From the NCBI GenBank assembly GCA_038242265.1, contig JBBSSH010000003.1:37750-101749 (forward strand): a stretch of DNA of 64,000 nt. Reading direction: 5' to 3'. Source of the stretch: Propionibacteriales bacterium. Its GTDB lineage: Bacteria; Actinomycetota; Actinomycetes; Propionibacteriales; Nocardioidaceae. The notes under the pieces were generated by a model. It searched no databases. It was not told the origin of the DNA and worked only from the letters and a program-made list of their open reading frames with translations. A program made the position numbers and the translations under genes. Shown here one piece after another: positions 1 through 64,000 of the stretch (position 1 is the stretch's first letter; each line of letters begins with the position of its first letter).

Positions 1-888
1 GGAGACCACGGAGCCGCCCTGGACGATCTCAGGGTTCTGCCCGCCGTACAGGTTGATCATCATCAGTCCGAACTGGGCTGCCAGACCGGAGAAGGTGCCG
101 AAGGTCATGATGTAAAGGATGGTCATCAGCCAGGTGTCGACGTTGCCGAAGATGTCGAACTGCTGCTTGATGTTGACCTGCATCCGGATCGACTTCAATG
201 TGGCCCAGGCCAGTGCGGCGACGACCACGAAAAGGGGGATCCAGAGGAAGGCCGCGTTCTGGAACCACACAGTCTTGGCCTCAAGACTCGGCACCTGCAG
301 CCGCTGGCTGCCGCCGAGGATGCCGAGGAAGGAACCGGCGATCAGGTACGGCGTCAACAGCTGCACCAGCGAGACGCCGAAGTTGCCGATGCCGGCCTGG
401 AGACCGAGAGCCGTGCCCTGGAGTCGACGGGGGAAGAAATAGGACGTCGAGGGCATGAATCCGGAGAACGCGCCACCGCCGACGCCCGCAAGCAGCGCTA
501 GCACCATGAGCTCCCAGTAGGGAGCGGACGGCTGCATCACCCGCACGCCCCAACCGAGCGTGGGGAAGATCAGGAGCAAGGTGGTGAAAGCGACCATCTT
601 GCGGGTGCCGACGATGGGGGGCAGCACCATCCACACCAGCCGGAACAACCCTGCGGAGAGGCCCGGCATGGCGGCCATCCAGTAGAGCTGGTTCGTGGTG
701 AAGCTGTAACCCAACGCGTTCAGCTTGGGGATGATGGCGCTGGGCAGGAACCACGCGACGAACGCAAGGGTCAGCGCCGCGGTGGTGACGGTCAGGGTCT
801 TCCAGGCCAGCCCGGAATCCCACGTCTTCTCGTCCTCAGGGTCCCAGGACTCCAGCCACTCGCCGGACCTGGTGGGGGTCGTGCTCAT
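1..888 (-). CDS. narK: NarK2/NarU-type nitrate/nitrite transporter (MFS), runs off the left edge
   Basis: Not in the ORF track; read manually from ATG at 888: MSTTPTRSGEWLESWDPEDEKTWDSGLAWKTL..., with nitrate signature GGGAFSGFMPSTSYFFP...GTALGLQAGIGNFG. ATGA overlap with the upstream narK stop. Confidence 0.9.
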   Translation of the reverse strand, partial: MSTTPTRSGEWLESWDPEDEKTWDSGLAWKTLTVTTAALTLAFVAWFLPSAIIPKLNALGYSFTTNQLYWMAAMPGLSAGLFRLVWMVLPPIVGTRKMVAFTTLLLIFPTLGWGVRVMQPSAPYWELMVLALLAGVGGGAFSGFMPSTSYFFPRRLQGTALGLQAGIGNFGVSLVQLLTPYLIAGSFLGILGGSQRLQVPSLEAKTVWFQNAAFLWIPLFVVVAALAWATLKSIRMQVNIKQQFDIFGNVDTWLMTILYIMTFGTFSGLAAQFGLMMINLYGGQNPEIVQGGSVVS

Positions 889-2249
889 CTGTGTGCCTCC
901 TGGGGCTCAGGGGTTGGGGTCTGGTCGGGGTCGGCCGGCAGCTCGATGCGGCCGGCCAGCTCGGGAGACTCGCGATGCAGCATGCGCACCACAGTCCAGT
1001 GCATCCACAGCGCGCACACGGCTGTGAGCAGGAAAAGTACGAAGAAGGTACTCGACGGGAAGCCGGACCAGACCTTCGTGTAAGCGAACAGCGGGGGCAG
1101 GAAGAACCCGCCGAGCCCGCCGAGCATGCCGACCAGTCCTCCGACCGAGCCGACGTTGGTCGGGAAGTACTCCGGGATGTGCTTGTAGACCGCGGCCTTG
1201 CCGATCCCCATCGCGCAGCCGAGGAGCACCACCAGGGTCGTGAACCAGACGATGCCGATGCCATAGGCCAGGTGCTGGGTCTGGGTACCGTCGGGTTCGA
1301 TGATGACGATGTAGCCGTTGGGCATCATCAGGACCCCCGTACTCAGCAGCATCAGTCCGAACGTCCAGTACATGACGCGCCGAGCGCCGAAGCGGTCGGA
1401 GAGGAGACCGCCCACCGGCCGCAGCAACGAGGCGGGGAAGATGAACAGTGCCGTCAGGTAGGCAGCAGTCTGGAGCGATACGTCGAAATTGTCGATGTAA
1501 TAGGTCGGCAGCCAGGCAGCGAGAGCGACGTAGGCGCCGAAGACCGCCACGTAGTAGAGCCCGAAGCGCCAGACCCGCATCTGCTTGAGTGGTTCGAGCT
1601 GCGTGCGTAGCGGCAGCCCGGACCCGGGCAGACGGTCCTGGCGGGGCGCAAGGAACCACGTCGCTGCGGCGGCTGCAACCAGCAGCACCGCGTAGACGAC
1701 AGGCACCAGGCGCCAGCCTCCCTCCACGAACCCGAAGTAGGTCACGCCTGCCGTGCCAACGATCAGCGGCGGCCCGATGAACTTCGTCACCGACGCTCCG
1801 ACATTGCCCGCACCGAAGATACCGAGAGCGAAACCTTGGCGTGAGCGCGGCTGCCATGCGGAGTTCCAGGCGATGCCGGCGCTGAAGGAGTTCCCGGCAA
1901 GGCCGATGAGGAAGGCCAGCACGAGGAGTGCCACGTAGCTGTCGGCCCGTGCCACCAGATACGTCGGTATGGCCGTGGCGAGCAACAGCATCGTCATCAC
2001 CTTGCGGCCACCGATGCGGTCGGTGATCATGCCGACGGGCAACCTCCACAGCGAGCCGTTGAGCACCGCTACGGCGATGATCCAGGAGAGCTGGACCTCA
2101 CTGAGGCCGAACTCCTTGCTGATCGGCTTGCCCAGGATGCCGAACATCAACCACACCGCGAACATCAGGGTGAAGGCGATGCTCGACAGCGTCAGCACGC
2201 GGGTTGCGCCAGAGCGTTCACTCGGGTCGTGGTTCACGTCATCATTCAT
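885..2249 (-). CDS. narK: NarK1-type nitrate/nitrite transporter (MFS)
   Basis: About 12 TM segments with WRLPVGMITDRIGGR, GAGNVGAS, LRPVGGLLSDRFG and GGLVGMLGGLGGF. ATG 2249 has GGAG upstream; the track start at 2282 is probably too long. Confidence 0.9.
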   Translation of the reverse strand: MNDDVNHDPSERSGATRVLTLSSIAFTLMFAVWLMFGILGKPISKEFGLSEVQLSWIIAVAVLNGSLWRLPVGMITDRIGGRKVMTMLLLATAIPTYLVARADSYVALLVLAFLIGLAGNSFSAGIAWNSAWQPRSRQGFALGIFGAGNVGASVTKFIGPPLIVGTAGVTYFGFVEGGWRLVPVVYAVLLVAAAAATWFLAPRQDRLPGSGLPLRTQLEPLKQMRVWRFGLYYVAVFGAYVALAAWLPTYYIDNFDVSLQTAAYLTALFIFPASLLRPVGGLLSDRFGARRVMYWTFGLMLLSTGVLMMPNGYIVIIEPDGTQTQHLAYGIGIVWFTTLVVLLGCAMGIGKAAVYKHIPEYFPTNVGSVGGLVGMLGGLGGFFLPPLFAYTKVWSGFPSSTFFVLFLLTAVCALWMHWTVVRMLHRESPELAGRIELPADPDQTPTPEPQEAHR

Positions 2250-2345
2250 CTTTATCGCTCCATTGCGAGGACCATTCTCCACTAAACAAGTGGGAGGCTA
2301 TACCTGTCTGAAGTGCCCCGCCCAACCGAAAGCACGCTGAGCAGC

Positions 2346-2361
2346 AGTGATCTGAGTCACG
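2346..2361. promoter_or_regulatory. CRP/GlxR-type box AGTGA-tctgag-TCACG
   Basis: Matches TGTGA-N6-TCACA in the core positions; lies between the divergent narK1 and regulator genes. Confidence 0.55.
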
Positions 2362-2434
2362 ACGTGCGGGTCGTTTCCCGCCAGAGGTCGTGCGGTAACG
2401 TGATGCTTCATCTCGATTTGAAGGACGGTCTCGC

Positions 2435-3214
2435 ATGGGTAGCGCTTCCCCCGAGCGCGAGGCCGCTCTGACTTCTCCGGTCCGCCGTCGAGTGGTGGAA
2501 CTACTCCGGGATCTGCCGACCGAAGCCGGCGATGAGCAGGGTCGTGGCATGACGGCGCACGATCTGGCGCGTCGCTTGGACCTGCACGTGACCACCGTGC
2601 GATTTCACCTCGACCAACTGATCGCTGCGGAGGTCCTTGAGGCAGAGTTCCTCCGGGGTCGGGTCGGGCGTCCACGAAAGATCTATCGCCTCACCCCCGG
2701 GTCCCCGGGTGACGTCAAGGTCGAGCGGGCGCACGCTGCGCTCACCGAGCTCCTGCTGGAGTCGTGGCAGGAGACGTCCTTCGAGGGCACCACTTCGCGG
2801 GCCCAGGAGGCAGGGGAGCGTTGGGTGCAGAACCACGTGACCCCGTCCTCGACTCCCGCTGCCACCACTGCGGGCGCTTGGTTGGGCAAGGTGGGCCAGG
2901 CACTCGACCTCCTGGCCCCGTGGGGATACACCCGGGAGGTGCGGACTCTCGACGAGGGGCGGACGGTGGAGTTGAATCTCGTCGACTGCCCATTTCTCGC
3001 GCTGGCCCACGCGCATCCTGAGGTCGTCTGCGGAGTCCATCGAGGCCTGCTTGCCGAGGCCATGCGCGCGACGGGTGAGGGCAACGTGGAGGTCGGACTA
3101 CAGCCTTTCGTCGCTCCGGGCCGCTGCCGGGCGACCCTGACCAGGAACGCGGACTTTGCCAGCGACCCAGACGCGGGTCCGGAATCAGCTTCCGGTCCGG
3201 ATGTGAACGAGTGA
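2435..3214 (+). CDS. ArnR-like winged-HTH regulator with C-terminal three-Cys sensor domain
   Basis: HTH (LARRLDLHVTTVRFHLDQL...GRPRKIY) followed by CPF...HPEVVCGVH...PGRC; next to nar genes. Confidence 0.8.
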   Translation: MGSASPEREAALTSPVRRRVVELLRDLPTEAGDEQGRGMTAHDLARRLDLHVTTVRFHLDQLIAAEVLEAEFLRGRVGRPRKIYRLTPGSPGDVKVERAHAALTELLLESWQETSFEGTTSRAQEAGERWVQNHVTPSSTPAATTAGAWLGKVGQALDLLAPWGYTREVRTLDEGRTVELNLVDCPFLALAHAHPEVVCGVHRGLLAEAMRATGEGNVEVGLQPFVAPGRCRATLTRNADFASDPDAGPESASGPDVNE

Positions 3215-3246
3215 TGTGCACCCAGAACGCCCGTGGGCCTGATGGT

Positions 3247-3948
3247 TCATGAGGAGCGCTCGGTGAGCGGTGGAAGCGTCAGTCGGCATGCGCCCGGTTC
3301 GGCGAAGGGTACGAGCGTGCTTCCATCCGGATCCGAGCCGTACTCGGCCAGGGCTCCACGGACGATGCCGAGGTGCACCGCGCACACCACGTCCGGATGC
3401 CGGTGCGCCGCCTCCAGCAGAGGGCAGTGCGTCAGGCGCACTTCATCGGGACTCTCGACGGCGGGCTCGGGCGTGAAGCCCAAGTCATCCAGCAGGGTCA
3501 ACACGTGGCCCCTCGCCGGTCCGGGGGACAGCGGCACCGCACCCCGATCGCGGGCCAACTCCCGACCCCACTCCTCACCGGCTTCAGCTGCTGCCTGGGT
3601 CGGGTCGTCGTTCGTGCGGGAGATGACTGCCGCCAGGGCTGCTGCCAGTCCGGCGTATTCGGAACGGCTCGGCTCGTCCTGGGCAAGTTCGTACAGCCAC
3701 GCCGGGCGACCCCGACCGTCCGGCTGGGCCCGGTGTCGGGTCACCATGCCGCGGCGAACGAGAGCGGTGAGATGCTCGCGCAAGGTGTTCTCATGCAGGC
3801 CGGTGGCGCTCACCAGGCTCGCGAGCGTCAGCGGCTCGGGTTGGCCGCGTAGCCGCTCCACGACTGCTGTTCGTGCTGGCGACAGGGGTGGCAAGGACGC
3901 AGTTCCGCGGGGCCCGTACCCCGGCTTGGTCACCTGATTATTTTCCAC
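3247..3948 (-). CDS. Second ArnR-like winged-HTH three-Cys regulator
   Basis: LHENTLREHL...GRGRPAWLY followed by CPL...HPDVVCAVH...PGAC. TACACT -10-like hexamer 7 nt before the GTG suggests a leaderless transcript. Confidence 0.8.
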   Translation of the reverse strand: MENNQVTKPGYGPRGTASLPPLSPARTAVVERLRGQPEPLTLASLVSATGLHENTLREHLTALVRRGMVTRHRAQPDGRGRPAWLYELAQDEPSRSEYAGLAAALAAVISRTNDDPTQAAAEAGEEWGRELARDRGAVPLSPGPARGHVLTLLDDLGFTPEPAVESPDEVRLTHCPLLEAAHRHPDVVCAVHLGIVRGALAEYGSDPDGSTLVPFAEPGACRLTLPPLTERSS

Positions 3949-4014
3949 GGAGCTAAGTGTAGTAAATATTGCGTCTGGTCACCACAGTGGGGCCGGGAGA
4001 GAGGAATCAGGGAC

Positions 4015-4818
4015 ATGGACGCTGTCTTCATCGCTTCGAACGAAGCCGACGCCCGCGCAGCAGAGGTGGTCGCGGACCGTCGCGCCCAGATCTCGGGCGC
4101 GCTGGCGGTCAAACTGGAGGGCATCATCTCCGGCGTGCGCACCGCCCAGTCGCCGGATGCGGACGCCCGATCGAGCGCGGTGCGCTGGTGCCGTTCCGTC
4201 CTCGTCCCGCAGGCACTCGACGAGCAGGCGACTCTCTATGGTGCGGCTGCTGAGGCGCCCGGAGCCCGACTCCTCGTTGAAGCAATGGTGAGCGAACGTC
4301 AGTGGATGCTGGGTCTGATCGACGACCTGGAGAACGCCGCCGACCCGTTCGGGGCCGCTCTCGCCGCCCATGCCCTCCGCGTTCTCTTCGCGAGCCACGT
4401 CGCCAAGGAAGACGCCCAGATCCTGCCGCTGCTCCTCGGGAGCGCCGATGTGTCGGTTGCCGCGCTGGTGCGTGACACCCCGGGATCGGCAGCGGAGCCG
4501 GAGGAATCGTCGGCGGGTGGCGGTTGTGGATCGTCCGAGCATTCCTGCCAGTGCAACGAGTCCGAGTCGTCCTCGCTGCCGGAACTCGATGCACGTGAGA
4601 TTCCCCATGCGATCCGACACGCGACCATTTTCGGTGCTCTGGACGGTCTGGCCCCCGGCCAAGGCCTGGTGCTGGTCGCACCGCACGACCCGCTGCCTCT
4701 TCTGGCGCAACTCGAGGCGCGCTCCCCGGGAGCGTTTGTCGTGGACTACCTCCAGAGCGGCCCGGAGGCCTGGCGATTGAGTATGATCCGTAGTGCCGAT
4801 GTCGGCCGTGATTCCTGA
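4015..4818 (+). CDS. Hemerythrin-like domain + DUF2249 domain protein
   Basis: N-terminal helical domain ending SHVAKED..ILP; C-terminal LDAREIPHAIRHATIFGALDGL..G..LVLVAPHDPLPLL (DUF2249). Confidence 0.75.
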   Translation: MDAVFIASNEADARAAEVVADRRAQISGALAVKLEGIISGVRTAQSPDADARSSAVRWCRSVLVPQALDEQATLYGAAAEAPGARLLVEAMVSERQWMLGLIDDLENAADPFGAALAAHALRVLFASHVAKEDAQILPLLLGSADVSVAALVRDTPGSAAEPEESSAGGGCGSSEHSCQCNESESSSLPELDAREIPHAIRHATIFGALDGLAPGQGLVLVAPHDPLPLLAQLEARSPGAFVVDYLQSGPEAWRLSMIRSADVGRDS

Positions 4819-4887
4819 GATGGATCTTCCAGGAACGCGCCTGCCTCCTGAGCATTCCGGAGACCGACTCGCCCAGAACTGAATTAC

Positions 4888-4915
4888 TCTGTCGGCACTT
4901 TTGCGCGCCGACAGA
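4888..4915. promoter_or_regulatory. 9-bp inverted repeat upstream of narG (TCTGTCGGC-N10-GCCGACAGA)
   Basis: Perfect inverted repeat seen in the sequence, 48 nt before the narG start; function (operator or RNA hairpin) unknown. Confidence 0.35.
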
Positions 4916-4963
4916 CCGTAGCCAGACCGACGACCGCACCACCCAAGAGAAGAGGATCACCTC

Positions 4964-7900
4964 GTGACTCAGAAGCCGGGCATGGACGGAGCGATCACTG
5001 ACGCTCTCGTACGCAGTCGCCGATACTTCACCAAGGCAAAGGTGTCACCGGACCTGCGCACGCTCACGAAGGTGGGCGGGCGCGAGGCCGACGACTTCTA
5101 CCGTGATCGCTGGAGCCACGACAAGGTCGTGCGTTCCACCCACGGTGTCAACTGCACCGGTTCCTGCTCGTGGAAGGTCTACGTCAAGGACGGGATCATC
5201 ACCTGGGAGACCCAGCAGACCGACTATCCCTCGGTCGGGCCCGACTCCCCGGAGTACGAGCCCCGCGGCTGCCCTCGTGGAGCGGCCTTCTCCTGGTACA
5301 CCTACTCACCCACGCGCGTGCGCTACCCCTACGTGCGCGGCGTGCTCCTGCAGATGTACCGCGAGGCCAAGTCGCAGCATGGGGGCGACCCGGTCAAAGC
5401 GTGGGCTCACATCGTCGACAACCCAGCCCGAGCCAAGGTCTACAAGTCGGCCCGTGGCAAGGGAGGACTGGTCCGCGCGAGTTGGGACGAGGCCGTGGAG
5501 ATAGCTGCGGCGGCCCACGTGCACACGATCCAGAAGTGGGGCCCGGACCGTGTGGCCGGGTTCTCACCCATTCCGGCGATGTCGATGGTCTCGCATGCCT
5601 CCGGAGCTCGGTTCATGAACCTCATCGGTGGCTCGATGCTGAGCTTCTACGACTGGTACGCCGACCTTCCGGTGGCCTCGCCGCAGGTTTTCGGCGACCA
5701 GACCGATGTCCCCGAGTCCGGCGACTGGTGGGACGCGGGCTACCTCATCATGTGGGGCTCCAACGTCCCGGTGACACGCACCCCGGATGCCCACTGGATG
5801 ACCGAAGCGCGCTATCGCGGACAGAAGGTCATCGCAGTCGCACCGGACTACGCCGACAACGTCAAGTTCGCCGACGAGTGGTTGCCCGCCAACCCCGGCA
5901 CCGATGGCGCGCTGGCGATGGCAATGGGACACGTGATCCTCAAGGAGTTCTTCGTCGATCGCGACACTCCCTACTTCCTCAACTACAACAAGCGCTACAC
6001 CGACCTGCCGTTCCTGGTGAAGATCGATGTGGATGAGCACGGTGTGCACCGCCCCGGCAAGTTCTTGACCGCCGAAGATCTCGCCGCGCACCGTGATGAG
6101 GAGAACGCAGCCTTCAAGACCGTCCTGATCGACGCGGCCACTGAGGCACCCGTCGTGCCCAACGGAAGCCTGGGCCACCGGTTCGGTCCGGATGGCGAAG
6201 GCCGGTGGAACCTCGATCTCGGCGACATCGACCCCCGCCTGACTCTCCACGAGGCGGACGCCGAATCTGTTGAGCTGGAGCTCCCGCGCTTCGACAACCC
6301 CGACGGCACGGCCCACATCCTTCGACGGGGGGTCCCGGTGCGCACTGTCGAGGGCCACCTGGTGACGACGGTGATGGACCTCATGCTCGCCCAGTACGGC
6401 GTTGGCCGCCCGGGTCTTCCGGGGGAGTGGCCCACCGGCTACGACGACGCAGAGGCACCCGGCACCCCCGCATGGCAGGAAACCTTCACCGGCGTACCGG
6501 GAGAGGCCGCGGCCCGTATCGGACGCGAGTTCGCCCAGAACGCCGAGGATTCCAAGGGTCGCTCGATGATCATCATGGGGGCCGGTACCAACCACTGGTT
6601 CCACTCCGACACGATCTATCGCACCTTCTTGGCCCTCACCACCCTGACTGGCTGCCAAGGCGTCAACGGAGGCGGTTGGGCCCACTACGTCGGGCAGGAA
6701 AAGGTCCGTCCCATCACCGGCTACAACCAGGTCGCCAACGCGCTCGACTGGACCCGGCCGCCGCGCAACATGATCCAGACGGCCTACTGGTATCTCCACA
6801 GCAACCAGTTCCGTTACGACCAGTTCGGGGCAGACACCCTCTCGGCGCGTACGGGCGAAGGCCAACTGGCGGGCAAGAGCACCGCCGACGTGATCGCACA
6901 GAGCGCGCGGATGGGCTGGTCACCGTCCTACCCGACGTTCGACAAGAATCCGCTCGAGATCACCGAGGAAGCCACTGCGGCTGGGGTCAGCGTGGCCGAC
7001 CACGTGGTCTCCGGGCTCAAGGACGGCTCGCTCAACTTTGCCTGTGAGGACCCGGATGCGCCGGAGAACTTCCCGCGGATCCTCTCGATCTGGCGGGCTA
7101 ACCTGCTCGGCTCGTCTTCCAAGGGCAACGAGTACTTCCTCAAGCACCTGCTGGGCACTGATTCGTCGGTGCGAGCCACCGAGACTCCCGAGGCCCTGCG
7201 TCCGCGTGACATCACCTGGCATGAGGAAGCGCCGGAGGGCAAGCTCGATCTGTTGATGACGCTGGATTTCCGTCAGACGTCCACCACGATCTTCTCGGAC
7301 GTGGTCTTCCCGGCCGCCACGTGGTACGAGAAGCACGACCTCAACACGACCGACATGCACCCGTTCGTCCACTCCTTCAACCCGGCAATCTCTCCGCCGT
7401 GGCAGACCCGCACCGACTGGGACACCTGGCGTGCCATCGCGGCCAAATTCAGCGAGCTTGCCGGACCGCGTCTCGGTGTACGCCGCGACGTGGTCGCGGT
7501 CCCGCTGATGCACGACACCCCCGATGCCATGGCCAACCCGCACGGGGTGGTCAAGGACTGGAAAACCGGCGAATGCGAGCCGATCCCGGGTGTGACCATG
7601 CCCAAACTGGTCGAGGTCGAGCGCGACTACGGCGCGGTCAGCGACAAGATGAATGCGCTCGGCCCGCTGGTCGAGAAGCTCGGCGCCACCACCAAGGGCG
7701 TGACGTTCGAGCTCAGCAAGCAGGTCGACTACCTGCGCGCCAAGAACGGTGCCGTCCGCGGTGGCGTCGCCGACGGTCGCCCCTCCCTGGTGCGTGACGT
7801 GCACGTGTGCGAGGCGATCCTTGCCATGTCGGGCACAACCAACGGACACCTGGCAGTGCAGGGCTTCAAGCAGTTGGAGAAGCGCACAGGTCACCAGATG

Positions 7901-8674
7901 CACGACCTGGCTGCCGAGCACGAGGGCAAGCAGATCACCTTCGCCGACACCCAGGCTGCTCCGGTACCGGTGATCACCTCACCGGAGTGGTCGGGCTCGG
8001 AGGCCGGTGGCCGGCGCTACTCCCCGTTCACCATCAACGTCGAGCGGCTCAAGCCCTGGCACACCCTGACCGGGCGCCAGCACTTCTATCTCGACCATGA
8101 CTGGATGACCGAGTTGGGGGAGGGGTTGCCGGTGTTCCGTCCGCCGCTCAACATGGCGGCGCTGTTCGCCGAGCCGGCGATCGGTGACGTGGCTGACGGC
8201 GAGGGAGCGGCGGTGGAAGGCGTGACCGTGCGTTATCTGACCCCGCACAACAAGTGGTCGATCCACTCCGAATACCAGGACAACCTGTTCATGTTGTCGC
8301 TCTCGCGCGGTGGACAGAACATCTGGATGAGTGACCGCGACGCGGCCAAGGTCGGTGTCGAGGACAACGACTGGATCGAGGCAGTCAACCGCAACGGTGT
8401 CGTCGTGGCCCGGGCCATCGTCTCCCACCGGATGCCCGAGGGCACCATCTACATGCACCACGCCCAGGACCGACTGATCGATGTCCCCATCGCAGAGACC
8501 TCGGGCAAGCGTGGCGGCATTCACAACTCGCTGACCAGGCTGCTCATCAAGCCCAGCCACCTGATCGGTGGCTACGCCCAACTCACCTGGGCCTTCAACT
8601 ACATCGGCCCGACCGGCAACCAGCGCGACGAGGTGACGGTCATCCGTCGCCGCTCGCAGGACGTGGAGTACTGA
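4964..8674 (+). CDS. narG: Respiratory nitrate reductase alpha subunit
   Basis: 1236 aa; RSTHGVNCTGSCSW...EPRGCPRG FS0 motif, FYDWYADLP, HYVGQEK, YLTPHNKWSIHS. Confidence 0.99.
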   Translation: MTQKPGMDGAITDALVRSRRYFTKAKVSPDLRTLTKVGGREADDFYRDRWSHDKVVRSTHGVNCTGSCSWKVYVKDGIITWETQQTDYPSVGPDSPEYEPRGCPRGAAFSWYTYSPTRVRYPYVRGVLLQMYREAKSQHGGDPVKAWAHIVDNPARAKVYKSARGKGGLVRASWDEAVEIAAAAHVHTIQKWGPDRVAGFSPIPAMSMVSHASGARFMNLIGGSMLSFYDWYADLPVASPQVFGDQTDVPESGDWWDAGYLIMWGSNVPVTRTPDAHWMTEARYRGQKVIAVAPDYADNVKFADEWLPANPGTDGALAMAMGHVILKEFFVDRDTPYFLNYNKRYTDLPFLVKIDVDEHGVHRPGKFLTAEDLAAHRDEENAAFKTVLIDAATEAPVVPNGSLGHRFGPDGEGRWNLDLGDIDPRLTLHEADAESVELELPRFDNPDGTAHILRRGVPVRTVEGHLVTTVMDLMLAQYGVGRPGLPGEWPTGYDDAEAPGTPAWQETFTGVPGEAAARIGREFAQNAEDSKGRSMIIMGAGTNHWFHSDTIYRTFLALTTLTGCQGVNGGGWAHYVGQEKVRPITGYNQVANALDWTRPPRNMIQTAYWYLHSNQFRYDQFGADTLSARTGEGQLAGKSTADVIAQSARMGWSPSYPTFDKNPLEITEEATAAGVSVADHVVSGLKDGSLNFACEDPDAPENFPRILSIWRANLLGSSSKGNEYFLKHLLGTDSSVRATETPEALRPRDITWHEEAPEGKLDLLMTLDFRQTSTTIFSDVVFPAATWYEKHDLNTTDMHPFVHSFNPAISPPWQTRTDWDTWRAIAAKFSELAGPRLGVRRDVVAVPLMHDTPDAMANPHGVVKDWKTGECEPIPGVTMPKLVEVERDYGAVSDKMNALGPLVEKLGATTKGVTFELSKQVDYLRAKNGAVRGGVADGRPSLVRDVHVCEAILAMSGTTNGHLAVQGFKQLEKRTGHQMHDLAAEHEGKQITFADTQAAPVPVITSPEWSGSEAGGRRYSPFTINVERLKPWHTLTGRQHFYLDHDWMTELGEGLPVFRPPLNMAALFAEPAIGDVADGEGAAVEGVTVRYLTPHNKWSIHSEYQDNLFMLSLSRGGQNIWMSDRDAAKVGVEDNDWIEAVNRNGVVVARAIVSHRMPEGTIYMHHAQDRLIDVPIAETSGKRGGIHNSLTRLLIKPSHLIGGYAQLTWAFNYIGPTGNQRDEVTVIRRRSQDVEY

Positions 8675-8675
8675 C

Positions 8676-10421
8676 ATGCGTGTGATGTCGCAGATGGCCA
8701 TGGTCATGAACCTGGACAAGTGCATCGGGTGCCACACCTGCTCGGTGACGTGCAAGCAGGCGTGGACCAACCGGACCGGCACCGAATACGTCTGGTTCAA
8801 CAACGTCGAGACCCGCCCCGGGCAGGGATACCCGCGTACCTATGAGGACCAGGAGAAGTGGCAGGGCGGCTGGGAACTCAACAAGCGCGGACGCCTCACC
8901 CTCAAAGCAGGTGGGCGCTTCAAGAAGCTCGCCACGATCTTCTCCAATCCCAAGATGCCCTCGATCCAGGACTACTACGAGCCCTGGACCTACGACTACG
9001 CGACCTTGACCGACGCGCCGGCCCAGGAACACACGCCTGTTGCGCGCCCGAAGTCGTTGCTCACGGGCAAGAACATGAAGGTCGAGTGGTCCTCCAACTG
9101 GGACGACAACCTCGGCGGCTCGAAGGCCACCCTGGAACACGACCCGATGTTGGCCAAGATCGCCGACAAGGTGAAGTTCGAGTTCGAGCAGAGCTTCATG
9201 TTCTACCTGCCGCGGATCTGCGAACACTGCCTGAACCCTTCCTGCGCAGCTGCGTGCCCCAGCGGTGCGATCTACAAACGCGAGGAGGACGGCATCGTCC
9301 TGGTCGACCAGGACCGGTGCCGTGGGTGGCGGATGTGTGTGACCGGATGCCCGTACAAGAAGGTCTACTTCAACCACAAGACCGGCAAGGCCGAGAAGTG
9401 CACGTTCTGCTTCCCGCGCATCGAGGTGGGCCTGCCCACCGTGTGTGCGGAGACCTGCGTCGGTCGGCTGCGCTACATCGGCCTGATCTTCTATGACGCA
9501 GACCGTGTGCTTGAAGCAGCGTCGGTGGAGAACGACCACGACCTCTACGAGGCCCAGCGATCGATCCTGCTCGACCCGAACGATCCCGAGGTGATTGCTG
9601 CCGCCGAACGCGACGGCATTCCCCACGACTGGATCGAGGCCGCACAGCGCTCGCCGATCCACGCACTGATCAACGTCTTCAAGGTCGCGCTACCCCTCCA
9701 CCCGGAATACCGCACCATGCCGATGGTCTGGTACATCCCGCCGCTGTCGCCGGTCGTCGACGTGGTCAGGGACACCGGCTATGACGCGGAGGACAAGGGC
9801 AATCTCTTCGCCGCCATCGACGCGCTCCGTATCCCGATCGAATACCTCGCCGAACTCTTCGCCGCCGGCGACGTCACGGTGGTCGACGGTGTGCTGAAGA
9901 AACTGGCAGCGATGCGCTCCTACATGCGCGACATCAACATGGGTCGTGAGGCCGACGCCTCGATCTGCGAAGCGGTCGGCATGAGCGAGGAGGAGATGTA
10001 CGACATGTACCGACTCCTGGCCATCGCCAAATATGACGAGCGCTACGTCATCCCATCAGCGCACTCCGAGCAGGCACACTCCCTGGAGGAGCTGGGCACC
10101 GAATGCGCGGTCGCTGGTTATGGCGGCGGGCAGCAGGGGCTCTTCGGTGAGGGTTCGGGCAAGCCCGTCCCGATCGCGGTGGAGAATTTCCAGATGCTCC
10201 AGAACCGTCAGACCGCCGACACCATGGCCTCGCCCGATGACAAGTCGAGCCGGGTAAATCTGCTCAACTGGGACGGCAAAGGCGCGCCTTCAGGGATGTT
10301 CCCGCCACGTTCGGATGTCGCCGACTCCCTCCCGGACGGCTCCGTGATCGACACCAGCCATGACGGTGAGACCGGTCCGGGCGGCACGGGTGGACTGACC
10401 GGAGGGGCGGATCTTCGATGA
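8676..10421 (+). CDS. narH: Respiratory nitrate reductase beta subunit
   Basis: MVMNLDKCIGCHTCSVTCK, CEHCLNPSCAAACP, CRGWRMCVTGCPY, KCTFCFPR. Confidence 0.99.
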   Translation: MRVMSQMAMVMNLDKCIGCHTCSVTCKQAWTNRTGTEYVWFNNVETRPGQGYPRTYEDQEKWQGGWELNKRGRLTLKAGGRFKKLATIFSNPKMPSIQDYYEPWTYDYATLTDAPAQEHTPVARPKSLLTGKNMKVEWSSNWDDNLGGSKATLEHDPMLAKIADKVKFEFEQSFMFYLPRICEHCLNPSCAAACPSGAIYKREEDGIVLVDQDRCRGWRMCVTGCPYKKVYFNHKTGKAEKCTFCFPRIEVGLPTVCAETCVGRLRYIGLIFYDADRVLEAASVENDHDLYEAQRSILLDPNDPEVIAAAERDGIPHDWIEAAQRSPIHALINVFKVALPLHPEYRTMPMVWYIPPLSPVVDVVRDTGYDAEDKGNLFAAIDALRIPIEYLAELFAAGDVTVVDGVLKKLAAMRSYMRDINMGREADASICEAVGMSEEEMYDMYRLLAIAKYDERYVIPSAHSEQAHSLEELGTECAVAGYGGGQQGLFGEGSGKPVPIAVENFQMLQNRQTADTMASPDDKSSRVNLLNWDGKGAPSGMFPPRSDVADSLPDGSVIDTSHDGETGPGGTGGLTGGADLR

Positions 10422-11158
10422 AGTTGACACTTCCCAAGGGCATGGGAGCGAAACGACTGCGGGGGCTGAACGAAGCAGAGTTGACGATCGCTTGGCAGTC
10501 GGCCTCGCTGTTGCTCGACTATCCGGACGAAACCCTGCCTCACAGACTTGAGTTGGTGCTCCAGGGAGTGACCGATCTGCCGGACCACGTGGGTGGACCG
10601 CTGGCCCAGTGCGCTGCCAGATTGGCCGAGGTGGAACTGGGGGAACTGCAGCAGGACTATGTCGAGACCTTCGACAACCGCCGGCGACACAACCTCTTCC
10701 TCACCTACTTCGCTCACGGCGACACCCGCAAACGTGGTCTGGCCCTGCTGAGGTTCAAGCAGACCTACCAACAGTTCGGGGTCGACCTCGACGAGTCGAC
10801 TCCCGCCGGAGCCGAGTTGCCCGATCACCTGTGCGTGGTGCTGGAGTTCGCCGCCACGGTCGACCAGGACGCTGGCCGCCAGCTCATCCTTGACCACCGG
10901 GCTGGCCTCGAACTCTTACGCCTCTCGTTGGGCAACGTGGGTTCGCGCTGGGCCGGAGCCATCCAAGCAGTGACAGCCACGTTGCCTGCCCTCGGCGGTG
11001 ACGACATGGAAGCGATCCGTCGTCTCGCTGCCGAAGGTCCTCCTGACGAGGAGGTCGGCCTCACTCCCTACGCCACCCCCGCTTTCGATCCGGGCCCGGC
11101 GTCGCCGAGCTCGTCGCCCACGGCACTGCCCATGCCGTCGTTCCCAGGAGCTCGCTGA
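10418..11158 (+). CDS. narJ: Nitrate reductase molybdenum cofactor assembly chaperone
   Basis: LLLDYPD, QDYVETFD...LFLTYFAHGDTRKRG, ELPDHLCVVLEF; ATGA-coupled to narH. Confidence 0.95.
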   Translation: MKLTLPKGMGAKRLRGLNEAELTIAWQSASLLLDYPDETLPHRLELVLQGVTDLPDHVGGPLAQCAARLAEVELGELQQDYVETFDNRRRHNLFLTYFAHGDTRKRGLALLRFKQTYQQFGVDLDESTPAGAELPDHLCVVLEFAATVDQDAGRQLILDHRAGLELLRLSLGNVGSRWAGAIQAVTATLPALGGDDMEAIRRLAAEGPPDEEVGLTPYATPAFDPGPASPSSSPTALPMPSFPGAR

Positions 11159-11160
11159 CC

Positions 11161-11889
11161 ATGGACATTTTCTTGTGGGTGATCATTCCCTACCTCTGCA
11201 TCGCCACCTTCTGGGTCGGTCACTTCTGGCGCTACCGCTACGACAAGTTCGGCTGGACCACCCGCTCCAGTCAGCTCTACGAAGTGCGCCTGTTGCGTCT
11301 GGGATCGCCCCTGTTCCACTTCGGCATGCTCGGTGTCGTCGGTGGGCACGTCATCGGTCTGTTGGTGCCGCAGTCGTGGACCGACGCTGTCGGTATCAGC
11401 CATGAGGCCTACCACGTGGCAGCGATCGGGGGTGGGCTGGTCGCTGGTGTGATGACGGTGGTCGGCATGGCGATCCTGATCTATCGTCGCCGCACGGTCG
11501 GGCCGGTCTTCTCTGCCACGACCGTGATGGACAAGGTGATGTACGCCTTCCTCGCCACCGCCATCCTCCTCGGCATGTGGAACACGATCGCGGGTGGCAT
11601 CCTGACCATCGGTGGTGAATACAACTACCGCGAGGGCGTCTCGGTCTGGTACCGCTCCTTCCTCGCCTTCCAGCCTGATGCTGCGTTGATGGCCAAGGCT
11701 CCTCTGGGGTTCCAGCTGCACGCCCTGGTGGCCTTCGGGCTGTTCGCGTTGTGGCCCTTCACCCGGCTCGTGCATGTCTTCAGCGCTCCGGTGGGTTACG
11801 TGACACGTCCCTACATCGTGTACCGCAGCCGTGACGAAGCACTGGGCAGCCACCGACCCAAGCGCGGTTGGGACCGACTCTCCTCGTGA
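11161..11889 (+). CDS. narI: Respiratory nitrate reductase gamma subunit (cytochrome b)
   Basis: RYRYDKFGWTTRSSQ, FHFG...GH, FQLHAL...PFTRLVH heme ligands. Confidence 0.98.
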   Translation: MDIFLWVIIPYLCIATFWVGHFWRYRYDKFGWTTRSSQLYEVRLLRLGSPLFHFGMLGVVGGHVIGLLVPQSWTDAVGISHEAYHVAAIGGGLVAGVMTVVGMAILIYRRRTVGPVFSATTVMDKVMYAFLATAILLGMWNTIAGGILTIGGEYNYREGVSVWYRSFLAFQPDAALMAKAPLGFQLHALVAFGLFALWPFTRLVHVFSAPVGYVTRPYIVYRSRDEALGSHRPKRGWDRLSS

Positions 11890-12353
11890 CCTCCGAGCCC
11901 TGGTCGTCCGCCGCCGACATCCGTGTCGGTCGGCGGTGCCAGGACCACCAGGAGACTTCCTTGACCGTCCAAGAGGTCATGGTTCGCCATCCCAAGGTGT
12001 TGCCAGCCAGCGCTTCGCTGGATGAGGCGAGGCTGATGCTGTCGGATGATCACGTGCACATCGTGCTGTTGAACGATGGCCCGCGGCTGGTCGGGACCTT
12101 GACCCGCGGCGACCTGCCGTCCGACCGCTCCCCAGGACGAGCACTTACGTGGTCCACGCTCATCGACCGGACCGTACTTCCTGATGTCCCGGCCGCCGTG
12201 GCACAGCGTCATCTGGTCGAGCACGGATTGCGCCGGCTGGCGGTCGTCGACGACGGCGATCACCTGATGGGCCTGCTGTGCCTGAAGCGACGTATGACCG
12301 GTTTCTGCTCCGACTCGGATGTCGATTCGCGCGCCAGTGGCCGTCCCTCCTAG
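11886..12353 (+). CDS. CBS domain-containing protein
   Basis: TVQEVM..P..L...ASL.EA..M...HV..LL..LVG.LTRGDL and LRRLAVVDD..HLMGLL; GTGA overlap with the narI stop. Start could also be ATG 11979. Confidence 0.75.
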   Translation: MTSEPWSSAADIRVGRRCQDHQETSLTVQEVMVRHPKVLPASASLDEARLMLSDDHVHIVLLNDGPRLVGTLTRGDLPSDRSPGRALTWSTLIDRTVLPDVPAAVAQRHLVEHGLRRLAVVDDGDHLMGLLCLKRRMTGFCSDSDVDSRASGRPS

Positions 12354-12364
12354 AAAGGAACCGC

Positions 12365-13513
12365 GTGGGAGACCCCGTCGAAATGGGCGATGGCCTTGCC
12401 CGGCCGGACCAGCGGTCCACCTACGACGCTCTGCTTGCTGCCTGTCCGGTGACGTCCGAGGATGGCCGATGGCTGGTCCTGGGCCATGCAGAAGTCGTGC
12501 AGGCCGCACTCGATCCCACGAACTTCTCAAGTCGCGTGACCGATCGTCTGGCCATCCCCAATGCCCTCGACGGGGATGAGCACGCTGCCTATCGCGCTGT
12601 CGTGGATCGCTACTTCACCGAGGAAGCGGTGGACGGTCAGGAGGAACAATGCCGCCGCCACGCCATCGCAATCGTCGATGCGCTGCCCCGCGAGGTCACG
12701 GTCAAGACGATCGGCAGTATCGGGACCCCCTACGCAGTGCGGTCGCAGTCGACGTGGCTCGGGTGGCCGGAGGAACTCGAGGCTGAACTGGTTGCGTGGA
12801 TAGCGGACAACCACGGTGCCACCAGGTCGGGTGACAGAGCACTCATGGCGGCAGTGGCCGACCGGTTCGACCGGATGATCCATGGGCTGCTGCAGTCACG
12901 TCGAGACCAGCCTGCCAGTGATGTCACCGCCTGCCTCATGAACGACACCGTGGACGGTCGGCGCCTCACAGACCCGGAGATCGTCTCCATCCTGCGCAAC
13001 TGGACCGCAGGGGATCTCGGATCCTTGGCAACGTCGGTGGGCGTGCTGGTCCATTTCCTCGCCACGCACGCTCAGGTCCAGGAAACGTTGCGTGAGATCT
13101 CACAGAAGAGGGACGCACGCGCGATGGAGGCCGCCATCGAGGAGATCCTGCGCATCGATGATCCGTTCGTCGCAAACAGGCGCGTGACGACTCAGCCGGT
13201 CGACATCGGAGGCGTGCTCCTCCCGCAAGGCGCACTCGTCCTGCTGAACTGGACCGCTGCCAATCGCGACCCTTCGGTCTTTGTTGACCCGGACCGTTTC
13301 GACCCGGTGGGGAATGCAAAGACAAACCTGGTCTTCGGTGCCGGCCCTCACGTCTGTCCCGGGCGTGGGCTGACGCTGATGGAGTTGCGCGTGCTGCTCG
13401 AGGAACTGCTGGGTCGGACCACCTGGATCGACCCAGCTCCGGACCGCCCGGCGGTTCGTGAGATGCCCCCGGTGGGCGGTTGGGCCCGGGTACCCGTCGT
13501 GCTGCGCGGCTAG
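12365..13513 (+). CDS. Cytochrome P450 with atypical I-helix
   Basis: FGAGPHVCPG heme motif, EEILR (ExxR), DPDRFDP, HxxxR. SD AGAAAGGAA precedes GTG 12365. Confidence 0.92.
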   Translation: MGDPVEMGDGLARPDQRSTYDALLAACPVTSEDGRWLVLGHAEVVQAALDPTNFSSRVTDRLAIPNALDGDEHAAYRAVVDRYFTEEAVDGQEEQCRRHAIAIVDALPREVTVKTIGSIGTPYAVRSQSTWLGWPEELEAELVAWIADNHGATRSGDRALMAAVADRFDRMIHGLLQSRRDQPASDVTACLMNDTVDGRRLTDPEIVSILRNWTAGDLGSLATSVGVLVHFLATHAQVQETLREISQKRDARAMEAAIEEILRIDDPFVANRRVTTQPVDIGGVLLPQGALVLLNWTAANRDPSVFVDPDRFDPVGNAKTNLVFGAGPHVCPGRGLTLMELRVLLEELLGRTTWIDPAPDRPAVREMPPVGGWARVPVVLRG

Positions 13514-15030
13514 GGACGGCGACGCTTGCGTTCCGCGAGGTACTCCAGGGGTTCCGGCTCCGGTCCGAACCTCTGGTTGCACGTCCACCCTGCACAGGTG
13601 AGGAGTTCCGATCGTCTGATGTCCAGAGAGTTCTGCACGTCGACATAACGGGGATCGTCGAAGAGATTGATCATCTCGTCAGGGTCACGCGCCCGGTCGT
13701 AGAGGAACCCGTCACTGCCGTCGGTGCCGTAGAGGTAGCGCGCCGTGCGAACACCCCGGTGGGACCAGCCGTCACCCAGAGTGCGGCCCGTCTGGACCAG
13801 AGTGGTGTCACGGAAGGTCTCGGTCTGCGACTGCCCACGCAGGGTGGGATCCAACGAAGTGCCGTCCACCGACCACGCGGGGGAGACACCCGCCAGCGCA
13901 GCAAAGGTGACCGGTAGATCGACCAGGGAGACGGGAAGGTCGGAGGACGTGCCAGCCGCGATGCCCGGGCCGCGGATCACGAGAGGGATCCGTAGAGCCT
14001 CATCGGTCAGCACGTCCTTGCCGATGAATCGGTGTTCCCCCAAGGAGTAGCCGTTGTCGGAGGTGAAGACGATGAAGGTGTCGTCCAGCACCCTTTCGGC
14101 TGCCAACGTGTCCACGAGCGTGCCCACGGCGCGGTCGACCGCTTGAAGGGACTGTAGACGGGCGCGATTCTCGGCGGCGACATCTGCTCGTGACACCTTC
14201 GGACGATGGCGCAGATAGGCGGGTTGGTCTCCGATGTCCTGCTCATTGAACGCAGGATCCTCGAACGAGGTGGGTGTGGCGCGAAGAAATGCATCCTGAT
14301 CGCGGGGGTCGGCAGGTGGAAGACCCCGAACCCCGCCCGGGCTGATCCGGTAGTGAGGGGCGAGATGCCAGGAGTAGATCACGAAGGGATCACCCGATGC
14401 GGCGAATTCGCGGACGTACTCGTTGGTGCGGTTCTCGATCACGTGAGTGATGTAACTGTCGGTGTACTCCCGGGGCTCGCCATCTCCGGTCATGGTGAAG
14501 TTCACGTAGTCATAGGTGCCTCGCGTCAGTGCGTCCCACCTCGACCAGCCGGACGGACGGACATCCTGGGGGCCATAGCCGTTGAGGAACTTCCCCACGA
14601 AACCGGTGCTGTAGCCGGCATCGCGGAACCAGGCGATGGCCTCCTGCGAGGGATCCAGCGCCGCGAAGCCACCATGCGCACCCCGGTTGTGCTGAACACC
14701 GTTGTTCTGGGCGTACTGACCGGTCGACAACTCTGCCCGTGCCGGGCAGCAGAGCGGATGCGGAGAGATCGCAGCGGTGAACTCGGCCCCGGCCTCGGCC
14801 ACCAGACGACGGGTGATCGGCATGGCCGCGAGGTCATCCTCACGCATGTCATCGGTGAGGACGAAAACCACGTTGGGACGATTCGAGGAGCTCGCGCCGC
14901 CCGACTGTGCGGCGTTCACGATCCGGCCGGAACCGGTGGGCCGACCTCCGTCATTGGCGATGGCCGTCGTGAGCGCAGCAACCAGAACAATGAGCAGAGC
15001 CGCCGAGAGCGATTGCACCCACGCACGCAT
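13510..15030 (-). CDS. Secreted or membrane-anchored sulfatase (N-acetylglucosamine-6-sulfatase-like)
   Basis: N-terminal hydrophobic segment, PNVVFVLTDD, formylglycine motif CCPARAELSTGQY, FTSDNGYSLGEH. Start uncertain. Confidence 0.88.
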   Translation of the reverse strand: MRAWVQSLSAALLIVLVAALTTAIANDGGRPTGSGRIVNAAQSGGASSSNRPNVVFVLTDDMREDDLAAMPITRRLVAEAGAEFTAAISPHPLCCPARAELSTGQYAQNNGVQHNRGAHGGFAALDPSQEAIAWFRDAGYSTGFVGKFLNGYGPQDVRPSGWSRWDALTRGTYDYVNFTMTGDGEPREYTDSYITHVIENRTNEYVREFAASGDPFVIYSWHLAPHYRISPGGVRGLPPADPRDQDAFLRATPTSFEDPAFNEQDIGDQPAYLRHRPKVSRADVAAENRARLQSLQAVDRAVGTLVDTLAAERVLDDTFIVFTSDNGYSLGEHRFIGKDVLTDEALRIPLVIRGPGIAAGTSSDLPVSLVDLPVTFAALAGVSPAWSVDGTSLDPTLRGQSQTETFRDTTLVQTGRTLGDGWSHRGVRTARYLYGTDGSDGFLYDRARDPDEMINLFDDPRYVDVQNSLDIRRSELLTCAGWTCNQRFGPEPEPLEYLAERKRRRP

Positions 15031-15318
15031 GTAGTAGTTCCTCGCCGGTACCCGGGGACCATCGTCGCTTCCCCGTTGAGGCGCCAGACTAGGTCGTCGC
15101 AACTGGTCTCCCCAAAGCGACACCTGTCATGGTGAGCGACCGTTTGCATTCCGAGGTGCGAATGGCCGTTCACGTACCATGCACACACTGCGGCTGTGGC
15201 GAGTGAGGCCGCTCTGGATACGCTGCCGCTTCCCCACAACGAGACAAGGAACATCCGCGCCCTTCATGGACGAGAGCCAAACCAGCCGCACGGCCGCACC
15301 GAACCACAGGTGTGAGTC

Positions 15319-16674
15319 GTGACGCCCTTTCTGCTTCTGCTCGCCTCTTTGGCGCTCATCGCCGCGTGCGGACTGTTCGTCGCCGCTGAGTTCTCCTTCG
15401 TCACCGTGGACCGTTCGACGGTCGAACGTGCGGCTGCTGCGGGTGACGAGGGCGCTCGAGGGGTGCAACTGGCGCTGAAGTCACTGTCCACCCAGCTCTC
15501 GGGCGCGCAGGTCGGCATCACCGTGACCAATCTTGCGATCGGTTTTCTGGCCGAGCCGGCCATCTCCCAGCTGATCGACGGGCCACTGGAAGCCGCAGGT
15601 GTGCCTGGCGGCGCGGTGGCACCGCTGTCGTTGTTCCTCGGCCTTCTCATCGGAACTGTCCTCACCATGATCTTCGGGGAGATGGTGCCCAAGAACATCG
15701 CCATTGCGCGGCCGTTGCAGACAGCGCGGACGACCCAGAGCTTCATGCGTGGTTTCACCGCGCTCGCCAGCGGGCCCATCCGCGTCCTGAACGGCTCGGC
15801 CAACCTGCTGGTCCGACGGCTGGGCATCGAGCCTCAGGAAGAACTCCGCTCCGCACGCAGCTCTCAGGAGCTGGCCTCACTCGTCCAACGCTCGGCCGAT
15901 CAAGGCACGCTCGATCATGAGACTGCCGAACTGGTCGAGAGGTCCGTGGAATTCGGTCAGCACACCGCCGGCGAGATCATGACCCCCCGCGTGCGCACCA
16001 CCACCGTGGAAGAGGCCGATCGTGTCTCGACCGTCATCGAGCTGGCGCGTCAGACGGGGCACTCCCGCTTCCCGGTGCTCGACTCCGAGGACACCGTCGT
16101 GGGCACGGTGCACGTCAAACATGCCGTGGCGGTGCCGATCCACGAACGGGCCACGACGCGCATCAAGCACGTCATGGTCAAACCGGTGGTCGTACCGGAC
16201 AGCTTGCGTCTGGACCCGCTGCTCGCGTTGTTACGTGCCGACGGGTTCCAGATGGCCATCGTGCTCGATGAGTACGGCGGACACGCAGGCATCGTCACGC
16301 TCGAGGACGTGGTGGAAGAAATTGTCGGCGACATCTCCGACGAGCACGACCGGTTGGGCTCCCGCATCCGCCAGCGCCGCGACGGGAGTTGGACCCTGTC
16401 GGGCCTCCTACGCCCCGACGAGGTGGAGGACGCGACCGACATCGAGCTCCCCGACCACGAGGACTACGACACGGTGGCAGGACTGGTGATGCGTCATCTC
16501 GGCAAGATCCCGGTGCGGGGGGACCGCATCGAGGTGGCCGTGCCCGATCGGAGCGAGCTCAACGATGCACGCGAGCGCCTGGTCACCTTGACGGTGGAAC
16601 GCATGGAGGGACTGCGCATCGACCGTCTCGAGTTGCGCCTGGTGAACGACGCTGCCACCGAGGTCACCCCATGA
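15319..16674 (+). CDS. HlyC/CorC (CNNM-CBS-CorC) family membrane protein
   Basis: FVAAEFSFV, GEMVPKNIAI, MTPR, HSRFPV, DEYGGHAGIVTLEDVVEEIVG, C-terminal CorC_HlyC domain. Confidence 0.92.
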   Translation: MTPFLLLLASLALIAACGLFVAAEFSFVTVDRSTVERAAAAGDEGARGVQLALKSLSTQLSGAQVGITVTNLAIGFLAEPAISQLIDGPLEAAGVPGGAVAPLSLFLGLLIGTVLTMIFGEMVPKNIAIARPLQTARTTQSFMRGFTALASGPIRVLNGSANLLVRRLGIEPQEELRSARSSQELASLVQRSADQGTLDHETAELVERSVEFGQHTAGEIMTPRVRTTTVEEADRVSTVIELARQTGHSRFPVLDSEDTVVGTVHVKHAVAVPIHERATTRIKHVMVKPVVVPDSLRLDPLLALLRADGFQMAIVLDEYGGHAGIVTLEDVVEEIVGDISDEHDRLGSRIRQRRDGSWTLSGLLRPDEVEDATDIELPDHEDYDTVAGLVMRHLGKIPVRGDRIEVAVPDRSELNDARERLVTLTVERMEGLRIDRLELRLVNDAATEVTP

Positions 16675-17735
16675 GCCCTGATCTCTTCGGCGTACTCCTT
16701 GCGGTCGTTCTGCTCATCCTCAACGCCTTCTTCGTCGGCGCAGAGTTCGCCCTGCTGGCTGCCCGACGCAGTCAGATCGAGCCCTTGGCGCAAGATGGCT
16801 CCCGGGCTGCGCGCACGACCCTTCGGGCCATGGAGCACGTGTCACTGGTCATGGCCGGAGCACAACTGGGCATCACCATCTGTTCATTGGCGCTCGGTGC
16901 CATCGGTGAGCCAGCAGTGGCGCACCTGTTGAGGCCCCTCTTCCATCTGGCTCGGGTGCCTGAGAGCGCCCTGCACCCGGTCTCCTTCGTGGTGGCAATG
17001 TCGATCGTGGTCTATCTGCATGTGGTCCTCGGCGAGATGGTGCCCAAGAACATCGCGCTGGCGGGACCTGACCGTGCCGCCCTGGTCCTGAGCCCGCCGA
17101 TGATGGTGATCGTGACAGTGCTTCGTCCGGTGATCGCGGCCATGAACTTCCTCGCCAACGGCGTCCTGCGACTGCTCAGGATCGAGCCCAAGGATGAGGT
17201 CAGTTCGAGTTTCACGCGTGAAGAGGTCGCTGCTCTGGTGGAGGAGTCGCGCGGCGAGGGAATGATCGAAGCCGCGGAGTACACCAGGCTCGCCGGCGCG
17301 TTGGGCTTCACGGAGAAGACCGTTGCGACCGTGATCATGCCGCAGGACAGCCTGGCCACCGTGACGCCTGGCTCCACGGTCGCCGATGTCGAATCCCTCT
17401 GTGCTGCCACGGGCTTCAGCCGCTTTCCCGTCGCCGGTACGGACGGGTCGCTGCAGGGCTACCTGCACATCAAGGATGTGTTGGAGCCGGACGAGACACG
17501 ACGTGGCCGCGTGGTGGACAACAAATGGGTGCGTCCCTTTGCCTCGGTGAGTCCCGAAGACCTCCTGCACGATGCGCTGGAGACCCTGCAGGTCAAGGGC
17601 GCTCACATGGCACGAGTCGTGCGCCGGGACGGCCACGTACTCGGGGTGGTGACGCTGGAAGATGTGCTCGAGGAACTCGTCGGAGAGATCCGCGACGCCG
17701 CGCATCATGACGTGTCCGCTGCCGAGGCTGGGTAG
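16671..17735 (+). CDS. HlyC/CorC family membrane protein (shorter paralog)
   Basis: FFVGAEFAL, GEMVPKNIAL, FSRFPV, GVVTLEDVLEELVG; ATGA-coupled. Confidence 0.92.
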   Translation: MSPDLFGVLLAVVLLILNAFFVGAEFALLAARRSQIEPLAQDGSRAARTTLRAMEHVSLVMAGAQLGITICSLALGAIGEPAVAHLLRPLFHLARVPESALHPVSFVVAMSIVVYLHVVLGEMVPKNIALAGPDRAALVLSPPMMVIVTVLRPVIAAMNFLANGVLRLLRIEPKDEVSSSFTREEVAALVEESRGEGMIEAAEYTRLAGALGFTEKTVATVIMPQDSLATVTPGSTVADVESLCAATGFSRFPVAGTDGSLQGYLHIKDVLEPDETRRGRVVDNKWVRPFASVSPEDLLHDALETLQVKGAHMARVVRRDGHVLGVVTLEDVLEELVGEIRDAAHHDVSAAEAG

Positions 17736-18353
17736 GTGCTGGATATGGTCAGGCCTGTGTCTGACCAAACTTCTCGAACCTGGACGGTGCCGAACATCGT
17801 CAGCATGGTCCGTCTGGCCGGCATCCCGCTGTTCCTCTGGCTGGTGCTCGGGCCGGAGGAGGACGGCTGGGCTCTGGTAGTGCTGATGGTGGCCGGTTTC
17901 ACCGATTTTCTCGATGGATGGCTGGCCCGTCGGCTGAACCAGTTCTCCCAACTGGGCGAGATCCTGGATCCGGTCGCTGACCGCCTCTACATTCTCGCCG
18001 TGGTCGCGGGGCTCTACCTGCGAGACGTGATCCCCTGGTGGGTCGCACTCGCCCTCCCACTGCGCGATCTTCTCCTGTGGGGGCTGGTCCCTTTCCTGCG
18101 GACACGAGGATTCTCCGCACTGCCAGTGCACTTCTTGGGCAAGGCAGCCACGTTCAACCTGCTCTACGCCTTCCCGCTGATCCTGTTGGGGGAGGGCACA
18201 GGCGTGGTCGCGACCTTGGCGAGAGTCTTCGGCTGGGCCTTTGCCGGGTGGGGCATCGGCCTCTACTGGTGGGCGGGCCTCCTGTACGCCTGGCAGGTGT
18301 TCATCCTGCTCCGTGAGACGCCACGTTCCAGATCGGTCGCCGACAGTGGTTGA
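17736..18353 (+). CDS. pgsA2: CDP-alcohol phosphatidyltransferase
   Basis: TVPNIVSMVRL, TDFLDGWLAR...GEILDPVADR motif; conserved synteny. Confidence 0.92.
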   Translation: MLDMVRPVSDQTSRTWTVPNIVSMVRLAGIPLFLWLVLGPEEDGWALVVLMVAGFTDFLDGWLARRLNQFSQLGEILDPVADRLYILAVVAGLYLRDVIPWWVALALPLRDLLLWGLVPFLRTRGFSALPVHFLGKAATFNLLYAFPLILLGEGTGVVATLARVFGWAFAGWGIGLYWWAGLLYAWQVFILLRETPRSRSVADSG

Positions 18354-19218
18354 CCCGAGCGATCGCGAATTGCCCCCGCATGTGACCACGCCCCTGTTGG
18401 CGTTGGTAGCAGGGCGGTCGATGGACGAGGACTACGCCCACGTCGCCCGGCAACGCGCCGAAGCTGGAGAGAGCCCACGACCATCACCCAAGCTCCGCTG
18501 GGCGAGCCTGGTGGTGGTGGGCATCCTGGGCCTGTTGACCACGGTGGTGGCGGTTCAGACCGATCGTCAGTCAGCGGTCGACCAGCTGAGCAGGGCCGCA
18601 CTGATCGAACAGGTCCAGTCGAGAAGCACGCTGGTGAAAAGCCTCAAGACCAGGGGAGGTGAGCTCAACGGGCTGAATCAGGCCGCTGTTGAGCGCGCGG
18701 CACAGGTCGAGGGTCAGGTCGACACACTTCTTGACAGCGTGAGCCGTCTCGAAGTGGGGACGGGGTTCTCGGATGTGCATGGCGAGGGCCTCAAGATCTC
18801 GGTCGACAATCAAACGGGCGCAGAGGCGGCCAACGAGATCCGCGATGTCGATCTTGCCCTTCTGGTCGATGGCCTCTGGGCAGCCGGTGCTGAAGCCATC
18901 GCCATCAATGAGCAGCGCATCAATGTACTGGGTGGCATTCGCAACACGAGCCGAGCCATCCACGTCAATGGCCGCCCCGTCAACCCGCCGTACATCGTCA
19001 AGGTCATCGGCGACAACCAGAACCTGCTGGCTCGGCTGGCCCGGTCGAGTCAGGGACAGCAGTGGTCGTTCCTCGTGAATGCACTCGGATTTCGGTACAC
19101 CACGCACAATGTCGATGACATAGTCCTTCTCGCAGCACCTGCACGCGCCCTGCGCGATGTGGTCGAATTGCGCACTGACACCGACGGCACTCTGAAGGGA
19201 GAGGAGAAAACTCCGTGA
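18346..19218 (+). CDS. DUF881 family protein
   Basis: One TM, coiled coil, G.GL.I.VDN, IRDVDL..LV..LW.AGAEAIAINEQR; start approximate. Confidence 0.85.
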   Translation: MVDPSDRELPPHVTTPLLALVAGRSMDEDYAHVARQRAEAGESPRPSPKLRWASLVVVGILGLLTTVVAVQTDRQSAVDQLSRAALIEQVQSRSTLVKSLKTRGGELNGLNQAAVERAAQVEGQVDTLLDSVSRLEVGTGFSDVHGEGLKISVDNQTGAEAANEIRDVDLALLVDGLWAAGAEAIAINEQRINVLGGIRNTSRAIHVNGRPVNPPYIVKVIGDNQNLLARLARSSQGQQWSFLVNALGFRYTTHNVDDIVLLAAPARALRDVVELRTDTDGTLKGEEKTP

Positions 19219-19547
19219 TTGCGGCTCTCGGATTGTTGATCGGCATCGTCGTCGGGCTCGTCTTCGCCCCGGACGTGCCAGTCAGCCTGCAGTTCTATCT
19301 CCCCATTGCCGTCGTGGCTGCTCTTGACGCGGTTTTCGGGGGGCTCCGGGCCTATCTGGACGGAATTTTCGACGACAAGGTCTTTGTCGTGTCGTTCGTC
19401 AGTAACGTCGTGATCGCCGCTGCCATCGTTTTCCTGGGCGAACAACTCGGCGTCGGTGACCAGCTGTCCACCGGGGTCATTGTCGTGCTCGGTATTCGCA
19501 TCTTCTCCAACATCGCAGCCATCCGACGTCATGTGTTCCATGCCTGA
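19215..19547 (+). CDS. sbp: Small basic protein (DUF1290)
   Basis: YLPIAVVAALDAVFGGLRA...FDDKVFVVSFVSN...GIRIFSN. Confidence 0.9.
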   Translation: MIAALGLLIGIVVGLVFAPDVPVSLQFYLPIAVVAALDAVFGGLRAYLDGIFDDKVFVVSFVSNVVIAAAIVFLGEQLGVGDQLSTGVIVVLGIRIFSNIAAIRRHVFHA

Positions 19548-20274
19548 CCAGGACCCGACGCGAAGACGTCTGCTGGGAGCGCTCTCCCAGTCACAGCGCC
19601 GCCAGGTGGCGGTCGCTCTCCTGCTCGCGGTGCTGGGTTTCGCCTACGTCGTCCAGGCGCGCGGCAACCACGTCGATGACACGTATGCGGATCTGCGCGA
19701 GAGTGAACTCATCCAGGTGTACGACGGCCTGACCGGCACTGCGGAGAAGGCCCGTCGCGAGGTGGCGCGCCTCGAGGCCCGTCGCGACGAACTGCAGGAC
19801 GAGAGCGGTAGTCGGTCTGCAGCCCTGGACGAGGCTCGGCAGCGCCTCAATACCCTCAACATCATCGGTGGTCTGGTGCCCGTCTCCGGGCCGGGTCTGC
19901 GCGTGACGATCACCGACAGCAACAACGTCGTCACGGTCGGAGCGCTGCTGGACACGGTGCAGGAGTTGCGTACGGCTGGTGCCGAGGCGATGGAGTTCAA
20001 CGACACGTACCGGCTCGGCGCGCAGAGTTCTTTCGAAAACACCGATGATGGGATGTTGCTGGAAGGTCAGCCATTGAAGTCGCCGTATGTCATCGACGTC
20101 ATTGGCGACCAGCATGTGCTGCAGACCGCCCTGACCTTCTCCTCGGGGCCCGTCGAAACCTTGCAGGCCGGTGACGGTGTCTCGGTGAGCATCCAGGAGC
20201 TCGACACTGTGGAGATCAAGAGCATTCGCCCGGCGTTCAAGCCCGAGTTCGCCGAGCCCGTCGGAGGGCCCTGA
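19540..20274 (+). CDS. DUF881 family protein
   Basis: PVSGPGLRVTITD, VQELRTAGAEAMEFN, PYVIDVIGD. Confidence 0.88.
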   Translation: MPDQDPTRRRLLGALSQSQRRQVAVALLLAVLGFAYVVQARGNHVDDTYADLRESELIQVYDGLTGTAEKARREVARLEARRDELQDESGSRSAALDEARQRLNTLNIIGGLVPVSGPGLRVTITDSNNVVTVGALLDTVQELRTAGAEAMEFNDTYRLGAQSSFENTDDGMLLEGQPLKSPYVIDVIGDQHVLQTALTFSSGPVETLQAGDGVSVSIQELDTVEIKSIRPAFKPEFAEPVGGP

Positions 20275-20328
20275 CACCGGGCCCAGTAGCCTGCCGTTCA
20301 CTGATCCAGACCTACGAGGAGTCATGAC

Positions 20329-20715
20329 GTGTTTCCGGAGAACCTGAAGTACACCAGCGAGCACGAGTGGGTCCGCACCCCCGGCGAGTCCGAGGGCTCA
20401 GTCCGGATCGGGATCACCGATTTCGCGCAGGACGCGCTGGGCGACATCGTCTATGTCTCACTGCCCGAGGTGGGCGCTTCAGTCACCGCTGGCGACACCT
20501 GCGGAGAGCTGGAATCAACCAAATCGGTGAGCGACATCTATGCCCCGATCACGGGTGAGATCGTGTCGACCAACGCAGCCCTCGACTCGACCCCCGAACT
20601 GGTCAACAACGATCCCTACGAGGCGGGTTGGCTCTTCGAGGTGACCGTGAGCGACCAGGATCAACTGGCGGGTCTGATGGACGCAGATGCCTATCAGGCG
20701 ACTCTCAACGGATAA
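20329..20715 (+). CDS. gcvH: Glycine cleavage system H protein
   Basis: YTSEHEWV, GITDFAQDALGDIVYV, ESTKSVSD (lipoyl Lys), VNNDPYEAGWLF. Confidence 0.98.
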   Translation: MFPENLKYTSEHEWVRTPGESEGSVRIGITDFAQDALGDIVYVSLPEVGASVTAGDTCGELESTKSVSDIYAPITGEIVSTNAALDSTPELVNNDPYEAGWLFEVTVSDQDQLAGLMDADAYQATLNG

Positions 20716-20753
20716 GCCTGCCTGGCTTCACGCTGCGGCTGATACGTTCAGAC

Positions 20754-20786
20754 CAACCATCAACCTCAACTCTCGCCTGAGGGTTG
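20754..20786. promoter_or_regulatory. Putative MerR-type operator, copy 1: CAACCAT-N5-TCAAC-N7-TGAGGGTTG
   Basis: Same fixed blocks and spacing as the copy at 22605; upstream of garA. Confidence 0.6.
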
Positions 20787-20811
20787 TGTGTCGATACGTC
20801 GAGGAGAACTT

Positions 20812-21321
20812 ATGCCCTTCTGCACTTCCTGTGGTCAGCAGAACCCCGACGACGCGCGCTTCTGCGGCCAGTGTGGGACGAAGGTGGGGGAGCCGGACGT
20901 GGCCGCCCCGCCCGTCGACGCCACCGCCACGATCACCTTCGGCGCGCCAGACTCACGAGAATCATCGGACCGACAGCTCAGTCCGGTGGACGCAGCTGCG
21001 GTGGACGCTCTGCCTCAGGGGCATGCGCTCCTGGTGGTCCAGCGTGGACCCAGCGCCGGAAGCCGATTCCTGCTCGACACGGACGTTGTCGGCGCAGGGC
21101 GTCATCCGGAGAGTGAGATTTTCCTGGACGACGTGACTGTCTCACGTCGCCATGCCGAGTTTCGGCGATCTGGTTCGGGATTCACGGTGACTGACGTGGG
21201 CAGCCTCAATGGCACCTACGTGAACCGGGACCGCATCGATGCGGTGGAGCTCACCGACGGGGATGAGGTTCAGATCGGAAAGTACCGTCTGGTCTTCTTC
21301 TCCTCACACCCGGACAGCTGA
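20812..21321 (+). CDS. garA: Zinc-ribbon + FHA domain protein (GarA/OdhI-like)
   Basis: CTSCG..N...ARFCGQCG; FHA GRHPESEIFLDDVTVSRRHAEF...DVGSLNGTYVN. Confidence 0.9.
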   Translation: MPFCTSCGQQNPDDARFCGQCGTKVGEPDVAAPPVDATATITFGAPDSRESSDRQLSPVDAAAVDALPQGHALLVVQRGPSAGSRFLLDTDVVGAGRHPESEIFLDDVTVSRRHAEFRRSGSGFTVTDVGSLNGTYVNRDRIDAVELTDGDEVQIGKYRLVFFSSHPDS

Positions 21322-21324
21322 TTC

Positions 21325-22062
21325 GTGGCCGCCTCTCCCTCTGAATCCAGTCGCGGCGCGCGATACAACATCGGGCAGGTGCTCGATCAACTTCGTCCTG
21401 ACTTCGCTGGTGTGACGATCCCCAAAATTCGATTCCTGGAGGACAAGGGGCTGGTCAAACCCGAACGGACCGCGTCGGGATACCGAAAGTTCTCCGGTGA
21501 CGATGTGACGCGACTCCGGTACATCCTCAGGATGCAACGCGATCACTATCTGCCCCTCAAGATCATCGGTGAGCACCTGGACGCCATCGATCGTGGGTTG
21601 GAGCCCCCTCCCATCGATTCAGTGGTTCCGACGGTGCCCAAGGTTGCGTTGAGTGCTGACGGGTTGCCCAGCCCTGAGTCCTTCCGCCGTCACGGTGATC
21701 TGAGGCTCTCTCGCCGGGAGTTGATCAAGATCGCCAACATCGATGAGGACCTGCTCTCTCAACTCGAGCAGTACGGACTCATCGCTGCGCGTCCCGGCAC
21801 CGGGCAATTTGACAGCGATGCGCTGGTTCTTGCCCAGACGGCGCGCGAGTTGTCGGTCTTCGGCTTCGAGCCTCGGCACCTTCGGGCCTTCAAGACCGCT
21901 GCTGACCGTCAGGTCGGACTGGTGCAACAGGTGGTGGCGCCGCTGGCTCGAGCCGGTGACGCTGCCGCAAGGGGTCGCGTCGAGGAGACGACCAATGAGA
22001 TCGCTGCGCTGTCCGTGCGGCTGCACGCAACTCTGGTGAAGGTCGGCCTCGACCGCGGTTGA
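21325..22062 (+). CDS. MerR-family regulator (Rv1828/FtsR-like)
   Basis: IGQVLDQL..DF..VTIPKIRFLEDKGLVKPERTASGYRKF...QRDHYLPLKII; synteny after garA. Confidence 0.9.
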   Translation: MAASPSESSRGARYNIGQVLDQLRPDFAGVTIPKIRFLEDKGLVKPERTASGYRKFSGDDVTRLRYILRMQRDHYLPLKIIGEHLDAIDRGLEPPPIDSVVPTVPKVALSADGLPSPESFRRHGDLRLSRRELIKIANIDEDLLSQLEQYGLIAARPGTGQFDSDALVLAQTARELSVFGFEPRHLRAFKTAADRQVGLVQQVVAPLARAGDAAARGRVEETTNEIAALSVRLHATLVKVGLDRG

Positions 22063-22128
22063 GCGTTGCCGCGAGATGTTGGTGTCATCGGGCTCCAGGT
22101 CCTTCGCGGTCGTGAGTATGGTGGGGAC

Positions 22129-22596
22129 ATGCGCGAAATGGACGTCGTGGGAGTCCGCGTCGAGATGCCTTCGAATCAGCCCATCGTGCTTCTGCGCGAA
22201 ACCTCGGGGGAGCGGTACCTCCCCATCTGGATCGGTGCGGTGGAAGCCACGGCTATTGCCTTTGCCCAACAAGGTGTGACACCGCCACGTCCCCTGACCC
22301 ACGACCTCATGCGAGACGTGTTGCAGGCCACGGGTCAACGCCTCGACGAGGTGCGGATCGTGGACATGCAGGATGGCATCTTCTACGCCCAGCTCATCTT
22401 CGACGGCGGCGCTGAGGTGGGTGCACGTCCCTCCGACTCGATCGCCCTTGCCTTGCGGACGGGAACCCGGATCGTTTGCGCAGAAACCGTGCTGGACGAA
22501 GCGGGGCTGGCGGTGCCGGTCGAGCAGGAGGATGAGGTCGAGCGGTTCCGTGAATTTCTGGATCATGTCTCACCAGATGACTTCGAATCCCCCTGA
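22129..22596 (+). CDS. Bifunctional nuclease family protein (DUF151)
   Basis: PIVLLRE...RYLPIWIGAVEATAIA, RPLTHDL, ARPSDSIALALR. Confidence 0.92.
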   Translation: MREMDVVGVRVEMPSNQPIVLLRETSGERYLPIWIGAVEATAIAFAQQGVTPPRPLTHDLMRDVLQATGQRLDEVRIVDMQDGIFYAQLIFDGGAEVGARPSDSIALALRTGTRIVCAETVLDEAGLAVPVEQEDEVERFREFLDHVSPDDFESP

Positions 22597-22604
22597 TGTG
22601 CGCT

Positions 22605-22637
22605 CAACCATGACTCTCAACCTCAGGGTGAGGGTTG
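22605..22637. promoter_or_regulatory. Putative MerR-type operator, copy 2: CAACCAT-N5-TCAAC-N7-TGAGGGTTG
   Basis: Matches the copy at 20754; upstream of the second MerR gene. Confidence 0.6.
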
Positions 22638-22795
22638 CGACACGCCGCGTCGCTCGTTGACCGTCCCCGATTCCCGGCCTACCTTGAGGTCTCTTCGTTG
22701 TAACTCCACCGTTGTGGTTGCCTGCTTCACCAGCGCCCGACGTTTCTTCCCCCCGGGAGTTGCTGCACACGAAGGAACAGACCTGGAGGGTCGCT

Positions 22796-23407
22796 GTGGG
22801 TGTCAAAGAGAACGACAAGGGCACGGATGTGGCAAGTGCGCGCGCTGCCGATGAAGCGGCGAGTGCGGCGCAAGCCCAGGGCCTGCTGTTCACCGACGAC
22901 GTCTCGTCACTGCCCAGTGATGCCGGCTACCGCGGCCCCATTGCGTGCAGTGCTGCCGGGATCACCTACCGCCAACTCGACTACTGGGCCCGCACCGGTC
23001 TGGTGCAGCCTGGTGTGCGTGGCGCCGCAGGGTCGGGCTCCCAGCGCCTCTACTCATTCCGCGACATCTTGATCCTCAAGGTCGTCAAGCGTCTGTTGGA
23101 TGCAGGAATATCGCTGCAGCAGATCCGCACTGCGGTCGCGCATCTGCGTGAGCGCGGCACCGACGACCTGACGCGAGTCACCTTGATGAGTGACGGTGCC
23201 TCGGTCTACGAGTGCACCAGCAACGACGAGGTCATCGATCTGCTCCAGGGAGGTCAGGGAGTCTTCGGCATCGCGATCGGCGGTGTCTGGCGTGAGATCG
23301 AAGGCACGCTGGCCGACCTTCCCAGTGAGCGGGCGATCCAGGATCCCGAGTCCCCGGTGCCTGGTGACGAGCTCGCTGCTCGGCGCGCAGCCCGCAGCAC
23401 CGGCTGA
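22796..23407 (+). CDS. MerR-family regulator (Rv1830-like)
   Basis: GYRGPIACSAAGITYRQLDYWARTGLV.P....AAGSGSQRLYSFRD...LLDAGISLQQIR; GGAGG SD before GTG 22796. Confidence 0.92.
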   Translation: MGVKENDKGTDVASARAADEAASAAQAQGLLFTDDVSSLPSDAGYRGPIACSAAGITYRQLDYWARTGLVQPGVRGAAGSGSQRLYSFRDILILKVVKRLLDAGISLQQIRTAVAHLRERGTDDLTRVTLMSDGASVYECTSNDEVIDLLQGGQGVFGIAIGGVWREIEGTLADLPSERAIQDPESPVPGDELAARRAARSTG

Positions 23408-23429
23408 CCAGACCTTCGCTGTACCTCGC

Positions 23430-23458
23430 GGGCCGTCCGGAGTTTCTCCGGGCGGCCC
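23430..23458 (+). terminator. GC-rich hairpin after the MerR gene
   Basis: GGGCCGTCCGGAG-TTT-CTCCGGGCGGCCC, a 13-bp stem with one G-U pair. Confidence 0.55.
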
Positions 23459-23557
23459 TGCTGCGTCTCATGCTCCTGGACGCGCAGTCGTGCCGCGTGT
23501 CAGCCGGGTCCACTGGGCGGGCCGCGGGAGAGGCGTTAGACTGACCCTGCTGACAAT

Positions 23558-23687
23558 CCCGCGCGGGAGAGTCACCTGCGGCCGAGCCGCGGTGCGCCGA
23601 AGGGGCAATTCCTCCCCGGAACCTCTCAGGCCCCAGGACCGCGCGGGCTGGCACTCTGAGGGCCGCCAGGGCCGACAGATGGGGAGG
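23558..23687 (+). ncRNA. Glycine riboswitch (one full aptamer plus a truncated ghost aptamer)
   Basis: P1 CCCGCGCG/CGCGCGGG, GGAGAG, CGCCGAAGGGGCAA, CTCTCAGG, then ACTCTGA...GACAGA; directly upstream of gcvP. Confidence 0.92.
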
Positions 23688-23715
23688 TCTGCTGATCGAC
23701 CTCAGGGAGCCTCAC

Positions 23716-26571
23716 GTGTCGGACCCGACCCCACTGCCCACCACCTCGCACCTCGGTGAGTTCGTCGCGCGCCACATCGGGCCTCGAGACCTCGACATCG
23801 ATGTTATGCTGCGAGCCGTGGGGCACGAGTCCCTCGAAACGCTGATGTCGGCCGCGATCCCGGGTGGGATCCGCGCCGCCGCTGCTCTCGACCTTCCCGA
23901 TGCCCTGGACGAGGAGGCGGCCGCTCACGCCCTGCGTACCCTGGCAGCACAGAACCATCCGGCTGAAGCGATGATCGGTCTCGGCTACCACGGCACGATC
24001 ACACCACCGGTCATTCGACGCAATGTTCTCGAGGACCCGGCCTGGTACACCGCCTACACGCCGTACCAGCCCGAAGTCTCTCAGGGCCGGCTCGAGGCTC
24101 TGCTCAATTTCCAGACTCTCATCGGGGATCTCACCGGCCTCCCCACCGCCAATGCCTCGTTGCTGGACGAGGGGACCGCCGCTGCCGAAGCGATGACACT
24201 GGTCCGCCGTGCCCAGCGCGACACGACTGGGCTGTTCGTGGTCGACGCGGATGCGCTGCCCCAGACCATCGACGTCGTCCGCACCAGGGCGGAGGGCATG
24301 AGCATCGAAGTGGTGGTGGCAGACCTCACCCAGGGTCTGCCCGAGGGGGAAATCTCTGGTGTGCTGATCCAGTACCCCGGCGCTTCAGGGACGGTGTCCG
24401 ACCCACGACCTGTCATCGAGGCGGCGCACGAGCGAGGAGCGCTTGCCGTTGTGGCAGCCGACCTGCTGGCTCTCGCGTTGCTCGAAGCTCCGGGTGCTCT
24501 GGGGGCTGACGTCGTGGTGGGTTCGTCGCAACGTTTCGGAGTGCCGCTCTTCTATGGGGGTCCCCACGCAGGATTCATGTCGGTCTCGGCTGGCCTCGAG
24601 CGTCACCTGCCCGGCCGTCTGGTCGGGGTGTCCCTCGATGCTGAAGGCCGACCCGCCTACCGGCTGGCTCTGCAGACGCGTGAACAGCACATCCGTCGCG
24701 ACCGGGCCACTTCCAACATCTGCACCGCCCAGGTGCTGCTTGCCGTCGTTGCTTCGATGTATGCCGTCTACCACGGCCCTGACGGGATTCGCGCGATCGC
24801 GCAACGTACGCACGACCGGGCCAGCGACATCGCGGCTGCGCTCAGCTCCGGGGGAGTGGAGGTGGAGAACCAGACCTGGTTCGACACGCTCACCGTCTCG
24901 GTTCCCGGACGCGCCGACGAGGTCATCAGGGCGGCCCGTGCGCTGGGGCTGCACCTTCGTATCATCGACGCCGACCGGGTCGGAGTCTCCACGTCGGAGC
25001 GCACCAGCGCGTCGAGCGTCGCTGCGGTCCTTCGCGCTTTCGGTGTCAGCGCTGCGACGGGGGAGAGCGCGGGCGGGCTCCCAGCCGACCTGAAGCGTGA
25101 GAGCAACTTCCTCACTCACGAGGTGTTCAACTCCCATCACAGTGAGACGCAGATGCTGCGCTACCTGAGCCGACTCTCCGGACGCGACTACGCCCTGGAC
25201 CGGGGGATGATCCCTTTGGGCTCCTGCACCATGAAACTCAACGCCACGACCGAGATGGAGCCGATCAGCCTGCCCGGCTTCGCCGACCTCCATCCCTTCG
25301 CCCCCGCCGAGGACGCGCTCGGTTACGCGCAACTCGTGGGTGACCTGGAGGGATGGCTGGCCGAGGTGACCGGCTACGACCGAGTCTCGGTGCAGCCGAA
25401 CGCGGGATCCCAGGGAGAGCTCGCCGGGCTGCTCGCCATTCGAGGCTTTCACCTCGGCAACGGTGACACGGACCGCAACATCTGCCTGATTCCGTCCTCC
25501 GCGCACGGAACCAACGCGGCCTCCGCGGTGATGGCGGGGATGAAGGTCGTGGTGGTCAAGGCGGCTGAGGACGGCTCGGTCGATCTGGACGACCTGCGCG
25601 CCAAGTGTGAACAGTTCGTCGACACGCTGGCTGCAATCATGGTCACCTATCCCTCCACCCACGGTGCCTATGAAGACACCATCACCGACCTGTGCAAGAT
25701 CGTCCACGACCACGGTGGTCAGGTGTACGTGGATGGTGCCAACCTGAACGCCCTTCTGGGCTACGCCCGGCCCGGTGAGTTCGGTGGCGACGTTTCCCAC
25801 CTGAATCTCCACAAGACCTTCTGCATCCCGCACGGTGGCGGTGGACCGGGAGTGGGGCCGGTGGGTGTGCGTGCTCATCTGGCTCCCTACCTCCCCTCAC
25901 ATGCTCTGCACCCCGAGGTGGACAAGCGCGAGGGCATCGGCCCGATCAGTGCCGCCCCCTACGGCTCTGCCGGCATCCTGCCGATCACCTGGGCCTACAT
26001 CCAGATGATGGGCGGAGCCGGCCTCACGCGCGCGACAGCGGTGGCTGTCCTGTCCGCCAACTACATCGCGCACCGGTTGCAGGAGCACTTCCCCGTGCTT
26101 TATCGCGGGCACGGCGGGTTGGTGGCCCATGAATGCATCCTGGATCTGCGCGAATTGGCGAAGTCCAGTGGAGTGAGCGTCGATGATGTGGCCAAGCGGC
26201 TGGTCGACTACGGCTTCCACGCACCGACCATGTCCTTCCCGGTCGCGGGCACTCTCATGGTGGAGCCCACCGAGTCCGAGGACCTGGCTGAGATCGACCG
26301 CTTCTGCGAGGCGATGATCGCGATTCGGGGCGAGATCGCCCGCGTCGAGGCGGGCGACTGGTCGGCCGAGGATTCCCCGCTGCGCCATGCGCCACACACG
26401 GCCAGAGTTCTCGTCGGCGAGTGGGATCGTGCCTACTCCCGCGAGGAAGCAGTCTTCCCCCAGGGGGTCGACCCCGACAAGTACTGGCCGCCGGTGGCCC
26501 GGATCGACCAAGCATACGGGGACCGCAATCTGGTCTGCTCGTGTCCGCCGCCGGAGGCATTCAGCGAGTGA
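23716..26571 (+). CDS. gcvP: Glycine dehydrogenase (decarboxylating), P protein
   Basis: [70 protein letters not shown]. Confidence 0.99.
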
Positions 26572-26674
26572 GAGACCTGCGGCAGCGACTGCTGGAGGTG
26601 GCTCAGTCCCACTGGCACCCACAGTCGCTGCCGCGGTCACTGTCCCGGGTGGGTGCCCGTGCTGAACTGCCTGC

Positions 26675-28063
26675 TCACACTCCTTGGGAGACGCTCGACA
26701 TGTTGAAGTCAGGTATCCGAAGAGCCGGCGTGGCCGTGCGCGAGAAGTAGTCGTCTCCCCACTCACGGCTGAAACTCGGCCCCGAGGTGCTGGCAGCGGT
26801 GAAGCGGTTGAGCAGGTCGATCGGGCTCTCGTTCCAGCGGAAGTTGTTCACAGCCCCGGTGATCTCGCCATTCTCGACGAGGTAGACGCCATCACGGGTG
26901 AGACCGGTGAGAAGCATCGTCTGCGGGTCCACCTCCCGGATGTACCACAGGCACGTCAGCAGCAAACCTCGCTCCATGCCGGCCACGAGATCATCGATCG
27001 AGCTACTGGCCCCGTCGATGTCGAGGATGAGGTTGTCGGTGAAACCGGTCGTCGGCTGTCCCGTCAGAGCAGCGGAGTGCCTGGTTTGGATGAGCGCGTC
27101 GAGACGTCCATCCCTGATCCAGTCGACACGACCCAGCGGCAACCCGGTGTCGAACACCGATTCGGTGTTGTCCGATGCCGCAGAATCCGCGAAGGGTGAG
27201 CACTCGAGTCCGGGGTAGCCGGGGTCCGAGTAGAGGTTGACCCCGGCCTTGGCGAGTTGCTGGCCGATGCGAGTTCCGCCACCCCGTCGGCTGTAGACCG
27301 ACTCGCCCTCATGAGCCACGCGAGCACCCGCGCCCCAGTACGCGTCGATCATCAGGTCCGCGACCGAGGAGGGGGGCAGCACTGTGTCGTAGCGGCCGGC
27401 CGGCAGATCGATCCGGCGCTTCGCCCACGCGAGCCGTTGGGCGACAGTGTCGGCCATGGCAGTTGCGTCGACGTCGGAGAAGTCGCGCGTCGCGCCACCG
27501 GTCCAGGCGCTGCGGGTGAGAGAGGTGTCCTTGCCCGTGCAGGCGTAGTGACCGGTGGGTTGGACCTGACGCAGTCGCAGCCCTCGCGTCGAACCTACGT
27601 AGGTCGTACAGACTTCGTGGTTGACGAAGCCGTAGAGGAGGCGGTCCTCGGAATGTGCTTGTCCGAATGCCTCACCCAGGGCTGCAGCAAAGGTGTCGTA
27701 GACCCCGATTCCCGTCGTGGCGGGCTCATCTGCCCAATCGGGTGATGTGGAGTCGCCGATGAGTTCGGCGACATCCTCGGCGGGGGATCCGGCACGGGCG
27801 GCAGCATCCGCCGCTTCGACCAGCAACGTCACCTGATCAGCCGTTGACACACTGCCCGACATCGAGCCGGTGGCGACACCACCCTGGACGGAAGCGAAAC
27901 TGATCACGCTCACGCTGATGGCGGTCATGACGCCGTTGGTGGTCAGCGTGTTGTTGGCCCACCTGAGGTTGGCGCTGGTGGCATCGCGGATGATGACGAT
28001 GCAATCGTCGGCGGCCGATGTCGTCAGCGCGTGCTCTACCAATTCTTGTGCGGTGGTGGTCAT
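26675..28063 (-). CDS. tldE: TldE/PmbA family non-catalytic partner
   Basis: ANLRWANNTLTTNG, GLLLTCLWYIREVDP, TGLTRDGVYLVENGEI.GAVNNFRWNESP; TGATG-coupled to tldD. Confidence 0.88.
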   Translation of the reverse strand: MTTTAQELVEHALTTSAADDCIVIIRDATSANLRWANNTLTTNGVMTAISVSVISFASVQGGVATGSMSGSVSTADQVTLLVEAADAAARAGSPAEDVAELIGDSTSPDWADEPATTGIGVYDTFAAALGEAFGQAHSEDRLLYGFVNHEVCTTYVGSTRGLRLRQVQPTGHYACTGKDTSLTRSAWTGGATRDFSDVDATAMADTVAQRLAWAKRRIDLPAGRYDTVLPPSSVADLMIDAYWGAGARVAHEGESVYSRRGGGTRIGQQLAKAGVNLYSDPGYPGLECSPFADSAASDNTESVFDTGLPLGRVDWIRDGRLDALIQTRHSAALTGQPTTGFTDNLILDIDGASSSIDDLVAGMERGLLLTCLWYIREVDPQTMLLTGLTRDGVYLVENGEITGAVNNFRWNESPIDLLNRFTAASTSGPSFSREWGDDYFSRTATPALRIPDFNMSSVSQGV

Positions 28064-29583
28064 CAGTGGCCTGCCTCGTTGATGGTGTTGAGGATGTTGA
28101 CGTCTCGAAAGAGCGAGGTCGGACAACCGTGGCTGACAGCCGCGACCTGTCCGGGCTGCGCCTTTCCACAATTGAAGGCGCCCCCCAGGACCCACGTCTG
28201 GGGGCCGCCCACTGCTTCGAGGGAGTTCCAGAAGTCGGTCGTCGTGGCCTGGTAGGCCACATCTCGGACCATCCCGGCGAGACGCCCGTTCTCGATGCGG
28301 TAGAAACGCTGGCCGGTGAACTGGAAGTTGAACCGTTGCATGTCGATCGACCACGATTTGTCGCCCACCACATAGATGCCGCGCTCGACACGCGAGATCA
28401 GGTCTTCGGTCGACGGGCCGTCTTCGGCGGGCATGAGGGAGACATTGGCCATCCGCTGGATCGGAATGTGCCCCGACGAATCAGCGTAGGCGCACCCGTT
28501 GGAGCGACCGTCGTTGAGCTCCGGCTTGAGATGACCCATGGATCGGTCGAGCTGGTAGCCGACCAGGACTCCGTCGCGGATGATGTCCCACGACTGGGTC
28601 TCCACTCCTTCGTCGTCGTAGCCGACGGTCGACAGGCCGTGCTCCTGCGTGCGGTCACCCTGCACATTCATGATCCGCGAGCCGTATTGCAGGGTGCCGT
28701 ACTTGTCATAGGTCGCGAACGACGTACCGGCGTAGTTGGCTTCATAACCCAGGGCACGGTCGAGTTCGGTGGCATGGCCGATGGACTCGTGGATCGTGAG
28801 CCACAGGTTCGAGGGATGGACGACAAGGTCATAGATGCCGGCTTCGACACTCGGCGCGGCGAGCTTCTCGGCAAGGAGGTCAGGAACCTCAGCCAGTTCG
28901 GCGTCCCAGTCCCAATGGGATCCGGTGAGGTACTCCCAGCCACGGCCGACGGGAGGAGCGATCGAGGCCATGGAATCGAAGATGCCAGTGGTCTCGTCTG
29001 CCCCGGTCGCCTCGAAGCCCGGCTGCAGACGGACCCGCTGCTGCGTCGTACGGGTGCCGGCCAGATCTGCGTAGTACTTGTTCTCCTGGACCTGCTGCAG
29101 GAAGGACGTCGCGTGCGCGACTGCAGGTGCCTGTTGCAGGCGCTGGGTCCACTCGACAAGGAGTGCTGCCTTGTCCTTGGTCGGCACATCGAGCGGATTG
29201 ATCTGATAGCGCGAGACCCACGAGACATCGTCATGGACCGGCTCAGGAGCCAGTTCGACCGGTGTCGTGGTCATCGCCGCCGCAACCTTGGCCACCGAAA
29301 CCGCAGTTTCTGCCAGTCGGCGTGCTTCGTCGTCGGTGAGCACGACACCCGAGGCGAAACCCCAGGCGCCGCTGTGCACGACCCGAACTGCGAAACCGAG
29401 ATCCTCGGAGTCACTGGCAGTCTGCAGCACCCCGTCACGAGCGCCGAGATACTGATAACGGTTGCGCTCGAATCGGAAGTCGGCGTGGGTGACGCCCAGT
29501 TCTTGGGCCCGAGCCAACGCGACGTCTCCGAGGCGGCGGTGAGGCAGTTCGCTGAAGGTGGGGTCGACCCCGGACGCACTCAT
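28063..29583 (-). CDS. tldD: TldD family metallopeptidase
   Basis: HESIGHATELDR (HExxxH), IQRMAN, NCGKAQP Cys ligand. Confidence 0.93.
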   Translation of the reverse strand: MSASGVDPTFSELPHRRLGDVALARAQELGVTHADFRFERNRYQYLGARDGVLQTASDSEDLGFAVRVVHSGAWGFASGVVLTDDEARRLAETAVSVAKVAAAMTTTPVELAPEPVHDDVSWVSRYQINPLDVPTKDKAALLVEWTQRLQQAPAVAHATSFLQQVQENKYYADLAGTRTTQQRVRLQPGFEATGADETTGIFDSMASIAPPVGRGWEYLTGSHWDWDAELAEVPDLLAEKLAAPSVEAGIYDLVVHPSNLWLTIHESIGHATELDRALGYEANYAGTSFATYDKYGTLQYGSRIMNVQGDRTQEHGLSTVGYDDEGVETQSWDIIRDGVLVGYQLDRSMGHLKPELNDGRSNGCAYADSSGHIPIQRMANVSLMPAEDGPSTEDLISRVERGIYVVGDKSWSIDMQRFNFQFTGQRFYRIENGRLAGMVRDVAYQATTTDFWNSLEAVGGPQTWVLGGAFNCGKAQPGQVAAVSHGCPTSLFRDVNILNTINEAGH

Positions 29584-29592
29584 GCAGGGAAC

Positions 29593-32500
29593 CTATCCGA
29601 GGCGCACACTCGTCCGTGACCCGTGGCGCGATTTGTGCACGCGCAACTGGGTCGGGATGCGGGTCTGAAGTTCTGGTACGTGGCTGACCACCCCCACCAC
29701 CCGACCCCCGTCACGCAACGTGTCGAGGGTATCCATCACGTCTTCGAGGGTGTCCGCATCCAGAGCGCCGAAGCCCTCATCCACGAAGAGGGTGTCCAGA
29801 TCGGCACCGCCGGCCTCTTGCGTGATCACATCTGCGAGCCCGAGGGCAAGGGCGAGGGACACCACGAAGGTTTCACCACCGGAGAGAGTCGCGGGATCCC
29901 GGCTCTCGCCGGACCATTCGTCGCGGACCAGCAGGCTCAGCCCACCGCGTGTTTCGCCTGCGCCGCGCTGACCGGTGTGGACGAGGGAGTAGCGCTGGTC
30001 GCTCATTGCGCAGAGCCGCAGGTTGGCCGCCTGGACGACCTGGCTGAGGCGATGGGCCAGGACATAGGCAGAGAGGCGCATCTGGAGATGATTGTCAGGG
30101 TGTTTTCCCTCGACGAAAGCTGCCAGATCGGTCACCACGCCCAGATCGTGTAGGACTGGCGCCCAGCTCTCCAGCGCCTCGTGGAGTTGTGTGGACAGTC
30201 CTTCGAGGCGCCCCAGTCTCTCCACGAGTCCGTCGCGTGCGCGTGCGGCGAAGCCAGCCTCGCCGTGCGCAGCATCCTGCTCGAGAGCCAGACGGGCCAG
30301 ATCTGGGGCAGGGGCAGCGACAGCCCGAGAGATCTCGGGGTCAGCCAATGTGTCGCGGACCCTCGCAACAGCCTGCTCATGCTGCTGGACCTCCAACTGG
30401 ATCGCACCCGTTTCTGCCGCGTCGAGCCAGGCGTCGTCCGCTTCGCCGGCGGACGCGAATCCCGCCTCGCACGCTGCCTCGTCTGCACGCTTCAGCGCCG
30501 CTCGCGAAGTGTCCTGCGAGCGGCGGAGGTCGGCGGAGGCCCGCAGGTGGCCTGCCGCAGCCTCCTCGATCCGCTGGGAGTTGAGGGCGAGCATGTCTGG
30601 ATCGTCGTGACCGTCGTCGCCCAGAACGGCTGCAATGTCCTTGCGCAAGGTCTCGATCCTGGTGGCGAGCACGGCCAGCGACGTCGCACAGTGCGCGAGC
30701 GCCTCGGCGAGCGTGTCACTCTCATCGAGCAGTTGGGCCTGCTCCTGCGCCAGCGCTGCCAACCGTTGTGCTCCTCGCTCGGCCACGAGAACATCGTCAC
30801 GTGCGGTCCTGAGTGCGGATGTCGCGTGATCGACTTCGAGGGTCAACTGCTCGGGGGAGCTCCCAGCGGTGGATTCGGCCACCGCAAGCTCCGCCTCGAG
30901 CCCACGCACCTGTTGGGTGTGTGCCTCGACCATCACTTCGAGATCATCGACGCTCTTGCGAGCCTCTCGTTCGCTCGTGTCGTCAACGGCTCCTGGGGAC
31001 GTCGACGCGAGGGCCGGGTGCTCCTGGGACCCACACACCGGGCAGCAGCAGCCGACCGCGAGCCGGCCGGCGATCTCGGCTGCCATCCCGTCCAGACGCA
31101 TTTCGCGGATCTCCACCAGTTGCTCTCTCGCCACCAGACGCAGCGCAGCGGACTCTCGGAGCGACTCTTGCGCCTTCTCCAGCGTGAGGGAGAGCGACTC
31201 GGCGTGCCGTGCGGTCTCCAGTCGAGCGGTCCAGCCCGCGAGCGCGACTTCCAGATTCGCTGCTTCGCTCAGGGCCTGCTCCGCGTCATGTCGGTGGTCG
31301 GCGACGAGCGACAGTTCGTCGCGGACCCGAACCAAGCGTGCGGTCACGCCCGCGAGTCGAGCCCGGCACGCCTCAGCAGGAAGCAGTTCTGCGGATTGTT
31401 CGCGCTCCAGATCCGCGAACTGCGCTTGGAGCGGTCGCACGCGGGTGATCTCGGACAACAGCCGAGCAGCCTCGCGTCGCTGACCCTCGACCCACTTCTC
31501 GTCATCGAGTGTGTGCTCGCCCGCGGCTGTGCCACCGAGGAGTTCCGACAGAGCCTGGCGGTGATCGCTCGCGACCTGCCCCGACTCGAGTTCGGCCTGG
31601 GCTGCATTCCTGAAGACCTCGTGCAGCGGACGCACCCCCGTTGCCCGACGAGCATTCAGCAGTCGTGCGGTGTTGGCACGGTGACGGGGACCGGCATCCT
31701 CCAGCGTGCTGAGGCAGCGCTGCGCCTCGGCGTACGCCTCCTGCTGCTGTGTGCACTCGAGCCCGGCCTTGACCGCGGCATCGGCCTCGCGCTCCACCGC
31801 GTGTGTCTGCTCGACTCGCACCATCGAGTCGGCATGCTGCTCCGCTGTCGTGGACGTCAAGTCACCGACCCACCGGGGGAGGTCGAGGGGGGCGCAATCC
31901 CACTCATGCGGAGCAGCGCTTGCGGTGACCTCGCTGATGCGGCTCACCAGGTCTGCCACGGTCGAGTGGTGTGACTGCGAGGCGCGGCGCAGATCGACGC
32001 GACGATCACGCAACCAACGCTCGACCTGATCGAACCGACCCGTCTGGAACACCTGTTGCAGCAAGGCGTGCCGTTCTTGGGAGGTCGACCGCAAGAAATC
32101 CTGAAACCTGCCTTGAGGCAGCATCGCCACTTGGCAGAACTGCGAGAGATTCATGCCGAGAAGCCGGGTCACGAGATGGCCCGTCTCATCCAGTCGGGTG
32201 GAGAGAGGGAGCCACTGGGCCGTGCCATCGCTCGACGTCAGCCGTTCGGAGATGACGACGCGCGCCTGCTCGGGAGTGAGCCCAGTGCCCCGCTTCTTCG
32301 GTCGCTGCCACGAGGGCGACCGGTCGAGACGGAAGCGACGACCCGAGAGAGTGGCTTCCAACACCACACGCGGTACCACGTCAGCGCTGGCGTGATCGCT
32401 GCGCAGCCGCTTGGCCGCCGAGCGATCACCGGGCACGTCCCCATAGAGGGCGAAGCAGACGGCGTCGAGAATGCTCGACTTGCCCGCACCGGTCGGACCA

Positions 32501-32601
32501 CTGAGCAGGAACAGACCGGCCTCGCTCAACGCATCGAAATCGATGGCGACGGTCTCGGGAAAGGGTCCGAAGCCGGTGATCTCAAGGTGATGGAGCCTCA
32601 T
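29593..32601 (-). CDS. sbcC: SbcC/Rad50-type ATPase
   Basis: Walker A SGPTGAGKS, zinc hook CPVCGS, LSGGE signature, Walker B LFVDEGFGALD, long coiled coils. Confidence 0.95.
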   Translation of the reverse strand: MRLHHLEITGFGPFPETVAIDFDALSEAGLFLLSGPTGAGKSSILDAVCFALYGDVPGDRSAAKRLRSDHASADVVPRVVLEATLSGRRFRLDRSPSWQRPKKRGTGLTPEQARVVISERLTSSDGTAQWLPLSTRLDETGHLVTRLLGMNLSQFCQVAMLPQGRFQDFLRSTSQERHALLQQVFQTGRFDQVERWLRDRRVDLRRASQSHHSTVADLVSRISEVTASAAPHEWDCAPLDLPRWVGDLTSTTAEQHADSMVRVEQTHAVEREADAAVKAGLECTQQQEAYAEAQRCLSTLEDAGPRHRANTARLLNARRATGVRPLHEVFRNAAQAELESGQVASDHRQALSELLGGTAAGEHTLDDEKWVEGQRREAARLLSEITRVRPLQAQFADLEREQSAELLPAEACRARLAGVTARLVRVRDELSLVADHRHDAEQALSEAANLEVALAGWTARLETARHAESLSLTLEKAQESLRESAALRLVAREQLVEIREMRLDGMAAEIAGRLAVGCCCPVCGSQEHPALASTSPGAVDDTSEREARKSVDDLEVMVEAHTQQVRGLEAELAVAESTAGSSPEQLTLEVDHATSALRTARDDVLVAERGAQRLAALAQEQAQLLDESDTLAEALAHCATSLAVLATRIETLRKDIAAVLGDDGHDDPDMLALNSQRIEEAAAGHLRASADLRRSQDTSRAALKRADEAACEAGFASAGEADDAWLDAAETGAIQLEVQQHEQAVARVRDTLADPEISRAVAAPAPDLARLALEQDAAHGEAGFAARARDGLVERLGRLEGLSTQLHEALESWAPVLHDLGVVTDLAAFVEGKHPDNHLQMRLSAYVLAHRLSQVVQAANLRLCAMSDQRYSLVHTGQRGAGETRGGLSLLVRDEWSGESRDPATLSGGETFVVSLALALGLADVITQEAGGADLDTLFVDEGFGALDADTLEDVMDTLDTLRDGGRVVGVVSHVPELQTRIPTQLRVHKSRHGSRTSVRLG

Positions 32602-33761
32602 GACGACTCCCCGATCAAGACATCTTGGTCAGCGTCATCACAGCAGGCGTCGACAGCCGTGCGGAGCAGAGTCGACTCCGTCAAAGTGGCAGGGACACCG
32701 CGCAGATCGGCGATGAAGTCCAGCGCGATTTCGTGATCGCTCTGACCGCTCTGACGCGCAGCTGGAGCGTGTGCGTCCTGCGGAGCCGTCGGAAACTGCA
32801 GGACCAGGGCGTGTGGAAAACGACGGCGCAACTGTTCCATGGCACGCGCAGGCCGCGGGAGATCGCTGAGCGTGGCCTGCACCCAGTCGTGCTCGTGGAT
32901 GCTCAGGGAGGCGTCGGCGAGAAGTTCATCGAGCGAGCCGCTGAGACGCGCCAAGCGGCGGGGGACCGGAGCATCGATCCAGTGAGCACTGTCCAACCCG
33001 CCGGCTCCGAGTTCCACCAGCCAGCAGCCCTTGACCTGATCGGCCTCGGAGAAGGAGTACGCGAGCGGGGAGCCGCTGTAGCGAAGTGCCGGGGACAGCA
33101 CGTGGGGGCCATGCAGATGACCCAGTGCGGCGTAGTCGATGCCGTCGAAAAGACTCGTCGATACGCGCGAGACTCCACCGACGCTGATGTCCCGCTCGGA
33201 CTCTGATGCATTCGCCCCCGCCACGAAGGCGTGTGCCAGCACGAGCGATCGGATTCGAGGACCGCGGGAGGCCAAGTCTCGACGCACCCGGATCATGGCC
33301 TCGCGCAGGGCGACCTCGTGGCTGCGGTGGCTCAATCCCCACGGCTCGACCAGCGCCGAGGGGTCGAGGTAGGGGATCGCATGGACAGCGACAGTCCCGT
33401 GCGCGTCGTCCAACAGGACGGGTGTGCCGACGGTCGCTGCGTTGGTGCGGACGAAGACCCCTGCGGCGTCCATCAGCCGCGAGCCGAACCCCAGTCGCTG
33501 GGCGCTGTCATGGTTTCCGCTGCTCACCACGACCTTTGCTCGGGAATCGGCCAGCCGCGCAAAGGCATCGTCAGCCAGCCGTACAGCATCGACGTGCGGC
33601 AGGGCACGGTCGTAGACGTCTCCTGAGACCACGACCACGTCGACCTTCTCCGATTCCACGACCTCGAGCAGGTGATCGAGGAAAGCGGCCTGATGCGTCA
33701 GCAGACCCTCACGGTGGAAGGACCTCCCCAGGTGCCAGTCGGAGGTATGAAGAATGCGCAC
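32598..33761 (-). CDS. sbcD: SbcD/Mre11-type nuclease
   Basis: LHTSDWHLG, SGDVYD, SGNHDS, LGHLH, YSGSPL.YSFSE. Confidence 0.96.
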   Translation of the reverse strand: MRILHTSDWHLGRSFHREGLLTHQAAFLDHLLEVVESEKVDVVVVSGDVYDRALPHVDAVRLADDAFARLADSRAKVVVSSGNHDSAQRLGFGSRLMDAAGVFVRTNAATVGTPVLLDDAHGTVAVHAIPYLDPSALVEPWGLSHRSHEVALREAMIRVRRDLASRGPRIRSLVLAHAFVAGANASESERDISVGGVSRVSTSLFDGIDYAALGHLHGPHVLSPALRYSGSPLAYSFSEADQVKGCWLVELGAGGLDSAHWIDAPVPRRLARLSGSLDELLADASLSIHEHDWVQATLSDLPRPARAMEQLRRRFPHALVLQFPTAPQDAHAPAARQSGQSDHEIALDFIADLRGVPATLTESTLLRTAVDACCDDADQDVLIGESS

Positions 33762-33962
33762 AGGACGAACCTAGGCGGGCCTGCCGACACAGGTCCGTAC
33801 CCACGCCGTGACGAGGACAGACGCCCTGCCCCGAGGTGGCCGAGATCACCCTCGCGTCGATGAGGCGAGTCGTTGCGAAAGCGTTACGATGTAAGAGTCG
33901 CAAAGGAGCGATTAGTTCTTACACCACCACGACGGGTTGAGCCCTCGAAAGGACAGATTCTC

Positions 33963-34106
33963 ATGGATCTGCAGTTGCACGTTGCCAACAGTCTCGTTGA
34001 GTCGCGCGCGTTCTCTGTTGAAGACCGTGCACTCCTGCGAGATGTGCAGATTGCCCGCAAGCAGGAGCGCCGCGAACGCCGCGCTGCTCGTCGGCAAGCC
34101 CGCTAG
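33963..34106 (+). CDS. Small hypothetical protein (47 aa, Arg-rich C-terminus)
   Basis: Strong SD GAAAGGA about 10 nt before ATG; fills an intergenic gap in the same direction as the next gene. Confidence 0.55.
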   Translation: MDLQLHVANSLVESRAFSVEDRALLRDVQIARKQERRERRAARRQAR

Positions 34107-34157
34107 AAACAGCACTCGAGCACCCTGTCGGAGTACGCCTCTGACAGGGTGTTTGTC

Positions 34158-34592
34158 ATGACTGAAGAAACACTGCGGAGCATAGACATCACCAAGATCG
34201 GTCCCAGCCGGTTCAAAGCGACCAATGACCGTGGGGGCGAGACCTTCTTCGGCGCTGGGGGAGAGGACCCCGACTTCACCCCGGTCGAGCTGCTGCTGGC
34301 GGCGATCGCAGGGTGCAGCGCCATCGATGTCGAGGCCATTACCCACAAACGCTCCGAGAGCACCGGTTTCACGGTGCGGTCGGAGGGCCACAAGACACGC
34401 GACGAAGACGGCAACCACATGACGGGTCTCCAGATCACCTTCAACGTGACGTTCCCCGACACCGCCGAAGGCGAAGCGGCGCGTGAGCGACTGCCCAGTG
34501 CCATCGCGATGTCCAAGGACCGGCTGTGCACGGTGTCGCGCACCGTTCAGCTAGGAGCCGAAGTCACCTACGACCAGGCAGATGATGCCTGA
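34158..34592 (+). CDS. OsmC family protein
   Basis: DFTPVELLLAAIAGCSAID...SKDRLCTVSRT (two conserved Cys). Confidence 0.88.
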   Translation: MTEETLRSIDITKIGPSRFKATNDRGGETFFGAGGEDPDFTPVELLLAAIAGCSAIDVEAITHKRSESTGFTVRSEGHKTRDEDGNHMTGLQITFNVTFPDTAEGEAARERLPSAIAMSKDRLCTVSRTVQLGAEVTYDQADDA

Positions 34593-34600
34593 TCAGGACT

Positions 34601-34655
34601 GAGGAAGAGGTGGTCGTCCTGGGTTCCGCGCACCCAGGACGACCACCTCTTCCTC
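34601..34655. terminator. Perfect 24-bp inverted repeat between convergent genes (bidirectional terminator-like)
   Basis: GAGGAAGAGGTGGTCGTCCTGGGT-tccgcgc-ACCCAGGACGACCACCTCTTCCTC. Confidence 0.8.
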
Positions 34656-34684
34656 CTCAGCAAAGACCGCGATGAGGTGTTCGA

Positions 34685-35377
34685 TCAGCTCACGGTGACG
34701 CTTTCGATCTGGACCGGCTTGTTGGGGGTCCCTCCGCCTGCGGGGTTGGCGCCGTCGTTCCCCTCCGCAGCGATCGCCTTGAGCACCTTCAGCCCAGCGT
34801 CATCGATGGTGCCGAAAACGGTGTAGCTGGGCGGGAAGTCCGAGTCGTTGAAGACCAGGAAGAACTGTGATCCGTTGGTGTCCGGTCCGCGGTTGGCCAT
34901 CGCGAGGGTCCCTCCCGGATAGGTGTCGTCGTCGCTCAATTCGTCGGCGAAGCCGTAGCCGGGGCCTCCTGCTGAGGTGCCGGTGGGGTCGCCACACTGC
35001 AGGATCCCGAAGCCTGGCTGGTCGCCGATTCGTGGGCACGGGGTGTCGTCGTAGAACCCCTGCTGGGCCAGAGACACGAACGATGCCACCGTGCACGGGG
35101 CCTTGGCGCGGTCCAGGGTGAGACCGATGTCGCCCTGATTGGTCGAGATCGTTGCAGTGACCGTGCCCTCCGACGGCGCTTCGCCGGCCGGCAACTCGAC
35201 CTTGCGCGCAGCCTCCTGACCGCTGTCGGGGTAGTCGCACTTCGCTGTCGCGCCGTTCGCCTCGGTGCTGGACGGATCGGTGCCTTTGTCGGCAGCACCG
35301 TCTTCTTCACTCTGACCGCACCCAGCGAACATCAGGACGGTCAGGCAGGCGACGATGGCCGCGGATCTCTTCAACAT
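34685..35377 (-). CDS. Cyclophilin-type peptidyl-prolyl isomerase lipoprotein
   Basis: Lipobox LMFAG/C, APCTVASF, GILQCGDPTG...GGPGY, LAMANRGPDTNGSQFF. Confidence 0.9.
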   Translation of the reverse strand: MLKRSAAIVACLTVLMFAGCGQSEEDGAADKGTDPSSTEANGATAKCDYPDSGQEAARKVELPAGEAPSEGTVTATISTNQGDIGLTLDRAKAPCTVASFVSLAQQGFYDDTPCPRIGDQPGFGILQCGDPTGTSAGGPGYGFADELSDDDTYPGGTLAMANRGPDTNGSQFFLVFNDSDFPPSYTVFGTIDDAGLKVLKAIAAEGNDGANPAGGGTPNKPVQIESVTVS

Positions 35378-35498
35378 GGCCACGATCGTAACCAGCGAGC
35401 CTTGGCGCGGAGGGACGGGAGCAGGATGGCCATCCGCGACAACCACGATCCTCGTCGATCGCACCGTGCATCGAGGAGCGCTCGACAGGGCCGCTTGT

Positions 35499-36089
35499 TC
35501 ATTCAGCGAGGTCTTCGCCGGGCTCTTCCTGCACGAGCGGCGTCCGAGAGCCGGCCGCCCACTCTTCACGCAGTAGCGACCAGACCTCGAGGTCGAGATA
35601 GCTCTCTCGCACCTTGAAGACCTTGCGCAGAGTGCCCTCGTGCGTGAAGCCAAGTTTGTCGGGAATCGCCCGGCTCGGCTGGTTCACCGGGGAACAGCGC
35701 CACTCCACGCGCCGCATCCCCAGATCGTCAAAGGCATGGTCGAGCATCGCTCGTACTGCTTGGGTGACGATTCCGCGGCCGCGAGCAGTTGCGGTCAGAA
35801 ACACTCCGATCTCGGCTATTCCGGTGCGTGCGTTGATGGTGGGGAAGAGGGTGCCTCCGACCAGCGCGCCGTCGAGCCACAGGCCGAAGAGTCGGCGACT
35901 TCCCTCGCCCCTGCCCTTCGCGAAGCCCTCCAGGAAACTCTTGCAGGCCTCGTAGTTCTCGAAGTGTTCCCACGCAAGCCACTCGTAGAGGTCATGTCCC
36001 TCGCTCTGGAACAGTCCTGAGAACTCCTCCGCGTGCCACGGCTCAAGGTCTCGAAGCTCAGCTTCCCCGACTCGGTGGTGGAGCATCAC
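35499..36089 (-). CDS. GNAT N-acetyltransferase, RimJ/RimL family
   Basis: AEIGVFL...ARGRGIVT, NQPSRAIPDKLGFTHEGTLR. Confidence 0.88.
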   Translation of the reverse strand: MMLHHRVGEAELRDLEPWHAEEFSGLFQSEGHDLYEWLAWEHFENYEACKSFLEGFAKGRGEGSRRLFGLWLDGALVGGTLFPTINARTGIAEIGVFLTATARGRGIVTQAVRAMLDHAFDDLGMRRVEWRCSPVNQPSRAIPDKLGFTHEGTLRKVFKVRESYLDLEVWSLLREEWAAGSRTPLVQEEPGEDLAE

Positions 36090-36397
36090 ATCTCCTCATG
36101 ATTGTCGGGTTCACGGTCGACAAGGCGGCCGCCTCCTGCTGCCGCACGAGGTCTGCGGACTTGGGGTGGGTACCGTGGAAATGTACTGCCTACTTTCTCG
36201 GGGGGATCACTCGATCTCTGTGGTGAGCGAAACGAGGTCCCGGGCGCTCGCGAGCTGGCACCGGGATCGCACGTGCCCGGCTGGGCTCCGGTGAACGTCA
36301 GCGGCGTGGTCCTGCCATCACCTGACCGCTGGTGTCCCACCCCAGCCGAGAAGCACAGGCGGCGTCAGCCCCGATCACCAGCCCAGGAGAAAATGTG

Positions 36398-37066
36398 ATG
36401 ACCAGCCTCAGGATCGCCGTCGTGCTCTACGACGGCATGACCGCTCTGGATGCAGTTGGACCGATGGAGGTCCTGCGCTTCCTGCCTGGGGCGGACCTCG
36501 TGTTCGTGGCGGCGAGCGAAGAACCTGTCATCACCGACTCGGGGTTGGCGCTCGTGCCGACAGCCACATTCGAGCAGGTGCGCGATGCAGATGTCGTGGT
36601 CGTCCCAGGTGGACCCGGCACTGAACAGGCTTTCGAAGGTCCACTGGTGCCGTGGATCAAGGAGATCCACGCCACCACACGGTGGACGACATCGGTCTGT
36701 GCTGGTTCGCTCCTGCTCGCTGCAGCTGGTCTGCTGGTGGATGCGCGGGCAACGACACACTTCTCCGTACGCGATTTCCTTCCTGTCTTTGGCGCCATCC
36801 CTGACGAGCGTCGCGTGGTGGTGGATCACGCGCGACACATCGTCAGCGCTGCTGGAGTTTCAGCCGGGATCGACATGGCGCTCATGTTGGCTGAGCTGCT
36901 CACCGACGCGGACACCTCCGATGCGATTCGATTGGTGATCGAGTACGACCCACAACCGGCAAGGCGCGGAGGCAATGTCACTGACTCCTCGGACCAGGTC
37001 GTAGGTCTGGCCATGCGGCTCGGCAAACCCCATGGGGCCATCCACGCGAACTGGTCACCCGAATAG
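36398..37066 (+). CDS. DJ-1/PfpI family protein (isonitrile hydratase-like)
   Basis: LYDGMTALDAVGP, VVPGG, TSVCAGS nucleophile, SAGVSAGIDMAL, IEYDPQP. Confidence 0.88.
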   Translation: MTSLRIAVVLYDGMTALDAVGPMEVLRFLPGADLVFVAASEEPVITDSGLALVPTATFEQVRDADVVVVPGGPGTEQAFEGPLVPWIKEIHATTRWTTSVCAGSLLLAAAGLLVDARATTHFSVRDFLPVFGAIPDERRVVVDHARHIVSAAGVSAGIDMALMLAELLTDADTSDAIRLVIEYDPQPARRGGNVTDSSDQVVGLAMRLGKPHGAIHANWSPE

Positions 37067-37321
37067 CCGTTCTCGATCGTGGATCCAGAGGTATGGCTGG
37101 TCTGGTCCGCACACTCCCAATCCCCATGCCTCAGCGGTGAAATGGTCAAGGACGACCACAGGGTTCGACCACCTTCCCCGTGGCTGAGTGCTGGCTCTGG
37201 GCAGCGACCTTTCTTCGTCGGATGCTGGCCCCGACCGCCCCATGTTTCTGGGGACCGGTCGTTACGACCGGTCCTTCTGTGGCTGGTCTGGGGTGAACAA
37301 TCAAGTTGATGCAAATGGGGA

Positions 37322-40300
37322 GTGGGACGCATGAGGACAAGCAGCGCACAGCAGGGGTGTTCGTCAAACGGACAGGGAACGGGGGTTCTCAAACGGCTGA
37401 TGCGCAGTTGTGCGCTGCTACTCGTGGTGCCACTCATGTCCGTCGTAGGCGTCAGCGCGACGGCACACGCGGACGACCAATTGGGAGTGCCGGCAGGTGA
37501 TCCACCTGGCCAGTCCGCCAAGTTGATCGTGAACAAGGGCGGTGACCGAAACGCTGATGGTGTCACTGCACTGGAGGGGGCACGATTCCGCTTCTTCGCC
37601 ACCACCGACGGTTCCAAGCTGGACGGTGGGGCAGACACCGGCCTCACCTGCATCACGGACAGCAGCGGCAAGTGCGGCGTCTTCGCACCTCTGACGGGCG
37701 AGGGGAACAACTACTTCTACGCCGTGGAGGAAACCTCACCGATCGGGTGGTCGATCGCGGCCACCTGGGGTGGAGCCAACGACTGGATCCGCTACAACAG
37801 CGGCGCGGTCAAGGCCACCAACCCCGACCGGGTACGCAACCTCCCGGAGGCCGGACGCACCTGGCCCGACGTACGAGACAACAAGTTGGCACCGCAGCGC
37901 TGTGGGCTCGCCGTGGCCATGATCTTCGACGTCTCCGGCTCGATCACGCCCAACCAGCTCGTCAAGTTCAAGGAGGCCGGCAGGGGCGCCGTGGACGCGT
38001 TGGCCAACACGCCGTCGCGCATCGCGCTCTCCAAATTCGACACCACCGCGTCTCCCGTCCTCGGCCTGACCTCGGTGTCCGACGCCGGTGGGGCCACGAC
38101 GGTCAAGAATGCGATCAACGGGATCAGCGGCGGCGGCTGGACCAACTGGGACCGGGCTCTGTGGATCAACGCCAACCCTGACTACGACGTCGTCCTGATG
38201 ATGACGGACGGCGATCCCACCACCTACGGCAATGGCACGGACACCGGCAACCCCTCACTGCGCACGGTGGAGGAATCGATCCACTCCGCGAACGCCGTCA
38301 AGGCCGCGGGAGCACAGGTCATCACGCTCGGCATCGGTATCACCGACCTTGCTTCGATCCACCGCCTGAACCAGATCTCCAGCCCCACCGACACCTACAC
38401 CGCGTCGTGGGAGCAGCTGGCCGCCAAGCTCAAGGACATCGCAGCTGGCGTGTGCAACGAGAAGATCACCGTTCAGAAGAAGGTGCTCGACTGGCAGGGC
38501 AACCCCGCCGCTGGCGCACTCAGCAACGGCTGGAGCTTCACCGGCTCCTCCACGCCCGGCACCGTGGGTGCCTTCCCGGCTACCGCTCCGGCCAACGGTA
38601 GCGACGGCTGGACCTCGGCCGACATCGCCGTCAACGTCGGACAGACACCGACGATCACGCTGGAAGAGGCCGACAAGCCAGGATGGACGTTCTTCAAGGC
38701 TGCCTGCATGGTGGACGGCAAGGCCGTCACCGTCACTCCGGACGTGAACAACAGTGGACGCTTCTCCTTCGTCGGAAAAGCCAACGCCACCATCTCGTGT
38801 GAAGTCACGAACAAGCAGAACCCGCCGGCCCCACAGCTGACGCTGAAGAAGCAGGTGCTCAACCCCGACGGCACCGTCGGCGACCCGAGTGCGGGCCAAG
38901 CATGGACGCTGAAGGCGGCTGGCGACGGAGGCTTCTCCGGGCCGGGCAACACCCCTGCGGTCACCAACCAGAACGTCAAGGCCGACACGGAGTACGCCCT
39001 TTCCGAGAGCATCCGTGACGGCTACACCAACGGCACCACCTGGAACTGCACCCAGCTCACCGGGCCGGGCGACATCACCTTCACCGGACCCGACAAGGTA
39101 AAGCTCCTCGCCGGTCAGACGGCGAGTTGCACGATCACCAACCAGGTCAAGCTGAAGGACCTAACGGTGGCCAAGACGGCGACTCCGAAGTTCAACCGCG
39201 ACTATCAGTGGAGCATCGCCAAGACGCTCACCCGTGGATCTCGCTTCGAAGTTCCTGAAGGCACCTCGGCCTCCGCTGGCTATCAGATCGTGGTGACGCC
39301 GAGCGCAGCCAAGAACACCGCGTTCAAGGTCACAGGAAAAATCACGGTCACCAACCCCAACGGCATCGACATCCCCGGCGTCACCGTCGCGGACGTGCTC
39401 CCGGGGGCGAACTGCTCACTCGACTCAGGTCCGGCAACCCGCACCTTCAAGCCGGGCCCCGAGTCCATTCCCTACACCTGCACGCTGCCCAATGCAGACA
39501 CCAACACCAAGGGAACGAATGCTGTCTCGCTGAAGTGGGACCCGAAGAAGCTTCATGGCACGACTGGCTCTGCCGAGGCGACGGCACCGTTCGACTTCGC
39601 CGACGCAGCCATCACCACGACCAACGCCACGGCGCAGGTCACTGACTCGAAGGTCGATCTCGAAGGAGCCGGCCCCAACGGCGTCACCGTCAAGGCAATC
39701 GATGGACCGCGCACCTTCACCTACGACCGCACCATCGTCGGCGTCCCGGGGTCGTGCACCGACTACGACAACACCGCGACGGTGAAGCCGAGCGACTCGG
39801 CCCCCTCGTCTGACGACGCGACCGTGAAGGTCTGCGTGGGTCGCAACCTCAGTGTCGACAAGATCGCCACGTTGGCCTACGACCGCGACTACCAGTGGAA
39901 GGTCACCAAGACCGGTCCCGGCGACATCTTCGTCGGACCCAACGGCGCAGTCGCCTCGTTCAAGGTGCTGCTCGAGACGAACGGCTACACCGACGGTGCC
40001 TGGAAGCTGGGCGGCACGATCTGGCTCAGCAACCCCAACGACTGGGCTGTGGACGCCCAGGTGGAGGACGTGACCACACTCGATGGCACCGCACTCACGT
40101 GCACCATCACTGGTGGTCCGGACACCACGGTGCCAGCCAAGGTGGTCCGCAAGCCGTATGACTACACCTGCACCGGAATGACCCAGGGAGAGTACGTCGG
40201 TTCCAACACCGCCACGCTCACCTGGGACAAGGTCAAGTACTTCTCCCCGAGCGGCACCAGCAGCAAGACGGTGAACGTCGACGTGACTGACGACGCCACT

Positions 40301-41605
40301 CCCCGGTACGAATCGGTGCAGTTGTCCGACGTCTTCGACGGCGGAGCGGCCACCACCGTGGGAGACGGCCCGTACAAGTGGGCGGACGTCAAGGCCAACC
40401 CGGTCACCGTCACCTACACCCGTCCGGTCACCGCTCCTGCCGGTGAGTGCCAGACCTACGTCAACACCGTGTCGGTCATCGAGACTCCGACACCGCCGAG
40501 CACGGCTACCACCAAGGTCTGCCAGCCCGGTATCGCCAAATCGGTGGACGCGAGCTTCGGCCAGCGTCAGACTTGGTCCCTGACCAAGGTGGTCGACCAG
40601 ACCAAGATCACTGTCGGCCCTGGTGCCGATGCGGTCTTCACCTACACCGTCACGGCGACGCCTGGCGCAGTCGTGGACGAGGGGCAGGCTCGCTGGGAGG
40701 GTGCCATCACCGTCTCCAACCCGTCGGCCACCCAGGAGTTCAACGGCACGGTCACTGACACGCCTGCTGTCCCCGGATGGACGTGTTCCCTCATCGGTGA
40801 CAACAAGGTGATCGTCCCGGCCGGCGGTTCGATCAGCGTCAACTACACCTGTACCGGTGCAGGACACCCCGGCGGCAGCAACACCGCGGCCGTGACCTGG
40901 GGCGACCAGTCCGTGCAGAAAGTGACTGACGTGGTCTTCGCCAACACCGGCACGATCGACAAGACGGCCATCATCAGCGACGACATCCCCAACGACGGGC
41001 TGCCTGCGCTGGAGTTCCCGGTGGATGTCGCCAATGCGAGCAACGTGTTCGTCTACTCCCGCACTCTCGATGCTGCAGCGGGTGCTTGCGAGACGTACAC
41101 CAACACCGCGGTGCTCACCGTGACCGGCCCGGACCCGACCGCATCTCAGTCGGTCGAGGTCTGTCGCTCGACACCCGTGCCGCCGCCGGTGCCCACCGTG
41201 GCGCCGACCGTCGCGCCGACCGTCGCGCCGACCACGGCGCCCACCACGGCGCCGCCGCCGCCCGAGGTGGCTCCTGCGGAGTCCTTCGGCAAGGCCGTGG
41301 GCAAGGTGAAGGCGACCTGCCAGGGCACCGTCCGGGCCAAGTTGGCCAACCGTTCGGGAGTCAGGGTCACCTACAAGTTGCGCGTGGGTAAGAAGACCTA
41401 CCGCATCAAGGTGGCAGCTCAGTCCAAGAAGAAGTTCACCACCACGGGGCCGTTCCTGACGAAGGTCACGTTGAAGGAAGGCAAGCGCATGCTCGCGAAG
41501 ACTCGGATCCCCGCAGCCTGTGCGGTTCCCGATGTCCTTCCTGACACAGGTATGAAGCCCACACCTGCCCGCATGGCAGTTGTGAAGAGCCGGTGGAGTT
41601 TGTAG
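37322..41605 (+). CDS. Large secreted surface protein: vWA domain plus pilin/Cna-B-like repeats, Pro/Thr linker and LPDTG
   Basis: Signal peptide (likely start near 37400, MRSCALLLVVPLMSVVGVSATAHA), MIDAS DVSGS...T...TDG, repeated LT.K.K / NTA.L motifs with paired Cys. Confidence 0.85.
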   Translation: MGRMRTSSAQQGCSSNGQGTGVLKRLMRSCALLLVVPLMSVVGVSATAHADDQLGVPAGDPPGQSAKLIVNKGGDRNADGVTALEGARFRFFATTDGSKLDGGADTGLTCITDSSGKCGVFAPLTGEGNNYFYAVEETSPIGWSIAATWGGANDWIRYNSGAVKATNPDRVRNLPEAGRTWPDVRDNKLAPQRCGLAVAMIFDVSGSITPNQLVKFKEAGRGAVDALANTPSRIALSKFDTTASPVLGLTSVSDAGGATTVKNAINGISGGGWTNWDRALWINANPDYDVVLMMTDGDPTTYGNGTDTGNPSLRTVEESIHSANAVKAAGAQVITLGIGITDLASIHRLNQISSPTDTYTASWEQLAAKLKDIAAGVCNEKITVQKKVLDWQGNPAAGALSNGWSFTGSSTPGTVGAFPATAPANGSDGWTSADIAVNVGQTPTITLEEADKPGWTFFKAACMVDGKAVTVTPDVNNSGRFSFVGKANATISCEVTNKQNPPAPQLTLKKQVLNPDGTVGDPSAGQAWTLKAAGDGGFSGPGNTPAVTNQNVKADTEYALSESIRDGYTNGTTWNCTQLTGPGDITFTGPDKVKLLAGQTASCTITNQVKLKDLTVAKTATPKFNRDYQWSIAKTLTRGSRFEVPEGTSASAGYQIVVTPSAAKNTAFKVTGKITVTNPNGIDIPGVTVADVLPGANCSLDSGPATRTFKPGPESIPYTCTLPNADTNTKGTNAVSLKWDPKKLHGTTGSAEATAPFDFADAAITTTNATAQVTDSKVDLEGAGPNGVTVKAIDGPRTFTYDRTIVGVPGSCTDYDNTATVKPSDSAPSSDDATVKVCVGRNLSVDKIATLAYDRDYQWKVTKTGPGDIFVGPNGAVASFKVLLETNGYTDGAWKLGGTIWLSNPNDWAVDAQVEDVTTLDGTALTCTITGGPDTTVPAKVVRKPYDYTCTGMTQGEYVGSNTATLTWDKVKYFSPSGTSSKTVNVDVTDDATPRYESVQLSDVFDGGAATTVGDGPYKWADVKANPVTVTYTRPVTAPAGECQTYVNTVSVIETPTPPSTATTKVCQPGIAKSVDASFGQRQTWSLTKVVDQTKITVGPGADAVFTYTVTATPGAVVDEGQARWEGAITVSNPSATQEFNGTVTDTPAVPGWTCSLIGDNKVIVPAGGSISVNYTCTGAGHPGGSNTAAVTWGDQSVQKVTDVVFANTGTIDKTAIISDDIPNDGLPALEFPVDVANASNVFVYSRTLDAAAGACETYTNTAVLTVTGPDPTASQSVEVCRSTPVPPPVPTVAPTVAPTVAPTTAPTTAPPPPEVAPAESFGKAVGKVKATCQGTVRAKLANRSGVRVTYKLRVGKKTYRIKVAAQSKKKFTTTGPFLTKVTLKEGKRMLAKTRIPAACAVPDVLPDTGMKPTPARMAVVKSRWSL
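41192..41251 (+). repeat. 5 x 12-bp tandem repeat encoding (PTVA)3(PTTA)2
   Basis: cccaccgtggcg/ccgaccgtcgcg/ccgaccgtcgcg/ccgaccacggcg/cccaccacggcg. Confidence 0.9.
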
Positions 41606-41633
41606 CCACCGCACCCCTCCACCCCATGGAGGA

Positions 41634-41678
41634 GAGCCGGCGTCGGTGGGTCACCCACGAGTCCACCGACGCCGGCTC
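41634..41678 (+). terminator. Perfect 16-bp stem-loop after the surface protein gene
   Basis: GAGCCGGCGTCGGTGG-N13-CCACCGACGCCGGCTC. Confidence 0.7.
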
Positions 41679-41721
41679 ACTGGCGCGTCCAGACAGAGTG
41701 GTGATCCTCTCCACCACCGCT

Positions 41722-41784
41722 GGTAGTCCACAACGGTCCTGTTGCTTGTCGGGGTCCCAGACAGCAGCAACCTTGTGGACTACC
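41722..41784. repeat. REP-like long imperfect palindrome
   Basis: GGTAGTCCACAA...TTGTGGACTACC 12-bp perfect ends with imperfect inner pairing. Confidence 0.55.
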
Positions 41785-41873
41785 GGCCTGGCCCGGACAG
41801 ACGTGGATTGCTGGTCGCGTGATGTGTTTCTGTTCCTCCATGACCATGGTGTCTCGACCTCGAGCGCGACGCA

Positions 41874-42482
41874 GTGTCACCGCTGATGGCACAGTCGTTG
41901 GGGGTGGATTCGGCCGAACTGTCGACCCTGATCCGTGACAGCTTCGACGACCGGACGCGCGGGCGGCTCGGCGACCTTCATCAAACGGTGAAGTGGTTGG
42001 CCGCCAGCCTCGGAGCCACGCCTTCGGAGGCTGGAGTCCATGCTGCGGTGCATTTGCGCCTGGAGATGACGTACTCCCTACATCGTCGAACCTGGGCGAT
42101 CCCGGCTCTGGTTGCACTTGGACGGGCAGGAGTGCCGCGTGGACTTGTCAGTGACTGTTCCGCCGAGACACCTGAGATCTGGTCCCGCAGCCCACTGTCG
42201 CCGCACTTCGAGGCGGTTTCATTCTCCTGCGTCACGACACATCGCAAGCCACACCCAGATGCGTACCTTGTCGCTCTCAGGACGCTGGGAGTCGAGCCCC
42301 AGGATTGCCTGTACGTCGGTGACGGCGGCAGCCATGAGCTCACCGGTGCCATGGATTTGGGTATGTCAGCGATACGTTTCGAGCCGCCTTCGGATGGCAA
42401 AGGCGAGGGCATTGATGCAGAGACTGGGTGGTCGAGACAGGTGCCAACGGACCTCGCTGAAGTGGTCAGGTACGTGATCTGA
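41874..42482 (+). pseudogene. HAD-family hydrolase, apparently lacking its N-terminal motif I
   Basis: Motifs II-IV present (GLVSD, RKPHP, LYVGDGGSHEL.GA); no DxD/T motif I; in-frame stop at 41841 prevents upstream extension. Confidence 0.55.
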
Positions 42483-42539
42483 GCCACCAGCCACTCGACG
42501 TCTGCGGTCACACGAGCGCATTCATGGAGTGATGGTCGA

Positions 42540-43091
42540 TCATCTGCGGGGGTCGATCACGGGGGAGCGGCGCCGACGTTTCGTCTCCGCCCATCGCCAG
42601 GCAACGGTAAGGGTGGACTCCACATCGTGGACGGACACGTCGTGCTGCTGCAACGTGTGCGGAGCCGGAACGGTCATGTTGCGGAGTGTGGCGTCGAACT
42701 GCACGTGGGTCTGCGGCTCAGGGACCTCCGAAACTCCAACGCGGGCAGCGATTCGCCCTTGCACGGTCGCAGCGTCACTGACGAGGGCAAGGAAATGAAC
42801 GATCTCTTCGTCAACCGCCGCGATTACCTGCGCCGGAAGGCAGATGCAAGGCACCACGGGCACCAAACCGTTGCTCCGGACCTCGTCGCTGATCGCTGCG
42901 ACAAAGCGCCAGAAATCGACATAGTCCCGTCGTCCAGCAGACATGGCAGCGGCGCCTCGACCCAGCACGTCTCCGTCGATGACGAACAGATCGGCGTGTG
43001 ACCTTAGGTGGTCGCCTATGGTGGATTTGCCGGCTGCCGCAGCGCCGGTGACCACCAGCAGCGCGGGTGGTTCTCGGTCGATGTCCGCCAT
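42540..43091 (-). CDS. P-loop NTPase / nucleoside-kinase-like (AAA_33-like) protein
   Basis: LLVVTGAAAAGKSTIG...VIDGD. Confidence 0.7.
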   Translation of the reverse strand: MADIDREPPALLVVTGAAAAGKSTIGDHLRSHADLFVIDGDVLGRGAAAMSAGRRDYVDFWRFVAAISDEVRSNGLVPVVPCICLPAQVIAAVDEEIVHFLALVSDAATVQGRIAARVGVSEVPEPQTHVQFDATLRNMTVPAPHTLQQHDVSVHDVESTLTVAWRWAETKRRRRSPVIDPRR

Positions 43092-43387
43092 GGACGCAAC
43101 GTAGCGCGCCCGGGGACGGGGCTGACGGATGGTCCTGCCGGCCCTCAGTCAAGTCCGCTTCGCAGATGTAGAGCTCGAGCGCCCGATCTGCGCCGACCGG
43201 AAACATGCCGTCAGGTCGTCGGCCTCATGTTGCGGCAGCCTCGGCTTGGAGGAATCCGGCCATGGCTCGGATGCTGGTCGCGCTGGGGGAGTGGCTGGCT
43301 GGTGCCGCAGCGGAGCGAGCAAAGGGGCTCCCTATTGCGGATGCGGGTCCGCAGTGTGTCGGGCAGACTGCAGGGCTCTGATCGCTG

Positions 43388-43848
43388 ATGGAGGACTTAA
43401 TGTTGCGCGAGGTTCGGGCACGTGGCACCGAGGCGCTGGCGCTGGCGACGTACCTGCTCCAGCGAGTCCGGCTGGACGATCCCACCGGGGGACTCTGGGA
43501 AGCCGCTGACATGCAGTGGTGGGCGAGGACGCCGAGGCCGTCGGACGAGATCGATCAGGTCTTCTGGATGGACGAGCACGGACCGGTCGCCGGTGTTGTC
43601 CTGACGTGCTGGAGCGCGTCACCAAAGTCGGTCTGGTCGAGCCAGTGAGGGTCGAGGACGAGTTCGCACGTCGCGGCCTGGCGCGCGCCATGTTGACGGC
43701 CGGGCTCGAACGTCTCTATCAACGAGGGGCACATCGAGCGAAGATCGGGTTTGGTGAAGAAGCCACTGAGCGGTTGTACCTGAGCCTTGGATTCGTTCCG
43801 GGGCCGCACGACGCCTGGTACGACGGTCGCGTCGAACAGCTTCGCTAG
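43388..43848 (+). pseudogene. GNAT acetyltransferase pseudogene split across two frames
   Basis: N-part GGLWEAADMQWW.RTPRPSD in the frame of 43388; C-part VGLVEPVRVEDEFARRGLARAML...LYLSLGF in the frame of 43516; junction near 43612-43618. Confidence 0.7.
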
Positions 43849-43910
43849 ATGGGGACCAGGGGGTGGTGACGCACGGGAGTTTGGACGATTGACCCGAAGC
43901 AACACGTAGA

Positions 43911-43938
43911 AACTGACATAATGTCAGTTATCGGCTAA
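43911..43938 (-). other. dif: Chromosomal dif site (XerCD recombination site)
   Basis: Minus strand TTAGCCGATAA-CTGACA-TTATGTCAGTT has 11-6-11 architecture; about 23/28 identical to the M. tuberculosis dif as I recall it (TAAGCCGATAAGCGACATTATGTCAAGT); intergenic. Confidence 0.85.
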
Positions 43939-44488
43939 TTGTGGCGAACGCTCGAGAGGGGTTTGCGGACGCTCGGCGCCGACCATTGCTGTTGTCATTC
44001 GTGCACAACGAGCATGTTTGCAAGCTGAGCGCCTTGCGGCACGCACTGCAGCCCAACTGCGCCTGCTGGGACTGCTGTGGTCGATCCGGGGCGTTGCGGG
44101 AAATTTAGTTCTGCCAGATGTAGACCCTGGAAACTTGTTGCAAGCCTGCTGAGGCGCCTCAGGATCGCTTTTGACGCGTCCTCGTGAGCCAATCGGCTTT
44201 GAGGTGCCCATACCGCTAGGCACGGCACAAGAAGCTTGTTTGGGGTCGAGAATGGATGCAGATGTATCCGCGTCAATCATAGCATGCCCAGATGCTCGAT
44301 CGTTGATTGACATAACGTGTGCATCCAGATGCTCACTCTCCCCTCTCTCCCACAAGTCCCCTCATTCCCATGCTGCATCGGTCCATGCTGACTAGTAGTA
44401 GGTTGCCTCCGCGACAAGACCAACGGACTGACCTCGAACCGCAGTCGCAGCCAGAGAATCACCCCGACCACTTTGACGGAGAACTGCC

Positions 44489-44908
44489 GTGTCGAACGAC
44501 TATCCCCCGCCCGCTGGCGACAACAACCCCCAGAATCCGGCCGGCTGGAACGCACCGCCCTCAGCACAGCCCGGGGGTTACGGCGCGCCCCCCACACCGC
44601 CGTACCAGTCTGGGGGCTACCTTCCGGGTGGGAACCCCGGGTTGCCGAAACCAAACAACTTCTTGGTGTGGGCGATCTTGTCCACTCTCCTGTGCTGCAT
44701 GCCCTTCGGCATCGTGTCCATCGTCTACGCCACCAAGGTCGACAGCCTCTGGACGACGGGTCAGCAGTCGGCAGCCGAAGAGGCCGCAGCCAAGGCGAAG
44801 AAGTGGGCGATCGTTGCCATGGCGTCCGGGCTTGCCCTCGTAGTGGTCTACGTCCTGCTCATCGTGGTCGCAGGGGTCTTGGGCGCTGACTCGTCCTCGT
44901 CGATGTGA
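44489..44908 (+). CDS. CD225/dispanin family membrane protein
   Basis: Pro/Gly-rich N-terminus, KPNNFLVWAILSTLLCCMPFGIVSIVYATKV...AKKWAI. Confidence 0.88.
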   Translation: MSNDYPPPAGDNNPQNPAGWNAPPSAQPGGYGAPPTPPYQSGGYLPGGNPGLPKPNNFLVWAILSTLLCCMPFGIVSIVYATKVDSLWTTGQQSAAEEAAAKAKKWAIVAMASGLALVVVYVLLIVVAGVLGADSSSSM

Positions 44909-45306
44909 CGCTACCTGCACTGCCTCGCACGACCGTTCTGGCTTTGGCCGGAACGGTCGCTGCGTGCTGTGCTGCCGCGCTCGTCATTCGCGACCCGCAC
45001 ACTCCAGGTAGTTTCGCGGTGTGTCCTTCGCTGCTCCTCACAGGCATGTACTGCGCCGGATGTGGGAGCCTGCGTGCGACTCACGACTTGCTCACCGGGA
45101 ATGTGGGTGAAGCTTTCAGCCACAACCCCCTCACCGCATTCGCTCTGGTGTGGTTGGCGTGGTGGTGGGTCAGCGAAATGGCGAGCAGCCGCGGACGGAC
45201 GGTCACCGGGCCGCCGGCCTCATCCAGGTTCGCGATGGGACTCTTGGTAGTCGTGGTCGGTTTCACCGTTCTACGCAACATTCCGGGAACAGGCCTGGCT
45301 CCCTGA
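44905..45306 (+). CDS. DUF2752 family membrane protein
   Basis: CPSLLLTGMYCAGCGSLRATHDLLTG...AFSHNPL...FTVLRNIP; GTGA-coupled. Confidence 0.88.
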   Translation: MTLPALPRTTVLALAGTVAACCAAALVIRDPHTPGSFAVCPSLLLTGMYCAGCGSLRATHDLLTGNVGEAFSHNPLTAFALVWLAWWWVSEMASSRGRTVTGPPASSRFAMGLLVVVVGFTVLRNIPGTGLAP

Positions 45307-45357
45307 ACTGTCAGGCCGCCTTCGGTTCACCCTGACTGACGCTCGCCCGAGACGGGA

Positions 45358-47718
<2,361 letters not shown>

Positions 47719-47817
47719 GCATTCAGGCTAGTGGCCAGCGGCGACAGAGGCCCCCCTGGACAGCGGTCCGCCACAGGGGTGGTGCACAAACTTGGCAGGG
47801 GTGGCATCGTCGAACCC

Positions 47818-48300
47818 ATGACTTCACACGATGATCAACTCAGCACCGTCAGCGAGATCATGAGCGAGACGCGCATCGCGGTCCTGACGTACCTCTCCGT
47901 GGAAGGGTCACTGGTGTCCACCCCCATGGGCACCCAGGACTTCGACGACCCAGGCACGGTGCCCTTCCTCACTGAGCGGGACAGCGAGAAGATCACCGCC
48001 ATCACCGCTGACCCGCGCGTCAACGTTGCCTATGCCAGCAAGGGCGGTTGGGTGTCGTTGAGTGGCACGGCGCGCGTGAACGATGATCGCGCCGAGATCG
48101 CCCGCCTCTGGGACGCGTCCGCCGGAGCGTTCATGTCGGGCGGGCCGGAGGACGAGAACAACGTCATCCTCGAGATCACTGGACAGAGCGCGGAATACTG
48201 GGACACCCCGGGCAAGGTCGCCACGGTCGTCGCCATGGCGAAGGGGCTCATCACCGACGACCAGCCGGATCTCGGCGACAACGACACCATCAAGCTGTGA
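47818..48300 (+). CDS. Pyridoxamine 5'-phosphate oxidase-like / general stress protein 26 family
   Basis: LVSTPM.TQ, SEK...I.ADPRVNVAY, WVSLSGTA, AEYWDTPG. Confidence 0.85.
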   Translation: MTSHDDQLSTVSEIMSETRIAVLTYLSVEGSLVSTPMGTQDFDDPGTVPFLTERDSEKITAITADPRVNVAYASKGGWVSLSGTARVNDDRAEIARLWDASAGAFMSGGPEDENNVILEITGQSAEYWDTPGKVATVVAMAKGLITDDQPDLGDNDTIKL

Positions 48301-48327
48301 CCGCCCGTTGACCCGGAGGGAGACCAC

Positions 48328-49116
48328 GTGCTCGTCGAAACCGTAGGGCCAGCCACACCGGAGGAGGTGTGGCAGCGCTACACCACTCCGCAGACGTGGT
48401 CCTCGTGGGCGCCGCACCTGAAGGGCGTCGAGACGGATGCCACGGAGATCGCGGCCGGGGTGGAGGGCCGTGTCCTGGGGCCTCGCGGGGTCTGGCTCGA
48501 CTTCACCGTCGAGGACGTCGACCCGGTGCTCCGCTCCTGGACCTGGCGGGTCGGTCGGGGCTCACAGACTGTGCGGATGCATCATGACGTCGTGCCTGCC
48601 GCCGGCGGCAGGACGCGGGCGACCATGCGGACGGAGGGTCCGTTGTCCTTGGTCATGCAGCCCTATCGGCTGTTGGCGGGTGCTGCACTGCGCGGGCTCG
48701 TGTCAGGCTCTTCCGGCCCACGGGTCGATCAGGTGGAGGCGTTCCACTTTGCCTTCGCACCGTCGTACGCCGTCGCCGGTCGGTTCTTCGGTATCTCTCC
48801 CGCCTCGACGACGGTGGAGGTCAGTCCACAGTGGCTCTACGTCCGCTACGGCCCGTGGCGACTCCTCACCCCGCGCGCCAACATCACCGGGACGCAGGTG
48901 AGCGAGGACTTCGCCTGGGTCAAGACCGCTGGTCCCCCGCACCTCTCCTTCGTCGACCGGGGGATCTCCTTCACGACCAACGGCGACCGAGCCCTGTGCC
49001 TCTCCTTCCACGAGCCGGTCCCAGCGATCGACCCGAGCGGTGTGCTCCGCCACCCCGGTGCCACCATCTCCGTGGCCGACCCCGATGCCCTGGCTGCGGC
49101 ACTTTCCGGCCACTGA
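48328..49116 (+). CDS. SRPBCC domain fused to an uncharacterised C-terminal domain
   Basis: EVWQRY..P.TWSSWAPHLKGV N-terminal SRPBCC; distinct C-terminal half (VRYGPWRL...GPPHLSFVDRGISF). Confidence 0.7.
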   Translation: MLVETVGPATPEEVWQRYTTPQTWSSWAPHLKGVETDATEIAAGVEGRVLGPRGVWLDFTVEDVDPVLRSWTWRVGRGSQTVRMHHDVVPAAGGRTRATMRTEGPLSLVMQPYRLLAGAALRGLVSGSSGPRVDQVEAFHFAFAPSYAVAGRFFGISPASTTVEVSPQWLYVRYGPWRLLTPRANITGTQVSEDFAWVKTAGPPHLSFVDRGISFTTNGDRALCLSFHEPVPAIDPSGVLRHPGATISVADPDALAAALSGH

Positions 49117-49134
49117 CGAACAGGAGCGCACCAG

Positions 49135-50109
49135 ATGGCAGTCCTCCCCCTCCCCGATGGAGTCGGTCGAGGCATCGACACGATTCTGGACCGTTCGGTC
49201 GCCCTCGGCTTCAGCAGGATCGGTCCGGCAATTCGCCGCCACCTGCCGGGTTGGCCGGCGGACCCCGCTCCGGATGCGCTGCGTGGGCACACCGTCGTGG
49301 TCAGCGGTGCGACCTCAGGCCTGGGTCTCGCCACCGCTCGCGGTGTGCTCGATCTGGGCGCACGGCTGGTCATGGTGGCCCGCAACAGCGAGAAGGCGGA
49401 GCGCGTGCGCGCGGAGTTGTCCCTCGAGTACCCGGATGCGCAGGTCGATGTGGTCCTGGCGGACCTGGCCGATCTCGACGACGTACGACGAGCCGCCGAT
49501 GACCTGGCGGACCTGGGACCACTGCATGCGATCGTGCACAACGCCGGACTGATGCCACCTGAGCGCTCGGAGTCTCCTCAGGGACACGAACTCTCCATGG
49601 CCGTGCATGTGTTGGGGCCGGTCCTGCTGACTGAGTTGTTGCGACCGGCCCTGATCGCCGGCGCACGGATCGTGCTGGTCACCTCCGGTGGGATGTACGC
49701 CCAGAAACTACGCGCCGACGACCCGGAATACACCATGGGCCGCTACTCCCCCACGACCGCCTACGCTCGCAGCAAACGCGCCCAGGTCGAACTACTGCCG
49801 CTGCTCGGTGAGCGATGGGGTACCGAGGTTCTTGTCTACGCCACCCATCCGGGCTGGGCGGACACACCTGGGGTCGTGGAGTCGTTGCCGACCTTCCGCA
49901 AGTTCGCCCGGCCGGTGCTGCGTGCGGCCGACGGAGGCGCCGAGACGACGGTATGGCTGACCGCCGTCAACCTTCCACCTCCGCCGGGTTCGCTGGTTCA
50001 TGACCGGCGCGTGCGACCCACCCACTACCGCGCGGCGACGCAACCGGAGAGTGGCGAGGTCGAACGGATGTGGCGCTGGGTGATGACGAGCACCGGGTTG
50101 GAGCAGTGA
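49135..50109 (+). CDS. Short-chain dehydrogenase/reductase (DHRS12-like)
   Basis: SGATSGLG, VHNAG, SSG-like TSGGMY, YARSK (YxxxK), HPGWADTPG. Confidence 0.9.
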   Translation: MAVLPLPDGVGRGIDTILDRSVALGFSRIGPAIRRHLPGWPADPAPDALRGHTVVVSGATSGLGLATARGVLDLGARLVMVARNSEKAERVRAELSLEYPDAQVDVVLADLADLDDVRRAADDLADLGPLHAIVHNAGLMPPERSESPQGHELSMAVHVLGPVLLTELLRPALIAGARIVLVTSGGMYAQKLRADDPEYTMGRYSPTTAYARSKRAQVELLPLLGERWGTEVLVYATHPGWADTPGVVESLPTFRKFARPVLRAADGGAETTVWLTAVNLPPPPGSLVHDRRVRPTHYRAATQPESGEVERMWRWVMTSTGLEQ

Positions 50110-51371
50110 AGGCTGCGGTGCATGACGTGGTGGTGATCGGCGCGGGTCTGGCTGGCCTCCAGTGCGCCCGCGAACTGACTCGCGCCGGTGTGTGCCCGGT
50201 CGTCCTGGAGGCGACCGATCGGGTGGGCGGGCGTCAGCGCACCGACTCGGTGGACGGTTTTCTCCTCGACCGGGGGTTCCAGGTGATCAATCCTGCCTAC
50301 CCTGCGTTGCGTCGAGCCGTGGATCTGAGTGTCCTCGATCTGCATCCTTTCGGAGCAGGAATTGTCGTTCGCAACGGTCGGGGACTGACCACTCTGGCTC
50401 ACCCGTTGCGTGCACCACGACACCTTCCGGACCTGCTGCTCAGTGGCTACGTGACGCCGCGCTCCGCCGTGGCGCTACTACGCTGGCTCGGTCCGGTGCT
50501 CGTCGCTCCCGGTCGGGTGGTTCGAGGCCCCGATCGGCAGCTCGGCGAGGCTCTTGACCGTGCTGGGGTGAAAGGCCCTGTTCGCCGGGTGCTGGAGACC
50601 TTCCTGGCTGGGGTGCTGATCGATGACACCTGCACCACCTCCGACGCGTTCGCCCGGCTGCTCGTCCGGATGTTTGCGCTCGGGGTTCCGGGATTGCCTC
50701 CGGGCGGGGTTCAGATGCTGCCGCTACAACTTTCCCTCGGTCTTGACGACATCCGTCTCACCCAGCCGGTGGACAGTGTCGAGCGCTCTGGCGGGCACTA
50801 CTCGGTGAATACCTCTGGCGGGGCGTTGACGGCACGTCACGTGGTGGTGGCCGTTTCGCCCGAGAAGATCGCGAGCCTCACCTCACTCACTCCCCCGCCC
50901 ATGCACGGACTCGTGACCTGGTGGTTCTCCGCACCCTCATCTCCCACCAGATCAACGATGCTGCACATCGATGACAGGCGTGGCCACCGTGCTCGCGGCG
51001 GTGTGGTGAACACCGCCGTGGTGAGCAATGCGGTGCCCTCGTATGCCCCGGCCGGCGGCACTCTCGTACAGGCCACCACACTCATCGATGAGAAGGGAAC
51101 GGCGCTGCCCGAGGCGGACGTACGTCGTCAGGTCGCCTCGATCTTCGGATGCAACACCTCTGACTGGGAGGTGCTGGCACGTCACGAGATCCCCCACGCG
51201 CTACCCGCGCAGCTCAGCCCCCTTCGCTCCGCGCAGCCCCAGGTCGACGATGACGGCCTCATCGTGTGTGGCGATCACCGCGACACCGCATCCATCCAGG
51301 GAGCGTTGGTGAGCGGAGAACGGGCGGCCGGTGCCGTTCTTGCTGCGCTGGGTGTCGCGTCTCGTCCCTGA
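50106..51371 (+). CDS. FAD-dependent oxidoreductase (amine oxidase / protoporphyrinogen oxidase-like)
   Basis: VIGAGLAGL, LEATDRVGGR, DRGFQV, CGDH...SIQGALVSG.RAA. Confidence 0.88.
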   Translation: MKAAVHDVVVIGAGLAGLQCARELTRAGVCPVVLEATDRVGGRQRTDSVDGFLLDRGFQVINPAYPALRRAVDLSVLDLHPFGAGIVVRNGRGLTTLAHPLRAPRHLPDLLLSGYVTPRSAVALLRWLGPVLVAPGRVVRGPDRQLGEALDRAGVKGPVRRVLETFLAGVLIDDTCTTSDAFARLLVRMFALGVPGLPPGGVQMLPLQLSLGLDDIRLTQPVDSVERSGGHYSVNTSGGALTARHVVVAVSPEKIASLTSLTPPPMHGLVTWWFSAPSSPTRSTMLHIDDRRGHRARGGVVNTAVVSNAVPSYAPAGGTLVQATTLIDEKGTALPEADVRRQVASIFGCNTSDWEVLARHEIPHALPAQLSPLRSAQPQVDDDGLIVCGDHRDTASIQGALVSGERAAGAVLAALGVASRP

Positions 51372-51384
51372 GTCGCCTGCGGAA

Positions 51385-52479
51385 CTACGGTGAGCGAACC
51401 AACCCGAGCCACGACGCGAGAGCGTCGATCTCCGCATCGACGTCCGCGCGTCGACGCGCGGACCACGTACCGTCTTCGTGGACCGCATCCACGCCCAGCA
51501 CGTCATTCTCATGGTCTGCGGTGGCGTCGACCTTCCCGATGAGTCGGTCTCCGTGCAGGATCGGCATCGCCCAGTAGCCCCAGCGGCGCGATGCGGCAGG
51601 CTTGTACATCTCGAGTTGGAAATCGAATTCGAAGAGCTGTTCCATCCGTACCCGGTCGAAGATCAACCGATCGAGAGGGGACAGGAGCGCTGTGCGGCCC
51701 TCGAAGTCGTCGGTGAGCCGGGTCGGGTCGACACGCCAGACCCCACGGACGCCCTGCACCGTGGCCGGTTCCCCCACATCCCGAACGTCGTAGGGTTCGT
51801 GCCACGCCTCGACCGCGCGGGTTCTGGCAATCCCCAGGGCTCGCAGACGTCGCTCCGCCAGAATGCGGTGCGCGACCTTGGCCGGCACCGCCGCATCTCC
51901 GGGATGGATCCTTTCCGCGAGATCCCAGCGTCGTTCGCGGCCCTCACGTGAGGAGACCGCCACCTCTCCCCTGGCCTCCATGCACTCGAGGAGCTTCACC
52001 ACGTTCTTGTTGTTGGTCCAACCCCTCGAGTGCCACGGGACATCGCAGGTGTCCGGCAGATCACGAGCCGGCGTAGGCCCGTCGGCACGTAGGCGCGCGA
52101 GGATGCCGAGACGACACCCTTCGTTGGCAGCGACCCAGTTGCGGACGGATTCCTGGGACTCGGTCGTCGGCGCAGGCCCCGGCCACACGTCCATGTCGGC
52201 CTGGAGGAGCGCAATGTCCTCACTGGGGCGCAGTCTCGACTGCAGTTCGACGACAGCGCCGTCACCGATGAGCGTTTCGAGGTGCCCAGGCGTGTAAAGC
52301 GCACCCAGCCGGGTCCACAGCGCCAGATCAGCGTGGTGCGCCACCACGCGAGTGAGATCCACCTGGAGGAACCCGAGATGGCGGATCGTCGTCATGGTGT
52401 CGGCCGGTCGCCGGGCACCGAGGAGTTGAGCTCCGACGGCGATGCGTCTGGCCTGCTCACGACTCAGCACGTGAGTCAC
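51385..52479 (-). CDS. YcaQ/AlkZ-like DNA crosslink glycosylase (HTH_42)
   Basis: LGFLQVD (QxD catalytic motif), LLSPLDRLI.DR, EMYKPA..RRWGYW.MPILHGD...G.VD; GTGA-coupled to czcD. Confidence 0.88.
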   Translation of the reverse strand: MTHVLSREQARRIAVGAQLLGARRPADTMTTIRHLGFLQVDLTRVVAHHADLALWTRLGALYTPGHLETLIGDGAVVELQSRLRPSEDIALLQADMDVWPGPAPTTESQESVRNWVAANEGCRLGILARLRADGPTPARDLPDTCDVPWHSRGWTNNKNVVKLLECMEARGEVAVSSREGRERRWDLAERIHPGDAAVPAKVAHRILAERRLRALGIARTRAVEAWHEPYDVRDVGEPATVQGVRGVWRVDPTRLTDDFEGRTALLSPLDRLIFDRVRMEQLFEFDFQLEMYKPAASRRWGYWAMPILHGDRLIGKVDATADHENDVLGVDAVHEDGTWSARRRADVDAEIDALASWLGLVRSP

Positions 52480-53378
52480 CACGACAGTTCTTGGCATCCC
52501 TTGGCATCGGTCTCGACCTGGACCGTGGCATGGTCGATGCCGTGGCGCTCGAGCAGTAGTGCGCGTGCCCCGGCGAGGATCTCCTCCCGATCGGCCGCTG
52601 GTTCTGCCACCAGATGAGCGGTGGCGACGTTCATGCCGGACGTCAGTGTCCACAGGTGCAGGTCATGCACGTCGGCAACGCCGACGAGAGATTCCAGATC
52701 AGCGGCCACCACGTCAGGTTCGACCCCGGCGGGGGCGTGCTGGCCGAGGACTGCCAGCACCTCCCGGCCCAGCATGAGAGCCCGCACCGCGACGAACAGC
52801 GCGATTGCCACTGCGACCGCGGTGTCCCACCCGCCGTAGCCAGTCAGCAACACGAGTGCACCGGCAGCCATGACCCCCACCGAACCGAGGCTGTCGGCCA
52901 CCACCTCGAGGTAGGCACCCTTGACCACGAGGCTGTCGGATGCGCCCCCTCGCAGGAGCACCAGGCAGATCAGGTTGATCGCGAGCCCGATCCCGCCGAC
53001 CACCAGCATCGGTCCGGTGGCTGGCTCGACGTCGGTGCCGATACGTCCGATGGCCTCGATGAAGACGTACACCGCTGCACCGACCATGAGCAGAACGGTG
53101 AAGCCGGAGGCGAAGACCTCGGCGCGGTAGGAGCCGTAGGTGCGTCGGCCGGTGGTGTCCGAACGGGTGGCAATGCGGGTCGCAGCGAGCGCAGCCCCCA
53201 GGGCCACCACGTCTGCAGCCATGTGTCCGGCATCGGAGAGCAGCGCCAACGATCCGGACCAGATCCCGGTCGCCAGTTCGACAAGAAAGAATGAGCCCAC
53301 GAGGGCGAACGCCAGAGCGAGACGCCAGCGGTGGCGTGTTCCGGCGTGTGCGTGTCCGTGCCCGTGTCCAGCGCCCAT
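52476..53378 (-). CDS. czcD: Cation diffusion facilitator (Zn/Co/Cd exporter)
   Basis: His-rich N-terminus GHGHGHAH, LSDAGHMAAD, HVVAD-like EVVADSLGS, VHDLHLW, HATVQVE. Confidence 0.9.
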   Translation of the reverse strand: MGAGHGHGHAHAGTRHRWRLALAFALVGSFFLVELATGIWSGSLALLSDAGHMAADVVALGAALAATRIATRSDTTGRRTYGSYRAEVFASGFTVLLMVGAAVYVFIEAIGRIGTDVEPATGPMLVVGGIGLAINLICLVLLRGGASDSLVVKGAYLEVVADSLGSVGVMAAGALVLLTGYGGWDTAVAVAIALFVAVRALMLGREVLAVLGQHAPAGVEPDVVAADLESLVGVADVHDLHLWTLTSGMNVATAHLVAEPAADREEILAGARALLLERHGIDHATVQVETDAKGCQELSW

Positions 53379-53545
53379 GTGGTGAGCCTAGGACAGAGCC
53401 GATGGGCTATCGGGCATGACCCGTTCTGACCATTCGCCCTGGTGGGACGAGGACGATTGTGCTGTTCCAGTCCCTGTCCGGCTCCGACGTGGCACTGTCA
53501 AGAGGACAGTCAACAGGTAGCACCGAAGAATCTGGAGCAGCACAC

Positions 53546-53686
53546 ATGTGGGACACCGTCGTCACCACCTCGATGCCAGTGGCGCACGACCGGCCCTGCG
53601 CAGGATGCGGACACGCGCGTCACACCTATCTCCCGTGCTCCGACTCCTGCACGTGCGTGCAGGGCCGGTCGACGTCCGCGGTCTGA
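53546..53686 (+). CDS. Small Cys/His-rich protein (46 aa)
   Basis: GGAG SD before ATG; motif CxxCxHxxHx4Cx3CxC. Confidence 0.6.
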   Translation: MWDTVVTTSMPVAHDRPCAGCGHARHTYLPCSDSCTCVQGRSTSAV

Positions 53687-53687
53687 T

Positions 53688-54704
53688 TCAGGGCTCCAGC
53701 AGCACCTTGATGGCACGGCGCTCGTCCATGGCGCGATAGGCCTCGGGCGACTCAGCCATCGGCAGGGTGAGATCGAAGACCTTCCCGGGATCGATCGCTC
53801 CGGACAGGACCCGCTCGAGCAGGTCGGGAAGGTAGCGGCGTACGGGCGCCATGCCACCGGCCAGTCCGACGTTCTTCTGGAACATCCGGCGTACCGGGAG
53901 TTCGACTCCATGGGGTACGCCGACGAAGCCGACCATGGAGCCTGGCCGCGCCACGGCGAAGGCGGTCTTCATCGACTGGTCGGTCCCGACACATTCGAGC
54001 ACCGCGTCAGCACCGATGCCGGCAGTGAGTTCGGCGATCCTTGCGCCGCCCTCCTTCCCGCGCTCGGCCACGATGTCCGTGGCGCCGAAGGCCCGGGCGA
54101 TCGCCTGGCGAGGCTCGTGACGAGACATCGCGATGACCCGCTCCGCGCCGAGTTGAGCCGCGGCCAACACCCCGCAGAGCCCCACCGCGCCATCCCCGAT
54201 GACCACCGCAGTACCGCCCTTGCGCACTCCCGCTGCAATGGCAGCGTGCCAGCCGGTGGCCATCACGTCGGACAGGGCCAACAGGGAGGGAATCATCGAA
54301 GCATCCGGCATCCCATCGGTCTTGACGAGGCTGCCGTCGGCCTGGGTCACCCGCGCATACTCGCCCTGACCACTCGTCGTGAAGCCGAGGTGGTCGCAGA
54401 CCGACTGCACGCCGGCAACGCAGTGCGGACACGTGTTGTCGCAGTGACAGAAGGGCACGATCACGAAGTCACCGGGGCTGAAGTCCTTGACGTCCGCACC
54501 GATCTCCTCGATCACACCGACGCATTCGTGGCCGATGGTCGAGCCGGCGTCGATGTCGTTGTGGCCGCGGTAGGGCCACAGATCAGATCCGCACACGCAC
54601 CCGGCCACCACCTTCACGATGGCATCGGTGGTCTCCTCGATCCTCGGATCGGGGACCTCCTCGAAGCGGATGTCTCCGGGCGCATGGATCGTCGTTGCTC
54701 GCAT
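53688..54704 (-). CDS. Zinc-dependent alcohol dehydrogenase family (MDR)
   Basis: CVCGSDLW, GHE, structural Zn Cys cluster, GDGAVG, LECVG. Confidence 0.92.
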   Translation of the reverse strand: MRATTIHAPGDIRFEEVPDPRIEETTDAIVKVVAGCVCGSDLWPYRGHNDIDAGSTIGHECVGVIEEIGADVKDFSPGDFVIVPFCHCDNTCPHCVAGVQSVCDHLGFTTSGQGEYARVTQADGSLVKTDGMPDASMIPSLLALSDVMATGWHAAIAAGVRKGGTAVVIGDGAVGLCGVLAAAQLGAERVIAMSRHEPRQAIARAFGATDIVAERGKEGGARIAELTAGIGADAVLECVGTDQSMKTAFAVARPGSMVGFVGVPHGVELPVRRMFQKNVGLAGGMAPVRRYLPDLLERVLSGAIDPGKVFDLTLPMAESPEAYRAMDERRAIKVLLEP

Positions 54705-54831
54705 GTCCTCATGTTGCCATGCCGGGATGATCGCGACCCCGCGTGGCGGTAAGCGTGACGGCTGCATCGCCGAGGGCATCAAGAAACTGCGGGTGTCCCC
54801 GAACCCGGCGGCCCGACACCTGCACATGGTC

Positions 54832-54851
54832 GTATCTCATATCTGAGATAC
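54832..54851. promoter_or_regulatory. Perfect palindrome GTATCTCA-tatc-TGAGATAC (candidate operator)
   Basis: AT-rich 8+4+8 dyad ending 10 nt before ATG 54862 of the HTH-MurA gene. Confidence 0.7.
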
Positions 54852-54861
54852 CGTGGCCCGC

Positions 54862-56385
54862 ATGGCTGACTACAAGGGCCGGATCGGCAACTTGATCCGT
54901 GACGCACGCAAGCACCGAGGTCTCACGCAGCACCAACTTGCCGAGCTGCTGGGAACCAGTCAGAGCGCCATCAACCGCATCGAGAAGGGGCACCAGAATC
55001 TCTCCCTGGAGATGCTGGCCCGTATCGGTGCTGCTCTCGACTCCGAGATAGTGGCCCTCGGTGCCGGCCCGACCCATCTGCGCGTGGACGGGCCCACCAC
55101 ACTTTCCGGGTCGATCGACGTGAAGACTTCGAAGAACGCCGGGGTCGCTCTCCTGTGTGCGTGCCTGCTCAACAAGGGCCGGACGACCCTGCGCAAGGTG
55201 GCCCGGATCGAGGAGGTCAATCGCCTGCTCGAGGTGCTCCACTCGTTGGGCGTGACCACCCGCTGGATCGGCGACGAGAACGACCTCGAGATCACGCCGC
55301 CGGCGGTGCTCGACCTTGCCAACATCAACGAGGAAGCAGCCCGCCGCACCCGCTCGGTGATCATGTTCCTGGGTCCCCTGCTGCACCACAGCGCCAGTTT
55401 CGACCTGCCCTACGCGGGTGGCTGCAACCTCGGTACCCGGACGATCCAGCCGCTGATGGCAGCGCTGCGCCCCTTCGGCCTCGAGGTCAAGGCGACGGAG
55501 GGCCACTACCACGCCACAGTCGATCGCTCGGTCGCGCCGACTCGACCGATCGTGCTCACCGAGCGCAGCGACACCGGCACCGAAACGGCGCTGATGGCCG
55601 CTGCCCTCCATCCGGGAAGCACCCTCATCCGTAACGCTTCGTCCAACTACATGGTCCAGGACCTCTGCTTCTATCTCCAGAAGCTCGGGGTCCAGATCGA
55701 GGGGGTCGGCAGCACCACGCTGCGGGTCACCGGGTGTGAGTCGATCGACGTCGACGTCGACTACTCGCCTTCCGAGGACCCGATCGAAGCCATGTCTCTC
55801 CTCACTGCGGCTATCGTCACCGCCTCGGAGATCACCGTTCGCCGGGCGCCGATCGAGTTCCTCGAGATCGAGCTCGCGACCCTGGAGGAGATGGGGTTTC
55901 GCTACGACCGTTCGGAGGAGTACGTCGCGGCCAACGGTCACACCAGGTTGGTCGACCTCACCACGTACCCGAGTCAGTTGAAGGCCCCACTCGACAAGAT
56001 TCACCCGATGCCGTTTCCAGGTCTCAACCTCGACAACCTGCCCTTCTTCGCAGCCATCGCCGCGGTGGCCCAGGGACAGACGCTGCTGCACGACTGGGTC
56101 TATGAGAACCGGGCGATCTATCTCACCGAGCTGACCAAACTTGGCGCCCAGGTCAAACTGCTCGACCCGCACCGGGTGATGATCGAGGGACCGACCCATT
56201 TCTCCGGCGCCGAGATCGTCTGTCCGCCCGCACTACGACCTGCAGTCGTGATCCTGCTGTGCATGCTGGCGTCCAAGGGCACCTCGGTGCTGCGCTCGAC
56301 CTACGTCATCCACCGCGGATACGAGGACCTTGCCGAGCGTCTCAACCAACTCGGCGCCAACATCGAGACCTTCCGCGACATCTGA
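54862..56385 (+). CDS. XRE/HTH_3 domain fused to UDP-N-acetylglucosamine 1-carboxyvinyltransferase (MurA-like)
   Basis: IRDARKHRGLTQHQLAELLGTSQSAINRIEKG followed by SKNA, GGCNLGTR, PFPGLN.D, YENR, IHRGYE. Confidence 0.9.
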   Translation: MADYKGRIGNLIRDARKHRGLTQHQLAELLGTSQSAINRIEKGHQNLSLEMLARIGAALDSEIVALGAGPTHLRVDGPTTLSGSIDVKTSKNAGVALLCACLLNKGRTTLRKVARIEEVNRLLEVLHSLGVTTRWIGDENDLEITPPAVLDLANINEEAARRTRSVIMFLGPLLHHSASFDLPYAGGCNLGTRTIQPLMAALRPFGLEVKATEGHYHATVDRSVAPTRPIVLTERSDTGTETALMAAALHPGSTLIRNASSNYMVQDLCFYLQKLGVQIEGVGSTTLRVTGCESIDVDVDYSPSEDPIEAMSLLTAAIVTASEITVRRAPIEFLEIELATLEEMGFRYDRSEEYVAANGHTRLVDLTTYPSQLKAPLDKIHPMPFPGLNLDNLPFFAAIAAVAQGQTLLHDWVYENRAIYLTELTKLGAQVKLLDPHRVMIEGPTHFSGAEIVCPPALRPAVVILLCMLASKGTSVLRSTYVIHRGYEDLAERLNQLGANIETFRDI

Positions 56386-56402
56386 GCCCGTCTTGGCGAG
56401 GG

Positions 56403-56663
56403 TCAGTGGAACAACGTCTCCACCCACGCCTGCGACTGGTGAGGAGTCGCAGGCGGCGCCGTCATGTCGGCCGTGATGCGCGGCAACGGTGCGGTGTGCT
56501 GACCGGTGTTGCGGTGCCAGTCGTTCTCCGCTTCGATCAACGTCCCCAGCTCTGCACGCGAGAGGAAGACACCGTGCCCGTCGGGGCACTGGCTCACTGT
56601 GGCGAGGCCAAGGGTGCGTTCCACCATCTCGGCGTGGCATCGGGGACAAGGCACGCTTTCCAT
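56403..56663 (-). CDS. zf-TFIIB-type zinc-ribbon protein
   Basis: CPRCHAEM...QCPDGHGVFL.R.EL..L.EAE. Confidence 0.8.
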   Translation of the reverse strand: MESVPCPRCHAEMVERTLGLATVSQCPDGHGVFLSRAELGTLIEAENDWHRNTGQHTAPLPRITADMTAPPATPHQSQAWVETLFH

Positions 56664-56730
56664 GTCTCAAAGATACTCCTCATGGCGCTTCTCCTCCACG
56701 ACCAGCGCCATCCATGTCCATACTTCTCCC

Positions 56731-57525
56731 GTGACCTCGTACCCGTATCTCGAGACGCCGCGACCCATCGCCTTCGCACACCGCGGTGGCGTCTACCATC
56801 CGGAGATTGAGGGCCTGGAGAACACCGTGGCCGCCTTCAGACACGCTGTGGCTCTCGGATACACCTACCTCGAGACGGACGTCCACGTCACGAGTGACGG
56901 CGTACTACTCGCCTTCCACGACGACATCCTCGACCGGGTCACGGACCGGACCGGCAAAATTTCGGAGACCACCTTCGAAGAGGTACGTCGTGCGTTGATC
57001 GGTGGCCGTGAGCCGGTCCCGACCCTCGCTGAGCTGTTCGACTCCTTCCCGGACGCGTGTTTCAACATCGACGTGAAGTCTGTGGGAGCGGTCGAGGCGC
57101 TGGTCCGTTTCATCGAGCAGCGTGATGTGTGGGACAGGTTCCTGATCGGCTCCTTCTCGGGTCCCCGGCTCAACGACTTCAGACGCCGTACGGCGGGCCG
57201 CGTGCCCACATCTGCCCACCCCCTGGAGGTGGCTGTCTTCGTCCTCTCCCCCAGTTGGCGCTTGGCGCGGCTGCTCACCCGCGGTAGACCACGCGCCCTT
57301 CAGATCCCGCACCGTAGGGGACCGTTGACGCTGGCTACTCGCTGGCTCGTCCGCCGGGCGCACGCTGCTGGGCTGCAGGTGCACGTGTGGACCATCGATG
57401 ATCCCGTAGAGATGAATACGTTGCTCGATCGTGGAGTTGACGGCATTATCACCGATCGCACGGACATACTCAGGGCCGTGCTCCGCGCCCGCGGACAATG
57501 GAACGGCCCGGAAGGTGACGCATGA
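56731..57525 (+). CDS. Glycerophosphodiester phosphodiesterase
   Basis: AFAHRGG, ENT..AF, YLETDVHVT.DG....FHD, FNIDVK, VHVWTID, GIITD. Confidence 0.93.
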   Translation: MTSYPYLETPRPIAFAHRGGVYHPEIEGLENTVAAFRHAVALGYTYLETDVHVTSDGVLLAFHDDILDRVTDRTGKISETTFEEVRRALIGGREPVPTLAELFDSFPDACFNIDVKSVGAVEALVRFIEQRDVWDRFLIGSFSGPRLNDFRRRTAGRVPTSAHPLEVAVFVLSPSWRLARLLTRGRPRALQIPHRRGPLTLATRWLVRRAHAAGLQVHVWTIDDPVEMNTLLDRGVDGIITDRTDILRAVLRARGQWNGPEGDA

Positions 57526-58880
57526 GCGAGACAGTTGAGGGGATCGCCAACCTGGAGCCGCTGGCGCAGGTCAAGGAGCAGAAGGCCTGGTACTGGTACG
57601 ACTGGGCCAACAGCGCCTACACGACCACGATCGGAACAGTCTTCTTCGGTCCCTACTTCATCAACCTGGCGAAGAACGCCGTGGGAGAGAGCGGTCGTTT
57701 CGACGTCGGTCCCTTTTCCATGCCCCCCGGCTCGCTCTTCTTCTGGCTGATCACCGCCTCGACGATCTTGTCTGCGCTGCTGCTCCCGCCACTGGGTGCG
57801 TACGCGGACCGCACTGCCAACAAGAAGGGGCTGTTGGCCTTCTTCGCGTGGACCGGCGCCGCCTTCGCTGCGCTGATCTTCTTCGCCACCGGGGACAACT
57901 GGCAGTTGGCGGCTGTCGGAATCGTGATCGGGAATCTGTGCTTCGGCGCCGCAGGGGTCATCAACGACTCGATTCTTCCTCTCATCTCGGACGAGGCCAA
58001 CCGCGACCGTGTCTCCTCCCGCGGCTGGGCGTTCGGCTACCTCGGCGGCGGACTGCTTCTGCTGGTGAACCTCGTGGTCTTCCTCGGACGCGATGCCATC
58101 GGGCTGGACGAGGGCCTGGCAGCGCGTCTGTGCATGCTCTCTGCAGCAGTGTGGTGGGCTGGTTTCACGATCATCCCGTTCCGTCGCCTTCGCAATCATC
58201 AGCCGGCTGATGTCGAGGAGGTCGAGGGGAATGTCATCGTGCGCAGTTTCGGACAACTCTTCATCACCCTGCGTGAGATGAAGCGCTATCCGATGGCGCT
58301 GACCTTCCTGTTGGCCTACCTGTTCTTCAACGATGGCATTCAGACCGTCATCGCGTCGGCATCGGTCTACGGGTCCGAGGAGTTGGGACACTCCCAGACC
58401 ATCCTGATCGCCACCATCTTGATGGTGCAGTTCGTTGCCTTCTTCGGAGCTCTGCTCTTCGGACGCCTGGCTGCTCGCCAGGGAGCCAAGAAGACCATCC
58501 TGATGGGTCTGGTCATCTGGATGATGATCGTGACCGTTGCCCTCTTCATGCCGGCCGGCAACGTGCCACTGTTCTTCGTTCTCGGTGCCGCGATCGGCAT
58601 CGTGCTGGGCGGCACTCAAGCCCTGGCTCGTTCCTACTTCTCACTGCTGATCCCTCGCGGCAAGGAAGCTGAGTACTTCAGCTTCTACCACGCGATGGAC
58701 CGTGGCACCTCCTGGTTCGGGACGGCCACCCTCGCCATCATGCTTTCCATCACCGGCTCCTACCGGCCCGCGATCTTCGCCCTGATCGTGTTCTTCGTGT
58801 TGGGCGGTCTGCTGCTGCTTCGCGTGGACACCGCGCGCGGTATCCGGGAGGCCGGCAACGAGGTGCCCGCCGTCATCTGA
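57522..58880 (+). CDS. MFS transporter (UMF1/Atg22-like)
   Basis: WYWYDWANSAY, VSSRGWAFGY, YLFFNDG.QT, GGTQALARS. Confidence 0.9.
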   Translation: MSETVEGIANLEPLAQVKEQKAWYWYDWANSAYTTTIGTVFFGPYFINLAKNAVGESGRFDVGPFSMPPGSLFFWLITASTILSALLLPPLGAYADRTANKKGLLAFFAWTGAAFAALIFFATGDNWQLAAVGIVIGNLCFGAAGVINDSILPLISDEANRDRVSSRGWAFGYLGGGLLLLVNLVVFLGRDAIGLDEGLAARLCMLSAAVWWAGFTIIPFRRLRNHQPADVEEVEGNVIVRSFGQLFITLREMKRYPMALTFLLAYLFFNDGIQTVIASASVYGSEELGHSQTILIATILMVQFVAFFGALLFGRLAARQGAKKTILMGLVIWMMIVTVALFMPAGNVPLFFVLGAAIGIVLGGTQALARSYFSLLIPRGKEAEYFSFYHAMDRGTSWFGTATLAIMLSITGSYRPAIFALIVFFVLGGLLLLRVDTARGIREAGNEVPAVI

Positions 58881-59081
58881 GGCCCTGTTCGGGTGACGTG
58901 CGCCACGTTCGACGGAGGATTTTTCAGCGCGAATCAGCGGAATTCGTGTTGCCCCGCTACGGTTGAAGCACTACATGAGACGGGGGCGCTGTCACCAGCG
59001 ACGCCGTAGGTCCTTGAACTGGACTCGTCTCACCGACACCCCTGCAACACGGGGGCAGAAACCTATCTGGAGGTGGGCAGG

Positions 59082-59465
59082 GTGGCAGAGCGCACACTGC
59101 GTGGCGCGAGGCTCGGCGGCCAAAGTTTTGAGGACGAGCGCGGCATTGAGTTCGCCGCTCGTCAGCAGGTCGGTTACCGATGCAAGCAAGACCATGTCTT
59201 TGAGATCACAATGTCGGTCGAGGCCGATGTTCCGGCCGTGTGGGAGTGCCCGCGCTGCGGCGAGGAGGGCCTGAGCACAGCCGGTATCCTGCCGGACGCC
59301 AAGGTCGAGAAGCCGGCACGCACCCATTGGGACATGCTCCTGGAGCGTCGTTCGGAGAAGGAACTCGAGGACATCCTCAAGGAGCGTCTAGACCTGCTGC
59401 GCGGAGGAAAGATCGGTCCCGCGCACCTGCACCGGGCCAACGCCAAGAAGCGTAAGGTCTCCTGA
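59082..59465 (+). CDS. rbpA: RNA polymerase-binding protein RbpA
   Basis: ERTLRGARLG..SFE, Zn motif C...H...CPRCG, RTHWDMLLERRS..EL...L.ERL. Confidence 0.96.
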   Translation: MAERTLRGARLGGQSFEDERGIEFAARQQVGYRCKQDHVFEITMSVEADVPAVWECPRCGEEGLSTAGILPDAKVEKPARTHWDMLLERRSEKELEDILKERLDLLRGGKIGPAHLHRANAKKRKVS

Positions 59466-59470
59466 CCGAC

Positions 59471-59953
59471 TCAGTCGATCACGTCGCCCTGGACCACCGG
59501 CCCGTCGGCCGGAGGTCCGGGGCGATACCGATTTTCAGGGATCAACACGAGCCGGCGCTCGACCACGGTGGTCAGGAGCCTGCGGGCGATGGGCCGTGTC
59601 GCGGGCAGGATGAGAAGTACGCCCGCAGCGTCGGTGATGAAACCCGGAGTCAGCATCAAGGTCCCGCCCACGAGGATCAGCGCGGCATCTGCCAGTTCGC
59701 GGGCAGGCATCCTGCCGCCCTCGATCGCCTGACGCAGTGCGGTCCAGGCTCGGCCGCCCTCGCGTTTGATGATCCAGCCGCCGATCAGGCTGTCGAGCAC
59801 CAACAGCGCCAGGGTCCATCCCGCGCCCACCACCTTGCCCACCTGAAGGATCGCCCAGATCTCGGCGAGAGGCAGGACGACGAAGCACCCGATCAGCACC
59901 CACGTGAGCCATCCCCTGCGACGACGGGACCGGGGACTCCGGGGGTGAGTCAT
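59471..59953 (-). CDS. fxsA: FxsA family membrane protein
   Basis: LAEIWAILQVG, LLIL-type GG.LM.TPGFITDAAG.LL..P.TR. Confidence 0.9.
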   Translation of the reverse strand: MTHPRSPRSRRRRGWLTWVLIGCFVVLPLAEIWAILQVGKVVGAGWTLALLVLDSLIGGWIIKREGGRAWTALRQAIEGGRMPARELADAALILVGGTLMLTPGFITDAAGVLLILPATRPIARRLLTTVVERRLVLIPENRYRPGPPADGPVVQGDVID

Positions 59954-60711
59954 TGCCGGTTCCCCCGGTGCCCTCGCCTACGCAACTGCTGGAGGCGTTC
60001 GGAGAGCCCCCACCGAGTGATCATCTTGAGTGACTCACCAGCGACCTGTCCGCTCATCTTCGAGTCACCACGCTCACGCTCGATGAACTCGATCGGCACC
60101 TCGGCCACCTTCATGCCCCGTGAAATCGTGCGGTAGGCGAGATCGGTCTGGAAGACATAGCCCGTGGAACGCACCTGGGCCAGATCAATCCGCTCCAGCG
60201 TCGCGCGGCGGAACAACCGGAACCCCGCGGTCGCGTCCTTGACCTTGATCCCCAGCAGCAGCCGGACGTAGAGGTTGCCTCCCCGCGACAGCACCAGGCG
60301 CTGCAGTGGCCAGTTGACCACCGACCCGCCCGGGACATAACGCGAACCGATCACCAGATCTGCAGACGACAGGGCCTTCAGAAGACGGTGCAGTTGCTCG
60401 GGTTGGTGTGACCCGTCGGCATCCATCTCACCGATGACGTCGTAGCCAGCGGCCAGGGCCACGTCGAATCCGTTGAGGTAGGCGGCACCGAGGCCCGCCT
60501 TCTGTGTCCTGTGCACGACCGAGACGGCATCGTCGTGCGCAGCAAGGCGATCTGCAATGTCGCCGGTTCCGTCAGGGCTGTTGTCGTCGACGATCATGAT
60601 GTCCACGTCTGGCTGGGCCGCCCTGAGTCTTCCGACGATCCATTCGATGTTCTCGGACTCGTTGTAGGTGGGGATGACCATCACGCAACGACCAAGACCT
60701 TCGACACTCAC
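59950..60711 (-). CDS. ppm1: Polyprenol monophosphomannose synthase (GT2)
   Basis: IPTYNE.EN, VDDNSPDGTG, GLGAAY, EMDADGSHQP, GSRYVPGG. Confidence 0.93.
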   Translation of the reverse strand: MSVEGLGRCVMVIPTYNESENIEWIVGRLRAAQPDVDIMIVDDNSPDGTGDIADRLAAHDDAVSVVHRTQKAGLGAAYLNGFDVALAAGYDVIGEMDADGSHQPEQLHRLLKALSSADLVIGSRYVPGGSVVNWPLQRLVLSRGGNLYVRLLLGIKVKDATAGFRLFRRATLERIDLAQVRSTGYVFQTDLAYRTISRGMKVAEVPIEFIERERGDSKMSGQVAGESLKMITRWGLSERLQQLRRRGHRGNRQ

Positions 60712-62249
60712 GCGTTACCACCTTGCTCCGACGACTTGGGTGGCCGGCGGTCGCCAGCTCTGCGTCGACGATAGGTGAGGACTCCCCAGAACGCATGAGT
60801 AGCCACGAAAGCCATCGTCATTCGTGCTGGCCAGGAGCCCAGTCGGACCGCTGGCGTGAGGCTGGAATGGAGCGAGACTGTCTCGACCAGCACTGCCTGG
60901 GTCCGGGCGCCGGCCGATGTCACTACGGTGCCGTCGGGTGCAACCACTCCAGAGATGCCGTTGATGGCAGCCACCACCACCCAACGGTGCGTCTCGAGCG
61001 CCCGCAATCGACTGATCTCAAACTGTTGGTCCAGTTGCGCGGTCCTGCTGAACATGGCATTGCTGGTCTGCACGGTCACCAGTTGCGCGCCGCGGACGAC
61101 CTGTCCCGCGATCCCCTCGTCGTAGGCCACGTCGAAACAGATCGCGTCGGCGACCAATACGCCCGCCACATCGAGTGGTTCGAGGTCGGTGCCCCTGGCC
61201 ATGTCTCGCGGAATCATCCTGAGCTTTCCGTAGTTCGAGGGCATCAGACTGTCACGGAACGGGATGTACTCCCCGTAGGGAACCGGGTGTCTTTTGGTGT
61301 AGCGATCTCCGCCGCCGAGCCCCGGACGGAAGACGATGCCCTGGTTGAGCACCTGGGTGTCGTCGAGCGGGTCATCGGCCATGCCTCCCACCATGATCGG
61401 CACTTCGATGGCTTCAGTGGCGGTACGGATGCCGGCGTTGATGCCCGCATCGCTGAAGGGGTCGACTGCAGTCGAATTCTCCGGCCACACCACGAAATCA
61501 GGAGCAGGTGAGGTCCCCTCAGCCACGCGCTCAGCAAGCTCGGTGGTGGCGACCACATGGTTGGCGGTGATCTCGCGGTGGAAACCCACCACGTCGGTGC
61601 CGTCGCCCGGGACATTGCCCTGGACTGCCGCCACCGTCGCCTTGACGTCGTCGCCGCTGACCTCAACCGGCGACACCAAGGTGGGAAACAGGGTCACTGT
61701 GCTCAGCGCAGCGACGGCGACGACGCTCCTACGTGGACGGGAGCGCCCTTCGGTCAGGAGCCACGCCGTCGTGGTGCCGGTGAGGGCCACCAGCAGACTC
61801 ACGCCGGTCATGCCGACCCACGGCAACGCCTCGGCCCACGGAGTGTCGGCGGTCGCGAAGGCGAGGCGACCGAAGGGCATGCCGGAGAAGGGCCACTGGC
61901 TGCGCAGGGTCTCGATGCCGACCCACCACAGGGCCGTCCACACGGGCCATCCACGGTGCCGCAGACTGAAGGACAGTCCCAGTCCCAGTGGGATGAAGAA
62001 CAGGGCCTCCAGGGTGCACATCGCCAGCCACGCGTCGGTGCCGACGGCGCGCATCCAGACCATGACGGAAAAAATGAAGGCCACTCCGAAGACGAGGGCA
62101 GGCAGCCAGGCTCGGGAGGTCTTCACGCCGCGCACCGAGAGGACCAGCGTCGCGATGCACAGCGGCATCAACCAGGCCCAGCCGATCGGCTCGAAGGCTG
62201 CCGCAAGAGCCAGCCCGCTCAGCAAGGAGGCAAGACAGCGAACCAGCAC
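60708..62249 (-). CDS. lnt: Apolipoprotein N-acyltransferase
   Basis: Catalytic triad motifs WPENS, YTKRHPVPYGE and ICFD; N-terminal TM region; upstream of ppm1. Confidence 0.95.
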   Translation of the reverse strand: MLVRCLASLLSGLALAAAFEPIGWAWLMPLCIATLVLSVRGVKTSRAWLPALVFGVAFIFSVMVWMRAVGTDAWLAMCTLEALFFIPLGLGLSFSLRHRGWPVWTALWWVGIETLRSQWPFSGMPFGRLAFATADTPWAEALPWVGMTGVSLLVALTGTTTAWLLTEGRSRPRRSVVAVAALSTVTLFPTLVSPVEVSGDDVKATVAAVQGNVPGDGTDVVGFHREITANHVVATTELAERVAEGTSPAPDFVVWPENSTAVDPFSDAGINAGIRTATEAIEVPIMVGGMADDPLDDTQVLNQGIVFRPGLGGGDRYTKRHPVPYGEYIPFRDSLMPSNYGKLRMIPRDMARGTDLEPLDVAGVLVADAICFDVAYDEGIAGQVVRGAQLVTVQTSNAMFSRTAQLDQQFEISRLRALETHRWVVVAAINGISGVVAPDGTVVTSAGARTQAVLVETVSLHSSLTPAVRLGSWPARMTMAFVATHAFWGVLTYRRRRAGDRRPPKSSEQGGNA

Positions 62250-62574
62250 GCGTCAGACGGTAACTGACCGTGCCTTGCCGCAGCGGTGCGGGAGAACCAC
62301 GGAGGCTTCGGACCAACGCGTGATCCCCCTGGCTGGGGGTCGCGCGAAGTTGTCTAAGGCCTCGGTGTTTCTCCCGCATCCGGCCACCACGGACCGCAGG
62401 CGACGGGGATTGCGCAGGTGAGCACCGCTGGCATCACGTACCCCTCAGCGCATTCCCGAATGTCGCTCGCGCCACCCGTGGGCTGCACAGGCGGACGGTC
62501 AAACTCTGCCCCTCCCGGGGAGCACTGTCAACACGGGGACGGCCCGCGAGGACCGGGGCTGACGGGGCCCAGCG

Positions 62575-62976
62575 CTAGCCAGCGGGAGGAGGGACAACGA
62601 CCGTCCCTGTCGCCGTGGTGGCCACCACGACCGGCTGCAGAAGCTCAGCGGCTCCGGGGCTGCTCTGGGTGGCTGCACCGCGGCCCACGACGTGTACGGC
62701 AAAGTCCATCACACGGCTCCGGGTGCCCTCCTTGACCAGGGTAGCGGTGATCTCGAGTACGTCACCAGCACGGACCGGAGCGCGGAACTGGACGTCGGAG
62801 TAGGAGGCGAAGAGACCTTCGTCACCGTCCAACAGGATGCACATCTCGGTGGCCACGTCGCCGAACAGGCCGAGGCTGTAGGCGCCGTCGACGAGATTGC
62901 CGGCGTAGTGGGCATGTGAGTAGGGGACGTAGCGACGATGGGTCACGATGGTGCCGACCCGCTCGGTGGTGCTCAT
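62575..62976 (-). CDS. kal: 3-aminobutyryl-CoA ammonia-lyase (hotdog fold)
   Basis: AHYAGNLVDGA..L.LFGDVATE.CI..DGDEGLF..Y..VQF.APV.AGD. Confidence 0.88.
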   Translation of the reverse strand: MSTTERVGTIVTHRRYVPYSHAHYAGNLVDGAYSLGLFGDVATEMCILLDGDEGLFASYSDVQFRAPVRAGDVLEITATLVKEGTRSRVMDFAVHVVGRGAATQSSPGAAELLQPVVVATTATGTVVVPPPAG

Positions 62977-63716
62977 GAGGCCCTTTCCTGGGCAGACGTG
63001 ATTCGGTGGACGAGGAACGAGGCGACCTCGCCGGGGGTCGTGCCGCGGCTGAAGACCCGGTCGACGCCCAGTTCGTCGGCCATCTTCTCGTCGAACCGTG
63101 GCCCGCCGACCACGAGCAGCGGCCGGCTGGCGGCCGGGTAGGCCTCCCTGAAGGCTGCCGACATCTCACGGGTGTTGAGAAGGTGGGCGTCTCGCTGGGT
63201 GACGACCTGGGAGACCAGGACCGCATCGGCCTTCTCTGCCCGGGCGGCCTCCACCAGTTCGGGCACCGAGACCTGTGCGCCGAGGTTCACGACCTTGATC
63301 TCGCGGTAGTACTCCAGGCCCTTCTCGCCAGCGAACCCCTTGATGTTGAGGATCGCGTCGATTCCGACCGTATGGGCATCGGTACCGATACAGCCACCCA
63401 CGACCACCATGCGGCGCTGCAGGGACTGCTTGAGGGAAGCGTTGGCCTCCTTGGGAGTGAGGAGGGGGTAGTCGCGCTCCACGACCTCCACGATGCTCGG
63501 ATCGACCAGATGGTTGACCCGGCCGTAGACGACGAAGAAGGTGAAGCCCTCCCCCATCGGCTTGGAGTGCGCGACCAGCGCCGGGTCCATACCCATCTTG
63601 TTGGCCAACTGGATCGCCGCGCCGTCGGCCACCTTGGAGTGCACGATGGGCAGGGTGAACGACAGTTGGACCATGCCGTCGCCGGTGGTGTCGCCGTAGG
63701 GGCGGATGAGGCTCAT
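62973..63716 (-). CDS. kamE: Beta-lysine (D-lysine) 5,6-aminomutase beta subunit
   Basis: IRPYGDT.GDG.VQLSFTLP, DAHTVGIDAILNIKG (DxHxxG cobalamin motif plus PLP Lys), LVSQVVTQ. Confidence 0.93.
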   Translation of the reverse strand: MSLIRPYGDTTGDGMVQLSFTLPIVHSKVADGAAIQLANKMGMDPALVAHSKPMGEGFTFFVVYGRVNHLVDPSIVEVVERDYPLLTPKEANASLKQSLQRRMVVVGGCIGTDAHTVGIDAILNIKGFAGEKGLEYYREIKVVNLGAQVSVPELVEAARAEKADAVLVSQVVTQRDAHLLNTREMSAAFREAYPAASRPLLVVGGPRFDEKMADELGVDRVFSRGTTPGEVASFLVHRITSAQERAS

Positions 63717-64000
63717 TCGCCCTCCAGGATTTCGGTCGCAGGGTTGTAGTAATCGGCCGCCTTGAGGGCCACGCCATCGAGGCCGCGGCCCTTGTTGGCC
63801 GGTCGCTTCATCAGCCCGAACGTGCCGTCGGCGATTGCTGCCAGTAGCGGGGGTTCGCCACGCTCGTGGGGGTCTGACTTGATGTCCTCAAGGAGGCCGA
63901 TCGCCTCCCCCAGCACCTTTCGGGCCCGGTTCGCGATGAAGCCGTCAGGAGCAGGCCTGAAGTCTTCGTGCAGGTTGCCGGCAGCGTTCATCACGTAGCG
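63713..64000 (-). CDS. kamD: Lysine 5,6-aminomutase alpha subunit, 3' end only
   Basis: I..RA..VL..A..LLE.I...LL.AI..G.FG..KRP...GRGLDGV..K...YYNP; ATGA-coupled to kamE. Confidence 0.85.
   Translation of the reverse strand, partial: RYVMNAAGNLHEDFRPAPDGFIANRARKVLGEAIGLLEDIKSDPHERGEPPLLAAIADGTFGLMKRPANKGRGLDGVALKAADYYNPATEILEGE

Follow-up and report, generated by a model that had tools for sequence, protein, structure and literature searches.

The production of N2O by a cytochrome P450 has been described as uniquely eukaryotic; apart from that, direct use of NO by a P450 had been seen only in TxtE (Higgins 2018). A 2022 review adds RufO alone to the NO-using P450s. P450nor (CYP55) is derived from CYP105 and coexists with flavohemoglobin, which it does not replace (Higgins 2018). 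The only lead to a related case is a cited 1972 report of a P450 in Rhizobium japonicum grown anaerobically on nitrate, and a comparative study of N-oxide regulons has no P450 among the members listed. By convention, membership of CYP55 requires at least 40% identity to CYP55. In the searchable literature, we found no description of the family treated here, which carries the I-helix motif RNWT[AV]G[DE]L[GS][ST], and no paper that joins a P450 with NnrS, NsrR, or narGHJI. The gene is currently annotated just as "cytochrome P450".

As read from its genes, the window, a stretch of 64,000 nucleotides from a Propionibacteriales bacterium, contains an extended nitrate-respiration operon that ends in a CBS gene and a P450 gene (Table 1). 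Its order is promoter/operator, hemerythrin-DUF2249, narGHJI, CBS-pair gene, and P450, with narG, narH, narJ, and narI following one another in this order on one strand. The hemerythrin-DUF2249 gene is likely the first gene of the operon. A homologue of the regulator at 3247..3948 is divergent from hemerythrin-DUF2249 in 18 loci. The neighboring regulator at 2435..3214 was named ArnR-like in the first-pass annotation.

Table 1. Features of the nitrate-respiration operon and its surroundings, in positions of the window.
Feature	Position	Strand	Basis or remark
Second NarK-type copy, truncated	1-888		
NarK-type MFS nitrate/nitrite transporter	885..2282	-	Pfam MFS_1; clusters with narK adjoining nar or P450 in other loci
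Second HTH_20 regulator, Cys-containing C-terminal part	2435..3214	+	Pfam HTH_20; homologue in 14 loci
Divergent winged-helix regulator, HTH_20/ArsR-like	3247..3948	-	Pfam HTH_20 and HTH_IclR
Conserved AT-rich promoter/operator CTGATTATTTTCCACGGAGCTAAGTGTAGTAAATATTGCG, 40 nt	3934..3973	+	Heads the hemerythrin-DUF2249 gene
Hemerythrin-DUF2249 fusion protein	4015..4818	+	Pfam DUF2249 8e-26, Hemerythrin 1.6e-5
narG	4964..8674	+	ORF, 1236 aa; 81-91% identity to narG of related genomes
narH	8676..10421	+	ORF; clusters with narH from other loci
narJ	10418..11158	+	Pfam Nitrate_red_del
narI	11161..11889	+	Pfam Nitrate_red_gam, 5.7e-89
CBS-pair protein	11886..12353	+	Pfam CBS, two stretches, 5.8e-14
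Cytochrome P450, RNWT[AV]G[DE]L[GS][ST] family, 382 aa	12365..13513	+	Pfam p450
I-helix signature RNWTAGDLGS	12995..13024	+	
ExxR, EILR (E260-R263)	13142..13153	+	
Heme-thiolate loop FGAGPHVCPG (Cys331)	13334..13363	+	

The first-pass annotation had drawn attention to the tight junctions at the end of the operon, and both were found as described. The CBS frame has a GTG at 11886 that runs into the narI TGA (11887-11889), giving GTGA. Among the seven orthologous nar-CBS-P450 loci with narI present, the overlap is ATGA in six and GTGA in one, always in the same place, and it can therefore be called conserved. A rival CBS start, TTG at 11961, is preceded by AGGAGA. At the second junction, the CBS stop (12351-12353) runs into the Shine-Dalgarno sequence of the P450 gene, with AAAGGA lying before the GTG start, 11 nt on at 12365. 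The gap between these two genes is 10-11 nt in eight of nine loci, and both the Shine-Dalgarno sequence and the (M/V)GDP(V/A)E N-terminus of the P450 are conserved among homologues. No promoter-like or terminator-like sites were found from narI to the end of the P450 gene. The CBS protein had also been suggested as a partner of the P450. This does not hold in general, as a CBS gene lies alongside the P450 in only 10 of 83 loci. A relationship of this protein to Hrp1 of M. tuberculosis was considered and dropped, since a PDB search gave generic CBS pairs only.

At each of the 16 loci whose upstream region was examined, the hemerythrin-DUF2249 gene has this 40-nt element ahead of it. A whole-genome matrix scan for this operator returned two sites only, 3934..3973 of the window and C14:85388, an intergenic position upstream of a (membrane protein)-NirK-hemerythrin-ScdA/RIC gene cluster. 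A conserved promoter/operator common to the nar and nirK operons supports co-expression of the P450 with nar. The motif was not found upstream of stand-alone P450 genes. The regulator encoded at 3247..3948 is a candidate for the protein that binds the operator.

The P450 belongs to the superfamily by its Pfam p450 (PF00067) score of 86.6 bits against a cut-off of 22.8. The heme Cys and ExxR were correctly reported as kept (FGAGPHVCPG at 13334-13363 and EILR at 13142-13153), as was the I-helix sequence WTAGDLGS at 13001-13024. Cys331 is invariant in 120 core homologues and found in 119 of the 120 sequences of the sister set, and E260 and R263 are invariant across all 240 sequences of the two sets. 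NWTAGDLGS is invariant in all 120 of the core homologues (66-79% identity); the sister subfamily, mainly proteobacterial and at ~43% identity, has RNWTVGEL[GS]T at this place. Neither AGDLGS of the core nor VGEL[GS]T of the sister subfamily fits (A/G)Gx(D/E)T(T/S). The earlier claim that the acid-alcohol pair is missing was right in that no adjacent [DE][TS] is present, but an acid, D/E217, and a hydroxyl residue, S/T220, are invariant in both subfamilies. Since these residues persist in the I-helix, the pair is lacking only in the canonical register, and O2 could still be activated in a shifted one. The premise that NO-handling P450s deviate at the acid-Thr pair was also only partly right: P450nor keeps the Thr, and only the canonical acid is missing from its I-helix. 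In EryF, a missing Thr is compatible with oxygenase chemistry. Across both subfamilies, 71 positions are invariant, many of them in the F, G, and I helices, and the RNWT[AV]G[DE]L[GS][ST] P450s form a compact, strongly conserved family. As the first-pass annotation observed, no ferredoxin or reductase gene lies near the P450 in the window.

An AlphaFold2 model of the P450 (pLDDT 80.7) has the class I P450 fold. In this family the B-C loop is short and the F/G loop consists of two residues; compared with the PDB matches, the B-C loop lacks ~12 residues, and residues 60-68 were modelled with low confidence. The best PDB sequence matches, with some 26-30% identity, were CYP113, CYP125, CYP107, and CYP143, and the top Foldseek matches were EryK, AryC, CYP107X1, CYP143, CYP142, and CYP125. 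No P450nor chain was among the 60 PDB sequence matches or the 50 Foldseek chains listed, and no TxtE chain was among those 50 Foldseek chains. Fold comparison therefore gave no link to P450nor or TxtE, as the 50 best matches were ordinary class I P450s. In P450nor, the B'-helix region forms a positively charged NADH channel. The truncation of the B-C loop, which forms this channel, in the window P450 may count against a P450nor-like role.

It had been proposed that P450s of the WT(A/V)G(D/E)LG type be checked for co-occurrence with nar and nir genes. For gene neighborhood the outcome was positive, in two phyla and in several architectures. In the core family, nar, narK, nirK, or hemerythrin-DUF2249 genes lie within 10 kb of the P450 in 25 of 83 loci, and four arrangements were seen: nar-CBS-P450, hemerythrin-DUF2249 followed directly by P450 (five loci), narK-narK-P450, and P450 adjoining nirK. 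The nar-CBS-P450 and hemerythrin-DUF2249-P450 arrangements interleave on the P450 tree, where at least four and at least five changes are needed; therefore, the linkage to N-oxide genes has been kept through rearrangements. The sister subfamily has nar, qNor, NnrS, Rrf2/NsrR-like, DUF2249, or nirK genes at 17 of 49 informative loci. Its P450 is divergent from qNor in two actinobacterial contigs and adjoins nirK or nnrS in Ciceribacter, Shinella, Ensifer, and Microvirga. In Paraburkholderia and Caballeronia, the order is narGHJI-PPIase-narK-orf-P450-PAS, and genes for NnrS, Rrf2, hemerythrin, and DUF2249 lie alongside. RefSeq labels the small ORF ahead of the Burkholderiaceae P450 "ribonucleotide reductase subunit alpha"; the idea that it is a nucleotide-binding counterpart of the CBS protein was considered and rejected, as it has no Pfam or NCBIfam match.

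An N-oxide neighbor is absent at about two thirds of the loci, and in a Propionibacteriaceae-type clade the P450 gene stands alone in nearly the whole clade. Pfam tallies of the genes flanking the P450 at the 57 loci without N-oxide genes gave nothing consistent; the commonest were MFS transporters (7 loci), COX15/CtaA (4), and YceI (3), and no ferredoxin or reductase gene recurred. The core family was found in 258 species genomes, with thousands of metagenome proteins retrieved. Cultured carriers of the family as a whole include Nocardioides islandensis, N. bigeumensis, N. panacisoli, Paraburkholderia fungorum, and Caballeronia sp. SBC1/SBC2; N. islandensis KCTC 19275 and N. panacisoli JCM 16953 have the nar-CBS-P450 arrangement. 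In Actinomycetota and Pseudomonadota alike, gene clusters for nitrate respiration, denitrification, and NO stress repeatedly include a member of this P450 family as an accessory gene. Because its relatives stand beside genes for nitrate, nitrite, and NO, the P450 probably handles an N-oxide such as NO, not oxygen.

The co-occurrence was also positive for genome content, as judged in 301 genomes of the same family with kinship ignored. In this sample, again irrespective of kinship, narG is present in 14 of the 16 P450 carriers vs 129 of the 285 other genomes (p = 8e-4), and a nirK-like gene in 12/16 vs 53/285 (p = 4e-6). A recognizable qNor is absent from 49 of the 65 nirK-positive genomes of this same-family sample. 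Among them, the P450 occurs in 3 of the 16 with qNor and in 9 of the 49 without it. The host genome itself also encodes qNor, RIC, and a globin-domain ORF that is possibly Hmp. The P450 was thus rejected as a stand-in for a missing NO reductase, since qNor is in the host genome and the presence of the P450 among nirK-positive genomes is independent of qNor. A role as stand-in for a missing flavohemoglobin was likewise not supported, given the globin-domain ORF.

Taking the evidence as a whole, we lean toward an O2-independent heme-thiolate enzyme that would convert NO or a related N-oxide. Synthesis of the P450 would coincide with that of Nar, under low oxygen and in the presence of nitrate, nitrite, or NO. 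In the cytoplasm, the ferric heme of the P450 would bind NO, or else a related N-oxide (for instance nitrite, nitroxyl, or hydroxylamine), and the enzyme would then convert the ligand, with neither O2 nor a dedicated ferredoxin system. The likeliest reaction would be NO to N2O, as with P450nor, and this activity could shield Fe-S and molybdenum enzymes against NO made by Nar and NirK. Since qNor, RIC, and the possible Hmp are already encoded in the host genome, any role in NO handling there would only be accessory to theirs. The absence of the canonical acid-alcohol pair while the heme ligation motifs are intact speaks in favor of an N-oxide role. Counting against it are the majority of loci without an N-oxide neighbor, the presence of qNor, RIC, and the possible Hmp in the host, and the lack of special likeness to P450nor or TxtE among the matches listed. 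A broader reading, which we put forward as a rather doubtful suggestion from sequence, is that the RNWT[AV]G[DE]L[GS][ST] P450s might be a widespread bacterial counterpart of fungal P450nor that arose independently of CYP55. They would then be soluble, partner-independent heme-thiolate NO reductases, or enzymes that form N-N bonds or convert N-oxides.

An ordinary O2-dependent class I monooxygenase is an unlikely alternative. It would use a ferredoxin and reductase encoded elsewhere and act on an organic substrate (for instance a quinone, lipid, or tetrapyrrole) required by micro-oxic nitrate-respiring cells, with protons delivered from the shifted D/E217...S/T220 pair or from the substrate, as in EryF. 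Redox partners encoded elsewhere are common for bacterial P450s, which fits this alternative, as do the intact heme motifs, the class I fold, and the nearest structures, all of which are oxygenases or coupling enzymes. The invariant acid and hydroxyl residue still in the I-helix, the many loci without an N-oxide neighbor, and the Microvirga P450 near ubiD/U32/SCP2 genes of O2-independent ubiquinone synthesis point the same way. However, translational coupling to narGHJI and a place among nirK, qNor, and NnrS genes, in two phyla, are hard to square with an enzyme that requires O2. Throughout this large, old family the canonical acid-alcohol pair has given way to other residues, and no biosynthetic or catabolic partner gene recurs. 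The nitrating P450s offer another use of O2: a biosynthetic enzyme of the TxtE/RufO type might nitrate or nitrosate an aromatic metabolite with O2 and NO from denitrification. NO would be on hand in a nar/nir setting, and TIGR04458 (TxtE) is the second-best NCBIfam match of the P450. Yet its 65 bits are far under the TxtE cut-off of 500, the reaction requires O2, and no examined neighborhood had a NOS, an NRPS, or any other biosynthetic gene, so we judge this very improbable.

A non-catalytic or slow heme-thiolate gas sensor or NO buffer, signalling to adjacent proteins as H-NOX and NosP do with kinases, seems quite unlikely. Signalling genes do lie after the P450 repeatedly: a PAS protein gene follows it in Paraburkholderia and Caballeronia, a dCache-PAS histidine kinase and a GerE-type regulator lie 16 nt downstream in Noviherbaspirillum, and a Crp/Fnr regulator follows in Microvirga-type loci. 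Five nar-CBS-P450 loci have a DUF4118 membrane protein whose dimerisation helix, EINDSLVQ, in our reading resembles a HisKA_3 segment in which another residue has taken the place of the phospho-acceptor His, and the CBS pair is itself a regulatory module. Nevertheless, these neighbors vary by lineage and are absent from most loci, the window included, while the 71 invariant positions would fit a defined substrate pocket. We know of no sensor with a P450 fold, which also counts against this explanation. Lastly, the P450 could sit behind nar by chance, its association reflecting the shared ancestry of a few denitrification islands. Some linked loci are indeed near-identical (L018/L055; L041/L043/L076), and the denitrification clusters concerned are often on plasmids or islands. 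Such hitch-hiking is scarcely credible against several unrelated architectures in Actinomycetota and in Alpha- and Betaproteobacteria, arrangements that interleave on the P450 tree, enrichment of narG and nirK in the genomes, and conserved translational coupling. By a rough estimate, N-oxide genes would lie within 10 kb of a random gene in ~1-2% of cases, compared to 30-35% of the loci here.

These data link a large bacterial P450 family, by gene position and by statistics, to nar, nirK, qNor, NnrS, and regulators that respond to NO. Should the P450 turn over NO, actinobacterial and proteobacterial denitrifiers would have an unrecognized NO sink or N2O source, and O2-free P450 chemistry a second, independent case. 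Were it an NO reductase, it would bear on NO detoxification and N2O release by actinobacteria and proteobacteria of soil and wastewater, among which many have nirK and no recognizable nor. The cultured carriers make direct testing possible. Whatever its substrate, the P450 gene offers a new and useful way to mark N-oxide gene clusters.

Compared with known systems, the P450 resembles fungal P450nor, an NADH-dependent NO reductase that turns 2 NO into N2O: both are soluble P450s of the heme-thiolate kind and are linked to nitrate/nitrite dissimilation, and P450nor needs no ferredoxin partner. The globin-domain ORF that accompanies the P450 in the gene content of the host recalls the pairing of P450nor with flavohemoglobin. 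In contrast to P450nor, it shows no special sequence or fold likeness among the matches listed, and its B-C loop is truncated. With TxtE and RufO, the NO- and O2-dependent nitrating P450s, it shares the bacterial class I type and a weak NCBIfam match, 65 bits vs the TIGR04458 equivalog cut-off of 500, which places it outside that group. It also differs from them in having no NOS gene, NRPS, or biosynthetic cluster and a respiratory context in place of secondary metabolism. EryF (CYP107A1) and other P450s with a non-canonical I-helix likewise miss the conserved Thr and are among its best sequence and fold matches. EryF, however, is an O2-dependent hydroxylase of a polyketide cluster with substrate-assisted proton delivery, whereas the RNWT[AV]G[DE]L[GS][ST] family has a different invariant motif and a denitrification-cluster setting. 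Although its fold and cofactor are other than those of NnrS, hemerythrin/RIC-YtfE, the DUF2249 proteins DrpA/DrpB, Hmp, and NorVW, the P450 gene is like theirs in being dispensable, patchy, and placed, across many lineages, beside nar, nir, and nor genes and regulators that respond to NO.

The P450 gene of the window was examined together with the nar operon that precedes it (see the table below). The TGA stop of narI overlaps the start of the CBS-pair ORF as GTGA, and only 11 bases, with AAAGGA between, separate the CBS stop from the P450 start. Both the overlap and the close junction had been reported in the first-pass annotation and were confirmed. An alternative CBS-pair start is a TTG at 11961, preceded by AGGAGA. 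All seven orthologous loci having narI overlap at this junction (ATGA in six, GTGA in one), and the CBS-P450 spacing was 10-11 nt in 8 of 9 loci. From narI to the P450 stop, a consensus scan detected neither promoter-like nor terminator-like sites. No ferredoxin or reductase gene was found near the P450, as the earlier annotation had stated. The P450 stop (TAG, 13511-13513) and the sulfatase stop overlap within the palindrome CTAG (13510-13513), with no terminator-like structure between these convergent genes. Beyond the sulfatase gene lie two adjoining CNNM/CorC-type genes with CBS domains, neither of which is related to the small CBS protein encoded in the nar operon.

Features of the nar-CBS-P450 region (window positions)
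Feature	Position	Strand	Remarks
AT-rich candidate promoter/operator	3934-3973		between divergent HTH_20 regulator and hemerythrin-DUF2249 gene
narG	4964-8674	+	ORF
narH	8676-10421	+	ORF
narJ	10418-11158	+	Pfam
narI	11161-11889	+	Pfam
CBS-pair ORF	11886-12353	+	GTG start; two CBS stretches by Pfam
P450	12365-13513	+	382 aa; GTG start behind AAAGGA
Sulfatase gene	13510-15123	-	next gene, convergent to P450
CNNM/CorC-type gene	15319-16674		CBS domains
CNNM/CorC-type gene	about 16389-17735		CBS domains

The P450 scored 86.6 bits with the Pfam p450 model and retains an intact Cys loop (FGAGPHVCPG) and ExxR motif. Its I-helix reads RNWTAGDLGS, with WTAGDLGS at 13001-13024, where the first-pass annotation had correctly placed it. 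Among 120 homologues (66-79% identity), NWTAGDLGS was invariant and 136 positions were at least 97% conserved. NCBIfam gave sub-threshold matches only, including 65 bits for the TxtE model against a cut-off of 500. The nearest solved structures were CYP113A1/EryK, AryC, CYP125, CYP107X1, CYP143, and EryF, at about 26-30% identity, and neither P450nor nor TxtE was among the 50 Foldseek matches listed. The AlphaFold2 model (pLDDT 80.7) shows the usual fold of class I P450s, in which the B-C loop is predicted to be about 12 residues shorter than in the best solved relatives and the helices assigned as F and G appear to be connected by a very short link.

A pattern scan using one genome per species returned 258 genomes with a relative of the P450. 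Eighty loci were fetched and, with two further loci and the window, gave 83 loci of the core family (I-helix RNWTAGDLGS). N-oxide genes (nar, narK, nirK, or hemerythrin-DUF2249) were found within 10 kb of the P450 in 25 of the 83, a set in which near-duplicate rows cause counts to overstate independence somewhat. Four arrangements recurred. Arrangement A, found in the window and eight or nine loci, consists of hemerythrin-DUF2249, (narK), narGHJI, CBS, and P450. In arrangement B (five loci), hemerythrin-DUF2249 is followed directly by the P450, an HTH regulator is divergent, and a NirK fusion protein is nearby in three of the five. Arrangement C is narK, narK, and P450 with nirK convergent, and in D the P450 adjoins nirK, regulators, and hemerythrin-DUF2249. 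Most of the linked genes group, on a maximum-likelihood P450 tree, in a single clade dominated by Nocardioidaceae (23 of 37 rows), where A and B interleave, with at least four and at least five changes needed. The other 58 core loci are mostly from Propionibacteriaceae, Demequina, Isoptericola, and Solirubrobacterales, and a Pfam tally of 57 of them showed neither a recurring neighbour nor a recurring redox partner. The CBS protein, earlier suggested as a possible partner of the P450, lies beside it in only 10 of the 83 core loci and is, therefore, a lineage-specific addition. One metagenome-assembled genome (L033, = G167:C3) has narH, narJ, narI, CBS, and P450; no narG was seen where it should lie (tblastn, 40% coverage; genome search, E<=1e-200; no N runs), and the gene may be disrupted.

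In a related genome, a homologue of 43% identity with the I-helix RNWTVGELST is encoded 1.2 kb away from qNor and on the other strand, and a second contig shows the same layout. The sister subfamily with this type of helix is large and mostly proteobacterial, and has 71 invariant positions in common with the core family, including RNWT-G-L. N-oxide genes were present in 17 of the 49 sister loci with at least 6 kb of flank (from 87 loci). Plasmids of Paraburkholderia fungorum and Caballeronia carry narGHJI, PPIase, a nitrate/nitrite transporter, a small ORF, P450, and a PAS protein, with NnrS, Rrf2, hemerythrin, and DUF2249 genes alongside. The P450 sits between NnrS, an MFS transporter, a Crp/Fnr regulator, pseudoazurin, and a second NnrS in Microvirga, is divergent from nirK in Ciceribacter, and is followed by nnrS in Shinella and Ensifer. 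The central prediction of the first-pass annotation, that P450s of this I-helix type accompany nar/nir genes, thus holds in two phyla. Four proteobacterial loci with weak or no other linkage to N-oxide genes (L100, L105, L106, L138) have a KefB/KefC-like Na_H_Exchanger-TrkA_N gene near the P450. The copy on Ensifer canadensis pT173e (L190:10001-11136) matches as two pieces abutting at 10879, which suggests a frameshift or sequencing error.

Genome content was compared across 301 genomes of the window organism's family, 16 of which carry the P450. With kinship ignored, narG was present in 14/16 carriers and 129/285 others (Fisher p = 8e-4), and a nirK-like gene in 12/16 and 53/285 (p = 4e-6). 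qNor was rare (20/301 genomes; 4/16 carriers), and among nirK-positive genomes the P450 had the same frequency whether qNor was present (3/16) or absent (9/49).

An AT-rich element with the consensus CCGATTATTTTCCACGGAGnnnAGTGTAGTAAAT precedes every hemerythrin-DUF2249 gene whose upstream region was covered. The matrix from these sites had just two matches in the 3.7-Mb genome, and the second (C14:85388) is intergenic, upstream of a (membrane protein)-NirK fusion-hemerythrin-ScdA/RIC cluster. Since there are only two genomic sites, the P450 of arrangements A and B lies downstream of a promoter/operator whose only other copy in this genome is at the nirK operon. Both the protein that binds the element, for which the divergent HTH_20 regulator is a candidate, and the signal to which it answers are inferred. 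In these Nocardioidaceae (the window's genome, L076, and 10 other loci), NirK is a protein of 896-924 aa in which a long membrane domain with multiple passes and a cupredoxin-like domain are fused to the NirK core. In the window's genome, its cluster with the membrane protein (373-408 aa, no Pfam match), hemerythrin, and ScdA/RIC protein is at C14:80220-85460, outside the window.

Other genes flank the P450 in particular lineages. In nar-CBS-P450 loci of other Nocardioides (L024, L026, L027, L029, L042), a gene for a ~233-aa membrane protein follows the P450 in the same orientation, about 1.1 kb from the P450 start; L015:11184-11879 is probably another copy, and the gene is missing from the window. 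This protein has a weak DUF4118 match, no ATPase domain, and a helix, EINDSLVQ, that may be a HisKA_3-like segment in which Asn stands in place of the phospho-acceptor His. In a Propionibacteriaceae-type clade (L049, L050, L054, L056-L059, L061, L063-L065, L068), a TAnnnT box (e.g. TCGTATCCTCGTGCCATG) ends about 7 nt before the P450 ATG and no Shine-Dalgarno sequence precedes it, which suggests that the P450 there is leaderless and independently transcribed. Among stand-alone loci of the MarR-P450 group, where YceI and Nramp genes also recur nearby, a YjjI-like glycyl radical enzyme and its radical SAM activase are encoded just 3' of the P450 (Nocardioides sp. JS614, L013:11535-13779). A COX15/CtaA heme A synthase gene is directly upstream on the same strand (about 1.2 kb) in four deep-clade loci (L089, L091, L092, L094), three labelled Solirubrobacterales/Conexibacter and one from an unclassified actinomycete MAG.

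Judged from sequence and gene context, the reading with most support makes the P450 a heme-thiolate enzyme with an accessory part in nitrate respiration and denitrification. Such an enzyme would be expressed together with Nar and need neither O2 nor a dedicated ferredoxin system, and NO or a close N-oxide would be the most plausible substrate. A simple "bacterial P450nor" is disfavoured on five counts: the listed sequence and fold matches revealed no specific likeness to P450nor, the B-C loop appears truncated, an invariant acid and hydroxyl residue persist in the I-helix, the window's genome already has qNor, a globin-domain ORF (possibly Hmp), and RIC, and two thirds of the loci are unlinked. 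Less probably, the P450 may act as a sensor, a role with which the signalling genes that follow it in several lineages would be consistent.

Full-text searching found no literature linking any P450 to NnrS, NsrR, narGHJI, or bacterial denitrification clusters, and the proteobacterial homologue carries no more specific name in RefSeq than "cytochrome P450". In Thermus, accessory genes of the nar cluster are known to encode DUF2249 proteins (DrpA/DrpB). P450nor-dependent N2O formation has been termed uniquely eukaryotic, with TxtE the sole other NO-using P450 named (Higgins et al. 2018), and the list in a 2022 review is confined to TxtE and RufO.

Follow-up and report, generated by a model that had tools for sequence, protein, structure and literature searches.

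Peptidoglycan synthesis is entered through MurA, the enzyme of its committed step, which fosfomycin targets. The locus described here raises the question of whether a MurA protein can govern its own gene. In a 64,000-nucleotide stretch of the genome of a Propionibacteriales bacterium of the family Nocardioidaceae (assembly GCA_038242265.1, contig JBBSSH010000003.1, positions 37,750 to 101,749; hereafter the window), a gene for a MurA-like protein with an N-terminal helix-turn-helix (HTH) is preceded by a perfect dyad. An earlier note on this DNA had proposed that the protein binds the dyad, and we examined the protein, its homologues, and the upstream DNA by comparison with orthologues. The features of the locus are collected in Table 1.

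The gene product is 100% identical to the collection protein P0001, and its Nocardioides relatives are named either UDP-N-acetylglucosamine 1-carboxyvinyltransferase or helix-turn-helix domain-containing protein. The ORF list puts the start at GTG 54853; the orthologues place it at ATG 54862. The gene appears to be monocistronic because the next downstream ORF lies on the opposite strand. Pfam assigned HTH_3 (PF01381) to aa 12-63 (E = 2.5e-15) and EPSP_synthase (PF00275) to aa 75-494 (E = 1.1e-45), the latter covering profile positions 1-417 of 417, and the best PDB matches of the MurA domain were MurA enzymes (E = 4e-52). In the AF2 model, the HTH helices span residues 4-19, 23-30, 34-41, and 49-58, and most of aa 70-507 have a pLDDT above 90. 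Among natural proteins of solved structure, the HTH comes closest to the restriction-modification controllers C.BclI and C.AhdI, with HipB and SinR next. The open frame was at least 510 aa in every fusion-type match, so that none has lost the HTH, and across 39 proteins 25 of the N-terminal 60 positions were invariant. The protein scored above the cut-off of the MurA subfamily model NF006873 of NCBIfam (323.4 against 297 bits) but below that of the murA equivalog TIGR01072 (301.9 against 392.7 bits).

Table 1. Features of the HTH-MurA locus, in window positions
Feature	Position	Strand	Remarks
Weak -35-like hexamer TGGTCG (putative)	54827..54832	+	3/6 to TTGACA; abuts left edge of palindrome
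Putative 18-bp palindromic operator TATCTCATATCTGAGATA	54833..54850	.	Core of the 20-bp dyad 54832-54851
-10 hexamer TACCGT (predicted)	54849..54854	+	Actinobacterial TAnnnT type; first two bases are the last two of the palindrome
HTH-MurA fusion CDS	54862..56385	+	507 aa; ATG start, TGA stop
XRE/Cro-C1-type HTH	54895..55050	+	aa 12-63; recognition helix TSQSAINRIE
Short flexible linker	55051..55074	+	aa 64-71; AF2 pLDDT below 50 at residues 63-68, both flanking domains confident
Complete MurA (enolpyruvyl transferase) domain	55075..56373	+	aa 72-504
Codon TGC for Cys188	55423..55425	+	Equivalent of E. coli MurA Cys115 by alignment; invariant in 29 fusion proteins

We mapped the residues of the MurA domain by alignment to E. 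coli MurA, in a sequence checked and found identical to PDB 1uae_A. Nine residues of the E. coli enzyme are kept, namely K22, N23, R91, C115, and R120 (K91, N92, R164, C188, and R193 here) as well as D305, R331, R371, and R397 (D391, R417, R459, and R485 here), and all nine are present in each of the 29 fusion proteins tabulated. Among them, K22, N23, C115 (Asp in some MurAs), R120, D305, and R397 make up the catalytic and PEP-binding core. Cys115 of E. coli MurA is the fosfomycin target and a product-release residue. The canonical MurAs of two genome families of the same order (f3 and f4) have Asp at this position; f3 is probably the Kribbella-type family. Other positions are changed in the fusion protein: E188 is replaced with Asn262, E190 with Met264, and R232 with Pro307, while S162/V163/G164 read S(G)/D/T. 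D369 is lost, its place being taken by Ala457 in the HMMER alignment and by Pro456 in the MAFFT alignment; the surrounding motif CPPALRP, invariant in both protein alignments, contains no acidic residue. The changes E188N, E190M, R232P, V163D, and G164T and the loss of D369 are fixed in the fusion family, whereas 11 canonical MurAs of the same order retain all six residues. The architecture claimed in the earlier note, an N-terminal XRE HTH fused to a complete enolpyruvyl-transferase fold, was thus borne out by Pfam, NCBIfam, and the AF2 model, and its list of retained residues with altered E188 and D369 equivalents was right by alignment to the verified E. coli sequence.

Gene content speaks to the function of the MurA part. 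In this 99.96%-complete genome, PF00275 matched only aroA (product begins ...LPGSKSLTNRAL...) and the fusion gene, and tblastn of the genome with the MurA domain yielded no further homologue. A separate canonical murA, for which the earlier note had advised a check, was therefore rejected for this genome, as PF00275, TIGR01072, and tblastn gave aroA and the fusion only. Across the order, the fusion type was found in all 121 genomes, and a canonical MurA was absent from 70 of them, some being single-contig assemblies. The Cutibacterium genomes sampled had the fusion only, and a canonical MurA stands beside the fusion in Streptomyces, Arthrobacter, and Kribbella. Because the fusion is the sole MurA homologue of the present genome and MurB, the user of the MurA product, is present, it must, on gene content, be a working housekeeping enzyme and not a sensor alone, and it presumably catalyzes enolpyruvyl transfer to UDP-GlcNAc as canonical MurA does. 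Given that otherwise invariant residues are changed and the score is below the murA equivalog cut-off, it is this only-homologue argument on which the predicted activity rests.

One of the lost residues may matter for drug sensitivity. Propionibacterium acnes has been reported to be intrinsically resistant to fosfomycin (PMC3838805), and Asp369 of MurA is said to help fosfomycin interact with the enzyme (PMC4062475). The only MurA of P. acnes keeps the target cysteine and lacks Asp369; a tie between this absence and the resistance is speculation on our part.

The dyad upstream of the gene consists of GTATCTCA (54832-54839), the spacer TATC, and TGAGATAC (54844-54851), and it is followed by 10 nt (54852-54861) and the start codon, exactly as the earlier note had described it. 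When up to three mismatches were allowed, this was the single match in the window, while shuffled sequences gave a mean of 0.07 matches, with at least one match in 6 of 100. The palindrome was present upstream of all 115 orthologues scored, in the same register, and the orthologue promoters thereby gave a positive answer to the check that the earlier note had suggested. The bearers include Nocardioides, Marmoricola, Aeromicrobium, Kribbella, and Actinopolymorpha as well as Cutibacterium, Arthrobacter, Brachybacterium, Longispora, and Streptomyces. Palindrome and fusion have remained together in at least four orders. The consensus of this operator family is TATCTCAyATrTGAGwTA. A PWM built from the first 29 sites was applied to 80 further, independently fetched named-species loci and gave a median of 35 bits and a minimum of 14.4 bits, compared with a maximum of 4.3 bits in control windows. 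The Cutibacterium loci have a degenerate dyad, and their start codon is annotated some 40 nt farther downstream, preceded by the SD-like sequence GAAAGGA.

The palindrome and the recognition helix also vary together. The helix reads TSQSA[IV]NRIE in 104 of the 115 orthologues. In four lineages, the right half-site TGAG is changed to TGAT, and the recognition helix is altered in all four; the same half-site change occurs in none of the 104 lineages with the canonical helix.

The site is also restricted in number. In a genome-wide PWM scan, the operator, at 35.2 bits, was the single strong site, and the next-ranked match (17.3 bits; C9:25072) is internal to an ORF of 903 aa. When 61 genomes of the order were scanned with a pattern, the count came to about one per genome, located at the fusion gene, and the few additional matches had unrelated centres. 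Canonical murA, aroA, and murB loci were scanned for the palindrome as well and had no site; among the loci and genomes scanned, the palindrome is confined to HTH-bearing murA genes. Since the site is unique in the genome, no wider regulon was found, and the two scans, with about one site per genome, led us to reject one. The HspR HAIR box and other known actinobacterial boxes did not fit in half-site orientation or sequence, and they were also rejected because more than one site would be expected for a global regulator.

The position of the palindrome relative to the promoter suggests how it could act. An E. coli-type sigma-70 consensus scan found nothing here, that consensus being uninformative for a high-GC actinobacterium, and the promoter was instead assigned by the TAnnnT rule and orthologue comparison. 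In all 115 orthologues, the terminal TA of the palindrome begins a TAnnnT hexamer in constant register, and in 112 of them the start codon follows this hexamer after 6-8 nt (7 nt here). This spacing between the predicted -10 and the start is typical of leaderless promoters, and a published transcription-start map (PMC4895711, Suppl. Data 2) gives the transcript of the S. coelicolor orthologue murA2 (SCO5998) as leaderless. The -35-like hexamer lies 16 nt upstream of the -10. When the best hexamer was taken 16-19 nt ahead of the -10 in each orthologue, it started with TTG in 43 of 115 and matched TTGACA at four or more of six positions in 23. The palindrome is therefore placed within the predicted core promoter, overlapping the -10. 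The region between -35 and -10 is also the seat of MerR-type activators. The earlier idea that a repressor at the dyad would block initiation stands insofar as the site overlaps the -10; the block would fall on the start of transcription from a leaderless promoter rather than on a ribosome-binding site.

Taking the protein and the promoter together, we consider it probable that the fusion is a bifunctional enzyme whose HTH exerts direct negative autoregulation through the operator in its own promoter. The XRE-type HTH would bind the 18-bp palindrome, presumably as a dimer. As this palindrome takes up the spacer and reaches into the -10 of the putative leaderless promoter, accumulating protein would occupy the site and keep RNA polymerase off, and the protein, with itself as sole target, could thereby hold its own level constant. 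We infer that the fused HTH rather than another protein is the binder, that binding represses, and that the protein dimerizes; repression rather than activation is deduced from how XRE proteins usually behave. Comparison gives good support to self-regulation through the fused HTH. In the proposal of the earlier note, self-regulation through the dyad gained from the conservation in every orthologue, the core-promoter position, the occurrence before HTH-murA genes only, and the joint changes of helix and half-site, while the wider regulon that it had raised fell away. MurA enzymes are usually monomers. The need of a palindrome for a dimer is in this respect a counterpoint to repression by the protein.

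The two domains could also be coupled in another way, along the lines of the earlier note. The MurA domain would then serve mainly to sense a ligand (UDP-GlcNAc, PEP, UDP-MurNAc, or fosfomycin) and thereby adjust how tightly the HTH binds DNA, which would make the protein a regulator responsive to metabolites or a trigger enzyme whose DNA binding follows the open and closed states of MurA. We regard this as possible but doubtful. MurA undergoes a large substrate-induced closure, which would make a plausible switch, and the six fixed changes, found throughout the fusion family, would suit a sensor; in Streptomyces, Arthrobacter, and Kribbella, where canonical MurA is also present, the fusion could specialize. 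However, a sensor-only role is excluded where the fusion is the sole MurA, as it is in the present genome and, in total, in 70 of the 121 genomes of the order. Moreover, the HTH is carried on a flexible linker and is not confidently docked onto the MurA domain in the AF2 model, and concentration-dependent autorepression already accounts for the single self-target. A related and equally tentative thought is that the sole MurA of Nocardioidaceae and Propionibacteriaceae, including Cutibacterium acnes, is a metabolite-switched trigger enzyme, in which dimerization or HTH geometry is altered by the open-to-closed movement, by UDP-MurNAc binding, or by an adduct of PEP or fosfomycin with Cys188. 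If this were true, transcription for the committed peptidoglycan step would be tuned by the precursor pool with one protein and one operator.

It is unlikely, in our estimate, that the palindrome is bound by a separately encoded regulator while the fused HTH serves other targets, nucleoid tethering, or protein contacts. Other regulators do act at this promoter in Streptomyces, where murA2 is known to be bound by BldM-WhiI, but the BldM-WhiI motif is described as non-palindromic (PMC4125116). The site occurs once per genome, only before HTH-bearing murA, and was kept across at least four orders, and a separate regulator with one target retained in every lineage would be less economical than the adjacent HTH. 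The coincidence of recognition-helix changes with half-site changes likewise argues for the fused HTH as the binder.

Autorepression also has to be weighed against its opposite, in which the HTH would activate its own promoter by positive feedback or as a switch like that of restriction-modification controllers. Controller proteins such as C.BclI and C.AhdI, to which the HTH is closest among natural solved proteins, first switch on and later repress the leaderless promoters of their own genes, and a weak -35-like element is usual for activator-dependent promoters. Controller proteins, however, use two adjacent operators and there is one here; the site covers the spacer and the first -10 bases, where bound proteins normally exclude RNA polymerase; and with a spacer of normal length (16-17 nt), MerR-like untwisting would not be needed. 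Activation thus seems improbable. More improbable by far is an RNA hairpin in a 5' leader that controls translation or stability: although the repeat lies just upstream of the start codon and its 8-bp stem and 4-nt loop are predicted to fold (z-score of the 86-nt region only -1.9), we rejected this reading for lack of covariation and for the leaderless geometry, with which, as in the leaderless S. coelicolor orthologue, the repeat would not be transcribed; compensatory changes in the arms were sought across the 115 orthologues and none was found, an uncompensated T.T at pair 3-16 occurs in 36 of 115, which shows that the sequence itself is conserved, the consensus ATCTCACATGTGAGAT is a full palindrome without a loop, and no Shine-Dalgarno sequence is there to be masked.

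Direct autorepression by the fused HTH would matter beyond this locus. Known controls of MurA act on the protein or through partner proteins, and in the present case it is apparently the enzyme that represses its own gene. As the fusion is the only MurA in two large families, whose members include Nocardioides from soil and Cutibacterium acnes from skin, the arrangement would sit at the heart of wall synthesis rather than being a peculiarity of a redundant copy. The system is also small, with one protein and one 18-bp site conserved across orders. The literature that we searched (MurA with HTH, XRE, or Actinobacteria; Streptomyces murA2; SCO5998; acnes and fosfomycin) did not describe the HTH, the operator, or self-regulation.

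The closest known system is Streptomyces MurA2 (S. coelicolor SCO5998; S. venezuelae sven5810/vnz_28735), which is an orthologue of the fusion. It is 73-75% identical over residues 3-507, HTH included, and has the same arrangement of palindrome, -10, and start; SCO5998 is of similar size (1530 nt, 509 aa). The Streptomyces orthologue adjoins aconitase, as seen at the S. prunicolor locus, and SCO5998 likewise adjoins SCO5999. Unlike the Nocardioides fusion, which is the only MurA, Streptomyces MurA2 is a second MurA beside the canonical one. The gene murA2 figures in several Streptomyces regulon studies. It is known as a BldM-WhiI sporulation target (PMC4125116), and other reports give it a promoter dependent on SigB as well as a predicted DmdR1 site (PMC8346170, PMC12161575); the portions consulted of the three papers make no mention of the HTH, the palindrome, or self-regulation. 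With these further regulators, autoregulation would not be the whole story in Streptomyces.

Canonical MurA, as in E. coli, Enterobacter cloacae, and the actinobacterial members of TIGR01072, shares the full-length fold and the core catalytic residues with the fusion, which differs in its added N-terminal HTH and linker, its score below the equivalog cut-off, and the six changed positions. Canonical MurA is subject to ClpCP/ReoM proteolysis in Firmicutes (PMC7286690) and to CwlM activation in mycobacteria (PMC4946905), and in Gram-negative bacteria its control is tied to the synthesis of the outer membrane (PMC9995270). A DNA-binding enzyme takes part in none of these three controls, whereas the fusion has a DNA-binding domain of its own.

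The fusion of an enzyme and a DNA-binding domain in one polypeptide recalls the trigger enzymes PutA, BirA, and NadR, in which this combination serves to repress the enzyme's own gene or pathway and in which substrate or product switches DNA binding. Their DNA-binding folds differ from the XRE HTH of the fusion (ribbon-helix-helix in PutA, winged HTH in BirA), and none of them acts on cell-wall synthesis. On the DNA side, the resemblance is to C.AhdI, C.BclI, SinR, and HipB, whose palindromic operators likewise have half-sites spaced by about 10 bp and lie over their own, often leaderless, promoters. These are stand-alone regulators or antitoxins of 70-110 aa with a dimer interface of their own, whereas the fusion, with a single operator and no partner gene, carries its HTH on a 435-aa enzyme.

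The gene for HTH-MurA, a fusion of an XRE-type helix-turn-helix (HTH) and a MurA domain, lies directly behind a dyad that has no other match in the window even when three mismatches are tolerated. The coordinates and the Pfam and NCBIfam searches confirmed both the dyad and the fusion described in the earlier note. Pfam assigned residues 12-63 to HTH_3 and residues 75-494 to EPSP_synthase, the latter domain being complete; the NCBIfam model NF006873 (MurA) scored 323 bits against a cut-off of 297, and the equivalog TIGR01072 scored 302 bits, under its cut-off of 392.7. The window comes from a Nocardioides, and the nearest named relatives are Nocardioides proteins (84-88% identity) labelled either UDP-N-acetylglucosamine 1-carboxyvinyltransferase or helix-turn-helix domain-containing protein. 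AlphaFold2 modelling from 39 orthologues (mean pLDDT 88.8) predicted a four-helix HTH (residues 4-58), a disordered linker (residues 63-68), and a confident MurA fold. Because the next ORF downstream is on the opposite strand, the gene looks monocistronic. Upstream lies a divergent zinc alcohol dehydrogenase gene; its mechanical ORF (53688-54827, minus strand) starts at an ATG at 54827 adjoining the palindrome, and the Pfam-matching protein starts at about 54707 (MRATTIHAPGD...), so that the two genes share about 155 nt of intergenic sequence.

Features around the HTH-MurA gene (window coordinates)
Feature	Position	Strand	Remarks
Zinc alcohol dehydrogenase	53688-54707	-	Divergent, upstream of the fusion gene
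Dyad GTATCTCA-TATC-TGAGATAC	54832-54851		Perfect inverted repeat; ends 10 nt before the ATG at 54862
Palindrome	54833-54850		18-bp core of the dyad
HTH-MurA frame	54862-56385	+	ATG start, 507 aa

Alignment to E. coli MurA (identical to PDB 1uae_A) showed that the list of retained and altered residues in the earlier note was correct. K22, N23, R91, C115, R120, D305, R331, R371, and R397 are retained in all 29 tabulated fusion proteins, and the family carries Asn for E188, Met for E190, Pro for R232, Asp for V163, and Thr for G164. The Asp369 position (Ala457 by HMMER, Pro456 by MAFFT) sits in a CPPALRP motif that is invariant across both protein alignments and holds no acidic residue. At every one of these altered positions, the E. 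coli residue is kept in 11 canonical (HTH-less, TIGR01072-type) MurAs of the same order. Canonical MurAs of two genome families of the order (f3, which appears to be Kribbella, and f4; loci L006-L012) have Asp at the Cys115 position, as does Mycobacterium tuberculosis MurA, and Cys is found there in the canonical copies of a third family (f5; L003-L005, L013) and in all fusion proteins. Thus, in Kribbella-type genomes, the cysteine-bearing MurA is the fusion. The only MurA of P. acnes keeps the target cysteine and has lost Asp369. Since P. acnes is reported to be intrinsically fosfomycin-resistant (PMC3838805) and Asp369 is said to aid the interaction of fosfomycin with MurA (PMC4062475), one may speculate that the two are connected.

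In the 99.96%-complete genome to which the window belongs, PF00275 matched at two places, the fusion gene and one whose 441-aa product bears the AroA motif LPGSKSLTNRAL, and a whole-genome tblastn search with the MurA domain gave no further match better than E 0.5; hence no separate canonical murA was found by either method. A MurB gene is present. All 121 genomes of the order that were compared carry a gene of the fusion type, scoring about 300-320 bits and with an open frame of at least 510 aa; in 51 it is accompanied by a canonical MurA over the TIGR01072 cut-off, and in 70, some of them single-contig, it stands alone. The fusion-only set is made up of the window's genus, with all 26 genomes, nine genomes from a sister genus, and the whole of a second family, in which exact matches identified Cutibacterium (C. 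acnes, C. avidum), Aestuariimicrobium, and Friedmanniella. Streptomyces-type and Arthrobacter genomes have the fusion plus a canonical MurA. The f5 genomes contain three MurA homologues, the fusion and two neighbouring canonical murA genes of opposite orientation, which score about 530 and 415-425 bits (G028:C1:879396-882113, with equivalents in eight other genomes). Peptidoglycan requires the product of MurA, and we know of no alternative route to it. Because the fusion is the only MurA, we strongly infer from this gene content that it must be catalytically competent despite its unusual residues. The sensor reading of the MurA domain in the earlier note therefore does not hold as a sensor-only role, the sole MurA being an enzyme first. 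New here is the sole-copy status of the fusion, which would make it the housekeeping MurA of Nocardioidaceae and Propionibacteriaceae.

We compared the upstream regions of orthologues obtained from genome searches and of 80 named species-level loci. A position weight matrix (PWM) from the first 29 orthologue sites scored a median of 35 bits (minimum 14.4) in the 80 independent loci, against a maximum of 4.3 bits over 1600 control windows of the same loci. The palindrome is in register in 115 of 115 loci with the consensus TATCTCAyATrTGAGwTA, and A3, C7, A8, T13, G14, and T18-A19 of the 20-nt dyad are invariant. Its terminal TA opens, in every locus, a TAnnnT hexamer, which is the actinobacterial -10 element, and 6-8 nt separate this hexamer from the first in-frame start codon in 112 loci (TACCGT, GGCCCGC, ATG in the window, a spacing of 7 nt). 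This geometry, that of a leaderless promoter, leaves no space for a leader or Shine-Dalgarno sequence and puts the palindrome at roughly -30 to -11, occupying the spacer and reaching into the -10 element; a protein bound there would be expected to exclude RNA polymerase. Experimental data from S. coelicolor independently support a leaderless transcript, since SCO5998 (murA2) is listed there among the genes with such transcripts (Jeong et al., 2016, Supplementary Data 2; PMC4895711). We regard SCO5998 (6573186-6574715, 1530 nt) as the orthologue because its 509-aa product has the length of Streptomyces fusion proteins, which are 73-75% identical to the window's protein over their full length, and because of its aconitase neighbour: the SCO5998-SCO5999 pair reported in PMC12161575 matches the adjoining aconitase and fusion genes of S. 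prunicolor.

Some loci showed further features. In the Cutibacterium sp. orthologue L032, a degenerate dyad, CAACTCAGATCTGATATA, stands about 60 nt before the GTG start codon. This annotated start, with which the protein matches WP_303195305.1 exactly, is about 40 nt past a TATCCT hexamer and is preceded by an SD-like GAAAGGA, so that L032 seems to differ from the other orthologues in having a leader. A CGACAC motif is enriched shortly before the palindrome, with GACAC present within 50 nt upstream in 36 of 115 orthologues versus 17 of 460 control windows. Its distance to the palindrome is mostly 17-24 nt, which places it at roughly -50 to -55 relative to the start; the window's copy (54815-54819) is 13 nt away. 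A second regulator may bind there, or the motif may belong to a second promoter. The contig WHTL01000186.1, whose label places it in an Acidimicrobiia MAG, encodes a fusion 75% identical to the window's protein and carries the palindrome; either it was wrongly binned or the fusion also occurs, rarely, beyond the class Actinomycetes.

In a genome-wide PWM scan, the palindrome scored 35.2 bits and was unique. The runner-up, CAACTCACGTTTGAGATA (G000:C9:25072-25089 of the same genome, 17.3 bits), falls within a minus-strand ORF of 903 aa and probably matches by chance. When 61 genomes of the order were scanned for the core pattern, the yield was about one match per genome, located at the fusion gene; the site is absent from canonical murA, aroA, and murB loci. 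The repeat is predicted to be able to fold and might act as an RNA hairpin, but the transcript is expected to begin past it, the consensus is fully palindromic and leaves no loop, and the variation is not compensatory (pair 3-16 is T.T in 36 of 115 loci and a compensated A-T in only one); conservation of base identity itself fits protein recognition. The recognition helix reads TSQSA[IV]NRIE in 104 of 115 proteins. The right half-site is TGAT instead of TGAG in only four lineages (a Nocardioides, a Cutibacterium, an Arthrobacter, and the Acidimicrobiia-labelled MAG), all with altered helices (TSQPAINRIE, TSQSAVNRVE, TSQSAIHRVE, and TSQSAVARME, with the changes S35P, I40V, N38H + I40V, and N38A + I40M among them), and in none of the 104 with the canonical helix, a small but pointed case suggesting that helix and half-site change together. 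Among natural proteins of solved structure, those closest to the HTH are two restriction-modification controller proteins, C.BclI and C.AhdI, followed by HipB and SinR; each of these regulators binds palindromes in the promoter of its own gene. Since a one-target site has remained next to an HTH encoded in cis in at least four orders, the palindrome is most simply read as the putative operator of the fused HTH. Conservation, position, and uniqueness thus support the self-operator proposed earlier, and the wider regulon raised with it falls away.

Direct negative autoregulation by HTH-MurA is the best reading of these sequence comparisons. The protein would dimerise and bind the palindrome in its own promoter through the fused HTH, and binding would repress rather than activate, so that the level of the committed wall-synthesis enzyme would be held steady. 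Given the flexible linker in the AlphaFold2 model, any switch by UDP-GlcNAc, PEP, UDP-MurNAc, or fosfomycin, the ligands proposed in the earlier note, would most plausibly work via dimerisation of the MurA domains. For Streptomyces murA2, published work describes a footprinted, non-palindromic site of BldM-WhiI (PMC4125116), dependence on SigB (PMC8346170), prediction as a DmdR1 target (PMC12161575), and a test of over-expression during exploration (PMC11005364); the excerpts of these papers mention neither the HTH domain nor self-regulation, and a full-text literature search found no description of the operator. The class closest to HTH-MurA comprises the DNA-binding trigger enzymes PutA, BirA, and NadR, together with small autoregulated XRE repressors, and an HTH-fused, self-repressing MurA would be a new variant of this kind.
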